From: Candidatus Omnitrophota bacterium
GTDB taxonomy: Bacteria; Omnitrophota; Gorgyraeia; Zapsychrales; Fredricksoniimonadaceae
NCBI GenBank assembly: GCA_903908245.1
Contig: CAIVRE010000014.1
Location: 31,963 to 95,962, forward strand
DNA length: 64,000 nt
Direction of reading: 5' to 3'
The translations under genes and the position numbers were made by a program. This document shows positions 1-64,000 of the stretch, piece after piece (the stretch's first letter is position 1; each line of letters starts with the position of its first letter). The notes below the pieces were generated by a model. The model saw nothing but the letters and a program-made list of their open reading frames with translations. It did no database searches and was not told where the DNA came from.

Positions 1-43
1 TTGTCCGTCCCCGGCCTGCGCAACCTTTTTCATGAACCCGCCA

Positions 44-793
44 TCAGAAATTGCGCGCGACCCCGATGGCGCCACTCACTATATAAGTATCTTTGACAAT
101 AGGACTCTTACAAATATTATTATCCAGCCATTCAACGCCCGTACGGATGACCACGCGCCACTCTTTGGAAAAACCCGTAGCCAGCATGACGCCGACGAAC
201 GGATCAGCCGCGGATCCCGGATCATACGCCGAACGGTCCGGTCGCACCTCCGCCGACCGGACGCCGTAATAATAACCCGTCAACTGAGCGGATTGCGCTT
301 TCACACCAGCGGACATCCTAAGCCTGAAATATTTCAATTTGTAGAACTGCTCCAGGAACAGCTCGCCTTCACGGCCGTTATAACGCGACAATATATCATT
401 AAGGACCCTGGCATTAAGGGATAACCCCTTAAAAGGCAATTCCAGCTCGGCCCGCAAGCCCGCGTCCCATGACTGCCGGCGATCCTCCATCCCGTTCAAA
501 GCCGTGCTGTCCTCGGAACTGTACCCCATCATCCGGGGAGACGTGACCACGCTCAACTTGAGGCCGCCATGTTCATAGAACGAATACCCCGCCTCGATCC
601 CACGGAAATAAAACCCCTTATAGTCCCAGGAAAAGAACGGGACCGGCATGACCTTTGCCCCGACCCCGTAATACGGACTGGTCATCACAACCGCACCGGC
701 CCCCAGAAGCTTCGGTGCCGGCTCCTCGGCCAAGACTGGGAACATCATCATTGTTCCGCTTAAAAGAACGGCCAGAAAAACTCTTTTGCGCAT
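44..793 (-). CDS. MipA/OmpV-family outer-membrane beta-barrel protein (start trimmed to the internal Met MRKRVFLAVLL, which gives a signal peptide and an AAGGAGG RBS)
   Basis: Signal peptide, aromatic-rich beta-strand pattern (YYGVGAKV..FYFRGIEAGYSF), C-terminal aromatic residue; RBS aaggaggggg upstream of ATG at 793. Confidence 0.6.
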   Translation of the reverse strand: MRKRVFLAVLLSGTMMMFPVLAEEPAPKLLGAGAVVMTSPYYGVGAKVMPVPFFSWDYKGFYFRGIEAGYSFYEHGGLKLSVVTSPRMMGYSSEDSTALNGMEDRRQSWDAGLRAELELPFKGLSLNARVLNDILSRYNGREGELFLEQFYKLKYFRLRMSAGVKAQSAQLTGYYYGVRSAEVRPDRSAYDPGSAADPFVGVMLATGFSKEWRVVIRTGVEWLDNNICKSPIVKDTYIVSGAIGVARNF

Positions 794-865
794 ATCCCCC
801 TCCTTGTCAGGCTTGAATATATCATAAATATTGTTTTGCAGCCCGCCTGATGTTATCTTTAATAT

Positions 866-1936
866 ATGAATAAAACGCCCGAAGGGGCCGAAGGCCCCCG
901 CATCAAGCACTACCTTGACCTGGCGATCAAATACCAGGCATCGGACATCCACCTGGTCGCCGGACAGCCGCCGGTGTACCGTGTCCAGGGCGCATTGATG
1001 ACCGTCGACCTTCCTTCCATTGATGCGGAGTATCTGCAGGAAGTGATCAACGAAATGTTCAATCAATCGCAACGCGAAACATTCTCAAAGACCCATGAGC
1101 TGGACTTTGCCTACTCCTGCGTTAAAGGCTATTGCTTCCGCGTGAATGTCCATCAGGAACGCGGCAATGTCGCGGCCACAATCCGTATCATGCCGAGCTC
1201 GCTCACCAGCCTTGAACTGCTGGGCCTTCCGCCGTCGATCGGAGAACTGGCCCTGAAGCGGTCGGGGCTCATCCTTATCATCGGGCGCGCCGGCTCCGGA
1301 AAAACAACAACAATGACGCACATGGTCGAGCATATCAACCAGAACTGCCGGCTAAAGATCATCACCATCGAAGACCCGATCGAATATATGCACACGTCCA
1401 AGAAAAGCCTGATCACCCAGCGGGAAGTCGGAGAAGATACCGCCTCCTTCACCGCCGGGCTGAAATACGCGCTGCGGCAGGACCCGGATGTGGTCGTGGT
1501 CGGTGAAATGCGCGACCTGGATTCCATCTCCATGGCACTGACGACCGCAGAGACCGGGCACCTGGTGCTGGGGACCCTCCACGCACCCGACGCGATCGAA
1601 GCCATCAATCGCATCATTGACGTTTACCCCGGAGACAAACAGAACCAGATCCGGGTGCAAATGGCGGAAAACATGCTCGCGGTCATCGGCCAGCACCTTC
1701 TCCCCAAGAAAGACGCTTCCGGAAGGGTGCTCGCGTCCGAACTGATCGTCACCACCATGGCCATCCGCAACATGATCCGGCGCAACGCCCTGGCCGAGAT
1801 CCGCAGCCAAATGGAAACCGGACGGGAAGGCATGTACACGCTGGAACAATGCCTCTCTTCCCTGGTCAAACGCGACATCGTGGCGCCCGACGTAGCCCAA
1901 AGCCACGCCAAATTCCCGTCACTTCTCGAGTTTTAA
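866..1936 (+). CDS. pilT: Type IV pilus retraction ATPase PilT
   Basis: Walker A GRAGSGKTTT, Asp box, His box; PilT/PilU length (356 aa); lacks the tetracysteine motif of PilB. Confidence 0.85.
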   Translation: MNKTPEGAEGPRIKHYLDLAIKYQASDIHLVAGQPPVYRVQGALMTVDLPSIDAEYLQEVINEMFNQSQRETFSKTHELDFAYSCVKGYCFRVNVHQERGNVAATIRIMPSSLTSLELLGLPPSIGELALKRSGLILIIGRAGSGKTTTMTHMVEHINQNCRLKIITIEDPIEYMHTSKKSLITQREVGEDTASFTAGLKYALRQDPDVVVVGEMRDLDSISMALTTAETGHLVLGTLHAPDAIEAINRIIDVYPGDKQNQIRVQMAENMLAVIGQHLLPKKDASGRVLASELIVTTMAIRNMIRRNALAEIRSQMETGREGMYTLEQCLSSLVKRDIVAPDVAQSHAKFPSLLEF

Positions 1937-2010
1937 TTAGGGGGACACTTTACTTAATTCACCTCGTGCTTTCTCGTATTAGGTGAATTAAGTAAAGTGT
2001 CCCCCTAATT
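1935..2010. repeat. Palindromic repeat element copy 1: perfect 30-bp inverted repeat (aattagggggacactttacttaattcacct) with 16-nt loop, doubling as bidirectional terminator
   Basis: Arms 1935-1964 and 1981-2010 are exact reverse complements; the same stem sequence recurs at 10977-11051 with a different loop. Confidence 0.65.
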
Positions 2011-2751
2011 CTACTTCACGCGGGTGGCGGTGAGGCGGGTAAAGACCGGCGCTTTGATCACAATAAAGACCGGCGCATGCCCGGGACCGGCTTCCACGTA
2101 ACCGCTCAGGCGCCCGTCGCGCACCACATTATTCTTCAAGTGCGCCTTCGGCTGCAGACGAACCACATCCACAAGCCTGTTCCCGACCGTGTGCATCTGT
2201 GTCTTGTTCCCGATGGCCAGGTCAATGGTGTAATTCTTCTCACTGTTGCACACCCTGATATCAAAACGCCTGCCCGGCTGAAGATCAAAGGTCCGGGCCA
2301 CATACACCGCGGTCACCGTATCCTGGGTGTTCTCGGGGATAGCAAACCGCTTTTCACTCCCGTCCGTGGCGCTCTTGAAATATGCCAGATGCTTGTCCTG
2401 GTCGAAATCGATCACCGCATCCTTTTTGTACCCGCCTTCACGGCGATGAACCTCATGCCGCAGGGAATAAAGGCGCTCCGCATCAAGATAAGAAACATAA
2501 TGGTCCTCCACGCGGTACAACTTGGAACACAGGCCGACCGTACGCGCCGTGACCTCGATCCGGTAAACTTTCCGCCCTCTCAACTCCGTCAGACCCTTGA
2601 TCTCGGAAGTGATCTCCCCCGCCGTTATCCCGAGCCATTTGATCTTAAAGACCACGGACTCTTTCTCGGGCAAGGACCAGCCCTTGTCCGCGGCATGAGC
2701 GGACGAGGCGCAACACAGGATAAAAAATATTACAGCAATGACTGTTCTCAT
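2011..2751 (-). CDS. Secreted protein, probable DUF3108-like
   Basis: N-terminal signal peptide MRTVIAVIFFILCCASSAHA; size and composition recall DUF3108; no catalytic motif seen. Confidence 0.35.
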   Translation of the reverse strand: MRTVIAVIFFILCCASSAHAADKGWSLPEKESVVFKIKWLGITAGEITSEIKGLTELRGRKVYRIEVTARTVGLCSKLYRVEDHYVSYLDAERLYSLRHEVHRREGGYKKDAVIDFDQDKHLAYFKSATDGSEKRFAIPENTQDTVTAVYVARTFDLQPGRRFDIRVCNSEKNYTIDLAIGNKTQMHTVGNRLVDVVRLQPKAHLKNNVVRDGRLSGYVEAGPGHAPVFIVIKAPVFTRLTATRVK

Positions 2752-2832
2752 ATTTATAAATGTTATACTCTAAACAGGACAAGGTTAAGGTTCTTTTCTT
2801 CAACTGCGCCATTCTATCCATGGAGGCGGGCC

Positions 2833-4167
2833 ATGACCCCAAAAACCACGAAATTCTTCGTCCTCGACACCAATGTCATCCTCCATGATAGCGCCTGCCT
2901 TCACCAATTCAAGGAACATGATGTTGTTGTTCCCATCACGGTCATTGAAGAGCTCGACAAATTCAAAAAAGGCAACGAATCCCTCAACTTCCAGGCGCGG
3001 CATTTCCTGAAAGAACTCGACAAGATCAGCGCCGAAGGCATCTTTAACGGCGGGATCCCCATCGGCAGGAACAAGGGCAACCTCCTCATCAAGCTCGACC
3101 AGCGCTTCCACCCCGACCTCAAGCCGCACTTCGAGAACGACAAGCCCGACCACAAGATCCTTAACTGCGCCTATTGCCTGGCCAAAGAATACCCCAACCG
3201 CGAAGTGACCCTGGTCACCAAAGACGTGAACCTGCGGGTCAAGGCCAAAGCCATCCGGCTCATTGCCGAAGATTATACCACCGACCACGTCAAGGATATC
3301 TCGACCATTTACAAAGGCTACCGCTTTGAAGAGAACGTCTCGCGCGACGTGATCGACAGGCTCTGCCATGACCCCAATGGCGTTCCTGTAAAATCGTTCA
3401 AATCACGCAATAAATTCCGCCCCAATGAATTCGTGGTGGCCCGCAACAAGGAAATCTCCGCCCTGGGCTGTGTGGACCCGAAAGACATGATGATCAAGCA
3501 CATCACCAAGGTGAACGCGTCGGGCATCAAACCCCGGAACGTGGAACAGATGTTCGCCCTGCACGCGCTGATGAATGAAGATATCCGCCTGGTCACGGTC
3601 TCCGGCAAAGCGGGCACGGGGAAAACGCTTCTGGCCCTTGCCGCGGCGCTCGCCCAACGCGATAATTACAAACAGATATTCCTGGCACGCCCCATCATCG
3701 CGCTGTCCAACAGGGACCTGGGCTACCTTCCGGGAAGCGTGGACGAGAAAATAAGCCCTTACATGCAGCCGCTGTACGACAACCTCGGCGTGATCCAGGA
3801 CGAGAACATTGAGACCGTCGAACGCCGCGGCAGAAAATTCCAGAAAATGCTCGACGAAGAAAAGCTGGTGATCGCGCCCCTGGCTTATATCCGCGGCCGC
3901 AGCCTGGTCGACACGTACTTCATCGTGGACGAAGCCCAGAACCTCACGCCGCACGAGATCAAGACCATCATCACCCGGGCGGGCGAGAACACCAAAATGG
4001 TGTTCACCGGCGACATTTTCCAGATCGACCATCCGTACCTGGATATTTATTCCAACGGGTTAAGCTACCTGATCGACAAAATGCAGGGGCAGAAACTGTA
4101 CACACATATTTTCCTGGAAAAAGGCGAACGCTCCGAACTGGCGGAACTGGCCAGCGACCTGCTGTGA
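2833..4167 (+). CDS. PhoH-like ATPase with N-terminal PIN domain (YlaK/PhoH2 type); start trimmed from the long ORF to MTPKTTKFFVLDTNVIL
   Basis: PIN acidic residues (VLDTNV, EELD), Walker A GKAGTGKT, PhoH signature region; RBS ggagg upstream of 2833. Confidence 0.8.
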   Translation: MTPKTTKFFVLDTNVILHDSACLHQFKEHDVVVPITVIEELDKFKKGNESLNFQARHFLKELDKISAEGIFNGGIPIGRNKGNLLIKLDQRFHPDLKPHFENDKPDHKILNCAYCLAKEYPNREVTLVTKDVNLRVKAKAIRLIAEDYTTDHVKDISTIYKGYRFEENVSRDVIDRLCHDPNGVPVKSFKSRNKFRPNEFVVARNKEISALGCVDPKDMMIKHITKVNASGIKPRNVEQMFALHALMNEDIRLVTVSGKAGTGKTLLALAAALAQRDNYKQIFLARPIIALSNRDLGYLPGSVDEKISPYMQPLYDNLGVIQDENIETVERRGRKFQKMLDEEKLVIAPLAYIRGRSLVDTYFIVDEAQNLTPHEIKTIITRAGENTKMVFTGDIFQIDHPYLDIYSNGLSYLIDKMQGQKLYTHIFLEKGERSELAELASDLL

Positions 4168-4192
4168 CCGGCCACCGCAAACGGCCCGGCCC

Positions 4193-4696
4193 CTAGGCGG
4201 CCAGGCGGCCCCAATACTCGTTCCTCAAAAGGACGCCCACATTCCGGGCCGCCTTTGCCCGGTCATTCTCCCTGCCAACCACATCGGCCTTGTTGCAGGC
4301 CGGAATGCCGCCGATCAGCTGATGAACATAATTATCCTGCTCCTCGTCGCTCATGTAGCGGTCACGGATATCCTTAAGCTCCCCGGAATCGAGAAAGAAC
4401 CCTCCGCAGGAATAACATTCATCCACATTGACCTCGCGGTCACGCTCATACTTATGGGCATGCATCATGCTCCCGCATTTAGGACAGTTCAGCGGAGCCC
4501 TGTTATTGTCATTGGTCCGGGGATAATGCAGCGCGGCCTGCAATGCCTCTCCGGTCCCCTCGTTCTTTTCGTCAAGCATACGCAGCTCCAGATAATCGAA
4601 CCAGATGCCTTTACAACCCCCTTCGCACACATTGACTTTAGTGCTTATCCCGAAATCTTTTTCAACCATTGCCTTGGAACAGACCGGACAATCCAT
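4193..4696 (-). CDS. Zinc-ribbon protein with two TFIIB-type Zn-finger modules
   Basis: Two CPxC...CxxCxGxWFD/FLD GEL modules (CPVCSKAM..CEGGCKGIWFDYLEL; CPKCGSMM..CYSCGGFFLDSGEL). Confidence 0.45.
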   Translation of the reverse strand: MDCPVCSKAMVEKDFGISTKVNVCEGGCKGIWFDYLELRMLDEKNEGTGEALQAALHYPRTNDNNRAPLNCPKCGSMMHAHKYERDREVNVDECYSCGGFFLDSGELKDIRDRYMSDEEQDNYVHQLIGGIPACNKADVVGRENDRAKAARNVGVLLRNEYWGRLAA

Positions 4697-4721
4697 ATCC
4701 CCTCCTTGAAATAAAAAGATC

Positions 4722-5051
4722 CTACCATTTCTTGAAAATAAAGAACACTGCCGCGATGATAAACGCGAATCCCACCAGATAATTCCACTTGAAAGGTTCC
4801 TTTAGGTACCACACTGAAAACGCGCTGAATACCACCAAAGTAATAACTTCCTGGACGGTCTTAAGCTGTGCCGCGTTGAACTGCCCGTAGCCCCAGCGGT
4901 TGGCCGGGACCATCAGGCAATATTCAAAGAACGCGATCCCCCAACTGGCCAGAATGACCAGCCACAAAGGCTGGTCCCTGAACTTCAAATGCCCGTACCA
5001 GGCGAATGTCATAAAAATATTGGAAAAAGTCAGCAAAACGACCGTTATCAT
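4722..5051 (-). CDS. Small DMT-superfamily membrane protein (DUF486/COG3169-like)
   Basis: About 4 TM helices in 109 aa; conserved MVPANRWGY-type motif. Confidence 0.45.
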   Translation of the reverse strand: MITVVLLTFSNIFMTFAWYGHLKFRDQPLWLVILASWGIAFFEYCLMVPANRWGYGQFNAAQLKTVQEVITLVVFSAFSVWYLKEPFKWNYLVGFAFIIAAVFFIFKKW

Positions 5052-6289
5052 GCCCTGACCCTCTTCGCGATCGCGCGGGCCGCAGAAACGCCCGAGGCCC
5101 AGGCCCAGTGTAAATTAAACCCGCCGATACGGCCATCCACATCCACTACCTCGCCGGCAAAATACAGGCCTTCCTGCAAACGGGATTCCAGAGAAGCGCC
5201 TTTCAGCTCCTTAAGGTCAACACCGCCGGCAGTGATCTCGGCCTTGGGGTAACCGGCCGCATCCTTCACAGGTAAAGTGAACGCACGCAATACCCTCTCA
5301 AGGGAATGCCGGTCGTTCTTGCCGACCTCCGACATCCCCGGGCGCTTCGATCCGTCAACTCCGGCCTGCCCCAGCAATATCAATACCAGCCGCTCGGGCA
5401 ATCGCGTACCCAATAAATTCTTTAAACTTTTCTGTCCGGCACCCTGGAACAGGAAATCCACGCCATCATTCTTTACATCCGGGAAGAAATCCGCCCGCAC
5501 CTTGCCGTTCCGGGAACGAGCGTCGATCCACGCCCGGCTGATCTCCAGCGCCACCGGGCCGCTGAAACCGTGATGCGTAAAAAGCAGCGGCCCCTGGACC
5601 GCATGGACCTTCCGATGTTCCACCCATAAAGACAATCCGGCGTTCACCACAATACCCGAAAGGCTCGTGAATATTTCAGACTCTGTCGACAACGGCGTAA
5701 GCGCCGGGCGGGTGGCAACGACCTGATGCCCGAAATTTTCGGCAAATTGATATCCTGACCCATCCGAGCCGGTAACCGGATAGGACAGGCCCCCTGTCGT
5801 AACAAGCACCGCCCGCGCCCTTTCAACAGAACCGCCGGCCACCACATTGAAACAACCATCCTGGAATGCGACAGAACTGACACGCGCACCGCAACGCACC
5901 TGCGCACCGTTACCGGCCGCCGCGCCCGTCAAAGACTTCAACACGGTACGCGCGCTGTTATCTGCCGAAAAATAACAACCATCCTCCTGAAGCGCCATGG
6001 GCGCGCCCCATTGCTCAAAGAACCCAAGCGCATCACCTGTTGAAAAACCCTTGAGCACATGCCGAAGCGTGTGCGCACACCCGGCATGATAATCCTTTTC
6101 GCTGACCTTGACGTTCGTGGCGTTACAACGCCCGCCGCCGCACATCAAAAGCTTTGTACCCGGCTCTTTCTGCCCTTCCAGGACCAGGACCTTGAGTTTG
6201 AGCTTCGCGCCCTCGGCGGCGGCCATCAGCCCTGCCGCTCCCGCGCCGATAATAATAAGATCGTACGATTCATTGGCCATAAAACGCAT
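5048..6289 (-). CDS. BaiN/HI0933-family NAD(P)/FAD-dependent flavoprotein
   Basis: N-terminal dinucleotide fold DLIIIGAGAAGLMAA, family-typical length (~410 aa) and C-terminal GGxN motif region. Confidence 0.7.
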   Translation of the reverse strand: MRFMANESYDLIIIGAGAAGLMAAAEGAKLKLKVLVLEGQKEPGTKLLMCGGGRCNATNVKVSEKDYHAGCAHTLRHVLKGFSTGDALGFFEQWGAPMALQEDGCYFSADNSARTVLKSLTGAAAGNGAQVRCGARVSSVAFQDGCFNVVAGGSVERARAVLVTTGGLSYPVTGSDGSGYQFAENFGHQVVATRPALTPLSTESEIFTSLSGIVVNAGLSLWVEHRKVHAVQGPLLFTHHGFSGPVALEISRAWIDARSRNGKVRADFFPDVKNDGVDFLFQGAGQKSLKNLLGTRLPERLVLILLGQAGVDGSKRPGMSEVGKNDRHSLERVLRAFTLPVKDAAGYPKAEITAGGVDLKELKGASLESRLQEGLYFAGEVVDVDGRIGGFNLHWAWASGVSAARAIAKRVRA

Positions 6290-6335
6290 TGTAATTGTTT
6301 TTGTTAATTAAGGCAATACAGCGGGAAAAAGCTGC

Positions 6336-6917
6336 CTATGACCGGCCCGGAAGGACACGACGCTTCTTCCACCAAAGGAATAAACCATAACAAACAGCGA
6401 GGATAACGGCGGCGACGCAAACAAGTTTCACGTATCGCACGGCCAGTGCGCCAAAGACGGCCAAAAGGTAAAGCCTCGGGACCACCCCGATCATGGTACA
6501 GACCACAAATGGAATAAAAGGGATCCTGGTCAATCCTGAAGCGATGGAAAAAACCTTGAACGGAATGATCGGAAGGAGACGGCCCAGCAGGACGCTCCAC
6601 ACACCGTATTTCCGAGAGAACGCTTCGGACCTCTCAATATGATGCGGCTTGATGAAGAAATACCGGCCAAACTTTATGACGAACGGCAACCCGGCATAGC
6701 GCCCGATCGCGTAACCGACCATTGCGCCCAGCGTTGAACCCAGCGCGCCGAAAACAACGATCGAATAGAGCGGAACACCGATCGCTCCCGCCCCCGCGAT
6801 GACAGCCTCGGACGGGATCGGAATAACACTCGACTCCAGGAACATTGCAACGAATGTCCCCCAGTCCCCGTGTTTGCTGATAAGTTCCGCGAACATTGGC
6901 GGCATTGATTCAATCAT
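6336..6917 (-). CDS. DedA/VTT-domain membrane protein
   Basis: DedA signature (FLESSVIPIPSE ... GRLLPIIPF), 4-5 TM helices. Confidence 0.7.
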   Translation of the reverse strand: MIESMPPMFAELISKHGDWGTFVAMFLESSVIPIPSEAVIAGAGAIGVPLYSIVVFGALGSTLGAMVGYAIGRYAGLPFVIKFGRYFFIKPHHIERSEAFSRKYGVWSVLLGRLLPIIPFKVFSIASGLTRIPFIPFVVCTMIGVVPRLYLLAVFGALAVRYVKLVCVAAVILAVCYGLFLWWKKRRVLPGRS

Positions 6918-6997
6918 GCGAAAAGTGTACCCGCAGACGCCGCAAGGGTCAAGCGTTAAACCGGAAAATCCTGGCCCTTCACAGATGGGGATCGCGT

Positions 6998-8305
6998 CTA
7001 AAAAGAAGAACGATATTTCAGGAACACCCGGTCGTCCGGCAGGTCAACAGGGGAAATTTTCATCCCCGCGGCAGAATCACTGGCCGAACCCAATGCACCG
7101 CTCGAACGGGCGGGCTTCACCTCTTTCTGCGCACCGAACAAAAGATGGCTGGTCAACTGATACTCCCCCTCCAGGCGCTGGGTCAACTCCCGCTGGCTCT
7201 GGGTATTGGTCCCCACTGCAACCCCATACCCGATCCCCAGGCGTTCCGTCAGGTCTTTCGAGATCGTCACGCCCTGCTTTTTGTCATCCGCATTAAAAGA
7301 AATGTCGCTTAAGCCCATGGCCCGGATGATCCTTACCCGGTCTCCGCCAAAAAGCAGATAATCCACAAAATTGGATGTCAGCGCCGGCGACATCCTGGCC
7401 TTATCCGACGACCCCTCAACCACCCCCGACCAGCGCTTGCCGGTCGCCAGCATCAATAAGAGCTGCTCCTTGGGACACGACGGATCGGAGGTCAAGAGCA
7501 CCTCCGGAGCCTGGCGGGTCCCTTTGACCGAAATATCAATAAGCGTACGCGCGACTTTTGAAGACGCGCGGATATCCAGTTCAGGCTTTGACGGATAGCC
7601 GGTAAATGTCAGCACGCTGGGCTTCAGCTCGATCCTGACAGCAGGACTGCGCAGATATCCGCTGTCTAAAAAAAGCTTGCCGTGCGTCTCCCAACGAGGG
7701 GATCCCCTGATGAAATGAAGGTCCGCCCTGGCCTCCACATCCTGCAGGATAAATTCATTCTGCATGATCCGCTCAATAAAGAAATGCCCGCTGACAGCCG
7801 GCCGGTCCAGTGTTCCCCCAACGAACAGGTCAATATCGCGCAATGCCCCCTTGAACGGCGGGACTTCAAAGAACTTCGTCAAAACACCACGCACATTGCC
7901 CAGGTCAAGGCCGCGGGTATACACATTTCCCGCAACTTCCTTTCCATAAAGCCGTGCGTTAAAGACAACAGGATCATCCCCCGGATGGAAAAGACGCCCG
8001 TTAACGACACCGATATCCAGGCCTTCCAGGGAAAACCGGTTAAAACGGATCGAAAGCGACTGAACCCGGAGAAAACTGGACTCGGGCAGATACGGAATGA
8101 TCCGGACCTCGAGCTGGTCGGCCTTGATACCGCCGATCAGGCTGCCTTCGAGGGCCGCCCATGATACAGTGCGCGCGCCCAATGTCCGGCGGGCGAGCTC
8201 CCTGACAACGGTCTTCGCGCCCCAGGGCGTAAACCCGAGCCATGCAACGAACCCGGCCAAAAGCAGGATCAAACCAACCATGATGGAAAGAAGTACGCGC
8301 ATCAC
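6998..8305 (-). CDS. Membrane-anchored TamB/AsmA-like protein (DUF490-like C-terminus)
   Basis: Single N-terminal TM anchor, long beta-rich periplasmic body, C-terminal region resembling TamB DUF490. Confidence 0.4.
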   Translation of the reverse strand: MMRVLLSIMVGLILLLAGFVAWLGFTPWGAKTVVRELARRTLGARTVSWAALEGSLIGGIKADQLEVRIIPYLPESSFLRVQSLSIRFNRFSLEGLDIGVVNGRLFHPGDDPVVFNARLYGKEVAGNVYTRGLDLGNVRGVLTKFFEVPPFKGALRDIDLFVGGTLDRPAVSGHFFIERIMQNEFILQDVEARADLHFIRGSPRWETHGKLFLDSGYLRSPAVRIELKPSVLTFTGYPSKPELDIRASSKVARTLIDISVKGTRQAPEVLLTSDPSCPKEQLLLMLATGKRWSGVVEGSSDKARMSPALTSNFVDYLLFGGDRVRIIRAMGLSDISFNADDKKQGVTISKDLTERLGIGYGVAVGTNTQSQRELTQRLEGEYQLTSHLLFGAQKEVKPARSSGALGSASDSAAGMKISPVDLPDDRVFLKYRSSF

Positions 8306-9216
8306 TTGGGTTCAGGGTGGACGGTAACATCCGCGCCCGGCTCGACCGCGCGGATGACTTTTTCAACAGCAGTGGTCAGGGCATGCGCCTCTTTCAGCGA
8401 CAAGCCGCTATCCATCAGGACATGCATATCAATGAAGACCTGCGCGCCTGACGGACGAATCCGCACGCGATGGCAATTGATCACACCGGGGACTTTAGCC
8501 GCAACAGCAATGACCTTGGCATAAAGCCCGGCCGGAGCTTCATCGAGCAAGGCACTGATCGTGCGCATCCCGAGCTTCACACTCACCTGGACAACGATCA
8601 CGGCCACGCAAAGCGCCGCAATGGCATCCGCATAATGCAAAAAATCACCATTAGGGATCATGTCGCTGAGCGCCACGCACGCAAGGCCGGCAATAACCAC
8701 CGCCGAACTCCAGATATCCGTTGAAAAATGCAGCGCATCCGCTTCCAACGCCTGGCTTTTATGCTTCTTTGCCACGCGATAAAGCATGCGTGAACGCGAA
8801 ATATCGACCAAAATGGAAATGCCCATGACCGCGAACGACCAGAACGTGACCGATACATCCACTTTTCCCAAAACCAGGCGATGAATCGATTCATACCCGA
8901 TCCAAACACAGGTCAAAAGCAGCAAGAACGTTTCAAAAAGCGCCGAAAGGTTCTCGACCTTGCCATGGCCATAGCGATGTTCGCGGTCCGCCGGCTTGGC
9001 CGATTCCCGCACCGCGAAGAACGTGACCGCCGCGGCTACCAGGTCCAGCCCGGAATGAGCCGCTTCGGCCAAAATACCCAAACTTCCGGTAGAAACCCCC
9101 ACCACCAGTTTCATGGCCACCAGGCCAAGCGCGGAAAAAACCGAATTCGTTGCCGCGGCATTCTTTTCCCTCTCCGCGGTCATTGCCACCTCTGCCTTCT
9201 TTTTAAAAATATCCAT
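8302..9216 (-). CDS. Cation diffusion facilitator (CDF) family metal efflux transporter
   Basis: Six TM helices with CDF HxxxD motifs (HSGLD, HFSTD) and C-terminal cytoplasmic domain. Confidence 0.8.
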   Translation of the reverse strand: MDIFKKKAEVAMTAEREKNAAATNSVFSALGLVAMKLVVGVSTGSLGILAEAAHSGLDLVAAAVTFFAVRESAKPADREHRYGHGKVENLSALFETFLLLLTCVWIGYESIHRLVLGKVDVSVTFWSFAVMGISILVDISRSRMLYRVAKKHKSQALEADALHFSTDIWSSAVVIAGLACVALSDMIPNGDFLHYADAIAALCVAVIVVQVSVKLGMRTISALLDEAPAGLYAKVIAVAAKVPGVINCHRVRIRPSGAQVFIDMHVLMDSGLSLKEAHALTTAVEKVIRAVEPGADVTVHPEPK

Positions 9217-9227
9217 CCCGACATCCC

Positions 9228-10418
9228 TTATACTTTTCCGGCAAATGCTTTACCGTATTCCACACACGCATCCAGCGCCGGCCCATCCGGCTCCCACACA
9301 TTCTTGATCCCGTCATCCACAACATCATATCCGATCTCTTTGAGGATCGCGCTCATCCGCACCTGCGCCTCACCCGACCAGCCATAACAGCCAAACGCCG
9401 CCGCTTTCTTGCCTTTGAACGCCAGGCCGCGCATTTCTTCCAGCGCGGCGGCTACGGATGAAAGCATGCATTTATTATGCGATGGAGACCCTACCAGGAC
9501 GGCCTTGGAACGGAAAATATCGGTCATCACATCGTTCTTGTCCGACTTTGACAGGGAATGGACAATGATCTCAACCTCGCCATCCGCCATACGGATACCC
9601 CTGGCAATGGCCTCGGCCATAGCGCGCGTCCCACCCCACATCGAATCATAAATAATACAAATGCGGTTCTCCTGATAAGCGTTGGCCCAGGCGTCATACT
9701 TGGCAAAAACCTTGCCGATATCCTTGCGCCAGCAAGCCCCGTGACTGGTGCAGATCATTTCGATCGGCAACCGCATCGCCGCGATCTCTTTCAACTTCGC
9801 GTCAACCATCTTGCTCCAGGGCGCGATAATATTCGCGTAATACTTGATGTCCTCCTCGCGAAGCGTCGCCTGGTCCGCAAGATCAGCAAAGATCTTGTCC
9901 GTCGCCAGATGCTGGCCAAAAGCATCATTGGAAAAAAGAATATTGTCACCCGTAAGATACGTGAACATGGTGTCCGGCCAGTGGAGCATCGCGGCCTCGA
10001 TAAAGACCAGCTTCTTGCCATGGCCGATATCCAGCGTATCGCCCGTACGGACGGGCTTGAAATTCCAGTCCTTGTGATAATGCCCCTTGAGCGACTTGAC
10101 CCCGTTGGGGGTGCAATAGACCGGAACATCAGGGATAGAGCGCATCAGGTCTTCCATCGCACCGCTGTGATCCACCTCGGCATGATTGGCGATCACCGCA
10201 TCGATCTTCCTGAGGTCGATCTCTTTGGGCAATTCACGCATGAACTCCTGGGAATAAGGTGCCCAGACCGTATCGATCAGGACCGACTTTTCCTCTTTGA
10301 TCAAATAAGAATTATATGTGGAACCATGATTGGTCGAATACTCGTCGCCATGGAACCGGCGCAGCTGCCAGTCCACTTTCCCCATCCAATAGACATTGTT
10401 CTTTATTTTTTGTGCCAT
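9228..10418 (-). CDS. fprA: FprA-family flavodiiron protein (metallo-beta-lactamase plus flavodoxin domains)
   Basis: Di-iron ligand motif HAEVDHSG, C-terminal flavodoxin-like domain; 396 aa. Confidence 0.85.
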   Translation of the reverse strand: MAQKIKNNVYWMGKVDWQLRRFHGDEYSTNHGSTYNSYLIKEEKSVLIDTVWAPYSQEFMRELPKEIDLRKIDAVIANHAEVDHSGAMEDLMRSIPDVPVYCTPNGVKSLKGHYHKDWNFKPVRTGDTLDIGHGKKLVFIEAAMLHWPDTMFTYLTGDNILFSNDAFGQHLATDKIFADLADQATLREEDIKYYANIIAPWSKMVDAKLKEIAAMRLPIEMICTSHGACWRKDIGKVFAKYDAWANAYQENRICIIYDSMWGGTRAMAEAIARGIRMADGEVEIIVHSLSKSDKNDVMTDIFRSKAVLVGSPSHNKCMLSSVAAALEEMRGLAFKGKKAAAFGCYGWSGEAQVRMSAILKEIGYDVVDDGIKNVWEPDGPALDACVEYGKAFAGKV

Positions 10419-10510
10419 AAGCGATGCCCCCTGCGTCTTTGTCGCTAAAGATTAAAGCAATATTACAGAACTTTCTTCCTTAATACAATGAGAAAATCCC
10501 CCGAAAATAT

Positions 10511-10535
10511 AAAACCCGGGACTGGCCCGGGTTTT
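10511..10535 (-). terminator. Rho-independent terminator for the 10558-10956 gene
   Basis: aaaacccggg-actgg-cccgggtttt hairpin followed by a T-run on the minus-strand transcript. Confidence 0.5.
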
Positions 10536-10557
10536 ATAGAACAACAACGAATAACGA

Positions 10558-10956
10558 TCATTTCTTAAAACAAACACTGCAAGGCTTATAACCATCCTTC
10601 TCGGCCGCAGCCGCATCCTTATAATAGACCTTGTTGGCCGTGTCCATATTGCCGACCATTTTGCAGGACTGCTTGTGATACTTCTGGCCGCCCTTGGTCG
10701 CCACCAGCGCATCGGCTGAAGTCGGAGGGTTGCAGGTTTTACACGCGGTATACCCCGCCTTTATCGCCGCCTCGGGCGACGCAAACTTCACCAGCTTTTC
10801 AGCCGGGATCTTCTTGGCCACCGGGCATGAAACAACATGGAACTTTTCGCCGCCCTTACTGGCCACATAACCCGCTCCCGTCTCCTGCGCCATCGCGACA
10901 CCGGAAAGCAAAAGCATTAACGCGCCTGACATTAAAACAGATACGATCTTTTTCAT
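10558..10956 (-). CDS. Secreted protein with two tandem Ada-type Cys4 zinc-binding-like modules
   Basis: Signal peptide; two repeats of GG(E/Q)K(F/Y)H...C...FAS/YKDAAAA..GY..CK.C matching the Ada N-terminal Zn-binding pattern. Confidence 0.4.
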   Translation of the reverse strand: MKKIVSVLMSGALMLLLSGVAMAQETGAGYVASKGGEKFHVVSCPVAKKIPAEKLVKFASPEAAIKAGYTACKTCNPPTSADALVATKGGQKYHKQSCKMVGNMDTANKVYYKDAAAAEKDGYKPCSVCFKK

Positions 10957-10976
10957 ACCACACCTCCACGTTTAAG

Positions 10977-11051
10977 AATTAGGGGGACACTTTACTTAAT
11001 TCATCAAGTGCATAAAACAAGCGATTTGAATTAAGTAAAGTGTCCCCCTAT
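10977..11051. repeat. Palindromic repeat element copy 2 (same stem as 1935-2010, different 23-nt loop)
   Basis: Arms 10980-11003 and 11027-11050 (tagggggacactttacttaattca) are exact reverse complements; identical to the copy-1 stem. Confidence 0.65.
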
Positions 11052-11061
11052 TTATTATTTA

Positions 11062-12306
11062 TTAACGCCTGCGGAACCTTCCGCCGGCACCGGCACGGGG
11101 ACGGAAACTGCGCCCGCCGAACTTCTTGACACCACCAGCCGGAGCATGCACGGACGGCGGCTTAAGCCAGAACTCCTGCGCCGGAACTTCAGGATGGGTC
11201 GCGACCGGAATATCGATCTGCACCAGTTTCTGAATGCTGCGCACCTCTTCGAACTGATCAGGTGTTGCAAAAGAAATGGCGCGGCCTTCCAGTCCCGCAC
11301 GCGCAGTGCGTCCGATACGATGCACATAATTATCAGCATCATCAGGCAAGTCGTAATTAATGACCAGTTCAATGTTCTTCACATCAATACCGCGGGCGGC
11401 GATATCCGTTGCCACCAGCACACGGTAACGGCCGACCTTGAAGCCTTCCAGCGCGGCTTTGCGCTGTCCGAGCGAACGGTCGGAATGGATCTCCGCCGCG
11501 TTGATATTCATTTTTTTAAGGTCCATCGTGATCTTGCGCGCGCCATGTTTGGTGCGGCTGAACACCAGGACCGAACCGCGGTACTGGGCAAGGACCTTCT
11601 GCAAAAGAAGATTCTTCTGCTCGCGATTAATAATATAAAGCTCCTGCGTCACATTGGTAGCAACTGTCCCCGAACGGGCGACTTCAATATGAATAGGAAG
11701 CTTCATGTGTCGGGACGTTAACGTCATGATCTCGCGCGGCATCGTTGCCGAGAAAAGCATGGTCTGGCGTTCCTTGGGAATAAAACGGAGGATCTGCTCG
11801 ATCTGCGGCGCAAAACCCATATCGAACATGCGGTCAGCCTCGTCAAGGACAAGGATGCTCACATTGTCCAGCTTGAGCGTATGACGCTCGGTCACATGGT
11901 CGATCAGACGGCCGGGTGTCGCCACGATCACACGGGGATTGCGGCGCAAGCCGCGGATCTGCTCGTCCATCGGCGCGCCGCCGATAAGAACGACCGACTG
12001 AATACCAAAAGCCGGCGCCACCTTGCGGATAGTCTCTTCAACCTGATATGCCAGCTCACGCGTAGGCACCAGGATAAGGCCAATGCCTTTTCCCGCCGCC
12101 AGGCGCTGAACCATCGGAATGGCGAACGCAAGCGTCTTGCCTGTTCCGGTCTGAGCCACACCCATCACGTCTTTCCCTTCGATAGCAAGGGGGATCGCTT
12201 TGTGCTGAATCGGTGTCGGCGTCTTGAACTTCATCTTTTCAAGCATTTCCAACACTTTGGGCGCGATACCGAGCCCATAAAAACTTGTTTCCTGATTTTC
12301 ACTCAT
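11062..12306 (-). CDS. DEAD-box ATP-dependent RNA helicase with C-terminal RGG tail
   Basis: Q motif, Walker A AQTGTGKT, DEAD box (VLDEADRM), SAT, HRIGRTAR motifs; Arg/Gly-rich C-terminus. Confidence 0.85.
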   Translation of the reverse strand: MSENQETSFYGLGIAPKVLEMLEKMKFKTPTPIQHKAIPLAIEGKDVMGVAQTGTGKTLAFAIPMVQRLAAGKGIGLILVPTRELAYQVEETIRKVAPAFGIQSVVLIGGAPMDEQIRGLRRNPRVIVATPGRLIDHVTERHTLKLDNVSILVLDEADRMFDMGFAPQIEQILRFIPKERQTMLFSATMPREIMTLTSRHMKLPIHIEVARSGTVATNVTQELYIINREQKNLLLQKVLAQYRGSVLVFSRTKHGARKITMDLKKMNINAAEIHSDRSLGQRKAALEGFKVGRYRVLVATDIAARGIDVKNIELVINYDLPDDADNYVHRIGRTARAGLEGRAISFATPDQFEEVRSIQKLVQIDIPVATHPEVPAQEFWLKPPSVHAPAGGVKKFGGRSFRPRAGAGGRFRRR

Positions 12307-12572
12307 AATACTTTCTTCTTTCTGTTTTTGTTAAACGCACTTGGACACAGCCGGCAAATATATAAATGCCCGGAAGGACAAGCCGCATAACACAACAGGG
12401 GCCTATCCATTTAAGTATTTTAACGATCATGTTCTTGTGCTCAATGCCGACCCTGAAAGCAAAACCGGCACACGAATGGCAGGACAATGCGGGTAGGACA
12501 TTTGATTTAACGGGGAGAGTATAACACACGATCCGGAATTTTGCTAAAAATAATTTTTCTGTACAACTGTCA

Positions 12573-13913
12573 TCACTTTAAGATACGCGCAGAAATAACA
12601 CGCTCAAGAAGAGAACCTTTGGCAGACCCGGCGCCAAGGTCCAGTGTGGTCACGGCCACGCGGCCTATGACACGCGCACGTTGACTGCCATCGGGCATCG
12701 GCTCGCGATAAGCCCAGGCGGAATGAATGGCATAAGGCTTGTCCTTGTAACTTCCAAGATACAATACAATATGCCCTTGCAGGCGAAGAATAGTGGCAGC
12801 GCCCAGCCCCTTGGCCACGATCCCGGATGACTTTTCAGCGGCAGAAAGTTTTTCATTGAACCCCCCCAGCATCGATCCGGCCTTCCCCTGCTCGGCGGAA
12901 TTCCTGGGCAATTGAATGCCCACAGACGCGAACACCATCTGCAAGAACCGGGAACAATCCTGTCCGCCGTTCATATCGCCCCAGCCATAGGGAGAATCCA
13001 GCAGTTTGAACGCCTGTTCATAGACCGCGCGCGGTGTATACGCCAAAGGGCCGGCCGAAGCGTCTTTCCTTGGAATATACGCTTTAACGAACTTGACCTC
13101 GCCACCCGGGCCAGCCGCAGGCACCTCCACCGCCCAAGATTCCGCCGAAACACTTTTATACGCGAACGCGGCCCCCATCCGGACAGCCGAAAGATACTCG
13201 GTCATTTCCTTATCCAGAAAGAGATCCGCCCTGGCGCTGGTAATGACCACCACCCTACCGGAGAGGGTGGAGGAAAAAACATCGCGCGATGTGCGGGCCA
13301 CGCTCGCTGTCGATACCCACCCGGAACTGATCGCATCATGAACAAAAAGCCATTGGCGATCGCGGCTATGCGCAAGCACGATCACTGGCTCGCCAAACCC
13401 AAGGCCGCTATTCTGAAGCTCGTCAAAATCCACATCCCCCGGATCGGCATAAAGCGGGCTGGCCGTAGGCAAAAGCCTCAAAGCCGCAGGCTTGATGATA
13501 AAACCGAATAACACCCCCACCTTTTCAGGAACAGAATCCACCTCGCGATAAAAACCGCTGATAAGATCCGGGCTCACCGTCTTTCCATCAACACCGAACA
13601 AAGTCCGCTTCTTCAACCCGTCAATGATCTCCGAAAGCTCGGCACGCACCTTGGCCCCCGGCAGCACCTCAGGCACGCGCGCAAGATCTTCGGTCAACCC
13701 GGCCGATACAAGTCGCCGATTCAAGGCCGCCACGCCCTGGGGCCCGAGGATCGGCTCATCAGGCGAAGGATGCCGTGCGACCCAGAACCCGGCTGTGCGC
13801 ATTTCATTGATCACGCCAGGCAGGACACCTGGCGCGGCATAGTTCACCTTCACCTCATCACCCCAGGCCGAACAAACGATCAGGCTGAAAACAACCGACA
13901 GAATTGCGCGCAT
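12573..13913 (-). CDS. NlpC/P60-family peptidoglycan peptidase with N-terminal SH3b-like domains
   Basis: Signal peptide; C-terminal catalytic Cys (QDCSRFLQ) and His (GHIVLYLG) spaced as in NlpC/P60. Confidence 0.65.
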   Translation of the reverse strand: MRAILSVVFSLIVCSAWGDEVKVNYAAPGVLPGVINEMRTAGFWVARHPSPDEPILGPQGVAALNRRLVSAGLTEDLARVPEVLPGAKVRAELSEIIDGLKKRTLFGVDGKTVSPDLISGFYREVDSVPEKVGVLFGFIIKPAALRLLPTASPLYADPGDVDFDELQNSGLGFGEPVIVLAHSRDRQWLFVHDAISSGWVSTASVARTSRDVFSSTLSGRVVVITSARADLFLDKEMTEYLSAVRMGAAFAYKSVSAESWAVEVPAAGPGGEVKFVKAYIPRKDASAGPLAYTPRAVYEQAFKLLDSPYGWGDMNGGQDCSRFLQMVFASVGIQLPRNSAEQGKAGSMLGGFNEKLSAAEKSSGIVAKGLGAATILRLQGHIVLYLGSYKDKPYAIHSAWAYREPMPDGSQRARVIGRVAVTTLDLGAGSAKGSLLERVISARILK

Positions 13914-14995
13914 AATATCCCCAGATAAGTTCCAACAATATTCCCTGTAATGGCCAGAAGCAACCCGACCGATGCCAGTCCCGGCTCATAAACAGCCGCC
14001 ACCACCGGCGCGGACGCCACCCCGCCGATATTCGCCTGGCTGGCCGCCGCCACCAAAAACAGCGGGGCACGCAAGATCCTGGCGCCTGCCAACAAAAATA
14101 TCAAATGGACCGCGATAATAACAAAACCGCCGATGATCAGAACAAGCGACGCTCCTAAATTCGACAGCGAGGCTTTCGAGCCGATCGCTGTAAGCACAAA
14201 ATACAAAAGCCAATAACCCGCCTTTGTCGCTCCGGCGCTCTCAAGTTTTCTGACGGGTGTGAACGAAAACCCGAGGCCCATGGCACTGACAATAATGATC
14301 GTCCAGGCATAAGGGCTCAAGATATCTTTGACCTGCGGCATAAACCGGGCGGCATACTGTGCTAAAGAACCGGCGACCAGCGCGCATGACAGAAGAAACA
14401 CACCGCCAGGCAGCGTCAGCCTGACCGTAACAGCCTTTATGCCCTCCGCCTTTGCCTTAAGGCTATCGAGCACCGACCGGTCCGAATGATTCCAACGGTC
14501 GAACGCCGGCTGCCATTTGACCGCCGCGATCAAAAGCCCCATCCACACATACGGCACGATCGTATCGACCACCACCATCGGCAGAAAAACCTGGTCCGGC
14601 ACCGACATCGCCTCTTTGACCGCGATCATATTGGCGCTTCCGCCCGTCCAGGACGCCGACAATGCACCGAACCCTGCCCAGAACTCCGACCCGACCCGAT
14701 GCTTCACCAGAATATACGCCACCGCCGCGCCGACGATCACGCCGGCACTGCCGATAAAGAACATCCCCAATGCTTTTCCACCCAGCCGGAATATGGCGCG
14801 GACATCCACTGTCACCAGGAGAAGGAACAATGACATCGGCAGGATGTTCGACGTGATCAGCCCCAGCACCGGCGCCTTGGGGTCAATTAACCCGAAAGTC
14901 GAAGCAAGCATCGGCAAGAAATAAATAAAGAACACCGAAGGAAGAACATTAAAAACAGGATCAAAACGCTTGTTCCGCGCGGCTAAAAGGACCAC
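13880..14995 (-). CDS. Polytopic membrane protein, DUF819-like putative transporter
   Basis: About 10 predicted TM helices; composition typical of DUF819. Confidence 0.4.
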   Translation of the reverse strand: MVLLAARNKRFDPVFNVLPSVFFIYFLPMLASTFGLIDPKAPVLGLITSNILPMSLFLLLVTVDVRAIFRLGGKALGMFFIGSAGVIVGAAVAYILVKHRVGSEFWAGFGALSASWTGGSANMIAVKEAMSVPDQVFLPMVVVDTIVPYVWMGLLIAAVKWQPAFDRWNHSDRSVLDSLKAKAEGIKAVTVRLTLPGGVFLLSCALVAGSLAQYAARFMPQVKDILSPYAWTIIIVSAMGLGFSFTPVRKLESAGATKAGYWLLYFVLTAIGSKASLSNLGASLVLIIGGFVIIAVHLIFLLAGARILRAPLFLVAAASQANIGGVASAPVVAAVYEPGLASVGLLLAITGNIVGTYLGILCAQFCRLFSA

Positions 14996-15152
14996 TAATT
15001 CAATAAAGCCAAGGACAAAGACAATGGCAAAAGAAGTTCTTAACAGGGCGCTATCCTCCTTACTGTTCGATCCATCTGAAGAACATCATAATATTCATTA
15101 AGAAAGCGCGCGTCAACACAATAGCGGATACGCCTGGCATCCCGAAACCTCT

Positions 15153-15779
15153 TTACATCCTGTACTCAATGACCCATTCCGTTGAAGGCAGAGACAACCT
15201 GACTTCTTTGTAATCAGCGCCCAATACCCCCTGCGCCTCCGCCTCTTTGCCAAGACAAATGATCTTATACGCCTTGGCCTTATCCAAGCCGACGGCCTTG
15301 ATAAAAAATGGCGTGCGCACCATCATGGAAACAAGCCCTATGACCTTGCCGTCCTTCATGACCGGATAACGCATGGCAATCAGCCTGGGTTGCACAATAC
15401 TGCCATGGGCCGGCTCAGACAACTGAGGGCCAGGAGCATCCTTTAATTTCTGCTGAAAATAATGTAACGGCGCGACCTTCTTCAGGTCAAACCCGCGGGC
15501 AAGAAAGTGCGACGGGAAAAGGACCTGCCGGATCACCCATTTCTCGTCAATAAAAGACCCGCCGAAGATCCCCGGCACACCGGCCACGACAGGCTTCATC
15601 GCTTCGCGAAAAGTCAGCTGATCGGGCTGCTTGTCCGCCGCCAGCTTAAGCTTCGCAAAAACATCGTCAAAATAGGCCTGTGCTTTCTGCCCCACCGCAT
15701 CATCGGCCGGAACAGGCGCTGCGCATGCGATACTGAACATCCCGAATAAAAACAACACCCCCAAAAGGATCCTTTTCAT
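15153..15779 (-). CDS. Secreted protein of unknown function (possible periplasmic sensor-like fold)
   Basis: Signal peptide MKRILLGVLFLFGMFSIACA; no recognisable catalytic motif. Confidence 0.3.
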   Translation of the reverse strand: MKRILLGVLFLFGMFSIACAAPVPADDAVGQKAQAYFDDVFAKLKLAADKQPDQLTFREAMKPVVAGVPGIFGGSFIDEKWVIRQVLFPSHFLARGFDLKKVAPLHYFQQKLKDAPGPQLSEPAHGSIVQPRLIAMRYPVMKDGKVIGLVSMMVRTPFFIKAVGLDKAKAYKIICLGKEAEAQGVLGADYKEVRLSLPSTEWVIEYRM

Positions 15780-16432
15780 ACATTTCCTTTCATTAATTTG
15801 AACACGGTAATATACCCCTGATAATGTGCCACGGTCTCAAAAGCCCCGAAGCGGGACCGTTCCATGGCCAAACGGAGCTTCCCTTCGATATTCTCCCGGA
15901 TCTCTTCCTGCTGGAACAGGAAATACCCGGCCCAGGCGCAGATCTTCCCGAAAATATTCGTCGGGATATCCACGTCGACAATGATCAGCGCTCCCCCCGG
16001 CTTTAACACGCGGAACGCCTCATCCAGGGCGCGGACCTTCAATCCAAAGTCGATATGGTGAAAAAAGAATGTCGAGATGCTGTGGTCAAAACTGGCATCA
16101 AAGAACGGTAAAGCCTCTGCCGCCGCAACGTCAAAATAAACATTGGCAAACCCCCTCGCCTTACGGATAGCGACATCGATCATTTTGGGCGCGGCATCCA
16201 CTCCGCTCACCCGGCCGCTCCTTTCAGCCAAAATCCGGCCAGCCTCAACAGTCAACGTCCCCGTACCGCAGCCGATATCCAGGACCGCAACGATATCAGG
16301 AGACGAAAGGAACTCCAGACAAACCCGGGACATGCGCGCTTCCTGTCCGAATAACATCAACGGGCTCAAGACATCATAAACAGCCGCAACATGATCCAGC
16401 GTCCGCCCTCTGGTCAGCGTCTTCGCGATCAT
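15776..16432 (-). CDS. Class I SAM-dependent methyltransferase (UbiE/Methyltransf_11-like); start trimmed to MIAKTLT so that ATGA overlaps the upstream gene stop
   Basis: SAM-binding motif I VLDIGCGTG, motif post-I and LKPGG motif. Confidence 0.7.
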   Translation of the reverse strand: MIAKTLTRGRTLDHVAAVYDVLSPLMLFGQEARMSRVCLEFLSSPDIVAVLDIGCGTGTLTVEAGRILAERSGRVSGVDAAPKMIDVAIRKARGFANVYFDVAAAEALPFFDASFDHSISTFFFHHIDFGLKVRALDEAFRVLKPGGALIIVDVDIPTNIFGKICAWAGYFLFQQEEIRENIEGKLRLAMERSRFGAFETVAHYQGYITVFKLMKGNV

Positions 16433-17463
16433 TCCAGCCACCTCACAGACCTCTCCACGTCCAACGCCTTGAACATCCACAGGACGACCGCCCGGGCATA
16501 TTCCTCCTTAAGGCCAAGCCCGCATTCATTGAGGTGGCGCAGGCCGTCGAGCATATACCCGTACCCCATGCGCGCGACAGGAGCAAGTTCATCCTGAAAT
16601 TCGGAAAATATCGGTTGCTCCACAGACAACCCGCCTTCCATGGCCTGCAGGCGCCTGAATGCCGATGGATGTTGATGCACCATCAGCGAAAGGGCATAAT
16701 TCTGCCGCCGCTCAAGATGATCCCGGGCCAGGTCTCTTATGTCATCAAGCAACTGACAACCGAGCCCGAACTGCCCCAGGCCCTGCCGGCATTCGGCCAG
16801 CACCCTGCGGTCGGGCGCCTTCTCGATCTTCTCCGGGCCGAAAAGCGGCAAATGGAACAAAAGCCCGGTCTTAAGCTGATGGATGGTATCAAGCACATAT
16901 CCCGGCGGAGGGCGCTTCTCGATTCCACCCTCCTCCGACGCCTCTTCCGCGGCGCTAGGCAGAAGGACCTGGAGCGTCCCGTCCGAAACAATACGGGCCT
17001 CTTCCCTCGTGATAATGCCGCCGGAAACAGCATCGTCCAAAAAACGGGCCAGGATCCGGTCCGCAGCCATGATCACCACGACCTGGCGCATGACCCTGGA
17101 ATCCACCGGCATCCTGACCGAAAAGGAAACCTTGTCCTCCCCGTCCAACAGGTTGTCCGCCGATGTGACCCAGATACGAAAAAGATAATTGATCCGGCCG
17201 TACAGCATCCGCCGCTCCGGGGAAATGCCCAGGAAACCGTACACGGCCTGAAAAAGCGCGGAGAAGAAATTCCGGTGCGGCATGTACATTTCAGGAGGCA
17301 AAGAACCGGCCCTGATCATGAACTCCTTCTGCGTCAGGGACGGCGAGATCACCACCTCCCGTCCCGCTTTTTCAACGTCGCTCAAGCACTGGCGGCATTC
17401 ATCGAACGACGCGCGCAGGACTTTATTGACCGAGAACGCGCGGGAAATATCCAGGATCAACAT
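16429..17463 (-). CDS. Divergent trans-isoprenyl diphosphate synthase-like protein
   Basis: Second Asp-rich motif GxxxQLLDDIRD matches the polyprenyl synthase GxxFQxxDDxxD; first motif degenerate. Confidence 0.4.
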   Translation of the reverse strand: MLILDISRAFSVNKVLRASFDECRQCLSDVEKAGREVVISPSLTQKEFMIRAGSLPPEMYMPHRNFFSALFQAVYGFLGISPERRMLYGRINYLFRIWVTSADNLLDGEDKVSFSVRMPVDSRVMRQVVVIMAADRILARFLDDAVSGGIITREEARIVSDGTLQVLLPSAAEEASEEGGIEKRPPPGYVLDTIHQLKTGLLFHLPLFGPEKIEKAPDRRVLAECRQGLGQFGLGCQLLDDIRDLARDHLERRQNYALSLMVHQHPSAFRRLQAMEGGLSVEQPIFSEFQDELAPVARMGYGYMLDGLRHLNECGLGLKEEYARAVVLWMFKALDVERSVRWLE

Positions 17464-18329
17464 AAACTGCCCCTCGCATAGTACTGTTGCAAATACGTGT
17501 CCAGGTCGATCTTGCCGCGCCGCTCCACTGAAACATCTACGACGGAAAAGAAGACGAGAAGTTTACCGAGCGCATAATATTGTGACGAGAACGGACGGAT
17601 CAGCCATAAGGCCAGCTCGCAGATCCAGACCGGGATAACAGAGACCGCCGGCGCCCTGTTCCAGACCCTGAAACAGGAATCGCAGATATCACGCCATGTC
17701 ATCTCCCTCGGCCCGCCGACGGAAATATAGGCATTGGAAAGATCAAACGCGCCGTCAACCATGAACAAGGCCAGTTCCCCGACTTCAACCGGTGCACAGG
17801 AAACATTGCCTCCGCCGATAATGTACATCCTCCCCTTCTGTGCAGTCCTGGCCATCTCCGCGAAATCACGCATGAACCCGCTCGCGCGGACAATGACCCA
17901 TTCGATCCCGCTTTTCTTAAGCGCCTCCTCGAACCTGAATTTCGCCTCCATGAGAGGAACGCCCTGCCTGGCGCCGATATCGGTCCCAACAGGTGAAATG
18001 AACACGAATTTCCTGACCCCCGCCCGCCTGGCTTCGGCAAGCAGGTTCATGTTCCCCTGATAATCCACGTCCATATGCGTCAGCCCGCCCCGCATCCGCG
18101 TGATGCCGATCACGGAAACGACGGTCTCGATCCCGGAACACGCCCCCGCCAGCGTGGAAGGCTTGGTGACATCGGCCACGATCCTGGACGACACCTTCCC
18201 GTCAAGGCCGCTGAATTCCCGGTCGGACAACCCGAGCCCGGAGGGATAAATGCCTTTCTTCACGAACGCGCCGACCAGCTCCCGCCCCAGCACTCCGCCG
18301 ACTCCCGCGATCAGAACTTTTTTGCTCAT
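17457..18329 (-). CDS. NmrA/atypical-SDR-like NAD(P)-binding protein
   Basis: N-terminal Rossmann motif KVLIAGVGGVLG; ~290 aa; no catalytic YxxxK. Confidence 0.55.
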   Translation of the reverse strand: MSKKVLIAGVGGVLGRELVGAFVKKGIYPSGLGLSDREFSGLDGKVSSRIVADVTKPSTLAGACSGIETVVSVIGITRMRGGLTHMDVDYQGNMNLLAEARRAGVRKFVFISPVGTDIGARQGVPLMEAKFRFEEALKKSGIEWVIVRASGFMRDFAEMARTAQKGRMYIIGGGNVSCAPVEVGELALFMVDGAFDLSNAYISVGGPREMTWRDICDSCFRVWNRAPAVSVIPVWICELALWLIRPFSSQYYALGKLLVFFSVVDVSVERRGKIDLDTYLQQYYARGSLC

Positions 18330-18515
18330 TATGTCCTCCCTGTCGATCTTCCCCTTACCCTGCTCTTCATGCCCTGCAATATTATGGACGGGCCATCCGG
18401 ATAAAAGAAGCGCAATGTCCCCTAAAACGCTCTTTGCAATGCAATCAATGGCGGAAATAATAAAAAACCCCGCAAGAAATTGCAGGATCAGAAGGAAGGG
18501 ACCGGAAAACCCGTG

Positions 18516-19055
18516 TCAGACGCCATATTTCTTTAACTTATACCAAAGATTGCGCTCCGAGATCCCCAGCAAACGGGCAGCCTCTGCCTTGACGCCGTGA
18601 GCGGCCTTAAGGGCTTTCTGAATGGCTTCTTTCTCTTTAGTGTCCAACTGGGACTGCAGATCAAATCCATCTGTCGCGGGAACCTGGTCTGTTGATACTT
18701 TCTGCATGACGTTCTTGACAGCCTGTACAAGCTCATCAACGCTAAATGGCTTGCGCATATAGTCACACGCCCCGTGCTTCAGGGTTTTCACCGCCGTATC
18801 CACCTCCGCGTGAGCCGTCGTCACGATCACCGGCAATTTGATCCCCAGGCGTTCCATTTCATAAATGAGTTCGACCCCGTCCATGACCGGCATGCGCACA
18901 TCGGTCACGACAACATCAACATGCTGATCGAACAGGATCTTCAACGCCTCCTGGCCGTTCGACGCGGTCAAAACATTGAACCCATGTTCCGGAAGCCCCA
19001 TCCGCAAGACCCTGAGCAACCGGGGCTCATCATCAACGATCAAGATGTCTGGCAT
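18516..19055 (-). CDS. Response regulator: receiver domain plus Fis-type HTH (no sigma-54 AAA domain)
   Basis: Receiver acidic pocket (VDDE...D), C-terminal Fis HTH (AARLLGISERNLWYKLKKY). Confidence 0.75.
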   Translation of the reverse strand: MPDILIVDDEPRLLRVLRMGLPEHGFNVLTASNGQEALKILFDQHVDVVVTDVRMPVMDGVELIYEMERLGIKLPVIVTTAHAEVDTAVKTLKHGACDYMRKPFSVDELVQAVKNVMQKVSTDQVPATDGFDLQSQLDTKEKEAIQKALKAAHGVKAEAARLLGISERNLWYKLKKYGV

Positions 19056-19056
19056 A

Positions 19057-20373
19057 TCAGGTCCTTATCGGTAAATAAACAGTGAACGCTGTCCCATCCA
19101 AAGAAGGATTGCTGACATCGATCCTTCCCCCATGGTCCTCAACGATACCCTTGACGACCGTGAGACCGATCCCGAATCCGTACGGTTTGGTCGTGTACAT
19201 AAGATCGAAGATCTTCCGCTTCTGTTCGGGCCCAAGCCCGACCCCGTGATCCCTCACCTGCAATACGTACTCCCGCCCCACGGCCGTCATCGTGATCTCG
19301 ATAGAGCTCTTCGCACGGGAAGCCTCGATGGCATTGAGCAATAAATTCATCACCACCTGTTTGATCGCCTCGGCATGACAAAGCAAAAGGACCCCGGGCG
19401 CCTGGTCGCGGACCTCAAGCTTCAGATCTGCCGCCTCGATCTTCGACGCGAACAACTCCGCAACTCTCAGGATCAAGGCCGAAATATCGGCAGGGACTTT
19501 GGGCTTATTGCCGCCCCGGCGCAAATGCAGGAGATCCGTGAGCAGCCCGTCGATCCGTTCCACTTCCGATGAAATGTCATGTGCCAGCACCGCCGCATCT
19601 CCCGTAGAACGCCTGGCGATCACACTGGCCGCGCTTTTAACGACACCCAGAGGATTTCGGATCTCATGCGCGAGGTGCTGGACGAGCGTCACCGACGCTA
19701 TTTGCCTCTCCTGCTCCATCAACTGCTTCGCCTGCCGGCGCAGGACGTTCAGACTGCCGGCGCTGATGCCCAGGATGGACAGCGCCACGATGGCCATAAA
19801 ATAAACACTGTCCCTCTCCGCTTTATTGCGGGCCTTTTGAGCCTTGGCCAGGGAAGAACGGATATTTTCAAAATAAAACTGACGCAAAGGATGGCTGGCG
19901 GCCTGCAATTGGTCCAAAGAACGGATCAGGGAAGCAACCGCCAGATCTGTCGGCTTCGCACCTAACGCGGCGATCGTCCGGGTCAACTCAAGGAACGCCT
20001 GGCGTGCCGGGACCAACAACCGGGCTTCCTGTTGTTCATACTTGAGCGGATTGACCTTAGCTATCTCATCATGCTCATCACGGGCCCATGAAGAAAGGAG
20101 CCGCATGATCTCCTGCGATTTTAATTTCAATGCATCAACCGGAAGTATCCCGGCCTGCCAGGCGCTGATATCCGTTGAGATGCCCTTGAGGACATCTTCG
20201 GCAGAGACCATCCGCTGATACTCCTGCCATTCCCCCTCGAACTGGAGCTGGTAAACACGGATCCCTTCCAGATAATGCAGGCCAATACCGCCGATAACGG
20301 CAATAACAAGCCCCAGCACGGCAAATATCCAGGCGATCCTGTTGGTCAATTTGCGATAATATGATCTCATCAT
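19057..20373 (-). CDS. Membrane sensor histidine kinase (two TM segments, periplasmic loop, HisKA plus HATPase_c)
   Basis: H-box HEIRNPLGVV; N, G1, G2 boxes; overlaps the downstream RR by 1 nt. Confidence 0.8.
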   Translation of the reverse strand: MMRSYYRKLTNRIAWIFAVLGLVIAVIGGIGLHYLEGIRVYQLQFEGEWQEYQRMVSAEDVLKGISTDISAWQAGILPVDALKLKSQEIMRLLSSWARDEHDEIAKVNPLKYEQQEARLLVPARQAFLELTRTIAALGAKPTDLAVASLIRSLDQLQAASHPLRQFYFENIRSSLAKAQKARNKAERDSVYFMAIVALSILGISAGSLNVLRRQAKQLMEQERQIASVTLVQHLAHEIRNPLGVVKSAASVIARRSTGDAAVLAHDISSEVERIDGLLTDLLHLRRGGNKPKVPADISALILRVAELFASKIEAADLKLEVRDQAPGVLLLCHAEAIKQVVMNLLLNAIEASRAKSSIEITMTAVGREYVLQVRDHGVGLGPEQKRKIFDLMYTTKPYGFGIGLTVVKGIVEDHGGRIDVSNPSLDGTAFTVYLPIRT

Positions 20374-22118
20374 TTCCCAAGAATGCGTTTGGCCTTGGCA
20401 ATGAACGAGCCGCTGCGCGCGTTCTGCGGCTGGATCAGTGCGCGCTGCATTTCCCGTTCGGCAAGAGTTTTAGGCACATACACGCGCTCGCCGGTAAAAG
20501 GATGCATCGCCGTATGGTACATGCATGCCGATACCGTCATAGGCAACGGAATAAAATCCTGCACCTGCTCGGGGCACATGCCCCGCTTCTGCAGGGTGGC
20601 CGCACAGGCATGCGCCTCGTTGAGGTCGCACCCCGGATGAGCGGTAATAAAATAATTCGCCAGATACTGCCGGCTTTTCAGGCCGGCATTGATCTTCTCG
20701 AATTTGCGCACAAATTCTTCATACTTCTCGTGGGGAGGCTTGTTCATCAGCGCCAGCACCTTGTCATCCGTATGCTCGGGGGCCACTTTCATCTGTCCGC
20801 TCACATGATGCGCGCATATTTCCCTGAAATATTCTTCGCTTTCAGGCTCGACCAGCAGATCATAGCGCAGGCCGCTTCCGATAAAAACATGTTTGACCCC
20901 GGGGACCTGGCGGATCGCCCGGTACAGCGACAGGGCCTGGTCATACCCCGTCTTAAGCGACGGGCATCTTGACGGCATGATGCAATGCTTGTCGCGGCAG
21001 GGGCCCTGCGTTTCCCAATTGCGGCATGAAGCCGCGTATAAATTGGCTGTCGGCCCACCCACATCCGTGATGGTCCCGCGGAACGCGGTGTCTTTGGCAA
21101 TGCGGCGAACCTCATTAAGGACCGAATGCGGTGTGCGGCTTTGGATCACACGCCCCTGGTGCATGGCAAGCCCGCAGAAAGAACATTCCCCCGAACACCC
21201 GCGCACGACCGTGATCGACCAGCGCACGACCTCAAAACCCTTGACCCCTCCCTGCACGTCATAAGACGGATGCCAGCGGCGGGCGTAAGGCAGATCATAG
21301 CTTTTATCAAGCGCTTCCGATGAAAAAGGCATGGCAGGGGGTTGCTGCAATACCACGCGATCACCATGGGCTTGCGCCAACACCTTGCCAGTCAGCGGGT
21401 TCATCTCGTCATAGGCCAGCCGGAACGCCTTGTTAAAAGCCTTAGGGTCATTCGACACTTCATCAAATGAAGACAGGACAACCGCTTCCGCCGGAACATC
21501 ATCAGGCTTGACCGCAACGACTGTCCCGCACACATCCCGGATCTCCGCGCAAGGCTGCCCCTGGTGCAAGCGGTCCACCACTTCACACACCGGGCGCTCA
21601 CCCATGCCGTAAATAAGAATATCTGCTTTTGCGTCAAGCAACAAAGAGCGCCGCACTGTATCGTCCCAGTAATCATAATGCGCAAGCCGCCGCATACTGG
21701 CTTCGATCCCGCCAATAATGATCGGCAGGCCCTTGAATGCCTCTCGCAGGCGATTGGCATACACAATGCACGCCCGGTCCGGACGTTTACCTGTTTTCCC
21801 TCCCGCGGCATAGTCATCTTCCCGGCGCGCCCGCTTATTCGCCGTATAATTGGCGACCATGGAATCCACATTGCCGCCGGAAACCAGCACGCACAACCGC
21901 GGGCGGCCCATACGGATAAAATCATCCGGGCTGCGCCAGTCAGGCTGGGCAATGATCCCGACCTTATAGCCCCGGTGTTCCAGCAGGCGGCCGATCAGCG
22001 CCGTGCCATAGGACGGATGGTCCACATAAGCATCCCCCGTCACCAAAAGGACATCTAGCTCCTTCCAGCCGAGCTTTGCCATTTCCTCAAAGGACATGGG
22101 AAGGAATTTAGCGGACAT
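20370..22118 (-). CDS. ygiQ: YgiQ-family radical SAM protein (UPF0313)
   Basis: N-terminal YgiQ domain (LLVTGDAYVDHPS) and CxxxCxxC cluster CSGECSFC; ~580 aa. Confidence 0.85.
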   Translation of the reverse strand: MSAKFLPMSFEEMAKLGWKELDVLLVTGDAYVDHPSYGTALIGRLLEHRGYKVGIIAQPDWRSPDDFIRMGRPRLCVLVSGGNVDSMVANYTANKRARREDDYAAGGKTGKRPDRACIVYANRLREAFKGLPIIIGGIEASMRRLAHYDYWDDTVRRSLLLDAKADILIYGMGERPVCEVVDRLHQGQPCAEIRDVCGTVVAVKPDDVPAEAVVLSSFDEVSNDPKAFNKAFRLAYDEMNPLTGKVLAQAHGDRVVLQQPPAMPFSSEALDKSYDLPYARRWHPSYDVQGGVKGFEVVRWSITVVRGCSGECSFCGLAMHQGRVIQSRTPHSVLNEVRRIAKDTAFRGTITDVGGPTANLYAASCRNWETQGPCRDKHCIMPSRCPSLKTGYDQALSLYRAIRQVPGVKHVFIGSGLRYDLLVEPESEEYFREICAHHVSGQMKVAPEHTDDKVLALMNKPPHEKYEEFVRKFEKINAGLKSRQYLANYFITAHPGCDLNEAHACAATLQKRGMCPEQVQDFIPLPMTVSACMYHTAMHPFTGERVYVPKTLAEREMQRALIQPQNARSGSFIAKAKRILGK

Positions 22119-23181
22119 GCGGTTGAACTCCTATCCCCGGACGGGCTTTGGACAGGTCGAAGGCGCCTCGCGCATTAAGATAAGGCGACCGCGCCAAAGA
22201 GCCTTTAATAAAAAATGTCGTATCCAGGTCAATGAACTCAAAGACTCCAAGGCCCGCGGCAAAATGCGCCGCGGCAGTTATCGCAAGAGAGCTTTCCATC
22301 ATCGCACCGATCATAAGCCTGGCGCCTTTGGCCCTGGCAAGGCGCACGATCTCCTCGCCCTCCAGAAATCCGCTCTTCATCAATTTGATATTCACGGCAT
22401 TGACCGCGCCGCGCTGAAGCGCAAAGACCGCGGCTTTCAGCGACCCCACGCTCTCGTCAGCACAAACCAGGATGCCGGCCGATCGGGTCAAACGGGCCAA
22501 CCCATCCCAATCATCTTTCTTGACCGGCTGCTCCAGCAGCCTCGGGATCACACCTTTGGCTTTCAACTCTTTTAGGAACTTCAACATGGACGTGGCAGTA
22601 AATGCCTGATTGGCATCAATGATGATCGCCGCCTTCGGCGCGCACCGCGCAACCATCAGCACACGCTCAATATCGAGTTCCGGCTCACGCCCAACCTTGA
22701 TCTTGAACGACCGGAAACCCCGGTGAAAGAAATCCTTCGCGGCCGCACCCGCTTCCGGCAAAGAACCGATCACAACCGTAATATCCGTCGACATCTTGAC
22801 CGCCTTTTCGCCGAACAAGCGCCACAGCGGAACCTTCATCGCCCTGGAAAAAGCATCCAGCACAGCCATCTCAAATGCAGCCAGTGCGGCATGATTTCCG
22901 TCGAACTTCTCTTTAAAGGAATACAACAATGAACGAAAATCCGAAATATCCTCGCCGATCAATGCCGTCCCGGCCTCTTTCAGGTTGGCCATGGTCTGCG
23001 CAACGGTCTCACCCGTAATATGCGACGCCACCGCGGCTTCGCCAAAACCGGGCATACCATCCTCCAGCTCGATCCGGAACAGGACATTGTCCAGTTCATC
23101 ATGCTGACCAGTAGCGATACGAAAAGGGGACACCAGCGGCGCCCTGAGAGGAAGGACCTGGAATGTTTTAACGATCATCAT
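22108..23181 (-). CDS. Enolase-superfamily dipeptide (L-Ala-D/L-Glu) epimerase / MLE-like
   Basis: KxK (FKIKVG), metal ligands DANQAF / EQP / DES, catalytic Lys; 357 aa. Confidence 0.7.
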   Translation of the reverse strand: MMIVKTFQVLPLRAPLVSPFRIATGQHDELDNVLFRIELEDGMPGFGEAAVASHITGETVAQTMANLKEAGTALIGEDISDFRSLLYSFKEKFDGNHAALAAFEMAVLDAFSRAMKVPLWRLFGEKAVKMSTDITVVIGSLPEAGAAAKDFFHRGFRSFKIKVGREPELDIERVLMVARCAPKAAIIIDANQAFTATSMLKFLKELKAKGVIPRLLEQPVKKDDWDGLARLTRSAGILVCADESVGSLKAAVFALQRGAVNAVNIKLMKSGFLEGEEIVRLARAKGARLMIGAMMESSLAITAAAHFAAGLGVFEFIDLDTTFFIKGSLARSPYLNARGAFDLSKARPGIGVQPHVR

Positions 23182-24452
23182 GTCCCTATCAACCGGTAGA
23201 TCAGCAGATACGCACCGATACCGGCCAAATATCCGGCAAGGGCAGGGAAAGAAACCTTCTTCAAATACCAGAAAAAATTGATCTTCTCCATGCCCATCAC
23301 CACAACGCCCGCCGCGCTACCGATAATAAGGATGCTGCCGCCTGTCCCGACGCTGAAAGCCAGCAATTCCCAAAGCTTGCAATCCATCGGATAACGGATC
23401 ACATCATACATCCCCATGGTCGCCGCCGTCAGCGGCACATTGTCCACGATCGCCGACAAAAGCCCGAGCAGGGTGGCAATGATATCCTTGTTATTAAAAC
23501 AATGATCCATCCACATCGCCAGGTCTCGCAAAACACCGGCTGTCTCAAGGGCCGCCACCGCCAGCAGAATACCGAGGAAAAACAGGATACTGCTCATGTC
23601 GATCTTGTGCAGCGCCTGCGGTACTTTCAAATGCTCCCGCTCCTCGCCATGCGTCATATCTGTTACCAGCCACAGCAGCCCCAGGCCGAAAAGAATGCCG
23701 ACGAACGGCGGCAATCCTGTAAGGCCTTTAAAGACCGGGACGAATATCAATGCCCCAAGCCCGAGAATAAACACGCGCCTGGCTCCAATATGTTTTTCCT
23801 CCGCCGGACGCTCCACCGCCGCGACCTCCCCCTTCATCATAAAAGAGAACCAGGCCAACGGCACAAGCATCGAAACCATGCTGGGGATGAACAACATTTC
23901 CATGATTCGAAGCGAGCTCACCCGCCCGCCGATCCACAGCATGGTGGTCGTCACATCCCCGATAGGCGTCCAGGCCCCGCCGGCATTGGCCGCGATAATG
24001 ACCATGCTGCCAAAAAGCATACGGTCCTCCCTGTCATCAACCAGGCGATGAAGGAGCGAAACCATGACGATCGCCGTCGTCAGATTATCCAGGACCGAAG
24101 AAAGAAAAAAGGTAATAAAGGAAACCACCCACAAAAGGACCCGTTTGTCCTTCACCTTCAGCATCGATGTCACAACCTGAAACCCTCCGTGCGTTTCCAT
24201 CAGCTGGACAATGGTCATGGCCCCGACCAGGAAAAAAATGATCTGGGAGGTCCCTTCCATATGATGGCCCAGGCTTTCCACCATGCCATGAGCCGAGCCG
24301 CCCGGAATCGCCGCCTGCTGCAGGGCCAACAGGACCCAGCAAACAACCGCCGTCAGCAAAGCCACGGCGGTCTTGTTCACACCGAGTTTATTCTCAAAGG
24401 CTATCGCCGAATAGCCCAGGACAAACACGACCATGATCAGGTTCTCGAACAT
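23178..24452 (-). CDS. NhaD/ArsB-family Na+/H+ antiporter-like permease
   Basis: About 12 TM helices, NhaD-like conserved segments. Confidence 0.6.
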   Translation of the reverse strand: MFENLIMVVFVLGYSAIAFENKLGVNKTAVALLTAVVCWVLLALQQAAIPGGSAHGMVESLGHHMEGTSQIIFFLVGAMTIVQLMETHGGFQVVTSMLKVKDKRVLLWVVSFITFFLSSVLDNLTTAIVMVSLLHRLVDDREDRMLFGSMVIIAANAGGAWTPIGDVTTTMLWIGGRVSSLRIMEMLFIPSMVSMLVPLAWFSFMMKGEVAAVERPAEEKHIGARRVFILGLGALIFVPVFKGLTGLPPFVGILFGLGLLWLVTDMTHGEEREHLKVPQALHKIDMSSILFFLGILLAVAALETAGVLRDLAMWMDHCFNNKDIIATLLGLLSAIVDNVPLTAATMGMYDVIRYPMDCKLWELLAFSVGTGGSILIIGSAAGVVVMGMEKINFFWYLKKVSFPALAGYLAGIGAYLLIYRLIGT

Positions 24453-24510
24453 GCTGTTCCTTTATTAAGATTTTTATCGGATATCCCCGGAAAAGGCATG
24501 ACAAAACGAA

Positions 24511-25083
24511 TCAATCTTTGGATCGCGCCGACTTGATCATATGATCGAACGCGCCCGCGAATTGCGCAAATGCCCCCGCAGCGTTCTGATAACGAAAGAA
24601 ATAAAAATTGCCCTTCACCCGCCCGATCAAAAGCTTCTCATGAGCAGCGACCAGAGGCACGTTGTGCGACATGCTCAGGATCGCCATATATGTCATATCC
24701 AGGACGACCGCGGGCTGCCCCAGCCAAAAGCCTTGCGCCCTCTTATCAAGTTTAAACCCGGAAAACTTTTCGCGCCTGGCAAGAATATCCGCCGCCGCTG
24801 CCTCAAGATCATCTTTAGTCCCAAGGTGCGCCGCATCCTTGACCGTTAACGAAATGACCGCCTCCTTTATCGCGTCCGGAGCAAGAAAAGAAACCTGGGC
24901 ATAACTGCTCCCGGCCCCGCGCGTCTCCCGAGCGGTCCATCCGGCAATCTTGTCCATCGTCACATTCAACAACGGGTCCTTGCTAACATATTTCTCATAT
25001 AAAAAAGGACTGCCGCAACCCCAAATTCCCGACATCAATATTACCGCCATAAGAAACCCTGCCAATTCTTTATGCCTTGTCAT
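24511..25083 (-). CDS. Lipoprotein of unknown function (start trimmed to MTRHKELAGFLMAVILMSGIWGC)
   Basis: Lipobox LMSGIWGC; ATG at 25083; the upstream 117 codons of the long ORF overlap the neighbouring gene. Confidence 0.4.
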   Translation of the reverse strand: MTRHKELAGFLMAVILMSGIWGCGSPFLYEKYVSKDPLLNVTMDKIAGWTARETRGAGSSYAQVSFLAPDAIKEAVISLTVKDAAHLGTKDDLEAAAADILARREKFSGFKLDKRAQGFWLGQPAVVLDMTYMAILSMSHNVPLVAAHEKLLIGRVKGNFYFFRYQNAAGAFAQFAGAFDHMIKSARSKD

Positions 25084-25099
25084 ATTTCCCCTTGATTGA

Positions 25100-26398
25100 T
25101 CAATACTCCGGAAGGCCCTGTCCTTGATACGCCAGCCGAACGCCCTCCCTGAAGACCTCAGGGCCCTGCTGATACCACGAAAGCCATCCATCATTAAAGG
25201 CATCCGTTGTGTCACCCTTGACTTCCTCCCAAAGGAGCATCGCATTACACATCGCATTATACTCCTGATCGATCGAATTACCCGGAATAGAAATATCACT
25301 ATAAGTAAGCTCAGGATGACGCTGAAGGGTCTTCTCGATCCACACATCCGGATGGTTGTAATAATCCGCATGGGTCGCCTCATGGGCCAGGATCGCCGCC
25401 AAGGCCCCTGGAGGATTATCTTTAAAATCCTCATTCAATTCAATACTGCCATGTGGGGGAGACGGATAAAAATACCCGCCCGCCCCATCCATTGGCGCCC
25501 AATTCACAGGGACCCCCAGGGACTCGATCAACTTGTACGCATAGCCGGCACTCGGGGAATCCTTTAAAACCTCCATGACCGGTGCAAGCCCATCCGCGAT
25601 CAATGCTCCACTGCCTGCCGGAAGGTCCAGATAGGACCACCCGCCATAGATCGCGGAATCAACCGGAACAACCGGCTTGACCGCCGCGCCACCGCCACCA
25701 ATTATTCCGCCGCCTCCGGTCCCGCCGCCTGTCGTTCCACCCCCTGTCGTTCCGCCCCCGCTGGACCCTCCACCACCGGATCCACCTCCGGATCCGCCGC
25801 CGCTTGCGCCACCCCCGCCGGACCCGCCGCCGCTGGCCCCGCCCCCGCTGGAACCTCCGCCACCGGATCCGCCCCCGCTTGTCCCGCCGGAAGCAGCACC
25901 CCCCGTTCCACCGGAAGAACCTCCCCCGCCGGAATCCGCCTGATTCGGGATCAGAAACGGCTCATAACCGGTAGTAATGATCCCCTGATTATTGGCCGCC
26001 ACAACAATCGGCGCCTGCGGGACAGTCCCTTGCGCCGCGAAAGCCGAAAGGTCCGCATCGATCCTTTTGGCGATGACCGTATAATCATTGCTGGTTACAC
26101 CCACCACCGAATATTCATAATTCTTCGGCGTGATCCTGATATCCATCCCGGCATTGACCTCGGCCGCATTCTGGGCAGCGACATACTGCCCCGTCAGCTC
26201 CTTGGTCCTTTCCTCTGCCCGGCGGATCGCCCCGACATTCACATACGCTTCCGCAACCTCGGCCTTCTTGATCTGCTTGCTAAAACAAACCAATGCCAAC
26301 GCGGCCAATAACGCCACAATAACGAAAGCAATAATGATCTCAACGATCGTGAACGCGGCTTTCCGGAATTTCATCGATCCCGACAGATAACGACTCAT
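25100..26398 (-). CDS. Pilin-like N-terminus + ~90-aa Gly/Ser linker + C-terminal HExxH (zincin-like) domain protein
   Basis: Prepilin-type N-terminus KAAFTIVEIIIAFVIVALLAALAL (Glu at +5); GGGS-type low-complexity tract (DNA 25684-25960); HEATH motif near 25380. Confidence 0.6.
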   Translation of the reverse strand: MSRYLSGSMKFRKAAFTIVEIIIAFVIVALLAALALVCFSKQIKKAEVAEAYVNVGAIRRAEERTKELTGQYVAAQNAAEVNAGMDIRITPKNYEYSVVGVTSNDYTVIAKRIDADLSAFAAQGTVPQAPIVVAANNQGIITTGYEPFLIPNQADSGGGGSSGGTGGAASGGTSGGGSGGGGSSGGGASGGGSGGGGASGGGSGGGSGGGGSSGGGTTGGGTTGGGTGGGGIIGGGGAAVKPVVPVDSAIYGGWSYLDLPAGSGALIADGLAPVMEVLKDSPSAGYAYKLIESLGVPVNWAPMDGAGGYFYPSPPHGSIELNEDFKDNPPGALAAILAHEATHADYYNHPDVWIEKTLQRHPELTYSDISIPGNSIDQEYNAMCNAMLLWEEVKGDTTDAFNDGWLSWYQQGPEVFREGVRLAYQGQGLPEY

Positions 26399-26478
26399 AT
26401 CATTCCCTCTGGCCCCCGGTCATACTACTATAAAGATTATCATAAAGTGCATATGCCCGCCAGGAACGCACCAAATAA

Positions 26479-26512
26479 AAAACCCCCTGCAAGTTTCCCT
26501 GCAGGGGGTTTA
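26479..26512 (-). terminator. Rho-independent terminator of cspA
   Basis: ccccctgca/tgcaggggg stem followed by U6AU3 on the minus-strand RNA. Confidence 0.5.
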
Positions 26513-26533
26513 TGGGTTCATTTCTGAAACGAA

Positions 26534-26734
26534 TTAGAGCTTAACAACGTTCTTAGCCTGTTCGCCCTTCGGACCTGTGGTGATCTCAAACTCGACCGCC
26601 TGGCCTTCGCTCAAAGATTTGTAGCCCTCACCCACGATCGCACTGTGATGCACGAAAACGTCCTTTCCGGACTCGGGGGTAATAAAGCCAAAACCTTTCT
26701 TGTCATCAAACCACTTAACTTTGCCACTTGCCAT
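26534..26734 (-). CDS. cspA: Cold-shock protein CspA family (start trimmed to MASGKVKWF)
   Basis: RNP1 KGFGFI and RNP2 VFVHH motifs; 66 aa; RBS aaaggagg. Confidence 0.9.
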
Positions 26735-26858
26735 ATTATGTTCCTCCTTTCGAACAAATTTGAGATTAAGTACGGCAGAGCAAAATAAAAAAACCGCCGG
26801 GCACACTACCTTCTACCCTGCGGTCTAAGATCATTTGTGCTCACTTAACTCATGAAGA

Positions 26859-26886
26859 AGTATAAACTATTTTCTGAAAATGTCAA
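26859..26886 (-). promoter_or_regulatory. Sigma70-like promoter for cspA (TTGACA-16-TATACT) giving a ~115-nt 5'UTR
   Basis: Minus-strand TTGACA at 26886-26881, TATACT at 26864-26859, 16-nt spacer. Confidence 0.4.
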
Positions 26887-26915
26887 CCAAATATTATCAC
26901 CGGCACACACAGCCC

Positions 26916-28820
26916 TCAGGAACCGGCCTCATTCCGCTTCGCTTCCAGCTCTTCCCAGCGACGATAAAGATCGACTATGGCAAAAGCCAGCCCTTCCGAA
27001 CGGGACTTGGCCCCGGCGATCTCGTCGGGGTCTTTTTTATAAAATTCCGGGTCCGCCAGTAATGCGCATAATTTGGTTTGCTCGTACTCCATCTCTTCGA
27101 TCTTGCCCGCAAAACTTTCCAGCTCGCGCATTTCCTTGAACGACAGCTTCCCGGCAGTGGAAGGCTTTTCCGCCGCCGCGCTCTTTTTCCCCGGCCGGTC
27201 TTCCGGCTGGACAGGCCCGACCCCGTTGGCTTTCTGCTGCAGCCAGTCATCATACCCGCCCGGATATTCATTGATATCGCCATTGCCCTCAAAGACCAGC
27301 GTTGAGGTCACCACATTATTGAGAAAAGACCGGTCATGGCTGACCAGGATCAGCGTTCCGGTGTATTCCACCAGAAGCTCCTCAAGAAGCTCCAGTGTTT
27401 CTATATCCAGGTCATTGGTCGGCTCGTCCATCACAAGGACATTCGCCGGCTTGGTGAATAACCGCGCCAGGAAGAGGCGATTGCGCTCTCCGCCCGAAAG
27501 GACCCTCACGGGCGTACGCGCCCGGTCAGGCGTGAACAGGAAATCCTGCAGGTACCCGATGACATGCCGCGGCTTGCCGTTGATCATCACACTGTCGGCT
27601 TCACCGGAAATGTTCTCGATGACCGTCTTGTTCTCGTCCAACCCTTCACGCAATTGATCGTAGTAAGCCACCTGCAGTTCGGTGCCGAAACGGATGGACC
27701 CTTTCGTGGGCGGCATTTTATTGAGCAGGATCCGCAGGAACGTGCTTTTCCCGCAGCCGTTCGCGCCGATGACCCCGATCTTGTCGCCGCGCATGATATT
27801 GGCCGAAAAATCACGAATCAGGCATTTATCGCCGTAAGAAAAACCGATACGGGAAGCCTTGACGATCAGATGGCCCGAAAGTTCGGTCTCCTGCGCCCTC
27901 ATCCGCACGACTCCGTCGCGCTGACGCAGCCTTCTTTTGGCCTCGCGCATCTCCTCGAGCGCCTTCACCCGGCCTTCATTGCGGCAGCGGCGCGCCTTGA
28001 CCCCCTGGCGCACCCAGACCTCTTCTTCGGCGAGCTTCTTGCCGAACTTGGCCAGACGGGCGCCTTCGATGGTGTCATTGAGCGCGCTGCGTTCCAGATA
28101 CTCGCGATAGCCGCACGACCAGCTGAACAGCTTGCCCCGATCGATTTCCAGGATACGCGTGGTCAAATGCTCCATGAACTGCCGGTCATGCGTAATAAAG
28201 AATACAGTGCCGGGATATTCCTTAAGGAAACCTTCCAGCCAGATGATGGAATCAATATCCAGATGGTTGGTCGGCTCATCAAGAAGAAGGATATCGGGCT
28301 TGCGGACCAGCGCGCGGGCCAAAAGCGCGCGGCGCTTCTGACCGCCGGAAAGGCTCGAAAATTCATCATCACCATTAAGTTTCAGTTTCGCAACAACCTC
28401 CTCCGCCTGATGGTCAAGCTCCCAGCCGTTGGTGCGGTCGAGTTCGGCCTGAAGCACGTCAAGCCTGCGAAGGATCTCTTTGGAATGGTCGGTATGCAGA
28501 AGATGCGTCACATGATGATAATCCTTCAGGAGGGTCGCACGCTCCCCCAGCCCCGAAAGCGCGACCTCAAAAACCGTCCCCTCGACATCCTGGGGAACAT
28601 CCTGCGGCAGATACGCCACCTCGATGCCTTTTTGAAAACATACGACCCCGTCGTCCGGACCGGTCTCGCCGGCCAGAAGGCGCATCATGGTGGTCTTTCC
28701 GGCGCCGTTGCGCCCCAGGAGCGCCACACGCTCGCGGGCCTCCAGCTGCAGGCTCACGCCGTCAAGCACACGAGGGCCGCCGAAAGCAACGACAACATCC
28801 TGTAAACTGATCAGAGCCAT
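26916..28820 (-). CDS. ABC-F family ATPase (Uup/EttA-like: two ABC domains, interdomain linker, C-terminal coiled coil)
   Basis: Two Walker A (GRNGAGKT, GANGCGKS), two LSGG signatures, no TM domain. Confidence 0.85.
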   Translation of the reverse strand: MALISLQDVVVAFGGPRVLDGVSLQLEARERVALLGRNGAGKTTMMRLLAGETGPDDGVVCFQKGIEVAYLPQDVPQDVEGTVFEVALSGLGERATLLKDYHHVTHLLHTDHSKEILRRLDVLQAELDRTNGWELDHQAEEVVAKLKLNGDDEFSSLSGGQKRRALLARALVRKPDILLLDEPTNHLDIDSIIWLEGFLKEYPGTVFFITHDRQFMEHLTTRILEIDRGKLFSWSCGYREYLERSALNDTIEGARLAKFGKKLAEEEVWVRQGVKARRCRNEGRVKALEEMREAKRRLRQRDGVVRMRAQETELSGHLIVKASRIGFSYGDKCLIRDFSANIMRGDKIGVIGANGCGKSTFLRILLNKMPPTKGSIRFGTELQVAYYDQLREGLDENKTVIENISGEADSVMINGKPRHVIGYLQDFLFTPDRARTPVRVLSGGERNRLFLARLFTKPANVLVMDEPTNDLDIETLELLEELLVEYTGTLILVSHDRSFLNNVVTSTLVFEGNGDINEYPGGYDDWLQQKANGVGPVQPEDRPGKKSAAAEKPSTAGKLSFKEMRELESFAGKIEEMEYEQTKLCALLADPEFYKKDPDEIAGAKSRSEGLAFAIVDLYRRWEELEAKRNEAGS

Positions 28821-28835
28821 AAACCAACCCGAATA

Positions 28836-28862
28836 CCTCCTTCATCCCGGGGATGATGGAGG
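28836..28862 (-). promoter_or_regulatory. Hairpin that pairs the ABC-F Shine-Dalgarno (AAGGAGG) with an upstream CCUCC
   Basis: cctccttcatcc-cggg-gatgatggagg, 13/14 bp complementary; SD lies 15 nt upstream of the ATG at 28820. Confidence 0.3.
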
Positions 28863-28865
28863 TTA

Positions 28866-29105
28866 TTAATAATTAAAAAGGTCTTTCAGCGTAAGATTGC
28901 GCTCGGGCTTGAGCGTGCGAAGGGCTTCGAGGATCTTTATCTGCATGTTCGGCGTAAGGATGCGGCCCTTGCGCCCTTTTTGCATCGCCTTGAAACTTAA
29001 CTGCCTGGTTGATGCCGCCACCACGTCCGCGTTCGACAGCGCCAGCGCGTTCATCAGCGCATCGATCGGCTGAACGCCATGCTCAATCGCCACTGATGAC
29101 CTCAC
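28866..29105 (-). CDS. Hypothetical 79-aa protein
   Basis: ORF only; overlaps the 3' end of the Rho-like gene by 23 nt; no recognisable motif. Confidence 0.25.
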   Translation of the reverse strand: MRSSVAIEHGVQPIDALMNALALSNADVVAASTRQLSFKAMQKGRKGRILTPNMQIKILEALRTLKPERNLTLKDLFNY

Positions 29106-30105
29106 CCACCGCCGCCAGGAAATCTTTATTCGTCGGATATTTATTAAGCTGTTTGATCAGCGCGCTGCCGGCCTCGACCGCCTTGTAATTCAGAAGCGCG
29201 CGGCGCAGCATCTCGACCTTCTTGAGCTCCTCGGCAGACATCAAAAGCTCCATCTTGCGCGTGGCACTTTTGGGGATATCGATCGCCGGATAAATGCGCC
29301 GGGTTGAAAGATCCCGTGACAGCACCACTTCCATATTACCCGTGCCCTTGAATTCCTCGAAGATCACATCATCCATCCGGCTGCCGGTCTCGACCAATAT
29401 CGTCGCCAGGATCGTGAGAGAACCGCCGTTCTCGATCTTGCGCGCGGCGCCGAAGATGCGCCGGGGAACTTCAATGGCGCGCGAATCAAGCCCGCCGGAG
29501 ATCGTGCGCCCGCTGGAACGGATCTCGGCATTATGCACGCGCGACAACCGCGTCAGGGAATCGATCAGCACCATCACATCTTTGCCCGAACCCGCCTCGC
29601 GCATGGCTTCATGCATAAGGTCGTCCGCCACACGCACGTGGTGCTCATAATCCTGGTCCGATGACGACGCCCGCACATCGGCTGTCACACTGCGCTTGAA
29701 ATCCGTCACCTCTTCCGGCCGTTCATCGACCAGAAGGCAATATAATTTTACCTGAGGATAGGCCTTGCCCACCGCTTGGCAGATATGCTTGAGGATCGTG
29801 GTCTTGCCTGAACCCGGCGGCGCCACAATAAGCCCGCGCTGGCCCATACCAATGGGGCAGATCAGGTCTATGGCGCGCATGGTGAACTCGGCACTGCCGT
29901 TCTCTAAATAAATACGGGGAGAAGGATCGATCGGCGTGCCGGCATAGAACGCGGCCTCAGCCGGGTCGCTACCGCGGCCGCCGAAAGGCCTGGACGCCGG
30001 CCGCTGGGACTGCTGCGGCTTGCGGGTCCTGCTGTCATTGCGCTGCTGGGATGTTTTCTGGCGCGACCGGCCGCCATGATTCCGGGGATGGTACAAGGAG
30101 CTCAT
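29083..30105 (-). CDS. rho: Rho-like transcription termination ATPase lacking the N-terminal RNA-binding (OB/CSD) domain
   Basis: Q-loop/Walker A GQRGLIVAPPGSGKT, ERPEEV, R-loop and C-terminal Rho motifs; N-terminal 80 aa are Arg/Gln/Ser-rich low complexity with no OB fold. Confidence 0.7.
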   Translation of the reverse strand: MSSLYHPRNHGGRSRQKTSQQRNDSRTRKPQQSQRPASRPFGGRGSDPAEAAFYAGTPIDPSPRIYLENGSAEFTMRAIDLICPIGMGQRGLIVAPPGSGKTTILKHICQAVGKAYPQVKLYCLLVDERPEEVTDFKRSVTADVRASSSDQDYEHHVRVADDLMHEAMREAGSGKDVMVLIDSLTRLSRVHNAEIRSSGRTISGGLDSRAIEVPRRIFGAARKIENGGSLTILATILVETGSRMDDVIFEEFKGTGNMEVVLSRDLSTRRIYPAIDIPKSATRKMELLMSAEELKKVEMLRRALLNYKAVEAGSALIKQLNKYPTNKDFLAAVGEVISGD

Positions 30106-30434
30106 TTTTTCTCTGTCATGATCTTTACTGTTATTGAAAGGCCATTACCCCATGGCCAAAGGAATGCAAATTCACCGCCGCCCGCGCCCTGGCGGAAATA
30201 CATGGTCTGGTTCGCCTGGATCCCGCCATAAGCCCTGGCTTTGGCTGATAGAGCAGACGTCGGAGGGACCCCTTTGGCTTTAAGCGGCTCGCCAAAATAC
30301 GAACGCAATAAAACCTCGGCAGCTCCCAGCGCATCGGAAGACACCACGATCTCGAAATGATCGTCCTGCTGCACGCGCGATTCTACACAATTGAGTTTTT
30401 TTGCTTCACCCAGCAATTCCTGGAAGGTCATCAA
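30102..30434 (-). CDS. Hypothetical 110-aa protein, ATGA-coupled to the Rho-like gene
   Basis: ORF with 4-nt overlap onto the downstream start; no recognisable motif. Confidence 0.3.
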   Translation of the reverse strand: MMTFQELLGEAKKLNCVESRVQQDDHFEIVVSSDALGAAEVLLRSYFGEPLKAKGVPPTSALSAKARAYGGIQANQTMYFRQGAGGGEFAFLWPWGNGLSITVKIMTEKK

Positions 30435-30598
30435 ACTGCTCTCATTGAATTGATCTCACGGAAGGACTGAATATATTCTTTAATGCGCAACAGCATACCA
30501 TACGAATATGAAAAATGCCAATTAATCCTTACACCGAAAGGAAAGCCCGTGTCAATACTATCCGGCACGGGCTTGAAGGGGCTGATCTGATCGTCCTC

Positions 30599-33586
30599 TT
30601 ATACCGACGGAGGCGCCGAACTCCCGGCATCGCTGAATAACGGCATATTCGCCGCCGGCTGAATGTTAAGGATGACCGGCACCAGGCCGTCGATCCTGAT
30701 ATTATCCAGGTTCTGCTGGCTGACCGGCAAAGGAACGCCCGCGCCATCGCGCTTGATCTTCAAATTCATGTCCGCCGTGTTGAGGTCGATACCACCGACC
30801 GGCTGCTTATCCTGCGAACGATCCACCGCTTCCAATATTCTTTCCGCCTGCGCCTCCCTCATTTCCCGGGTTTTCTCACGGCCACCCTGAACACCTTCCA
30901 GCAACCGCTGATGAGCTTCACGAAAAGCCTCTCTTGAGCGCTCTTTCTGCTCTTGCGAAGCTGCGCGGAACGCCTTCGCTTTTTCCATTAGATCCTGCAA
31001 TTGCTCGCGCATTTTAGTGCGCAATTCTTGCCCCATAGACATGAAATCTGCCAGGTCTTCAATTGACCTGATCTTTGCCTCAGTGACCATATCGATCGCT
31101 GACTGAGGTACGCCTTCAAAAGACAATGCTTTTCCATCATCAGAAACAGTGAATTTCCCGCTGCCGGGTTTCTCAAAATTGACCGGATTCTGTACATCCG
31201 TCGGGGCATACCCTTCTGCTTTCAAGATCGTAATGATCTCAGGCAGCTTGCCATCTTTGACGGCATACTTTCCACGGGCATCCTTGCCTCCGACCGACGA
31301 AGACGTCCCGTCGCCAAGCAAGGCATTCCCCATCAGAGGCTTGAATTCCATTCTGGAGTTGATAACGAATCCTGCGGAAATACCCGCCTGCGGACTGGCC
31401 TGACGGCCTTCCAGTTTAGTCTGACCTATCACCGCCGTATTCACAGGCTGGTCGTTCGCGCCGGGTTGCGTTATCCCCGATCCCTCCGGCGTATATTTCA
31501 AGGCCGCGATCTCCTCCGATTGGGCCTCCGTAACCGTCATTGCAACCTCTTTCTCCCCGACAGGCTTGGCATTATCGATCCCCATCCCCTGCAAACGGGA
31601 CATCAACGTCGGGATCAAATTCGGGCTTCCGACCGTCACGATCAAATTCACGACAGGCTGCCCGTCCTTCTGCGCGCTAATGCCGCGGCTCGCAACGATC
31701 AACAGCTTCTCGTTGGCTTTCAGATCCACCGCGATCTCTTTTAACGGAGAACGATAGATGATCGCCGCGTGTGTTAAAGCCCCCTTCCGCGGGCTGATGT
31801 CCCGTAGAAACCCGTTCGGGACATTTTTGATCGTCACCAGGCCATCAGAACCCACGGAAACTTTCGTATCTCCCGGCATATCGCTGACCGAATACTCCCC
31901 GGGAGCCGCAAAACGGCCCGGCAGCGTAACACCCAATCCTTCGATCAAATGATTGACCGCAGACCCCGGGCGATTCATCTCCTCCTGCGAAACCCCGCTC
32001 AATACCGCCTCGTTCTTCCCGTCATACGTGATCGTGAACTGGCCTGCCCCGGTCCCCGCTTGCGCCGTAAACGCCGGCACCGTAACAGCCGTAAGGTCGG
32101 TGATCCGGTTCCAATCCGCTTCCGGAGCCGTCGCGACCCGGATCTTCCCTGCTTCGAACGTTGCAGCAATATTGCTATTCCTTAAAGCCGCCATCACCGT
32201 TGACACCCATGCCGGCGCCACGCTTAAAGACCCGTTGACCACAACACTTTTCCCTCCATCGCCCCGGCTGATAACCCCGCTGCTCTCGGATATCAGCGCA
32301 ACATGTCCTGCCGGTATTTGCCTTTCCACTACCGGAGAATGATAGATCGTCGCTGCGTTAGGATAAGCACCAGGATTATCACTGGCCTTGGCATTAAAAG
32401 GATTGAGCAAAACCGCGACCAGCACAAGAAGGCTTCCGAAAGACAGGCCCTTGGATCGGCCCTCCGGTATAACCCGCTGTAACGACGCCTTGGCCGTTTC
32501 AAGATCAACCCGCGTCACCTGCCCCTTGTCAAATGTCTGCGCCGCATTCTCAAAACCGCCCGAGAAATACTTTCGGGGAATGATCTCCTGGGAATAAAAA
32601 TCCTTATCCTCCTTGATCATGTTGAACACGCCTTTTTGAAACGCCGCGACATATTGCTTGTAGATCTCCTGATTCTGAGCTGGGTCCTGGTCAATACCCC
32701 TGACCTTGGACCGGTCGCCATAGACCTTGTTCAGGATCGATTCCTTAAGAGCGCGCTTGTACCACGCGGCCAAAAGCGCGCCGCTGTACACCTGGCGGAC
32801 CGGCGCGAAATTCTGGCCTTCATTCACTTCCTTCTCAATGGCCGGAATAATGACATCGCGCATGACCTGCTGGGATATCTTCAACGCCTCGTTCTCATCG
32901 GGCGTAGCTTCATCGACCATGGTCTGCTTGCTGGCAAGATAATCTTTCTCCATCATGACCTTAAGATGCATGTCGATCACATAGACCGTACTGTCCTTCT
33001 CGTAGATCGTCGCGCTGTCAGGCAGGACCCACACCTTGTTAATAACATCGGTAGGAATATCGGTCGTCCCGAATTTCTGATAAGCCTGCTCATAAACACC
33101 ATCCCAGAATTTCTTTCCAAGGCCGGTATCAGGATTGGTCAGGGTCGCGGAGATCTGCTTCAAGAGATAATCCTGGGCCAAAAGGTCGCGGCCCATTTCT
33201 GTCATGCCGAAATTGTCAGGAATGATCCGGTTCTGTTCATACGGCGAAAGGTTGACCCACTGGTCCGTGTCGGGGATAGCCAAAGACGCCAGAAAATATT
33301 TGATCAATTTCTGATATTCATCCTGCTGCCCGGCATCCACGACCGGATTATCCCCGCGGGAAATAATAAAATCGAATTTAAACGGATCATTGGGATGAAT
33401 GACCATGCCCTTGAGCTGGGCCGGCATGAATGCGGCGCTTAACGGCGCCTGGACACCGGGCTGCGGCATGAGACCGACCGCGGTCAGCGACTGCGCAAAG
33501 CCTTGCGGAGGCATGATGCAACTCAACACAAAGCTCGTTAAAACAAAGAATGATGTTATTTTTCGCATGACCGGCTCCCTTTTCAA
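30599..33586 (-). CDS. Large (about 990 aa) secreted protein of unknown function with C-terminal coiled coil
   Basis: Signal peptide (MRKITSFFVLTSFVLSCIMPPQGFA); charged helical segment (residues ~850-930); no catalytic motifs. Confidence 0.5.
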   Translation of the reverse strand: MKREPVMRKITSFFVLTSFVLSCIMPPQGFAQSLTAVGLMPQPGVQAPLSAAFMPAQLKGMVIHPNDPFKFDFIISRGDNPVVDAGQQDEYQKLIKYFLASLAIPDTDQWVNLSPYEQNRIIPDNFGMTEMGRDLLAQDYLLKQISATLTNPDTGLGKKFWDGVYEQAYQKFGTTDIPTDVINKVWVLPDSATIYEKDSTVYVIDMHLKVMMEKDYLASKQTMVDEATPDENEALKISQQVMRDVIIPAIEKEVNEGQNFAPVRQVYSGALLAAWYKRALKESILNKVYGDRSKVRGIDQDPAQNQEIYKQYVAAFQKGVFNMIKEDKDFYSQEIIPRKYFSGGFENAAQTFDKGQVTRVDLETAKASLQRVIPEGRSKGLSFGSLLVLVAVLLNPFNAKASDNPGAYPNAATIYHSPVVERQIPAGHVALISESSGVISRGDGGKSVVVNGSLSVAPAWVSTVMAALRNSNIAATFEAGKIRVATAPEADWNRITDLTAVTVPAFTAQAGTGAGQFTITYDGKNEAVLSGVSQEEMNRPGSAVNHLIEGLGVTLPGRFAAPGEYSVSDMPGDTKVSVGSDGLVTIKNVPNGFLRDISPRKGALTHAAIIYRSPLKEIAVDLKANEKLLIVASRGISAQKDGQPVVNLIVTVGSPNLIPTLMSRLQGMGIDNAKPVGEKEVAMTVTEAQSEEIAALKYTPEGSGITQPGANDQPVNTAVIGQTKLEGRQASPQAGISAGFVINSRMEFKPLMGNALLGDGTSSSVGGKDARGKYAVKDGKLPEIITILKAEGYAPTDVQNPVNFEKPGSGKFTVSDDGKALSFEGVPQSAIDMVTEAKIRSIEDLADFMSMGQELRTKMREQLQDLMEKAKAFRAASQEQKERSREAFREAHQRLLEGVQGGREKTREMREAQAERILEAVDRSQDKQPVGGIDLNTADMNLKIKRDGAGVPLPVSQQNLDNIRIDGLVPVILNIQPAANMPLFSDAGSSAPPSV

Positions 33587-33715
33587 GGCCCCATATTAAT
33601 GGAACGACTGCCCAAGACTTCCACCGATTATAAATATACACTATAAAGCACAATGGAAACAAGACCACCCGGGGCTTTACGGGAAACCGTTTTCCGCCTG
33701 AACAGGAGAATACTT

Positions 33716-34060
33716 TTAATCAAGCGCTAAACTGATCCGGACCGCGATGTCTACCTTGGCCATCAAGGCAGGCGAAAGCGCGCCAAGCCGTTGGTCCAAA
33801 CGGCTTTTATCGATCGTCCGGATCTGGGACAAGAGGACCGTAGAGCCCTGTTTAAGGCCTGCGGCCCCGCAAGGGACCTGAACATTGGTAGGATACAACT
33901 TGGTAAAAACCTTCGTGGTCAAAGGCGCTATGATCGTTGTCAGCGAATATTCATTGCCCACATCGTTCTGAAGGACAAGGACCGGGCGATGACCGCGCTG
34001 TTCACTGCCACGGACCGGATCAAGATCGGCGCAATAGATCTCCCCCCTTTTAATCGGCAC
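33716..34060 (-). CDS. MazF/PemK-family type II toxin endoribonuclease (probable GTG start)
   Basis: N-terminal motif PIKRGEIYCADLDPVRGSEQRGHRPVLVLQ typical of PemK/MazF; overlaps the antitoxin stop. Confidence 0.75.
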   Translation of the reverse strand: MPIKRGEIYCADLDPVRGSEQRGHRPVLVLQNDVGNEYSLTTIIAPLTTKVFTKLYPTNVQVPCGAAGLKQGSTVLLSQIRTIDKSRLDQRLGALSPALMAKVDIAVRISLALD

Positions 34061-34295
34061 GCAACAATGCCTCCCGGTCAGAGAACTCAAAATCTTTCGC
34101 GAGGTCCATCGCCTCGCCGGACATCTCCGCGTACCCTTCCTTCAAGAGGGCTTCACGGACACACCGCTCTTTTTCATCAATATAAAAATCCACCGCACGC
34201 TGAATAAGGGTACTGCGACCGGCCTTTTCACGACGGGATTCCGCATCCAGGCGGGCTTTCATCTCTTCAGGGATCGTAATATTAATATGCACCAT
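34050..34295 (-). CDS. Ribbon-helix-helix (CopG-like) antitoxin, 81 aa
   Basis: RHH N-terminus MVHINITIPEEMKARLD, acidic C-terminus; RBS aaggag; directly upstream of the toxin. Confidence 0.65.
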   Translation of the reverse strand: MVHINITIPEEMKARLDAESRREKAGRSTLIQRAVDFYIDEKERCVREALLKEGYAEMSGEAMDLAKDFEFSDREALLRAD

Positions 34296-34301
34296 AGTAT
34301 C

Positions 34302-34340
34302 TCCTTTAGTATACACTGGAAGTATACCATTGAAGTATCT
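34302..34340 (-). promoter_or_regulatory. Candidate operator/promoter of the toxin-antitoxin operon: three AGTATAC-like repeats at 13-nt spacing
   Basis: gtatac at 34309-34314 and 34322-34327, agtatc at 34334-34339; read as TATACT -10-like hexamers on the coding strand. Confidence 0.3.
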
Positions 34341-34597
34341 CTCCCGCAATAAGGAATTACCACAAGTGTCCGGTAGGAACGCACAAACCCGTGACAACAT
34401 ATCACGCGCAAGCGAACGGGTGACGCCACAGGCGCCCCCCAAGCGAATTGGCCCGTAGATGACAAAAGAGCGGAAGCATTCGTGCCAATGCGATTGAAGG
34501 CTCGGCCTTTCACTTTATAAGATAAGGACGAGACTTCCTAGCATTGGCGTGAATGCTGAAGCCCGATATGCGGCCAGGCGGCAGGATCCGTGAACAA

Positions 34598-35743
34598 TTA
34601 CCCTCTTGGCTCATGCTCGCCATGATACTGGTAATAATTCACTTCGATCGTGCCGTTAAAAAGCTTGCGGACCCGGTCGGGCGCGGCACGCTTGAAAAAA
34701 TCGGGGAACCGCTTGTCGGCAGTAAGGACGAACAGCGACCAGCCTGTTTTCTTCTTGAACATGTTATGAATGGAAACATAGACCGGCGTAAGCTCTTTCT
34801 GGCTGCCCAGTTTGACCCCGTATGGCGGATTGGTGATGACGATCCCGTACTGTTTGTCGATCCAGAGGTCTTTGATATCCTTGACCGCGAACGCAATATC
34901 CCCGGCAACACCGGCATTCCTGGCATTGATCAGGCAATCCTTGATACGCTCTTCATCAATGTCGTAACCGAAGATCTTAAGCTCTCCTTCGCGGATAATA
35001 GCCGCTTGCGCGTCCAGCCTGGCCTTGCGCCAATACTCACTGTCAAGCGCAGGCCACAACTCGGAAACGAACTCCCGATCAATGCCCGGCGCGATATTCC
35101 GGGCGATCATGGCCGCCTCGATGAGGATCGTCCCCGACCCGCACATCGGGTCGATAAGCAGCCGCTCCTTATCCCAGAAACTTAAAAGGACCAGCGCTGC
35201 CGCCAGGTTCTCGCGCAAGGGGACATCGCCCTTGGCGCTGCGGTAACCGCGTTTGTGAAGGCCATTGCCGGATGTATCAAGGGTCAGTTGAGCAACGTCT
35301 TTAAGCAGCGCCACGGAAATGGTATATTCAGGGCCGGTCTCGGGTAAAATTTCCGTAAGGAATTTCTCCTTCAGGCGCTCGACAACCGCTTTCTTGACGA
35401 TCGACTGGCAGGAACGCACGCTCATCAACTGAGAGCGGACACATTTACCGATGACCTCGATCCTGGCATCATAAGTCAGCCAGTCCTCCCAGGGAAGCGC
35501 CCTGGCAGCATCGAACAACTGCCCGAAATCCGTCGCCGGGAATTCGCCCACTTTTACCAGGACCCTGTCAGCCGCCCTTAAACCGATATTCAACCGCGGG
35601 ATATCCTTCATTTCGGCGTCAAATTCGATCTTGCCATCGGCCACAACAAAGTCGTTAAAACCCAGGTCCATCAACTCCCTCTTGATAACAGCCTCGAGGC
35701 CGAATGTCGACAGAACGATCAGCCGTACCTTGCTCATTTCCAT
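34598..35743 (-). CDS. THUMP-domain class I SAM-dependent RNA (guanine-N2) methyltransferase (RlmL/COG0116-like)
   Basis: N-terminal THUMP region, SAM motif DPMCGSGT, catalytic NPPYG. Confidence 0.8.
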   Translation of the reverse strand: MEMSKVRLIVLSTFGLEAVIKRELMDLGFNDFVVADGKIEFDAEMKDIPRLNIGLRAADRVLVKVGEFPATDFGQLFDAARALPWEDWLTYDARIEVIGKCVRSQLMSVRSCQSIVKKAVVERLKEKFLTEILPETGPEYTISVALLKDVAQLTLDTSGNGLHKRGYRSAKGDVPLRENLAAALVLLSFWDKERLLIDPMCGSGTILIEAAMIARNIAPGIDREFVSELWPALDSEYWRKARLDAQAAIIREGELKIFGYDIDEERIKDCLINARNAGVAGDIAFAVKDIKDLWIDKQYGIVITNPPYGVKLGSQKELTPVYVSIHNMFKKKTGWSLFVLTADKRFPDFFKRAAPDRVRKLFNGTIEVNYYQYHGEHEPRG

Positions 35744-36984
35744 GACCCTTTCGGTACATTAAAATACCCATGACGCACGCCAGGAAAAAGCTTCCGGACC
35801 CGCTCCATGACCATACGAATACCCATCTGAGGGCTGTCATCCATCACTTTCATTTTCCTGAAATACAATTGCGGGTCATAATTCAGGTTCCGCCACTGGA
35901 TCATATCAACGCCGAACCGGCGGATCAGCCCCGTCAATGCCCTGAATTCATCTTCCCTGTCGGTAAAACCCGGCATCACCAGATAATTCAAAGAAACGAA
36001 CTTTTTCTGCCGCCGGGCGACCGCGATCGAAGCGCAAACATCGTCAAACCCGTACCCCTTCGGAGAATAATAACGCTCGTAATATTCACGCCGCGCGCTG
36101 TTAAGGCTGACACGAATGCTGTCCAGGCCCGCCCGGCACAAGGCGTCGATATCCGCCGTGTGGCTGGCGTTGGTATTCATATGGATCGTGCCCCGCGGCG
36201 TAGCCTTTCGGATGATCCCGATCGCCTCCTTAATGGTTCCGGCGGCCATGAGCGGCTCACCCTCACAACCCTGCCCGAAACTGACAATGGCGTCTTTGAC
36301 CGCCCTGATATGCAGCAAGGCGACCTCCGCGATCTCTTCCGGCGCAGGCACGAACCGCAGGCGTGGCTGAGTGGCGGAACAGGAACCTTTTGCCTGCAAA
36401 GAAATACACCCCAGGCATCGGGCATTGCAGGTCGGAGAGACCGGCAATGGCCCTTCATATTTCCCGAAAAAGAAATTGATAGCATTAGGACAGGAATTCA
36501 CCCAGGCGCAATCGGCCAGATGTTCGATCATCCGGTTGGACGTACCCGCAAACCTCCGGATCGCACGCGCCAAAAGATCCCTGTTGACACCGGTAATATC
36601 ATGATTTTTCCGGCGATCCACCCTTATCGCCGGCACATGGAAAGCGTTCCGATAGAACGCGACCGGCGTGTATGAAAAAAGCGGCAGGATCGTTGCGCCT
36701 TTACGTTGGGTGTACGCCACGCTTAAAAGCTGGGTGTACCCGGGAGGGATGAATGCGGCAACAGGCAAGACCCCCTCGACCGCTTCATAATCATTGCGCG
36801 CGATATTGAACGCCACCGGCGACCTGTCAGGAAGAAAGAACAGGTTACTGCCCGGAGGCAGCGGCACAAGGTCCCGGGACGACAAGAGCGATACCGCATC
36901 CCCCGCCTGTCCGCAGGCAAGATATCCGGGAAGATCGAAGACCTTTTGATCCTTATCGGCAACACAGAGCACAGCCTTTGGCAT
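35734..36984 (-). CDS. Radical SAM protein with N-terminal accessory domain (start trimmed to MPKAVLCV)
   Basis: CxxxCxxC cluster CNARCLGC; GxGEP-like glycine-rich segment; the first 128 codons of the long ORF are Arg/Ser-rich junk overlapping the HK gene. Confidence 0.65.
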   Translation of the reverse strand: MPKAVLCVADKDQKVFDLPGYLACGQAGDAVSLLSSRDLVPLPPGSNLFFLPDRSPVAFNIARNDYEAVEGVLPVAAFIPPGYTQLLSVAYTQRKGATILPLFSYTPVAFYRNAFHVPAIRVDRRKNHDITGVNRDLLARAIRRFAGTSNRMIEHLADCAWVNSCPNAINFFFGKYEGPLPVSPTCNARCLGCISLQAKGSCSATQPRLRFVPAPEEIAEVALLHIRAVKDAIVSFGQGCEGEPLMAAGTIKEAIGIIRKATPRGTIHMNTNASHTADIDALCRAGLDSIRVSLNSARREYYERYYSPKGYGFDDVCASIAVARRQKKFVSLNYLVMPGFTDREDEFRALTGLIRRFGVDMIQWRNLNYDPQLYFRKMKVMDDSPQMGIRMVMERVRKLFPGVRHGYFNVPKGSWK

Positions 36985-36985
36985 A

Positions 36986-38383
36986 TTATTGGATTTTCCC
37001 GCCGACAGGAAGATTGATCGTGACCACCGTGCCCTTGCCGACCGTACTGTGGACCATGATCCGGCCCGCATGCTTCTCGATAATATTGTAAACGATCGCC
37101 AGCCCAAGCCCAGTCCCCTGGCCGACTTCCCTGGTGGTAAAGAAAGGTTCGAAAATATGCTGAAGGTCAGGCTCCGGGATCCCGGAGCCGTCATCTTCGA
37201 TCTCGATAAGGACGTCATCCTTCTGGCACGAGGTGCGGATGACAACCCGGCCCTTCTCTCCGACAGCCTGCGCCGCATTAAGCAGCAGATTGATGAACAC
37301 CTGCTCGACCTGCCGGGGATGACAAAGTATCCGCGGAAGATCACCGTACTCCTTGACGACCTCAACATTATATTTCAAATTGCTCCGGGTAATATTAAGC
37401 GTGGCATCAATGAGCGCATGGATATCCGCGGATTCCTGTGCCGCCTTTTCTTCGCGCGCGAATGTCCTAAGGTCCGCAACGATCCTGGCGACCTGCGCCA
37501 CTCCACGGCTTGATTCCTCGATCAGTTTCCGGAGGTCCACGAAAAGCCCGGCCAGGTCCACCTCACGCCTGAAATCCTCCACCAAACCCAGCGGCTTGCA
37601 AACCTCCGCCAAAGAACACGCCTTCACGGCCGACTCGAGTTGGCCGTAAAACCTGAACATATCATCGATCGTATCGGTGTATCTCCTCAAAACGGAAAGA
37701 TTAGTGCTGATATAGCCTATCGGATTATTGATCTCATGCGCGATCCCCGCCGACAACCGGCCCAGCGATGCCATCTTCTCGGTCTGGATCATGTACGTCT
37801 GCATCTGCTTCAAATTCCGGTTCGCCAGCTCCAGGGATCTCTTCTCGAGGACCAGGGAACTGTTGACACTGGCCAGTTCCGCGGTCCGGTGATCGACGAG
37901 CAGCTCAAGATGACGGCGATAGGCCTCCAGCTCGGCTTCCGATTTCTTGCGCCCGGAAATATCATACGCCGTCCCCTGAATCCCGGTGATATTCCCGCTC
38001 TCGTCGGTCATGAATCTGGCATAGCACACCAAATGGATAGCATTGCCCGCTTTGCCAATATGGACCGCCTCAAAGTCCTTGACGGCCTCTCCGCCGATCA
38101 ACCTGGCGAATTCCTGCTCACAACGGACAGCCATTTCCGGGCGCTGAAAGTCGGAGAACTTCCTGCCCAGCATCTCCTCGACCTTGTAGCCGAACGCCTG
38201 CTCCCACGCCGCGTTAAGATAAACATAACGCCCCTCAAGATCACATTGCCAGATCAGGTTCAAAGACGCTTCGACGAAGTCATAATAGAACATCGCCTCG
38301 GCCCGCGACTTGATCAGTTCATCGATAAGCTGTTCTTTGGAAAGAATGAAAAGATCCTGGGGAGTGGATGATCGAGTATTCAT
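36986..38383 (-). CDS. Cytoplasmic PAS-domain sensor histidine kinase
   Basis: PAS fold; H-box HEINNPIGYI; HATPase N/G boxes; no TM segment. Confidence 0.8.
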   Translation of the reverse strand: MNTRSSTPQDLFILSKEQLIDELIKSRAEAMFYYDFVEASLNLIWQCDLEGRYVYLNAAWEQAFGYKVEEMLGRKFSDFQRPEMAVRCEQEFARLIGGEAVKDFEAVHIGKAGNAIHLVCYARFMTDESGNITGIQGTAYDISGRKKSEAELEAYRRHLELLVDHRTAELASVNSSLVLEKRSLELANRNLKQMQTYMIQTEKMASLGRLSAGIAHEINNPIGYISTNLSVLRRYTDTIDDMFRFYGQLESAVKACSLAEVCKPLGLVEDFRREVDLAGLFVDLRKLIEESSRGVAQVARIVADLRTFAREEKAAQESADIHALIDATLNITRSNLKYNVEVVKEYGDLPRILCHPRQVEQVFINLLLNAAQAVGEKGRVVIRTSCQKDDVLIEIEDDGSGIPEPDLQHIFEPFFTTREVGQGTGLGLAIVYNIIEKHAGRIMVHSTVGKGTVVTINLPVGGKIQ

Positions 38384-38434
38384 CTGACTAGGATTATACC
38401 CATGGGGCAGGCTTCTGGCTATTAGAAAAACCCG

Positions 38435-39991
38435 TCACCATTCGACAGGGAAATAATCTTTCAGGAACTTGCCGCACCAGTGCTCGCCCCTGAGTATCCC
38501 GTCAAAGAACGGGTCGCACACCCGCGCCGCGCCATCCACAATGTCCAGGGGTGGCTGAAAATCGTGCACCTGCTGTTTGCGCATCGAAAGGCCGAAGGGG
38601 TCTTCATCCGTAACCCACCCCGTATCGACCGCGTTCATGAAGATCCCGTACTTGGCCAGGTCGCTGGCGGAAGTATGTGTCAGCATATTGAGCGCGGCTT
38701 TGGCCATATTCGTATGCGGATGCCGGTCGGTCTTCACAAAACGGTGGAATTTGCCTTCCATCGCGGATACATTCACAATATGCTTTCTGCCCGTATTCTC
38801 GCGCTTCATCATCCCCGACAACTTATTGCACAGCACGAACGGCGCGATCGCATTGACCAGCTGCAGCTCGATCATCTCGGAGGTCTGGATCTCGCCCAGC
38901 CGCAGCCGCCAGCTGTTGGTCTCGCGCAGGTCCACCTGCTGAAGGTCGGCGTCAAGCTTTCCGACGGGGAATACCTTCTCCACCGACAGGTCCTGGTCGT
39001 ACACATAGGGGATCTGCGACAACTTGGCCGACGACGATAACCCGACACCCGGGACTTTCGCGGCCCAGGTGACCGGGATATTCGCGGTCTCGCCGCGAAC
39101 ACTGCCGGAATTAAGCCCCAACTGCGCCTTGCAATCCTCAAAAGCACCGAGCAATCCCTGAACATCTTTGGACAGATCATTAAAAGGAAGGGTTTCGTTC
39201 GGGATCATGTGCGCGTAAAAACCGGTAGGCCGCCGCACGGTCTGCGCCGCATTATTGATCAAAAGGTCCAGCCGGTCGTATTTCTGCTCAATGAACTTGC
39301 AGAAGATCTCGACGCTCGGCGTATGGCGCAGATCCAGCCCGTAAATATGCAGGCGGTCACCCCACTCCTTGAAATCTTTTTCTTTGGAATAGCGCATGGC
39401 GCTGTCCACCGGGAAACGCGTGGTGGCGATGACCCGTGCCCCGGCACGCAACATCATAAGAGAAGCCTGATACCCGATCTTGAGCCGGGAACCGGTGATA
39501 AGCGCGACCTGCCCCACCAGCGATGCCGTCTGGAACCGCTTGGCATAATTGAACTGCGCGCACTTCGGGCACATCGCGTCATAAAAAAAATGCAGCCTGG
39601 AGAATTCCGCCTTGCAGACATAACAATTACGCGGGCGAATAAGTTCATTATCCTTCGGCGTTAACGCCTCGGGCCCCTGGATCTGCGCCGGAGCAACGAA
39701 TACGGTCGATGTCCGGGCGCTGCGGATGCCGGTAGACGCGCGGACCTTGCGCTGATGCGCGTCGATCTGCTTAAGTTTTAGCGTCCGGCGGTCCTGGGCC
39801 CGCTTGCGGATCTCCTGCTTGTCAGGACGGGATATGCGCCCGGCCGCCATCATCAAATTGATCCTCTGCTCTTCGGTCAAATGCGCCAGTTGGTCACTGC
39901 CCTTGGACAGCTCATCAAGCATGTTAAGGCACGCCTGAAGCTCTTCGGGGGAATATTTCGGTTGAGGGGTATTGTTCTCGGGATTATTCAT
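38435..39991 (-). CDS. SDR-family NAD(P)-dependent oxidoreductase with long N-terminal extension containing a CxxC...CxxC zinc ribbon
   Basis: Rossmann [13 protein letters not shown]; catalytic region; N-terminal CYVCKAEF...CPKCAQF. Confidence 0.55.
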
Positions 39992-40012
39992 TGGATACGC
40001 CGGAAGCGGAAC

Positions 40013-40360
40013 TCACAGCTTGTTGTATTTGGTGTGCCGGCCCTTGCATTTTTCAACGGGGTATTTCGCCGCGTTCTTCTTTGTTTTACGTTCAATGGCC
40101 TGGGGAAGGTCGATCTCCAGATCGTGCGCCAGTTCGAACAGGTACCAGGCCACGTCGGCCAGTTCATCCGCCAGCTCTTCCCTGCACTCACGCCCGTACT
40201 GCACCACTTCTTCGGGTGATTTCCACTGAAAATGCTCCAGGACCTCGGCGGCCTCTAGCACCAGCGAAAGCGCCACATCCTTGTGATTGTGGAACTGCTT
40301 CCAGTCCCGCTCCTCACGGAACTTCATCATCTTCTCGGTGATCTCGCGGATCTCGCCCAT
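40013..40360 (-). CDS. MazG-like nucleotide pyrophosphohydrolase (start trimmed to MGEIREI)
   Basis: MazG EExGEL-type motif (LVLEAAEVLEHFQW...EELADELADVAWY); 115 aa. Confidence 0.7.
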   Translation of the reverse strand: MGEIREITEKMMKFREERDWKQFHNHKDVALSLVLEAAEVLEHFQWKSPEEVVQYGRECREELADELADVAWYLFELAHDLEIDLPQAIERKTKKNAAKYPVEKCKGRHTKYNKL

Positions 40361-40511
40361 TGTCCGGCCCTTTTCATTATGATTTATCGCACGAAGTCTA
40401 GCATTCAAGCCTGTAAGTGTCCACTTTTTCATTGCCAAACCCGCAAGCATCATTATATTAGGAAAGACGCGCGAAGCCTATCCTACAGAAAACAAACATA
40501 AAGAGACCTCT

Positions 40512-42320
40512 ATGTCCGTTGAAAAACGCTCTGTCACACGCTTTGAACTGCTCATGGACGCCGGGTTCGGCGCCCAGAAAGCCGGCGACATCCTTCTTGC
40601 CGCCTTTGTGGCCATGGGGGAATATGTCTACGTGGAACCCATGATCCCCGCCGAGATCTCTCCGCCGATCAGGACCCCGTTCGCCCTTTCCGGCATCATC
40701 ATCCGGCTGGCGGATTTCGACATCACCAATATCGGCAACGACACGGACCTCATCCTGGCCTCGCATGAGGTCGTGCTTGACCGGCGGCTGAACGACAGGG
40801 AATACAACAAGAAATGCACCATCCTGCTCGACACCGGCGACCGCGAGAAGAGCCCGGCCACCTATGACGCGGTGCTCAAACGCTGCGCTGATGAAGGGCT
40901 TGCCGTCACCCTGTTCGATATCGACGCCCCCTCCAAAGAGATCCTGGGAGAGATCAGCGGAAAAGGCCGGAACCTTTTCTACCTCGGCATGCTGTCGTAC
41001 ATCTACAGTATGGACGAAGCGATCGTCAAGGACGAGATCGAGAACGCCCTGGGCAAAAAGTTCAACCCGGAACTTAAAACCAAGAACATCTCCCTTTACC
41101 ATAACGGCTACCAGCTGGCCAAAGGCCTGGGCCTTGTCCGGTACAAGGTCGAAGCCTCTCCCCGCCAGGGCGAAAAGATCCTCATCGACGGCAATACTTC
41201 GCTGAGCATGGGCATCATCGATGCCGGCTTCAAGCTGTTCTCGGGATACCCCATTACTCCGGCATCATCGGTCATGCACAACCTGGCCCGTGAACTGCCC
41301 TCTTACGGCGGCTGCGTCCACCAGGCCGAGGACGAGATCGCGGCCATCGGGGTCGCCATCGGCGCTTACTACAGCGGAGTTCCGGCCATCACGGCAACGT
41401 CCGGCCCGGGTTTGTCGCTCAAACAGGAATTCATCGGCTACGCCCAGTCGGCGGAGATCCCGCTTGTTGTCATCGATGTCCAGCGCGGCGGCCCTTCAAC
41501 CGGCATGCCCACCAAAACCGAACAATCCGACCTGACGCCCGCGGTCTTTGGCTCTCACGGAGACCATACCAAGGTCGTTATCAGCGTATCAAACGTGATT
41601 GACTGCTTCTACGCGCCGCACCTGGCCCGCTACCTGACGGAAAAATTGCGCGTGCCGGTGATCATCATGAGCGACTTCCAGACGGCCAACAGCTATAAGG
41701 TCATCACCAAGCCGAAGATCGTCAACATGAACAATGTGGACGAGATCCCGGATTTTATCCTGGAACGCTTCCACATCCGGCGGCTGCCGGACAACATTGA
41801 AATGGTTCGCCTCAATCAAAGCCTGCCCGGGACGCCAGGCCAGATGCGCCGGGTGACCGGGCTCAACACCAACGCCCAGGGGCAGATCACCACATCGTCC
41901 GCCTCAAGCCAGCGCGGACATCAGGTCCGCAATGAAAAGGTCCACCATGTCCGCCGCGCGCTCACCACGCCCGAACTGTTCGGTCCCGCCGCCAACGATA
42001 TCCTGGTCGTCGGCTGGGGGTCCACCCGTGGAGCCCTCGAAGAAGCCATCGGGCTGGCAGAAAAACAAGGCATCAAGGCGTCGGGGATGCACCTGCGCGT
42101 CGTCTATCCCCTGCCTTTATCGCTTAAAGACGTTTTCGCAAAATACAAGAAGATCGTGACCGTCGAAGTTGCTTACGGCGACGGGCTTAAACCTTCGCCG
42201 CTGGCGCTTTTACTGCGTTCGGAGACACTGGCCGATATCAAACCGCTGATCGCGGAAGCGACCGGACGGCCCGTTCGCCCCAAAGTGATCCTGGAGCGCA
42301 TCAAGGAGGCTTTACAATGA
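40512..42320 (+). CDS. korA: 2-oxoacid:ferredoxin oxidoreductase alpha subunit with fused N-terminal gamma-like domain
   Basis: POR/KOR alpha conserved segments (GYPITPAS, TSGPGLSLKQE); ATGA overlap with the beta-subunit gene. Confidence 0.8.
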   Translation: MSVEKRSVTRFELLMDAGFGAQKAGDILLAAFVAMGEYVYVEPMIPAEISPPIRTPFALSGIIIRLADFDITNIGNDTDLILASHEVVLDRRLNDREYNKKCTILLDTGDREKSPATYDAVLKRCADEGLAVTLFDIDAPSKEILGEISGKGRNLFYLGMLSYIYSMDEAIVKDEIENALGKKFNPELKTKNISLYHNGYQLAKGLGLVRYKVEASPRQGEKILIDGNTSLSMGIIDAGFKLFSGYPITPASSVMHNLARELPSYGGCVHQAEDEIAAIGVAIGAYYSGVPAITATSGPGLSLKQEFIGYAQSAEIPLVVIDVQRGGPSTGMPTKTEQSDLTPAVFGSHGDHTKVVISVSNVIDCFYAPHLARYLTEKLRVPVIIMSDFQTANSYKVITKPKIVNMNNVDEIPDFILERFHIRRLPDNIEMVRLNQSLPGTPGQMRRVTGLNTNAQGQITTSSASSQRGHQVRNEKVHHVRRALTTPELFGPAANDILVVGWGSTRGALEEAIGLAEKQGIKASGMHLRVVYPLPLSLKDVFAKYKKIVTVEVAYGDGLKPSPLALLLRSETLADIKPLIAEATGRPVRPKVILERIKEALQ

Positions 42321-43240
42321 CAACCCCCAACACCACGACCGGGGCCGGAACGCCGCCAGTCACGACCAAGGACCTGTTTGCCGAGAACCCCCGCTGGTGT
42401 GCCGGCTGCGGCGACTTCGGGATCCTGGCCAGCCTTAAAAAATTCCTGATCGAACGCCAGCTCCGCCCGGAAATGACCGTCAATATCTCGGGGATCGGCT
42501 GTTCCAGCCGGGCGCCCAATTATTTCAATACCTACGGCGCCCACTCGATCCACGGCCGGGCGATCCCGGTCGCGCTCGGGGTTGCGCTGGCCCGTCCGGA
42601 CCTCAACCTGTTCGTGCACTCCGGTGACGGCGACGCCATGAGCATCGGCGGGAACCACCTGCTGCACGGGATCAACAAGAACTTCAAATGCGTATTCCTG
42701 ATGTACGACAACGAGATCTACGCGCTCACCAAGAACCAGACCTCCCCGACAACACGCAAAGGCCATCCGACCTTTACCCAGCCGCAGGGAAGTTTCCTTA
42801 ACCCCCTCAATCCGCTGACCGTGGTGCTGGGGCTGGGCGCCTCGTTCGTGGCCTCGTCGGCTGACTGGATCCCCGACCACCTGACCGACACGATCAAGGC
42901 CGGCTTCGACCATCCCGGGTTCGCTTTCATCCATATTGCCCAGCGCTGCACGCACTTTGACGCGGGGAATTTCGACCACAAAACGTCCGACTGGTTCTCG
43001 TTCCTGAAACACGCGAACGGCATTGAACCCGACAAGCGCCTGGCCAACAAAGCCGAGCTCGTCAACCATGACCCGTCAGACATGGGAACGGCCTTTAAAC
43101 TTGCCGCATCTGACCGCCGTTATTTTGGATTATTTTATCAGGACAGGAACAAACCGCGCTATGACCAGGTGCTGCGCGACCTGGTGGCCAACGCGCCGAA
43201 AAAGGACAGGGCCAAGCTCCTCGACGCATACAACATTTAA
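42317..43240 (+). CDS. korB: 2-oxoacid:ferredoxin oxidoreductase beta (TPP-binding) subunit
   Basis: WCxGCGDF motif, TPP-binding GDGD...N region. Confidence 0.85.
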   Translation: MTTPNTTTGAGTPPVTTKDLFAENPRWCAGCGDFGILASLKKFLIERQLRPEMTVNISGIGCSSRAPNYFNTYGAHSIHGRAIPVALGVALARPDLNLFVHSGDGDAMSIGGNHLLHGINKNFKCVFLMYDNEIYALTKNQTSPTTRKGHPTFTQPQGSFLNPLNPLTVVLGLGASFVASSADWIPDHLTDTIKAGFDHPGFAFIHIAQRCTHFDAGNFDHKTSDWFSFLKHANGIEPDKRLANKAELVNHDPSDMGTAFKLAASDRRYFGLFYQDRNKPRYDQVLRDLVANAPKKDRAKLLDAYNI

Positions 43241-43268
43241 CCTCCTTCACCCCCGGGGTGAAGGAGGT
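43241..43268. terminator. Bidirectional hairpin terminator between korB and the convergent alcohol dehydrogenase gene
   Basis: cctccttcaccc-ccgg-ggtgaaggagg perfect 12-bp stem immediately after both stop codons. Confidence 0.5.
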
Positions 43269-43269
43269 T

Positions 43270-44250
43270 TCAACCCGACTTGAGGACGACTTTCAGGGAA
43301 TCCTTGGCGCCCACCACCAGATCGAACGCCTCCTGAATATTGCTCAGGGGCAATCGGTCCGTGATCAACTCTCTCACCTTGACCTTACCCGTACTGATGA
43401 GCTCGAGCGATTCTTCCAGGTCAACAGGAGCCGCGCCGTACGACGATGTCACGGTGAGCTCTTTTCTCCAGAAATCAGGGATAGGAAGAGGGATATCCCG
43501 GTTGGGAATGGCAAAAAGCAGGACAACACCTTTCTTGTCAACGCAACGGAACGCCTGATCGATGGCGCCAAACGCGCCGGTGCAAATAATGACCTTATCC
43601 GCCGTAAGCTTTACCTCTTGAGCGGCGTTGATCACCTCGTCAGCCCCAAGCTCCCGGGCCTTGTTCAAGCGGAACGCATTGATATCCGTCACCACCACCC
43701 GCGCGCCTTTAAGCTTGGCGAGCACGACATTCATCAGCCCGGAAACACCCGCGCCAAGGATAAGGACCGTCTGCCCCGCCCGCACATCAATAAGCCGAAG
43801 GCCCCTGACGCCGCAAGCCAGCGGCTCGATCATGGTGCCTTCCTCGTAGGAAACATGCTCCGGCAGGACATAGACCCCGCGCTCGACATTGATCTGAGGG
43901 ATACGGATGAATTCACTGTATCCGCCGGGATCATAATTGCCCTGATGCAGGGTATCGCAAGCCGTATGGTTCCCCGCCTGACAATACTTGCACTGCCCGC
44001 ACGGCACATGATGGCTCACGAAAACCCGCTCGCCGACTTTATATTTGGAAGACTGTGACTCGATAATTTCGCCGCTGATCTCATGGCCCAGGATGCGCGG
44101 GCCTTTCTTGACGCGGTACCATTCCATCACATCCGTCCCGCAAATACCGCTGGCACGCATTTTGACCAGGATCTCGCCGGGGCCGATCACGGGAACAGGC
44201 AATTCTTCAATGCGGACATCTTTATTGTTGTAATATCTGGCAACGATCAT
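43270..44250 (-). CDS. Zinc-dependent medium-chain alcohol dehydrogenase (threonine/sorbitol dehydrogenase-like)
   Basis: Catalytic Zn ligands (C37, H59 region GHEISGEI), structural Zn CxxCxxC, Rossmann GAGVSGL. Confidence 0.8.
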   Translation of the reverse strand: MIVARYYNNKDVRIEELPVPVIGPGEILVKMRASGICGTDVMEWYRVKKGPRILGHEISGEIIESQSSKYKVGERVFVSHHVPCGQCKYCQAGNHTACDTLHQGNYDPGGYSEFIRIPQINVERGVYVLPEHVSYEEGTMIEPLACGVRGLRLIDVRAGQTVLILGAGVSGLMNVVLAKLKGARVVVTDINAFRLNKARELGADEVINAAQEVKLTADKVIICTGAFGAIDQAFRCVDKKGVVLLFAIPNRDIPLPIPDFWRKELTVTSSYGAAPVDLEESLELISTGKVKVRELITDRLPLSNIQEAFDLVVGAKDSLKVVLKSG

Positions 44251-44322
44251 AAAAATAAACGTCCTTAATATCCGTTGGCTCGCCGGGCGGCTTATCAGGT
44301 CGCCCCTACGCCAATGCCGGCG

Positions 44323-45108
44323 TTACGCTTTGGCACCGTGGAATATTTCCCGGGCCTGCTTCAAAGAAACATTCTGATGCACAATGGCCTGCAGGGCCTT
44401 GGCCATGGCGACGGGATTCGAGCTCTGCCAGACATTCCGGCCCAGGTTCAGCCCCACCGCGCCTTTCTGCATTCCGTCGTGAACAAATTCCAGAACGCCC
44501 TCTTCCGTCTCGCACTTCGGGCCGCCGGCCATGATGACCGGCACAGGGCACCCCTGCACCACTTTATCAAAATCCTTGTCGCACCAGTAGGTCTTGACCA
44601 CCCTCGCGCCCAGTTCCGCCGCGATCCGGCAGCACAAACCCAGATAGCGCGCGTCGCGCTTTTCCATCTCGCGGCCGACAGCCGTAACCGCCATCACCGG
44701 GATCCCGTAAGGTTCGCACAGGTTCACCAGCGTCGAAAGGTTCTTCAATGTTTCTTTCTCATGGTCACTGCCGATAAAAACTGAAACACCCACCGCGCAG
44801 GCATTGAGCCGGATGACCTCATCGACAGATGTCGTGATCTCTTCATTGGCCAGGTCTTTGCCTACCATACTGGTACACCCCGAAACCCTGAGGATGATCG
44901 GCTTGCTGCCAACAGGGTCGATCGCCGCGCGCAAAACACCGCGCGTACAAAAAAGAGCATCCACATAAGGCAGCAGCGGCTTGATCGTTTCCGCCGGCCG
45001 TTCAAGGCCCTTGGTCGGCCCCTGAAAATACCCATGATCGATCGGCATGAAAAAACATTTGCCGTTCGGCATTAACTGACTTAACCGATTTTTCATTCCC
45101 CAGTCCAT
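44323..45108 (-). CDS. DhnA-type class I aldolase (DeoC/FbaB/LsrF family)
   Basis: Family-typical Schiff-base Lys region (VVKTYW) and overall length/composition. Confidence 0.65.
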   Translation of the reverse strand: MDWGMKNRLSQLMPNGKCFFMPIDHGYFQGPTKGLERPAETIKPLLPYVDALFCTRGVLRAAIDPVGSKPIILRVSGCTSMVGKDLANEEITTSVDEVIRLNACAVGVSVFIGSDHEKETLKNLSTLVNLCEPYGIPVMAVTAVGREMEKRDARYLGLCCRIAAELGARVVKTYWCDKDFDKVVQGCPVPVIMAGGPKCETEEGVLEFVHDGMQKGAVGLNLGRNVWQSSNPVAMAKALQAIVHQNVSLKQAREIFHGAKA

Positions 45109-45180
45109 ACATGCCCCCCTGATATTAAAGATAATTATGTAATGTAACGGCAGCCCACGGTTCCGTCAAGAAAAAGCCTC

Positions 45181-45633
45181 TCACCAGTAAAGCTTTTTAA
45201 ACCTCGCCGAATAACGCTTGATCCATTTACGCGAAGCATCTTCCAGAGAAACCTGCTTGCCTGACTGCAAACTCAACAGATCACGGAACTCCGCGATCAG
45301 GTAGATCTGCTCGATCATCTTGACCTTGAACGCTTCCTGGATCCTCAAAAAACTCACGGCAATATCAAAAAGCCTGGTTTCCGCATTCTTCGTACAACGC
45401 ACGACCCTGGCTTTAACACTGAACATCTTGTCCTCAAAAGGCATTTTAACCACGATCCTCGTCCCGTCTTTGACCATGTTCTTGGAAGAGAATAACAGCC
45501 CGCCCAGGCTCACATTCAACGTCTGGGAACGTTCTTCTTCCTGGCCCTTCTTCTCACTGTCCCCAAGCACTGTATAAGCAAGTGGCATGCACAAAGGATG
45601 ACGAATGAACCTCCGGCTTTCAATGACCTTCAT
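45181..45633 (-). CDS. PilZ-domain c-di-GMP-binding protein
   Basis: RxxxR (ESRRFIRHP) and (D/N)xSxGG (NVSLGGLLF) PilZ motifs. Confidence 0.7.
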   Translation of the reverse strand: MKVIESRRFIRHPLCMPLAYTVLGDSEKKGQEEERSQTLNVSLGGLLFSSKNMVKDGTRIVVKMPFEDKMFSVKARVVRCTKNAETRLFDIAVSFLRIQEAFKVKMIEQIYLIAEFRDLLSLQSGKQVSLEDASRKWIKRYSARFKKLYW

Positions 45634-45684
45634 AACTCCCCCCGTTCCTTTTCTTTAAAATGTACCCATCCCCGCCCGACGATC

Positions 45685-47367
45685 TCAAATATCCGGCCCC
45701 CCGTCAAACACAGTCAAAGTGAACTCAAGCGGGACAAGCCCCATACTGGACTGTTCCTGGCGGCTTGGGCCAATGCTCAGCCGGGCCGCATCAAATCCGG
45801 CGGCCAAAATAAGATCATTCACGGCTTTGGCACGCGCAGCCGCCAAAGACTGCAGGGCCGGCTTATCCGCAACGCCATTACCGATCAACTGCCGCTTGAT
45901 CTCCTCTACGATCTTATCATCGTTATAAGCGCCTTCTTTGATCTTATATTTTTTCGTGATCTCCCATAGTTCACGGATACCGACCCTGCGCTGATATAAC
46001 ATCTGGTATATCCAGCTCTCGGAGCGCGTTGATGTCCGACGCAACTCGGCATAATCCTTTGCCAGCGTTTCCGTCTTGATCGCCTTCCAATCGAGATCGG
46101 GGTCATAACCGCCGTTGACCTCAAGCCTGAGCTTCGGATGCTCCTTAAGCCCCTGCAGCAGCGTATGGATCTTGACCTTCTCGGCGTCAGAAATATCAGC
46201 CTTGCCTGGCACGAACCGGACATACCCCAATTCATCCGTCCCGCTATCCACGCCGATCGCCGACCCCAGAAAAGCGAACGGCTTGGTAACAAGCCCTGTA
46301 AAGAAATTCGTCACGACCTGTCCGATCAGCGGCCAGTAATGAAAATCAGGCTTGCTCATATCACCCGTCACAGGAAGCGATATTTTAATGCGTCCCTGCG
46401 GGTCTTCCAGCAACGCCACCACCAGGCCGAACGGCAGCGGCAAAGCATCCTTGCTTTCCACCTTCTGACCAAAAGCAAAGCGCTGGACCAGGATCTTATG
46501 CGCGGCTGTCAACTTGTTCCCGCTGATACGATAATCCGTCTTGAACTCCAATACGCCACCCTTAAGCGCCCGTCCGGTATATTTCCCGACATAAGGGGTC
46601 AATACGTCCAACGCAAAACCATTAAAGGAAAAACTTGCTTCAAGCTCGACAGGCTGGACGAATGGCTTGATGTTCACTTCAGAATTGATGATCCCTTTAC
46701 TCCCCAGCTTTGCCTGAAAAACAACCCTGGCCAACCCATCCCGCCGGGTGGAAAGGCCCGTAACCCGCACATCGATGTCGCTTAAAGCAACGGAAAAGTT
46801 GGGATGAATCGTACGGTCGAGAAAATTCACGCGGCTATTCTTGAGCGTGATAACGTCAACCACGACCAAAGGCAAAGAAGGCATAGGCACCGCCACGGCC
46901 AGTCCCTGCAGCTTGGACGGATTTTTCTGAAGAGCGATCGCCGCCGCAGGCGCCGACTTCTCCCCCGATGGAACAAGATCCATCAGGTTCACATGCCCGC
47001 CGTCTGACAGGACCATATTGACCTTCAGTCCGTCCACCGACAATGATTCCACGCGATATGCTTGCTTGAACAGCGCAATAAAACTGACATCCACCCCCAG
47101 CCGGTCAAAACCCGCCATGACCTGCCCGTCCGTATCAAGCACCGCAAGTCCACGCACATCCAGCTGCCATAAAAAAGGATTGAACATCACCGAAGCGACC
47201 CTGACAGGATGCCCGAGGATCCTGGTCCCCTGGCTTTCAACGCCGAATTTTAACGCCAACGGTAAAACAACAGCAGCCGCAAAAAGATAAAAAACATAAC
47301 AACCAGCCGCGATCTTCAGAAACCAAGGAACAATCCTTTTCAACATATCAACCCCTGCCTCAAACAC
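45685..47367 (-). CDS. Membrane-anchored DUF748/AsmA-like protein
   Basis: N-terminal TM anchor followed by long beta-rich body; resembles DUF748. Confidence 0.35.
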   Translation of the reverse strand: MFEAGVDMLKRIVPWFLKIAAGCYVFYLFAAAVVLPLALKFGVESQGTRILGHPVRVASVMFNPFLWQLDVRGLAVLDTDGQVMAGFDRLGVDVSFIALFKQAYRVESLSVDGLKVNMVLSDGGHVNLMDLVPSGEKSAPAAAIALQKNPSKLQGLAVAVPMPSLPLVVVDVITLKNSRVNFLDRTIHPNFSVALSDIDVRVTGLSTRRDGLARVVFQAKLGSKGIINSEVNIKPFVQPVELEASFSFNGFALDVLTPYVGKYTGRALKGGVLEFKTDYRISGNKLTAAHKILVQRFAFGQKVESKDALPLPFGLVVALLEDPQGRIKISLPVTGDMSKPDFHYWPLIGQVVTNFFTGLVTKPFAFLGSAIGVDSGTDELGYVRFVPGKADISDAEKVKIHTLLQGLKEHPKLRLEVNGGYDPDLDWKAIKTETLAKDYAELRRTSTRSESWIYQMLYQRRVGIRELWEITKKYKIKEGAYNDDKIVEEIKRQLIGNGVADKPALQSLAAARAKAVNDLILAAGFDAARLSIGPSRQEQSSMGLVPLEFTLTVFDGGPDI

Positions 47368-47477
47368 TGCGCTCTTATCTACCTAAATCGCGCCCCTTTA
47401 CGGCCAGCAACACCGGTATTTTCAAGAATACTAATATTAACACGCCCGCGAGCTTGAACACAAGTCCGAAAGTTTTC

Positions 47478-47505
47478 TTGAAATACAAAGTATTAAAGAT
47501 AAAAT
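47478..47505 (+). promoter_or_regulatory. Sigma70-like promoter (TTGAAA-16-TAAAAT) in front of the 19-codon ORF
   Basis: Hexamers at 47478-47483 and 47500-47505. Confidence 0.35.
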
Positions 47506-47562
47506 AATTTATTGCAACCGTTGGAGAACGACCGTTCAACATTCATAAACGCAGGAGGAACA

Positions 47563-47622
47563 ATGGGCGACAAGAATCCGAAGAACAAGATCAAGAAGGG
47601 CAAGACAGCGAAAAAGAAGTAA
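47563..47622 (+). CDS. 19-aa lysine-rich small protein MGDKNPKNKIKKGKTAKKK
   Basis: AGGAGG 6 nt upstream of the ATG, own promoter, terminator hairpin 30 nt downstream. Confidence 0.4.
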   Translation: MGDKNPKNKIKKGKTAKKK

Positions 47623-47653
47623 TCAGCAAAAACCGCGATCCATCGCGCAAAGA

Positions 47654-47686
47654 AAAAGCCGGACGTTTAAAACCGTCCGGCTTTTT
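47654..47686. terminator. Bidirectional rho-independent terminator
   Basis: aaaaagccggacg-tttaaaa-ccgtccggcttttt: 11-bp GC-rich stem flanked by A-run and T-run. Confidence 0.55.
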
Positions 47687-47713
47687 ACATTACACCCTAT
47701 AAAAAACTGCGGC

Positions 47714-48190
47714 TTATTTCGCGGCCGATAGCGGCACAACAGCCTTGGCCTGAACCTCGGCCCTCGTTTTCTCCTGGATCCCCTTCCACTGCTTCCACTG
47801 CTCGGCCGACAACACCGCCTCGACCTTGCGGGAAACCTCGAGGTCGCGGCAGGTGTTATCCACCTGGATATCCGCGATCTTCTGCAGCTGAGCGCGGATC
47901 TTCTTGATTTCTTCCCGTTCGGAAACCATCTTGTTAAGGTCCTGACGCAAGATCGTGATCTGCTGGGTCTTGGCCAGCAACGCGTCCTTCAGGCCGCCTG
48001 TAAGCGTTTTAATATCCGTGACCTGTTTATCCGTCAGCCCCAATTCCTTCTGGAAAGAAAAGATCGTCTTTCCCTCGGCCGGCTGCGCCACAGGCGCGGC
48101 CGCGGCCGGGACCACAGGCTCGACTGCCAGCGCATAACCAGCCATGGAAAGACCCAAAACCGTCATTACCGCGATCAATAACCTTTTCAT
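47714..48190 (-). CDS. Periplasmic LTXXQ-motif (Spy/CpxP-like) helical protein
   Basis: Signal peptide; LTDKQ and repeated helical K/Q-rich segments. Confidence 0.5.
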   Translation of the reverse strand: MKRLLIAVMTVLGLSMAGYALAVEPVVPAAAAPVAQPAEGKTIFSFQKELGLTDKQVTDIKTLTGGLKDALLAKTQQITILRQDLNKMVSEREEIKKIRAQLQKIADIQVDNTCRDLEVSRKVEAVLSAEQWKQWKGIQEKTRAEVQAKAVVPLSAAK

Positions 48191-48365
48191 ATCATCCCTT
48201 TCGTTAAAAGACCCCCGCCGACATCTTTATCGACGGGAAAATAATTCAGAACGATCAGCCTGATCCCGCAGGATCATGCCTATATTACCTCGGCGCGGGA
48301 CTGTGTCAAATTAATTTCTCGCATTGCGCCGCAAAGAACCCGACCATCTTCCTGTCGCCCCTGCC

Positions 48366-50153
48366 TTATGGGGCACATCTGTCATTAACACAATGATTGC
48401 TGTCACATTCCCAATCATTCTGATAACAAAGAGATCCGATGGAACGATCGGTGCAGGTCGCGTACGATGTTTCACAAAAGATCTGGCACTGGTCCTGCGC
48501 GCCGCAATGTTCGCCAAGAGCCCCGTTGGTGCAAGCCCGCTGCCACCCCGAATCATACCCGCAGAACCCCGTCTCGCAAGAACTGTTGTCCGTACACGGA
48601 TCGCCGAAAACCGCTTTCGTCGCGGAGCATTTAAAACCGACACAATAACTTCCGGAACAGTCCGCGCCTGAATCACACCCAGACCCGACACTGCCATCCC
48701 CGCAGCTGGAATGGATACACTGCCCCGACTGACAACTGGAATTGTCCGTGCATGCCGCGCCGGCCGCGCCGGGAGAAGCCTGGCATATCCCGTCAACACA
48801 AAAACCGGATACACAAAAAAGCCCGGAAGAACAGAAATCCCCGTCCGCAATGCTGTGTGTAGCCACGCACGCCCCCGTTGCGGTGTCGCACGACTCTTCC
48901 GCAGTACAACAATTCACCGGCTCGGCATACGCCCAGCCGATGTTCTGTGTGCAGGCGGTAGTGCCATTGGGACAACAATATCCCGGAGCCCAGAACCAGC
49001 CCAGATTGTTGTTATTATTCGCGCAAAAGGTCCCCGCGCCGCAACATGTCATTGGCTGCGAATAACCGCAACATTCATCCCCGTTATTGCAGCAGGTCGC
49101 ATCATGCCCTCCGCCGCTGCTGCACACGAACTGGCCGCTGTTACAGCACTGGACCCTTCCCACGACGGATACGCCGCAACTGTTATCCAGCGGGCAGCAA
49201 TTCCCGACATTGGCAAAATTCTTGCAGCAATACTCCCCGCCGGAACATGTTGCTCCGGCACAATCGGCATCTGCCACAGCAGAACAATAATCCCCGCCGA
49301 CTCTCGGGACATACAATTCCCCTGCAGCGCACGACCCTTGAGTATATCCCGTAAAAACACAACTGCTGGCCGTGCAGGATTGTCCCGCGCCACACGTCGA
49401 CCAGCAACCACCGCAATTGTAGGGGTCCGTGGCAAAATCCGCGCAACTGCCCCAGCAACACCCGGGGTTCTCTCCGCCGCACACATTCCCCGGGCTGCCG
49501 CAATTATTGATATCCCAATTAGTATCGATACAACCGCCGCCACTGCAATAAGAACACCAGTTGCCGCAGCCACCGCAATTGTTGGGATCAGAAGCAAGGT
49601 CCGTACAGCCGCCCCAACAGCACCCGGGGTTCTCCCCGCCGCACACATTCCCGATGCCACCGCAATTATTGACATCCCAGTCTATGTCGACACAACCGCC
49701 ACCGCTGCAATAAGAACACCCGTTGCCGCAACCGCCGCAATTATTAGGATCCGTCGCAAGGTCTGTACAGCTGCCCCAGCAGCACGCGGGATTCTCTCCA
49801 CCGCACACATTCCCGCAACTGCCGCAATTATTAATATCCGAATCCGGATAGACACACGCCCCGGAACAATCGGTCTCGGCTGGAGTGCACCCGCAGACCC
49901 CTCCGACACAAGGCCGCCCGTCGCCGCAAACAGTCCCGCAACCGCCGCAATTATTGGCGTCAGATGTAATATCGGCACAACTGCTGCCGCAACAAATGGT
50001 CCCGCCCGTACAGGTGCCGCAAACCGGGTTCACCCCGTCCTTGAACGGACTGTTCGTGGCCAAAGGGACAGTCGTTATGGCAAAAGCCTGGTTATGCGCC
50101 ACAACCAGAAAAAGCCCCAGGACGATCAAAGAGAACAGCCGGATCATTTTCAT
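48366..50153 (-). CDS. Secreted cysteine-rich protein with about 7 Stig1-type repeats followed by further Cys-rich modules (paralog A)
   Basis: Signal peptide MKMIRLFSLIVLGLFLVVAHNQAFA; repeats CCWG(S/G)CTDLA(T/S)DPNNCGGCGN-C; over 100 Cys in 595 aa. Confidence 0.7.
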   Translation of the reverse strand: MKMIRLFSLIVLGLFLVVAHNQAFAITTVPLATNSPFKDGVNPVCGTCTGGTICCGSSCADITSDANNCGGCGTVCGDGRPCVGGVCGCTPAETDCSGACVYPDSDINNCGSCGNVCGGENPACCWGSCTDLATDPNNCGGCGNGCSYCSGGGCVDIDWDVNNCGGIGNVCGGENPGCCWGGCTDLASDPNNCGGCGNWCSYCSGGGCIDTNWDINNCGSPGNVCGGENPGCCWGSCADFATDPYNCGGCWSTCGAGQSCTASSCVFTGYTQGSCAAGELYVPRVGGDYCSAVADADCAGATCSGGEYCCKNFANVGNCCPLDNSCGVSVVGRVQCCNSGQFVCSSGGGHDATCCNNGDECCGYSQPMTCCGAGTFCANNNNNLGWFWAPGYCCPNGTTACTQNIGWAYAEPVNCCTAEESCDTATGACVATHSIADGDFCSSGLFCVSGFCVDGICQASPGAAGAACTDNSSCQSGQCIHSSCGDGSVGSGCDSGADCSGSYCVGFKCSATKAVFGDPCTDNSSCETGFCGYDSGWQRACTNGALGEHCGAQDQCQIFCETSYATCTDRSIGSLCYQNDWECDSNHCVNDRCAP

Positions 50154-50165
50154 ATCACCTCTGCC

Positions 50166-50585
50166 TTAAAAAGAAATATCCCCGGCATCCGAGATCGCGG
50201 CTGGCTGGCTTTGCCCGGGAAGACCGGCGGAAAAAACCACATAATACCTTCTGTTGCTTGAAACAAGATACTTGTACTCGCTGGTCGCTGTCGCGCCGAA
50301 AGGATCGTACAAAGGCGCTTTGATCAGTTGCGGGGTCGCAGGGATCAGGGCAGACGCACAGATGGTATCCGTCCCCGCAGGAAAAGACCTTTGGTGAATA
50401 TAATACGCCTCCAGCGCAGCCTGCAAGGCTTTGACCTCACTCTGGGCCCGGGTGACCCTGCCCTGGTCCTGCATGCCCTTGATACGAGGCACAGCGATCC
50501 CGATCAAGATCCCCAGCACGGCAAGAACAACAAGGAGTTCCAGAAGGGTAAAACCTTTAGGCCTGCTGACCGGCTCTGACGCCAT
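50166..50585 (-). CDS. GspG/PulG-like major pseudopilin (paralog of 57836-58291)
   Basis: Prepilin N-terminus KGFTLLELLVVLAVLGILIGIAVP plus GspG-type motif RIKGMQDQ. Confidence 0.8.
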   Translation of the reverse strand: MASEPVSRPKGFTLLELLVVLAVLGILIGIAVPRIKGMQDQGRVTRAQSEVKALQAALEAYYIHQRSFPAGTDTICASALIPATPQLIKAPLYDPFGATATSEYKYLVSSNRRYYVVFSAGLPGQSQPAAISDAGDISF

Positions 50586-50599
50586 AAAACACCCCCCTC

Positions 50600-50926
50600 T
50601 TATTTCACCTGGGCCGGTGTCTGCATCGCGGCCTTATGCGCTAGGGCACGCTCTTTCGCCAACTTCATCTGCTCTTCGATCCTGGCCGCAACTTCCGGAT
50701 TAGCCTTGAGAAAAGCATCCCGTTCGGCATTCAACTGTTCGTTGAGCGCCTTGCGCGCCTCGGCCTGTTTTTTCATCAAGGCAGACCATTCCGCCTGCCC
50801 GGCAAATTGATCCGGCCGAACAATTGCCTGCGCGGCAGCGGGCTCCGTCGATGCAGCCGGCTGGGCAAAAGACATTGCAGGAAGAACCATTAACGCCGCG
50901 ACCACTCCCAGGAATACTTTCTTCAT
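50600..50926 (-). CDS. Small secreted helical protein (Spy-like?)
   Basis: Signal peptide; Ala/Lys/Glu-rich helical 108-aa protein. Confidence 0.4.
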   Translation of the reverse strand: MKKVFLGVVAALMVLPAMSFAQPAASTEPAAAQAIVRPDQFAGQAEWSALMKKQAEARKALNEQLNAERDAFLKANPEVAARIEEQMKLAKERALAHKAAMQTPAQVK

Positions 50927-51146
50927 AACCTTCTCCTTTGTTATTTATAATGATAACCAAACCCGGTCCCTGCCTGGCCCCCCGTTCGGGGAGGACAGTC
51001 GATCATCAGCTGCACGTCCCCGTTGCGGTATTGCACGACTGTCCGGCCGTACAACAATTGATCGGCTCACCGTACGCCCAGCCAAGGTTCTTCGCGCAAG
51101 CCGTCGTGCCATTGGGGCAACAATATCCCGGAGCCCAGTACCAGCC

Positions 51147-52889
51147 CTAGCTGTTGTGATTATTCGCGCAGAATGTCCCTGCTCCGCAACATGTCATCGG
51201 ATTGGAATAACCGCAGCATTCATCCCCGATATTACATACTGTCGCGTCATGGCCCCCTCCGCTTACACAGGCAAATTGGCTGCTGCTGACACAGGCGACC
51301 CTTCCGACAACGGACGAACTGCATGTTTGGTCCATATCGCAACAAACCTGGTCCCCGCTGCCACCCCACCCGTTCACTGCCGCGTAATTCTTGCACGAAT
51401 ATTGCGTAGCCGAACAACCGCTATCCCCGGCTTGCGTACAATAACTGCCGCCGCCCTGATTTGCGATCTCCATTTGCCCCGCAGGGCACTGGCAGACGCT
51501 ATCAATGCAAGTCTTGCTGCCTGTGCACACATTCCCGCACCAGCCGCAATTGTTATTATCAGCGCTCATATCCTCTAGACAACTGCCACCGGAACAGCAG
51601 CCTAAAGGACATACATTCCCGAGACTGCCGCAATTGTTGGGATCCGAATTTAAATCCACACAACTGCTCCCGATACAACTCGAAGGACACCAATTGCCGC
51701 AACCGCCGCAGTTGTTCGTATCCGTTGCAAGGTCACTGCACCCGCCCCAACAGCACGAAGGGTTTTCTCCGCTGCACACGTTCCCGACACTGCCGCAATT
51801 GTTGACATCCCAATCCAGGTCATAACAGCCGCTACCGACACAATAAGGACACCAGTTCCCGCAGCCGCCGCAATTATTCGTATCCGTCGCAAGGTCCGTA
51901 CAACCACCCCAGCAACACGCGGGATTATCCCCATAACACACATTACCGGGGCTGCCGCAATTATTGACATCCCAGTTCATATCCGGCGTACAAACACCCG
52001 CAGTACAATAAGGAAGGTCCCAAGGGCACACATTGCCACAGCTGCCGCAATTATTTGTATCCGCATTGGTATCCACACAAAACCCGGAACAGATCGTCAG
52101 CCCGCCCGGGCAGCTGGTGCCGCAACTCCCCGTTGAAGTATCGCAAGCCTCCTCGGACGTACAGCAATTGACCGGCTCCATATATGCCCACCCGCCCCAA
52201 TACGCGCAAGTCGTCGTGCCGGTAGGGCAGCAATATCCCGGGGCATAAAGCCAGCCGAAAGGATTATTATTATTCGCGCAAAACGTTCCCGGGCCGCAGC
52301 AGGTCAGCGGATTGGAATAACCGCAGCATTCTTCCCCGTTATTGCACACGGTCGCGTCATGCCCCCCCCCGCTTATACAAGCGAATTGATTATTGCTGAC
52401 ACATCCAACCCTTCCAACAACAGAAGCACTGCAGGTTTGATCGGTCTCGCAACATGTCTGGTCAGTGCTCCCGCCCCACCCATGAATAGCATAATAATTC
52501 TTGCACGCATATTGCGTCGATGAACAACCCGTATCACCCGGTTGCGCACAATAACTGCCGCCGCCCTGGTTCCAGATCTGCATCTGCCCCGCGGCACAGG
52601 TCCCCTGGTTATAAGGAAGAACAACCGTACACGCTCCGCTGGAACAGGCTTTTCCAACACCGCAAACAGTCCCGCAACCACCGCAATTATTGACATCGGA
52701 AGAAATATTGACGCAACTGCTGCCGCAACAAACAGTACCGCCCGAACAGACCCCGCAAGCCGGATTTATCCCGCTCTGATACGGGCTATTGGTTGCCAGA
52801 GGAACAGGCTTTATGGCCAGGGCCGTGTTGCCTGCCGCAACCAAAGAAAACCCGAGGACAATTAGAAGAAACAGCCTGATCGTTTTCAT
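51147..52889 (-). CDS. Secreted cysteine-rich Stig1-repeat protein (paralog B, modules in a different order)
   Basis: N-terminal 90 aa about 75% identical to paralog A; Stig1-type repeats in the C-terminal half; a CCGxGTFCANN module occurs twice. Confidence 0.7.
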   Translation of the reverse strand: MKTIRLFLLIVLGFSLVAAGNTALAIKPVPLATNSPYQSGINPACGVCSGGTVCCGSSCVNISSDVNNCGGCGTVCGVGKACSSGACTVVLPYNQGTCAAGQMQIWNQGGGSYCAQPGDTGCSSTQYACKNYYAIHGWGGSTDQTCCETDQTCSASVVGRVGCVSNNQFACISGGGHDATVCNNGEECCGYSNPLTCCGPGTFCANNNNPFGWLYAPGYCCPTGTTTCAYWGGWAYMEPVNCCTSEEACDTSTGSCGTSCPGGLTICSGFCVDTNADTNNCGSCGNVCPWDLPYCTAGVCTPDMNWDVNNCGSPGNVCYGDNPACCWGGCTDLATDTNNCGGCGNWCPYCVGSGCYDLDWDVNNCGSVGNVCSGENPSCCWGGCSDLATDTNNCGGCGNWCPSSCIGSSCVDLNSDPNNCGSLGNVCPLGCCSGGSCLEDMSADNNNCGWCGNVCTGSKTCIDSVCQCPAGQMEIANQGGGSYCTQAGDSGCSATQYSCKNYAAVNGWGGSGDQVCCDMDQTCSSSVVGRVACVSSSQFACVSGGGHDATVCNIGDECCGYSNPMTCCGAGTFCANNHNS

Positions 52890-52999
52890 ATCACCAGCAA
52901 ATTAATATTAGAAGAAAACTCCGCAGATTAATGAACAATCCGCTTTAAAGCCTCAGAAAAAGATTACTCCCAAAAAGAGGATTCAAGAAATATTTTCTT

Positions 53000-53575
53000 T
53001 TATGGCATGCCCGGCAAAAGCTGCTGCTGATCCGGCTGGGCGGACTGCATTTCCTGCGGAAGGTCCTGCGGCGGTGTCTTCTGGAGTTCCGGCTGAGGTT
53101 CCGGCTGGGATTCCTGCTGTAAAAGAGTCAGGACCATCTCTCTCCCTCCCCCGGCAATGATCACCGAATCCTCCCGGATGGCCTTGACCGCCATCCCGCC
53201 TCCCACATCGGCCCCGACACCAACCACGATATCATTGATAATAGCACTGGGTAAAGCACCGCTGGATATAATGCCCGTCAGGATATAACGCTTCATTGAA
53301 ACCGGTGCCTTAACGGCCATTACCGGAGGGGTCACCGGCTTGACCATCGTTTTGAACGCGCGTGAATCAAACGGGTCCCTTTCGCCCCAATCCACCGAAA
53401 TATAGCCGTCATCACTGCTCTTGTCGGCGTTGATCAGGTCCATCAGCTCTTTCTGATCCGACAGGACCGCTGCCGAAGAAACGGCCGGATCAGCTTGCGC
53501 GGTCCTGATCCCGACCGGCACAAGCGCCACAACCGCCCAGCAGCACATAAGAATGATTTTTTTATTTCTGTCCAT
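53000..53575 (-). CDS. PilP-like pilus assembly lipoprotein
   Basis: Signal peptide; C-terminal beta-domain pattern YILTGIISSG..P.AII..VVGVGADVGGGMAVKAIREDSVII like PilP. Confidence 0.55.
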   Translation of the reverse strand: MDRNKKIILMCCWAVVALVPVGIRTAQADPAVSSAAVLSDQKELMDLINADKSSDDGYISVDWGERDPFDSRAFKTMVKPVTPPVMAVKAPVSMKRYILTGIISSGALPSAIINDIVVGVGADVGGGMAVKAIREDSVIIAGGGREMVLTLLQQESQPEPQPELQKTPPQDLPQEMQSAQPDQQQLLPGMP

Positions 53576-54089
53576 TGTCTTTTGCCACCCACAACACGAA
53601 CGTCATCTTCGCTGTCACCTGTTCCAGGCTGGTGCCCTGCGGCCGCACCCGCAGGCTTTCAACCGCAATGATCCCCTCGGGCATATTCCTGACCGCCGTC
53701 AGAAAAAGTCCGAGATCCTTGAAAGAAGACACGGTTTCAACCCCCATGGGCATCCGTCGATAGATCTCTTTCTTTTCCTTCTCAACCCCGTACGGCCTCA
53801 AAGTGACGATCCCCACCCTGTTTTCCTTGGCCAGCCTGGCAAGGACGTCCTTGGCCAAAGGAAGGCTTTCTTTGGTGAACAACCGCTGACGCGCATCGCC
53901 AGCACTCCTGGCCGAAAGAAGGCTGCGCAAAAAAAGATTCTTCTGGGCATACCCATTCTGCTGCTCATAAAACTCTTTATTCGCCTCAATAACAGGAGAA
54001 CATAAAAAGAATGCCAAAAAACCCAGGAACAGAATAACGGCGAACGAGGAAATATAAAAAACGATCTTTTCATCTATTTTAAAGTTCAT
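53562..54089 (-). CDS. PilO-like inner-membrane pilus assembly protein
   Basis: Single N-terminal TM plus ~140-aa periplasmic domain; sits between PilMN and PilP; overlapping stops/starts. Confidence 0.55.
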   Translation of the reverse strand: MNFKIDEKIVFYISSFAVILFLGFLAFFLCSPVIEANKEFYEQQNGYAQKNLFLRSLLSARSAGDARQRLFTKESLPLAKDVLARLAKENRVGIVTLRPYGVEKEKKEIYRRMPMGVETVSSFKDLGLFLTAVRNMPEGIIAVESLRVRPQGTSLEQVTAKMTFVLWVAKDNGQK

Positions 54090-55813
54090 TTTTTTGCTTC
54101 CCCCTGCCCCATACGCCCCTCGATCTGAAACTGCGTAACATTGGCCGTCCTTGGCATCTTTTGAGACGGCAAAAGGCGGGCCGAACTCACAATATCCTTG
54201 TTAAGGTCCAGCACGAGCTGAGCCGGCGCTTCCTGCGCTTCCCGCCCGTCACCAACCACCATCCCCGACAAAGTCACCCTGTCGCCATCGAGATTGATCT
54301 CGGTCAAACAAACATTCCTGGGAAGATAACTTAACTGTTTGAACAGAACACTCATGTCCGGACGGGTGCGCGCCAGCATTTTCACCTTAAGCTCGCCTTT
54401 GAACCTCTCGACCTGCGGCAAAAGGCCTTCGTATTCGCCTCTGGAAAACGCCAACCGCGCGCGGTTCGCATCCCTTTCCGCCGACAGGCCATGATACGCA
54501 CCACCCAGGACCAGAATGACGGCCGCCGCCGACAGGCCGGCAACGATCTTCCTGACAAAGATCTTTTTCCGTTCTTTAAGATGGCTCGGCAAAAGGTTGA
54601 TCCCGTGCGGATCCCCGAGCGAAGCCCCGATCGCCAGGACCAGCCGATGGGCCTCTTCCTCATTACGCACAACACCATCATAAAGAAGTTCAATGTCCTT
54701 GAGCGGATTACCCAAATGGACCGGCAGATTCAGCTCGGCGTTCAGATATCCCGGTAAACCTTTAAGCCTGGCCCCGCCGCCGAACACGATAAGCCGGTCA
54801 ACCGTACCGACACGCATCTTGTCGCGGTAGAAATCGAAGGAACGCGAGATCTCGCCCACGAACTGTTCAAGCCTTGGGCGCAGCAACGCCAGGATCTGCG
54901 GAGCCGAGATCTTGCCGTTAATGATAAAATCATCGTCCGGTGAAGGCAGCCCGTGATCCCTTTTGATCTGCTCGGCCTCTTCGAGCGTAAGCTCGATCTT
55001 TCCTGCGTTGGTGAACATCGCGCGGGTCAGGCTGCGGGTCAGGTCCGACCCCGTCACCGTGATCTGACGCGAGAACTCCAGCCTGGAATTCCGATAGAAA
55101 TTCAATTCCGTGCCGATGGTCCCCATTTCAAGGACCGCGATCGTTTCCTCCATCCGGAGCTTGGACTTCTTGATGATATTCTCCATGGCCAATGCCAGCG
55201 GGATAATGGCGCTCACATTAAGCCCCAGCGGCGACTCGTCGGCCATGCCCGCTTCGCCACCGGACAACGGCTTTTCCCGCTGGGAAATAAAATGCGACAA
55301 AAGATCATCCACGGACGACTTGGCGGCCGCCGCCACCATCACATTCATTTTCTCCACACCCTTGTCCATGACACGGCCCAGGACTTTGAAATCCACCACC
55401 GGATTCTTGATGGCGAAATGCTGGGAATTGAGGACCTCCAGCCTGATCGCGTCCACCAGGTCCCCCGGCGGCATGACAGGCAGGACCATATTCTCGACCA
55501 TGGCCTGCCGGCCGAAAAGGACACAAACGATCTCCGCCCGGCGGGTATTAAAGTCCGCCAATACCGACTTAAGGGCCGCGATGGCCGCGGCCGCGCGCTG
55601 GTTCTCGTCGGAAATATCAATGCTTCGGACCGCCGTCTTGATCAGTGTGGGTTTCCCCCGGTAAATGGCTGTCTGCGCCACGCTCACCGAAGCATAACTG
55701 ATATCGATGCCGATGACCGACCGGCCGGCGCACAAAGCTTTCTGAAGCCTGAGCTGCTGCGGATCGGCCATTGCTGTGTCCTTGAGCGCCTCGGCTCCGC
55801 CGCCTTCAACCAT
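54086..55813 (-). CDS. PilM-PilN fusion protein (actin-like ATPase-fold PilM fused to TM/periplasmic PilN)
   Basis: PilM-like N-terminal 380 aa (GIDISYASV...), then PilN hallmark INLLPSHLKERKK followed by a TM helix. Confidence 0.75.
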   Translation of the reverse strand: MVEGGGAEALKDTAMADPQQLRLQKALCAGRSVIGIDISYASVSVAQTAIYRGKPTLIKTAVRSIDISDENQRAAAAIAALKSVLADFNTRRAEIVCVLFGRQAMVENMVLPVMPPGDLVDAIRLEVLNSQHFAIKNPVVDFKVLGRVMDKGVEKMNVMVAAAAKSSVDDLLSHFISQREKPLSGGEAGMADESPLGLNVSAIIPLALAMENIIKKSKLRMEETIAVLEMGTIGTELNFYRNSRLEFSRQITVTGSDLTRSLTRAMFTNAGKIELTLEEAEQIKRDHGLPSPDDDFIINGKISAPQILALLRPRLEQFVGEISRSFDFYRDKMRVGTVDRLIVFGGGARLKGLPGYLNAELNLPVHLGNPLKDIELLYDGVVRNEEEAHRLVLAIGASLGDPHGINLLPSHLKERKKIFVRKIVAGLSAAAVILVLGGAYHGLSAERDANRARLAFSRGEYEGLLPQVERFKGELKVKMLARTRPDMSVLFKQLSYLPRNVCLTEINLDGDRVTLSGMVVGDGREAQEAPAQLVLDLNKDIVSSARLLPSQKMPRTANVTQFQIEGRMGQGEAKK

Positions 55814-55825
55814 AAACAGGATCCT

Positions 55826-56944
55826 TCATTTCTCACCCCAGCTGTTGGGGACCGGCGTAAAGCCGGATCCCGCCGTATCGCCTGCGTAGATCTGCGCGAT
55901 CTCGATCGAAGACAAAGCCCTGTTGTAAAGACGGACATCGTCCATTGTCCCGGAAAAATACAAATTATTATCCCGCATATTCGAACCTATGACCAGAGCG
56001 TAATTCCCGTTGTAACTGACATCCTTGGCGGCCGTTGATGTCCCATCCGCAAGGCCATCCAGATAATATTTCCCGCCCGTGCCTCCGCTTTTCACAAAAC
56101 ACACATGATGCCATGCCCCGTCATTCACGCCGGTATTGCTTCCCGCGCCGGCCGGAAACCCATAGCCGCTGTCCCAGTCCCAGAAAACCATCTTGTGATT
56201 GGAGTAAACCTCCCAAACACACTCTCCGGCTATACTGGCGGCTGTACGCCCCAAAGACAGGATAAAACACTCCCCGGCGCAAGCGGTCTTGATCCATGCA
56301 CAAACCGTCAGATTCGAACGGGGAGGATTATTAAATGTCGTCCTTGTCAAATAAGAGCTGCTCCCGTTAAAACTTAACGCCCCGACGCCGACCTTCCCCG
56401 CTGTCCAGGCCGGATCATTAACATACGTCCCCGTATTCCCCCTGCCGCTGGAATCCGCCGCCGTTATGGGCATCGTTCCGGAAGCTGCGTCATCGAACTT
56501 CCACCAGCCTACGGGGCCCATTCTCACGCGCTGGTATACGACCCGGGTCATTTGATTGACGGTCGACCGACCGGTGATATAGATCGAGCTGTCGGGAGCG
56601 TAATCCTCCACCCACATCGTATAACTGCCGCTGGTCAAATTTTCACTCCGTGGATCTGTTGGCCCCGCGCCGGCCGCCGCCGGATAAGCCGTCGTCCGCC
56701 ACGTCCCGTAAATACTCGCATCCGGCGCCGTGTTGAGCAGATACCACATCGCCTTGTTCACCCCCGCCTCCGCCAGATAGAACGCCTGGCTGCTGTTCAG
56801 CTGCCGGGCGGCGTTAAGCTGGGAATAGATCACCGTATTAATAAAGACCACCACAAAGACCACCAGCGCGAACATGAACATCATGGTCATCAAAAGAATA
56901 CTGCCGCGCCGGCCGCTGATCTTAAATATCGTCGATATTGTCAT
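55826..56944 (-). CDS. Minor pilin/pilus tip candidate: PilX_N-type N-terminal TM segment plus C-terminal LamG/concanavalin-like domain (start trimmed to MTISTIF)
   Basis: GRRGSILLMTMMFMFALVVFVVVF hydrophobic segment; C-terminal LamG_3 signature (...SGTMDDVRLYNRALSSIEIAQIY). Confidence 0.55.
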   Translation of the reverse strand: MTISTIFKISGRRGSILLMTMMFMFALVVFVVVFINTVIYSQLNAARQLNSSQAFYLAEAGVNKAMWYLLNTAPDASIYGTWRTTAYPAAAGAGPTDPRSENLTSGSYTMWVEDYAPDSSIYITGRSTVNQMTRVVYQRVRMGPVGWWKFDDAASGTMPITAADSSGRGNTGTYVNDPAWTAGKVGVGALSFNGSSSYLTRTTFNNPPRSNLTVCAWIKTACAGECFILSLGRTAASIAGECVWEVYSNHKMVFWDWDSGYGFPAGAGSNTGVNDGAWHHVCFVKSGGTGGKYYLDGLADGTSTAAKDVSYNGNYALVIGSNMRDNNLYFSGTMDDVRLYNRALSSIEIAQIYAGDTAGSGFTPVPNSWGEK

Positions 56945-56957
56945 TGGAAAAGAGCTG

Positions 56958-57434
56958 TCACAGGTTCCTTGGCCTGACCTTGCTGCGCACATGCACAACA
57001 GACCCCGCATTATCGGCGGAAAGGTCGATCGTGATCACGTTCCCGCTTTGACTGAACACCGTCGTGGCCGAAGGCTGTATCCTCGCTGCAATGGTGCCCC
57101 CGGTATCCGCAGGGTCCGCTGCCAGCCCTTTCAACAAACGATAAGAAATCGTGTTAAGAACAAAACGGTATTCTTTCGCCCCTGCCCCATCGCCCAGGTC
57201 GGCCTTGAACGTCACTTTTTGCCCGCTTAAAGATGTGATCTCGGTAGCCCGGCGAAGCTGCTTGACCATCAATTCCATGGCCTGGGACAGCTCCATCCTC
57301 GTGGAAGCACGGCGGTCCCCGGCGTCCCAAGAGCTCAGGCAAGCCAGGTAAACGAACACAACCGTCCCTGCGAGGATCGCCATGACAGCCGAAGAAATAA
57401 GAAGTTCAACGAGCGTAAAAGCCGTCTTGTTCAT
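56958..57434 (-). CDS. Pseudopilin (prepilin-type N-terminal cleavage/methylation domain)
   Basis: MNKTAFTLVELLISSAVMAILAG N-terminus. Confidence 0.7.
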   Translation of the reverse strand: MNKTAFTLVELLISSAVMAILAGTVVFVYLACLSSWDAGDRRASTRMELSQAMELMVKQLRRATEITSLSGQKVTFKADLGDGAGAKEYRFVLNTISYRLLKGLAADPADTGGTIAARIQPSATTVFSQSGNVITIDLSADNAGSVVHVRSKVRPRNL

Positions 57435-57442
57435 CCTGATCC

Positions 57443-57823
57443 CTAAAGCGTCCGGTTGGCCAGCAATGTTTCCAGGCTCACTTGCTGGTCAACGCCTTTG
57501 AATTTCCAGTAGATGATGACCTTCACTTGTTTCGGGTCGCCGGAAACGGTGATCTGGCGATCGTACAGGGCAAACGGCGCGCCAATATTCACCCGCGCCA
57601 CTGCCGCAACAGAGCCCCAACCCGTATCTTTAAGTACCTCCATCTGCTCCTGCGCCAGCGCGGACGCAACAACCATGCCTTCCACGCTCTGATCAGTGCC
57701 CAGCGCCTGGGACATCGCCCCAACCGCCGAAAAAACACCCACCGCCAGCACAATACCGGCCAACATCAATTCCAGCAATGTGAACCCGCCGTTGCGGGCA
57801 CGGCCCTTACACCTCATGATCAA
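57443..57823 (-). CDS. PilV/GspI-like pseudopilin
   Basis: GGFTLLELMLAGIVLAVGVFS prepilin N-terminus; 126 aa. Confidence 0.65.
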   Translation of the reverse strand: MIMRCKGRARNGGFTLLELMLAGIVLAVGVFSAVGAMSQALGTDQSVEGMVVASALAQEQMEVLKDTGWGSVAAVARVNIGAPFALYDRQITVSGDPKQVKVIIYWKFKGVDQQVSLETLLANRTL

Positions 57824-57835
57824 CTCCCGCTAACA

Positions 57836-58291
57836 TCAGATACAGCCGGCAACAGTTCCGTTCGTAACACAAATGCCGCCGTTAAGATTACCCGTGACCG
57901 CGGCACCGCCATCAGTAAGCGCGCTGATCGTTGGCGCAGTACCAGGCCCGACGGATATAATGATATAATAAAGCCCGTCCGTAGACTTAAGATACTTGTA
58001 CTCGGTCCCGGTGGCGGCGAACGGATCATAGAGCGGAGCAGCCACGATCTTGGGATTCAAGGCATTGAGCGTGCTGGCACAGATCGTATTACTGCTCGCC
58101 GGATAAGCATTGCTGTTGTTGATATAATACGACACGATCGCGGTCTGAAGCGTCTTGAGCTCGGACTTGGCTTTCTGGATATTGGCCTGGTCCTGCATGC
58201 CTTTGATACGCGGAACAGCGATGCCGATCAGGATCGCGAGGACCGCGAGCACAACGAGAATTTCGAGGATCGTAAAACCTTTTTTATTCAT
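57836..58291 (-). CDS. GspG/PulG-like major pseudopilin
   Basis: KKGFTILEILVVLAVLAILIGIAVPRIKGMQDQ; about 65% identical to the 50166-50585 product over the N-terminal half. Confidence 0.8.
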   Translation of the reverse strand: MNKKGFTILEILVVLAVLAILIGIAVPRIKGMQDQANIQKAKSELKTLQTAIVSYYINNSNAYPASSNTICASTLNALNPKIVAAPLYDPFAATGTEYKYLKSTDGLYYIIISVGPGTAPTISALTDGGAAVTGNLNGGICVTNGTVAGCI

Positions 58292-58322
58292 ACTGTTTCT
58301 CCTTTTTGTTTTTTACCGTCTT

Positions 58323-59552
58323 TTATCGTTGAATTGTTTTAACAAGGTCGAACATCGGCAGAATGACCGACGCCAACATTGTTCCTACGCATATCCCCAA
58401 GAAAGAAATGAACACCGGCTCAATGAACACGATCGACTGCTTGATCGCGAACTCCACTTTCAACTCGTAAAAATCCGCGACTTTATTGAGCATTTCTCCT
58501 ATTCTACCACTTTTCTCCCCTACAGAGATCATATATACCACGTCTCTGGAAAATTCCTGATGCCCTTCAAGCGCCGTATAGATCCCTTCGCCCTTCTCGG
58601 CACTGGCGCGCACCTCGCGCACGATCCCGGCGAAGACCATATTCCCGATCACATCCTCGACGATATCCAGGGCCCTCAGGAGAGGCACTCCGGAGTTCAG
58701 CATGGAACCAAAGGTCCGGCTGAAACGCGCCACGAACATATTGCACATCAGAGGACCGACGATCGGAAGCTTCAAAAGGACACGATGCCAAAGCTTCTTG
58801 CCGAACTCGGTCCCCAGGAATTGCCGGACACCCAGGACGAGCGCCCCCAGGATCAAAAAGAACAACACCCAATAATGCTGAAGCCATATCCCCAGGCTGC
58901 ACATCAATTGAGTGGCCAGAGGCAGCTCCACCCCGGCCTTGCTGAAGATCTCCGCGAACTTCGGGATAACGAACGTCAGGATCAACAGGATGACACCCGT
59001 GCCGACAGTCATCAATATCACCGGATACGTAAGCGCGCCAACGACCTTCTGCCTCAGGTCTTCCTGCTTTTCCATATGCACCGCCAGCGTCTTTAACACC
59101 TGGCCCATGGTCCCGGAAGATTCCCCGACGCGCACCATGTTGATGAAGAACGGGGAAAAGACCCGGGGATGCCCCTCCAGCGCGTCCGACAAAGACGACC
59201 CTTCCGAAACCTGCAGGGCGATCTTCTGCACCACACTCCCGAAATAAAGATTCCCCAGTTGCCCGGCAATACTGTTAAGCGCCCCCAGCAGCGGGATACC
59301 CGCGCCGACCATGTTGGAAAGGTTGACGCAAAAAAGCATCAGCTCCGCGATCGTCACGCGCGTGACCCGAACGACAGCGGGCGCCACAGGAACAGTGACC
59401 GCACTGTGCACAAGCGCGACCTCGCCGACCTTGACCGGCGTATAGTCCCTCCGGTGCAGCTGCCTGATCGCATCCTGCTCGTTCTCGGCTTCCACCTCGC
59501 CCGTAACCAGGCCACCGGCATTATTCCTGGCTTTATAAGAAAACACGATCAT
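58323..59552 (-). CDS. GspF/PilC-family inner-membrane platform protein
   Basis: Two T2SSF repeats, 3 TM helices, 409 aa. Confidence 0.85.
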   Translation of the reverse strand: MIVFSYKARNNAGGLVTGEVEAENEQDAIRQLHRRDYTPVKVGEVALVHSAVTVPVAPAVVRVTRVTIAELMLFCVNLSNMVGAGIPLLGALNSIAGQLGNLYFGSVVQKIALQVSEGSSLSDALEGHPRVFSPFFINMVRVGESSGTMGQVLKTLAVHMEKQEDLRQKVVGALTYPVILMTVGTGVILLILTFVIPKFAEIFSKAGVELPLATQLMCSLGIWLQHYWVLFFLILGALVLGVRQFLGTEFGKKLWHRVLLKLPIVGPLMCNMFVARFSRTFGSMLNSGVPLLRALDIVEDVIGNMVFAGIVREVRASAEKGEGIYTALEGHQEFSRDVVYMISVGEKSGRIGEMLNKVADFYELKVEFAIKQSIVFIEPVFISFLGICVGTMLASVILPMFDLVKTIQR

Positions 59553-59571
59553 TCAAGACCCCTCGCCCTTT

Positions 59572-61191
59572 TTATTCCTGCTGGATCACCCGGTAGACCT
59601 CTTCTTTCTTCGTCAGGCCTTCCTCGGCCTTCTCCATGCCGTTATCACGCAGGCTCTGCATCCCGGCCGAAAGGGCCGCACGGTTGATCTCGTCGGCAGA
59701 TGCCTTGCGCAGGATCAGCTTGCGGATCTCTTCATCAAAAACCATCAGCTCATAGATCCCGGTACGCCCCTTATACCCCGTCATGGAACAATTCTTGCAA
59801 CCCTGGCCGGCGCAATCCCGGCAGTTGAGGCGCACCAGGCGCTGCGCCATAACACCAATGATCGAAGACACCAGAAGGAACGACTCAACGCCGATATCCA
59901 GAAGGCGGGTCACCGCCCCGGCCGCATTGTTGGTATGAAGCGTCGCGAGGACCAAATGGCCCGTCAGGGACGCCTGGATGGCGATCTGCGCGGTCTCCAC
60001 ATCACGGATCTCGCCGATCATGATCACGTCGGGATCCTGCCGGAGGATCGCGCGCAGGCCCCGGGAGAACGTCAGGTCGACCGCCGGATCCACCTGTGTC
60101 TGGCGAATACCCGGCAAACGGTATTCCACGGGGTCTTCAATGGTCACGATCGATTTCTCGGGCGAGTTGATCGTGCTCACCGAGGAATACAGCGTGGTCG
60201 TCTTGCCGCTGCCCGTCGGCCCGGTGACCAGGATGATCCCGCTGGTGCGGGTCAAAAGGGCCTTGAACTTGGTCAGGTTCTCCTTGTGCAGGCCGATCTG
60301 CTCCAGGCCCAGCAGAATGGCACTGGTGTCCAAAAGCCGCAAGACCGCGTTCTCTCCGTAAACTGTCGGCAAAAATGAAATACGGATATCCACGCGCCGG
60401 CTGTCAAGCTGCATCTGAATGCGCCCGTCCTGCGGCTTGCGGCGTTCGGCGATATCCAGGCTCGCCAGGATCTTGAGGCGCGAAATGATCGCCGCGCGGA
60501 ATTGCTTGGGAGGCAATGCCTGCGGATACAATATCCCGTCGATCCGGAAACGGATATTCAGGGAAAGCTCCTCCGGCTCGATATGGATATCCGACGCCCC
60601 GTCGTTAACAGCCTTGATGATCATCGTGTTAACGAATTTAACCAGCGGAGACTCCTCCACCGACCCCTGCAGCCGGTGGACCTCGACCTCGTCGCCTTCT
60701 CTTACCTCGCGCTTCTGGTCGTCAAGGGTCTTGATCGCTTCCTGGATCCCGCTGGGCATCGCATAAAACTCCCCCAGGGCCTTCTTAACCTCGTCTTCCG
60801 TGGCAATAGCCGGATCGATCACAAGCCCTGTCCGGACCGTCAATTCATCGATCGCATAAAGATCAAAAACATCGACCATGGCGCAGGTCAGGCTGCCGCC
60901 GATCTTGAAGACCGGGATCACCTGGTACTTGCGCGCCATCTCCTCGGGGACCAGGCGGATCACCTCGGGATCGATCTCAAGGTTCCCGATCTCGATGCGG
61001 GGGATATCCGTCTGCTCGGAAATAAAATCGGCAAGCTTGTCCTGCGTGATCAGGCCCAGCCGCGGCAGGACCTTGATCGCGGGGTCCCCGCTGCTCTTTT
61101 GCTCGATCTGGACGCTTTCCCACTGATGCTGGGAAATAAGGCCCTTCTCGAACGCCAGCTCCCCGACGGCTTTCTTGGAATATTTAGCCAT
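59572..61191 (-). CDS. GspE/PilB-family assembly ATPase
   Basis: N-terminal GspE_N/MshEN-like domain; Walker A GPTGSGKTTT; Asp/His boxes; tetracysteine CRDC...CKNC motif. Confidence 0.85.
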   Translation of the reverse strand: MAKYSKKAVGELAFEKGLISQHQWESVQIEQKSSGDPAIKVLPRLGLITQDKLADFISEQTDIPRIEIGNLEIDPEVIRLVPEEMARKYQVIPVFKIGGSLTCAMVDVFDLYAIDELTVRTGLVIDPAIATEDEVKKALGEFYAMPSGIQEAIKTLDDQKREVREGDEVEVHRLQGSVEESPLVKFVNTMIIKAVNDGASDIHIEPEELSLNIRFRIDGILYPQALPPKQFRAAIISRLKILASLDIAERRKPQDGRIQMQLDSRRVDIRISFLPTVYGENAVLRLLDTSAILLGLEQIGLHKENLTKFKALLTRTSGIILVTGPTGSGKTTTLYSSVSTINSPEKSIVTIEDPVEYRLPGIRQTQVDPAVDLTFSRGLRAILRQDPDVIMIGEIRDVETAQIAIQASLTGHLVLATLHTNNAAGAVTRLLDIGVESFLLVSSIIGVMAQRLVRLNCRDCAGQGCKNCSMTGYKGRTGIYELMVFDEEIRKLILRKASADEINRAALSAGMQSLRDNGMEKAEEGLTKKEEVYRVIQQE

Positions 61192-61207
61192 AGTCTGCTC
61201 TCGACGG

Positions 61208-61609
61208 TCACACGCGAACGATCAATTCCTCGACCTTGCGCATCAATTCCGGGATATTGATCGGTTTGTTGATAAAAGCATCCACCTTCACCTGGGCACT
61301 GAGCCTCTCATCTGCCGCGTCGGCACTGGCCGTGACCATGATCACGGGGATCCCGCGAAACCGCCTGTCCGCCTTGATCAGGGCGCACGTCTTCAGGCCA
61401 TCCATCTTGGGCATCATCCGGTCGAGGATGATCAGGTCCGGAAGGCTTTGCTTCACCGCCGCCAGCGCCTCCTGGCCGTTATAACACTTGGCCACCTCAA
61501 AACCGGCCGCATGAAGGCTGGCTTCCAGGAACCTCACGATCCCCGGATCGTCATCAACCACAAGGATCCTTTTCTTGGCTGTCTCTTCTGTCACGGTCAT
61601 TCCCCTCAA
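61208..61609 (-). CDS. Single-domain CheY-like response regulator embedded in the pilus cluster
   Basis: Receiver residues (VVDDD, ...D..MP.MDG, ...T...K); no output domain. Confidence 0.7.
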   Translation of the reverse strand: MRGMTVTEETAKKRILVVDDDPGIVRFLEASLHAAGFEVAKCYNGQEALAAVKQSLPDLIILDRMMPKMDGLKTCALIKADRRFRGIPVIMVTASADAADERLSAQVKVDAFINKPINIPELMRKVEELIVRV

Positions 61610-61621
61610 GCTTTCTGTTGT

Positions 61622-63265
61622 TCACGGGCCTTTGGCGGCCGCGTCCTTGCTCTTGCGGCCAACCACTTCCTGGCACGCGTTCACGAACATTTCCGTCGTA
61701 TCAATATAAGAGCTGTTCGGAAAATTCTCCCTCATCTTCGCAAGCGCCTCACCCGCCGCTTCGCACTTATGGAACCCTTTCACATAAAGGGCGGCCACTT
61801 TGTACAGACAAAAATCGCTTTTCCCCGAATTAGGGAAATGCTGCAGGATCGTTTTATACGTTTTGATCAGCTCGGAATACAGGTAAAGGTCATCCGCCGG
61901 TTTTTTAGAAACATCTTTTTCCAGGCTCGCCGCATATGTCAACAATCCCGAAAGCAGGTCCATGTCCGGTTCCAGGGACTTGGATTCCACATAAACCCCC
62001 GGCTGGGCCCCGGGCTTATCGAACACCATCGGCTGGGTCGAACGGATGATATGGGGCGTAATAAAGACGGTCAGCTCGGACGTCTGGTCTGTGTCCGCTC
62101 GCCGCTGAAAGAACCATCCCAGGACAGGGACATTCCTGATGCCTGGCACTCCGTTCCTCGAACGGTCCTCGTTCTTGCTGATAAGCCCGCCGATAATGAT
62201 CGTCTCGTTATCCTTGACCCGGACCGTGGCGTCCGCTTCGCGGGTGCCGATCAACGGCGCCCCGTCGGAACTGTAACCGGTCACGGTCGATACCTCCGGG
62301 TGGATCTTCATCGTTATCCACCCGTCGGGAGAGACCATGGGGGTCACCCTCAGGGACGTCCCGACCTCGACATACGAAGTCCCCGATGTATTGGTGATCC
62401 CGCCCGACGACCCAGAAATGCTCGTTTGCGTCGACTTGTACGGGACGCGGTCGCCGATGATGATCTTCGCTTCCTGGCCGGTGAGGGTCGCAATGGATGG
62501 CGATGCCAGCACGCGCGCTTTGTCGCTCTGCACCAGGGCGTCGATCGTCACATTCGCCGCAAGGTATTTCAGGTTCGGCGTTAACAGCAGCTGGCCGCCG
62601 TCCGTATCTTTCGCCGAGGAGCCCGTGTTGAACTCCGCGGACTGAAGGCTTCCGTGCGGAGGAGTGACCTTGCTGGTAATGGAGGTCCCGATCTTTTCCA
62701 CCTCCGCGGTCTTGATATCGACGATCCTTGCCTCAATAAGGACCTGCATCGGCGGAAGGTCGATCTCCTTGAGGAGGGCCTTGATCTCCCCGATGTTCTG
62801 CGGATAATCCCTGACGACCAGGCTGTTGGTCGCAATGATGGTCTGGATATCCCCCTTGCTCGAGATCGCCTTGCCTAAAAGTTCTTTGGCATCCTTGACG
62901 GCCAGATAACTCAACGGCAGCGATTCGGTCGCCAGTTCCGCTTCCGATTTGGACATGATATAAACGATCTTGTCCTTGCGATAGAACGCGTAACCATTAA
63001 CGTCGAGGAAGGCCGTCAACGCCTCATCGATGGAAATATTCTTGAGCTTGGCGGAGACTTTCCCCGAAACGCTCTTGGAAATGACGATATTGAAATCGTA
63101 GGAATACGCCAGGGCTTTGAGCACGGACGACAGGTTGGCATTGTTGTAATCCAGGCTGACAAGCTGCGGAGGCCCGGCAAGGACAGAACCACCGTCGGCC
63201 GAAAAGGGCATCTGCCATGGGCCGGCAAAAAAGATCATCAGGGAAATGAGGACGCGTTTTAACAA
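61622..63265 (-). CDS. Secretin (GspD/PilQ family)
   Basis: Signal peptide, N0/N1-like domains, C-terminal secretin domain with VPGIRNVPVLGWFF motif. Confidence 0.8.
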   Translation of the reverse strand: MLKRVLISLMIFFAGPWQMPFSADGGSVLAGPPQLVSLDYNNANLSSVLKALAYSYDFNIVISKSVSGKVSAKLKNISIDEALTAFLDVNGYAFYRKDKIVYIMSKSEAELATESLPLSYLAVKDAKELLGKAISSKGDIQTIIATNSLVVRDYPQNIGEIKALLKEIDLPPMQVLIEARIVDIKTAEVEKIGTSITSKVTPPHGSLQSAEFNTGSSAKDTDGGQLLLTPNLKYLAANVTIDALVQSDKARVLASPSIATLTGQEAKIIIGDRVPYKSTQTSISGSSGGITNTSGTSYVEVGTSLRVTPMVSPDGWITMKIHPEVSTVTGYSSDGAPLIGTREADATVRVKDNETIIIGGLISKNEDRSRNGVPGIRNVPVLGWFFQRRADTDQTSELTVFITPHIIRSTQPMVFDKPGAQPGVYVESKSLEPDMDLLSGLLTYAASLEKDVSKKPADDLYLYSELIKTYKTILQHFPNSGKSDFCLYKVAALYVKGFHKCEAAGEALAKMRENFPNSSYIDTTEMFVNACQEVVGRKSKDAAAKGP

Positions 63266-63430
63266 ACGGATCAGGGACCCTCTATCTTTTTAATAAGATC
63301 AATAAAATATTTTAAGCCTCCCGCGCATCAAGCGGAAAAGACGTAGAAAAAATTTACCTATTATAAGAATTATATTAAGCAATCCGGGGGCTTTAAACAA
63401 GACAAAACGAACAATTCTCCCCCCAATGCG

Positions 63431-63472
63431 AAAAAACAAAAAACCCGCTGCAAATGTTCCTTTTGCAACGGG
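63431..63472 (-). terminator. Rho-independent terminator of the corA-like gene, separating it from the pilus cluster
   Basis: cccgttgcaaa/tttgcagcggg stem (1 mismatch) followed by U6GU6 on the minus-strand RNA. Confidence 0.5.
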
Positions 63473-63505
63473 CTCACTCAAATCGTTCCCAAAAAATATC
63501 CCGGC

Positions 63506-64000
63506 TTAAAACCATTTCCGTTTTTTAAAGAATACAAGCATGCCAACCACGATCACCGCCATCAGGCCCAGGAGAGAAAAATACCCGTACCGCCAGCTCA
63601 ATTCCGGCATATTGTAAGGCGACGCCTCGGTCCTGAAATTCATGCCGTAAAGCCCGGCCAGGAACGTCAAAGGGATAAAGATCGTGGCAATGATCGTAAG
63701 CACCTTCATGACCTCGTTGAGCCGGTGGCTGAGGCTCGACAGGTACACATCAAGCATGCTGGCCGCTGTCTCCCGGAAGGCCTCGATGGTATCGACCGCC
63801 TGGATCACATGGTCGTGGATATCGCGGAAATACGCCAGGGACTCTGCCCGGATCAGCGCGGACTCGCTCTGGGTCACCGCCCGCACGACCTCCCTCAGCG
63901 GCCAGACGGATTTCCTTAAAAAAATAAGCTGCCTCTTGGTTTTATTGATCGCCTGCTGCACCTTGATGTCCGGATCAGCCAGCAGTTCTTCCTCGATCAG
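63506..64000 (-). CDS. corA: CorA-family Mg2+/Co2+ transporter, C-terminal part (gene continues beyond the window edge)
   Basis: YGMNF motif, two C-terminal TM helices, KKRKWF tail; ORF is open to the window end. Confidence 0.75.
   Translation of the reverse strand: MIEEELLADPDIKVQQAINKTKRQLIFLRKSVWPLREVVRAVTQSESALIRAESLAYFRDIHDHVIQAVDTIEAFRETAASMLDVYLSSLSHRLNEVMKVLTIIATIFIPLTFLAGLYGMNFRTEASPYNMPELSWRYGYFSLLGLMAVIVVGMLVFFKKRKWF

Follow-up and report, generated by a model that had tools for sequence, protein, structure and literature searches.

Two paralogous proteins with Stig1-type repeats beside a T2SS-like operon

What are two long, cysteine-rich bacterial proteins doing next to the genes of what looks like a secretion machine? 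The original prediction for this locus, which lies in a 64-kb stretch of DNA (hereafter the window), described two "giant" paralogues, A and B, built from Stig1-type repeats in shuffled order. Both ORFs are real minus-strand genes (Table 1), each preceded by an RBS-like GGTGAT, and BLASTP bears out their paralogy, but at 595 and 580 residues neither is a giant, and A contains 94 cysteines (15.8%) instead of about 120. B contains 85, within the same 15-16% range, and aromatic residues are present in both (12 Trp and 15 Tyr in A, 14 Trp and 19 Tyr in B). The T2SS-like operon, an extra pseudopilin, the small periplasmic proteins and an in-frame TAG in B had all gone unmentioned.

Table 1. Features of the locus, with positions in the window and residue ranges in the protein concerned.
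Feature	Residues	Position	Strand	Description and basis
T2SS-like / type IV pilus-like operon		53000..63265	-	Directly upstream of the cassette; Pfam and NCBIfam
Paralogue B, TAG-terminated ORF		51147..52889	-	580 aa; Pfam Stig1
B, signal peptide and linker				Followed by the first Stig1 unit
B, single Stig1 unit	45-88
B, M copy 1	92-257
B, further Stig1 units	258-466			About 7 units
B, M copy 2, truncated	467-580
TAG of B (51147-51149) and the 46 codons after it		51009..51149	-	Completes M copy 2 (GWYWAPGYCCPNGTTACAKNLGWAYGEPINCCTAGQSCNTATGTCS); translation
A-like patch in B		51086..51117	-	32 nt, 8 substitutions in assembly L005
Small secreted helical protein		50600..50926	-	108 aa, Lys/Glu/Ala-rich; between B and the pseudopilin gene
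G2, second GspG-type major pseudopilin		50166..50585	-	139 aa; Pfam N_methyl and T2SSG
Paralogue A, ORF		48366..50153	-	595 aa; ORF list and Pfam Stig1
A, signal peptide	1-25			Followed by the linker
A, Stig1-type repeat region	45-268	49350..50021	-	About 7 compact units
A, M module	267-430	48864..49355	-	Apparently orphan, Cys-rich, predicted all-beta; ~165 aa
A, C-terminal tail	431-595	48369..48863	-	Six 4-Cys repeats
Spy/CpxP (LTXXQ)-like periplasmic helical protein		47714..48190	-	158 aa; after A
DUF748/AsmA-like protein		45685-47367	-	Downstream of the cassette; Pfam
PilZ-domain protein		45181-45633	-	Downstream of the cassette; Pfam

The family assignment held up. Against the Pfam Stig1 profile (PF04885, gathering threshold 24.1 bits) A scores 65.1 bits in six stretches and B 63.4 bits in five, and on this match the repeats are classed as Stig1-type. 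Homologues number 899 at E <= 1e-5, and PF04885 was found in all of the best 120 of the 899. An alignment of A and B with 54 other proteins (A3, 56 sequences) contains Cys columns that are invariant or nearly so, its consensus being C..G...C.G.CVD...D..NCG.CG..C..G..C..G.C, and the spacing of the cysteines is conserved well beyond this locus; alternate units of A and B carry another residue in place of the second Cys of NCGxCG (NNCGSPG or NNCGGIG). The repeat region of A is built from two kinds of half-unit, each 25-29 aa long, that alternate to give a 54-aa super-repeat (at the DNA level a 162-nt period, with a 66-nt unit x13). AlphaFold2 (AF2) models it as tandem beta-hairpins with pLDDT of at least about 90 at residues 51-260 and 87 at 261-270, and the preferred reading takes the repeats of both proteins to be rigid arrays of such hairpins.

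BLASTP of A against B returns two offset alignments, one of A45-383 with B256-580 (55% identity) and another of A224-588 with B47-420 (41%), and the predicted shuffling of module order is therefore real; with B translated past its stop, the alignment pairs A48-429 with B182-626. A shared module marked by CCGxGTFCANN...GYCCPxGTT (the M module) is found once in A and twice in B, and CCWGxC..D..NNCGGCGNxC units occur three times in A and twice in B (NNCG-type units in total: 7 and 8), both as foreseen. The signal peptides and a VPLATNSP linker are likewise common to the two N-termini, which nevertheless match at only 59 of 90 residues (66%) and are not near-identical as claimed. The ~165-aa M module, with its invariant SGGGHD motif, falls into 3 clusters among 1.84 billion representatives and so appears to be almost an orphan; its AF2 model is all-beta and fairly confident (pLDDT 81.5), with no neighbour in the PDB. 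The tail of A, not present in B, consists of repeats of the type G..C..D..C.SG.C....C (~27 aa each, n=6). Pfam gave it just an EB module at chance level (9.1 bits where the cut-off is 24.3, E = 1.9), the PDB gave nothing up to E = 10, and its AF2 pLDDT is below 50.

Databases already contain many bacterial Stig1-repeat proteins, another point that the original prediction had passed over, and A and B represent an uncommon variant of this widespread, uncharacterised class, with which they share 30-44% identity over the repeat region. The MXAN_6577-like cysteine-rich proteins of NCBIfam NF041328 (Myxococcota/Polyangia, together with many metagenomic proteins) similarly carry tandem Stig1-type repeats after a signal peptide, and A and B reach 62.3 and 55.0 bits against that model's cut-off of 100. 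Most homologues space their repeats at 41-44 aa, whereas A and B are more compact (NCG spacing in A is 25-29 aa), a CC.G.C.D variant also seen in other Stig1 proteins such as P0017, P0018 and P0044. The linker, the M module and the tail of A were found in none of the best 120 homologues. The plant founders of PF04885, STIG1 and GRIM REAPER (GRI), have the C..D...D.NNCG.CG unit in common with A and B and are also secreted through a signal peptide. These plant proteins are single-domain extracellular ligands of receptor kinases, ~140-170 aa long. A and B, by contrast, are not small single-domain land-plant proteins but bacterial ones of ~600 aa in which 7-8 compact units, spaced at 25-30 aa, are joined to unrelated Cys-rich modules, and the plant function is not transferable to them.

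Both proteins are predicted to be secreted via Sec. By inspection, their signal peptides are of the SPase-I type (MKMIRLFSLIVLGLFLVVAHNQAFA before Ile in A, MKTIRLFLLIVLGFSLVAAGNTALA before Ile in B, ending in AFA and ALA) and bear neither a lipobox nor a prepilin signature, as befits a T2SS substrate. Upstream on the same strand lies a T2SS-like gene set in the order secretin, response regulator, GspE with an MshEN domain, GspF, GspG (G1), two pseudopilins, LamG-domain protein, PilM-PilN fusion, PilO and GspC-like protein; no prepilin peptidase gene was found in the window. The cassette that follows runs B, small helical periplasmic protein, G2, A and Spy-like protein. Everything from the secretin through the Spy-like gene is on one strand, with gaps of 12-220 nt in the cassette, and strong terminator-like hairpins occur only around and after the Spy-like gene (48212-48239 before it, 47633-47650 after it). 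A weak hairpin separates the GspC-like gene from B, so co-transcription of B with the operon is only a possibility.

The same operon gene order recurs in four relatives (L007, L015, L016 and L017; PilMN 40-52% identical), two of which are named Omnitrophota/Omnitrophica, and in all four no cassette genes follow the GspC-like gene. The cassette is a lineage-specific add-on to a conserved T2SS-like operon, attached at the operon's 3' end; the host is probably a member of Omnitrophota. A DUF748/AsmA gene sits beside the operon in L015 too. Among the smaller cassette members, G2 is 56% identical to G1 (BLASTP of G1, G2 and the L007 GspG), lacks the C-terminal Cys pair of G1 and scores 63 bits, under the cut-off, against TIGR01710 (gspG). 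The Spy-like protein also remains under the cut-off of NCBIfam Spy (E = 1e-7) and matches Pfam LTXXQ faintly (E = 0.18, 13.0 bits against 24.3). The 108-aa protein has no family match in Pfam or NCBIfam; similar small genes follow an M-module protein on the 1.2-kb contig L009 and a different adhesin-like protein in L014, and a third homologue sits in a housekeeping context (L013), which makes the partnership with M-module proteins inconstant.

I put at about even the chance that A and B are disulfide-knotted proteins exported through Sec and serving the secretion machine next door as cargo or surface ligands, the link being their adjacency. They would reach the periplasm through Sec, fold oxidatively there, possibly aided by the two small helical proteins, and pass through the secretin as the neighbouring machine's pseudopilus drives them. 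Once outside, they would serve as stable binding proteins of an adhesin- or ligand-like kind, extracellular or bound to the surface. T2SS cargo uses Sec to cross the inner membrane, acquires its fold and its disulfides in the periplasm, and often has its gene next to those of the secretion system, as with pulA and sslE/yghJ. Like PulA (pulC-O) and SslE/YghJ (gspC-M), A and B are encoded by co-oriented genes that adjoin those for a secretin, GspE, GspF and pseudopilins, and by analogy they would share the Sec route and periplasmic folding. They have no sequence or domain similarity to either, however, the assembly proteins of the present machine are of the PilM/N/O type in place of GspL/M, and, unlike in the PulA and SslE loci, a second major pseudopilin is encoded among the candidate cargo genes.

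In Omnitrophota, secreted giant proteins are commonly flanked by T2SS/T4P-like loci, pilZ genes also flank them, and a published giant-protein locus also has rcpC and a Rotamase_2 PPIase (bioRxiv 10.1101/2023.11.21.568195; 10.64898/2026.06.07.730766). The locus described here, probably from the same phylum, resembles these in that a T2SS-like locus is followed by a gene for a secreted protein with a presumed binding role and, further downstream, by a PilZ gene. Yet A and B are ~600 aa long, as against thousands of residues, and have no transmembrane, SecA-like or CAZyme-like domains, and neither rcpC nor the Rotamase_2 PPIase was seen at the A/B locus.

Alternatively, the genes may be neighbours by accident, in which case A and B would be extracellular Stig1-repeat proteins of the ordinary bacterial sort (with a matrix, S-layer-like or binding role, exported or envelope-retained) whose route has nothing to do with the T2SS-like system. 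Proteins with Stig1 repeats abound and turn up in unrelated contexts: two others examined have unrelated gene neighbourhoods, and 80 further Stig1-bearing metagenome loci (466 kb) contained no secretin, GspF, pseudopilin or PilMN gene, so that none of the bacterial Stig1-repeat loci examined shares the T2SS context of A and B. These loci, together with the closest operon relatives that have no cassette, speak against export by the machine. Nonetheless, I consider accident unlikely, given that the GspG paralogue of the cassette lies between A and B (which supports export), that the cassette runs in the same direction as the operon with little space between its genes, and that a diderm cell needs an outer-membrane route for a folded protein of 60 kDa.

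Rather improbable is a second alternative, that an alternative pseudopilus or a pilus-like fibre is assembled from G2 and that A and/or B are displayed on it or docked to it as tip or side adhesins and not released. G2 is a diverged copy of G1 placed exactly between A and B, and PilM/N/O of the type IV pilus type and a GspE with an MshEN-type domain (Pfam PF05157) would suit such a fibre, but the leaders of A and B are ordinary Sec leaders, not class III prepilin ones, the locus lacks a retraction ATPase and a prepilin peptidase, and A and B have no Pfam similarity to tip adhesins such as PilY1 or PilC. There is also a slim chance that the cassette is self-contained and re-tools a conserved Omnitrophota T2SS-like machine, with G2 and the two small periplasmic proteins, as dedicated helpers, exporting or displaying A and B and with M as a new ligand-binding domain; if so, M might be used in attachment to host or prey cells.

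The state of the cysteines bears on export of a disulfide-knotted cargo, as preferred here. Extensive disulfide formation in the periplasm, as originally predicted, is plausible, and the even Cys totals (94 in A and 92 in read-through B) are as expected for full pairing; the bonds would be intradomain ones. The gene content of the window includes 2-oxoacid:ferredoxin oxidoreductase and radical SAM enzymes, so the host looks anaerobic. No Dsb/VKOR-type oxidase gene was found in the 64-kb window, and with these anaerobe-like genes this makes disulfides in A and B no more than plausible. Conceivably the cysteines stay reduced in an anoxic periplasm and bind metals or sulfide-reactive species, either as a sink in the manner of metallothioneins or as a scaffold for metal clusters, a reading to which the 15-16% Cys content, the anaerobic gene content, the lack of a Dsb gene in the window and the SGGGHD motif of M, a potential metal ligand site, all lend something. 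Metallothioneins contain ~30% Cys in Cys-X-Cys or Cys-Cys clusters, few aromatics and no stable metal-free fold. A and B, with even Cys totals, fall well below that density, contain Trp and Tyr and give confident AF2 hairpin arrays without metal, typical of disulfide-stabilised repeats; their Cys spacing is that of a domain family which in plants comprises oxidised extracellular proteins, and 64 kb is so small a part of the genome that the absence of Dsb here says little. Reduced, metal-binding cysteines are accordingly very improbable.

That A and B are low-complexity or GC-driven artefact ORFs, a refutation envisaged by the original prediction and favoured only by long shadow ORFs overlapping the region (plus strand, 48711-50261; minus strand, 49049-49675), can be dismissed given a GC content of ~56% (0.56), significant Pfam matches, conserved Cys spacing, hundreds of homologues, intact signal peptides, dN well below dS and the same ORFs in several independent assemblies. 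The plus-strand ORF, 516 aa long, is an antisense shadow of A. Between A and B, dN is 0.13-0.31 and dS ranges from 0.55 to >1, values that indicate purifying selection and mark the two as genuine, selectively maintained paralogous genes.

The locus had also been called recombination-prone and a likely site of repeat-number variation, which the assemblies do not support: five independent metagenome assemblies are 100% identical over the locus, the sixth (L005) differs in a 32-nt patch alone, and repeat number does not vary among them. The DNA repeats of A and B are old (60-80% identical, with a longest exact repeat of 24 nt). The L005 patch lies in B and matches the corresponding stretch of A exactly; it reflects either gene conversion or a chimera made by the assembler, and it is the sole trace of recombination among the six assemblies compared. 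The TAG of B was seen in all six assemblies with DNA, and TAG is the stop of four other genes in the window. The codons beyond it, which run to a TGA-TGA pair at 51003-51008, encode a stretch 76% identical to A that keeps all 7 Cys and has a dN of 0.13 and a dS of 0.55. Truncation at the TAG may leave B partly disabled, or the TAG might be leaky and yield two isoforms. On the L009 contig, from another assembly, the M-module protein ends where read-through B ends.

The two long open reading frames of the original prediction, A and B, are both present on the minus strand and are real genes under purifying selection, with dN well below dS. GC content at the locus is 0.56, equal to that of the rest of the window, so this is no GC-driven artefact and such a reading of A and B is refuted. 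Other long ORFs that overlap A on either strand, such as 48711-50261 (plus), are shadows. A contains 94 Cys (15.8%) rather than the approximately 120 first estimated, together with 97 Gly, and B contains 85 Cys (14.7%). Each protein opens with a Sec/SPase I signal peptide (…AFA/I in A, …ALA/I in B) and each gene has GGTGAT upstream. Two in-frame ATG codons (50147-50153) give A either an MKMIRLF or an MIRLF start; public gene calls take the second (593 aa), and the homologous start of B (MKTIRLF) speaks for the first. The N-termini, once described as near-identical, are homologous but less alike than that, sharing 17/25, 31/46 and 59/90 residues.

BLASTP of A against B returns two offset alignments (A45-383 with B256-580, 55% identity; A224-588 with B47-420, 41% identity), the signature of common modules arranged in different order, which confirms the shuffling proposed earlier. 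Two half-units alternate in the Stig1 part to make a 54-aa (162-nt) super-repeat: CCWGxCtDLAtDpNNCGGCGNWC and xDxxWDvNNCGspGNVCgGENPx, the latter having lost the second Cys of NCGxCG. Compared as DNA, the repeat copies are 60-80% identical.

Features of the A/B locus and the neighbouring secretion operon (window positions)
Feature	Position	Strand	Remarks
Secretin, response regulator		minus	T2SS-like / type IV pilus-like operon upstream of B
GspE	59572-61191	minus	same operon
GspF		minus	same operon
G1, GspG-type pseudopilin	57836-58291	minus	same operon
Two further pseudopilins, LamG-domain protein, PilM-PilN fusion, PilO, GspC-like protein		minus	same operon
B	51147-52889	minus	580 aa, TAG-terminated; signal peptide, linker, one Stig1 unit 45-88, M copy 1 92-257, ~7 Stig1 units 258-466, M copy 2 from 467
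M copy 1 of B	52119-52616		C.SGGGHDAT.C
M copy 2 of B	51009-51491		C.SGGGHDAT.C
In-frame stop of B	51147-51149	minus	TAG, then 46 open codons and TGA-TGA, to 51003
Small secreted helical protein	50600-50926	minus	108 aa, after B
G2, second GspG-type pseudopilin	50166-50585	minus	before A
A	48366-50153	minus	595 aa; signal peptide 1-25, VPLATNSP linker, ~7 Stig1-type units 45-268, M 267-430, six ~27-aa repeats with four Cys each 431-595
M of A	48864-49355		C.SGGGHDAT.C
Sigma70-like promoter match	48309-48282	minus	adjoins the 12-bp hairpin
12-bp hairpin and T-tract	48212-48239	minus	between A and Spy-like gene
Spy/CpxP-like periplasmic protein	47714-48190	minus	NCBIfam Spy E = 1e-7, under cut-off
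Terminator-like hairpin	47633-47650	minus	3' of Spy-like gene
DUF748/AsmA-like gene			downstream of cassette
PilZ gene	45181-45633		downstream of cassette

The assignment to Stig1 (Pfam PF04885) is right at the domain level, A scoring 65.1 bits over six stretches and B 63.4 bits over five, at a cut-off of 24.1. A search of 5.8 billion clusters returned 899 homologues at E <=1e-5, and PF04885 is present in all 120 of them that were listed. Homologues other than A and B span just ~35-45% of A, and module-wise phmmer shows that the part of A common to them is the Stig1 region only. In an alignment of 56 sequences the Cys columns vary little or not at all, and its consensus, C..G...C.G.CVD...D..NCG.CG..C..G..C..G.C, is the canonical bacterial repeat. 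The Pfam scores and the conserved Cys columns thus supply both the HMM match and the conserved Cys spacing on which the original prediction was staked. Stig1-repeat proteins are frequent in Myxococcota/Polyangia, where NCBI names some of them 'MXAN_6577-like cysteine-rich protein', and also occur in other bacteria, one archaeon and one fungus. A (62 bits) and B (55 bits) both fall under the cut-off of 100 for the MXAN_6577-like NCBIfam model, and their units are spaced 25-30 aa apart whereas those of the usual Stig1 homologues are spaced 41-44 aa; compact CC.G.C.D units are also found outside A and B.

When metagenomes were scanned with the first 88 aa, 80 loci came up, nearly all matching the Stig1 unit alone (~residues 40-88), so the leader and linker look private to A and B; weak matches (26-35% identity) extend further into the N-terminal part at four loci (L034, L074, L084 and L092). 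Stig1-type repeats are among the commonest Cys-rich repeats in environmental bacteria, with 899 matches to the proteins and the 80 metagenome loci from one 8-residue pattern. I found no paper describing the function of a bacterial Stig1 protein, nor any bacterial member whose function has been described or whose structure has been solved. A PDB sequence search with A gave 0 matches at E up to 1, and the best Foldseek matches of its model in the PDB (integrin beta I-EGF and Pvs25, best E 2.8) are not significant. In the AlphaFold2 model of A the Stig1 array is a chain of beta-hairpins, whose pLDDT is at least about 90 across residues 51-260 and 87 over 261-270.

Bacterial Stig1-repeat proteins were already known, and what is distinctive here is that the pair carries a near-orphan extra domain and is linked, unusually, to a secretion system. 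The extra domain is M, a Cys-rich module of ~165 aa found once in A and twice in B. When a profile built from the M copies was run exhaustively with HMMER against 1.84 billion representatives, it recovered only three clusters, A itself and two proteins from 1-kb contigs (P0121 and P0122), and a metagenome scan with this profile found nothing. The isolated module has no Pfam match at E up to 10, and the isolated C-terminal tail of A, its six-repeat part, matches only the EB module (E = 1.9) at the same limit; neither the tail nor the M profile matched any PDB sequence at E up to 10. The five M sequences share 27 invariant columns, including 14 Cys and an SGGGHD motif. The longer C.SGGGHDAT.C is unchanged across all five known copies, and is a candidate ligand or metal site. 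In the AlphaFold2 run on A, M and the tail have pLDDT below 50; modelled alone with the five sequences, M is all-beta (mean pLDDT 81.5, pTM 0.69). Because the alignment is so shallow, this model is to be taken as a hypothesis rather than a result: a near-orphan domain with a new-looking fold predicted with fair confidence.

Every gene from 63265 down to 47714 lies on the minus strand, and the T2SS-like operon upstream of B is complete. At its end sits a cassette with a pseudopilin paralogue, comprising B, the small helical protein, G2, A and the Spy-like protein, the last of which may be separately controlled. The GspE ATPase has an MshEN-type domain at its N-terminus. MshEN-type and PilZ domains can both bind c-di-GMP, and the presence of this GspE together with a PilZ protein suggests c-di-GMP control of the secretion machine. 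No Rfam family reaches its gathering score anywhere in the window, and matches within 47300-53200 are at chance level only (E >0.4), which leaves the locus without a riboswitch or leader. Elsewhere in the window, a 995-aa ORF (30599-33586, minus strand) has no Pfam family at E <=1e-4, and ORFs 24511-25434, 25100-26398 and 16429-17463 are also without a match.

T2SS cargo genes often adjoin secretion genes, and because of this and of established T2SS biology the most likely reading, to which I give about an even chance, is that A and B are cargo or surface ligands of this machine, with the small helical proteins as possible folding helpers. By analogy with that biology, A and B would be exported by Sec, would fold oxidatively in the periplasm and would be expelled through the secretin by the pseudopilus. 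A suggestive parallel, though not a match, comes from published Omnitrophota loci in which giant secreted proteins adjoin T2SS/T4P-like genes with pilZ downstream (bioRxiv 10.1101/2023.11.21.568195, 10.64898/2026.06.07.730766); those loci contain rcpC and a rotamase, neither of which is seen here.

What of the possibility that A and B are unrelated neighbours of the secretion operon? The nearest genomes bearing the operon are Omnitrophota-affiliated (L007, titled 'Candidatus Omnitrophota bacterium', has a PilMN 51% identical; P0131 is named 'Candidatus Omnitrophica bacterium'; one partial match is labelled Elusimicrobia). In four relatives (L007, L015, L016 and L017) the gene order is identical, the operon ends at the GspC-like gene and unrelated genes follow, which argues that the cassette is a lineage-specific addition. 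The idea that the position behind the GspC-like gene is a general 'variable cargo slot' is rejected, since the slot is empty in all four. Homologues of secretin, GspF, pseudopilin and PilMN are absent from the 80 Stig1-bearing metagenome loci (466 kb), and two further Stig1 genes inspected singly have contexts unrelated to secretion; a general T2SS linkage of Stig1 proteins is thus also rejected. If the linkage is accidental, which I consider improbable but worth taking seriously, these are merely two more uncharacterised Stig1-repeat proteins. On the other side stands a rare case of Stig1 proteins tied to a specific export machine, with an extra pseudopilin and candidate chaperones. A fibre built on G2 that displays A and B as adhesins is a distinctly weaker prospect; G2 is 56% identical to G1 and is without the C-terminal Cys pair present in G1 and in the L007 relative. 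That A and B are reduced-thiol or metal binders in an anaerobe would suit their Cys content, and is very improbable. Read as cargo, A and B add to the candidate substrates of Omnitrophota T2SS-like systems, a subject debated in the context of a host-dependent or predatory lifestyle, and the linkage makes the purpose and export route of bacterial Stig1 proteins testable.

The end of B presents a separate puzzle. The 46 codons after its TAG (GWYWAPGYCCPNGTTACAKNLGWAYGEPINCCTAGQSCNTATGTCS) supply the rest of M copy 2 and keep all seven Cys, bringing the odd count of 85 in truncated B to 92 in read-through B (B continued past the TAG). At the aligned position A has CTG (Leu) and M copy 1 has TTC (Phe), so derivation of the TAG from TTG is unsupported. 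TAG terminates four other ORFs of the window, so genome-wide recoding is unlikely and a nonsense mutation is the simplest reading; the window contains no tRNA gene, which leaves no basis for proposing a suppressor or Pyl tRNA. The post-TAG stretch is 76% identical to A (dN 0.13, dS 0.55) and shows no decay, and therefore the stop must be recent or else leaky. Supporting an ancestral longer form, a related M-module protein (L009) ends just past the matching module, overshooting the aligned end of read-through B by 5 residues. The TAG is found in all six assemblies with DNA, and in five of these, from different samples of one project, the whole locus is 100% identical, which rules out an assembly error. 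Those five show no repeat-number variation at this resolution, and the longest exact repeat within 48366-52889 is 24 nt, so the idea of a recombination-prone, repeat-variable locus is largely unsupported. The sixth (L005) differs solely by eight substitutions in 51086-51117 (L005 ~2384-2415) that turn this patch of B into an exact copy of the matching stretch of A, probably a short gene-conversion tract and less likely an assembler chimera. The dS against A, 0.55 in the post-TAG segment and ~1.7 in the remainder of M, fits past conversion.

Finally, homologues of the small helical protein are very few (3 clusters), and their neighbours vary by case. A similar protein follows the M-module protein of L009 (536-850). 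Another homologue (L014, 1442-1792) follows a Cys-poor, Thr/Gly/Ala-rich repeat protein, taken by eye as BspA / Flg_new / DUF1566-like, and a third (L013, 10001-10315) lies amid housekeeping genes. The contig of this third homologue also carries a MamF/MmsF-family (magnetosome-associated) gene at 196-519, which hints that this relative may be magnetotactic.
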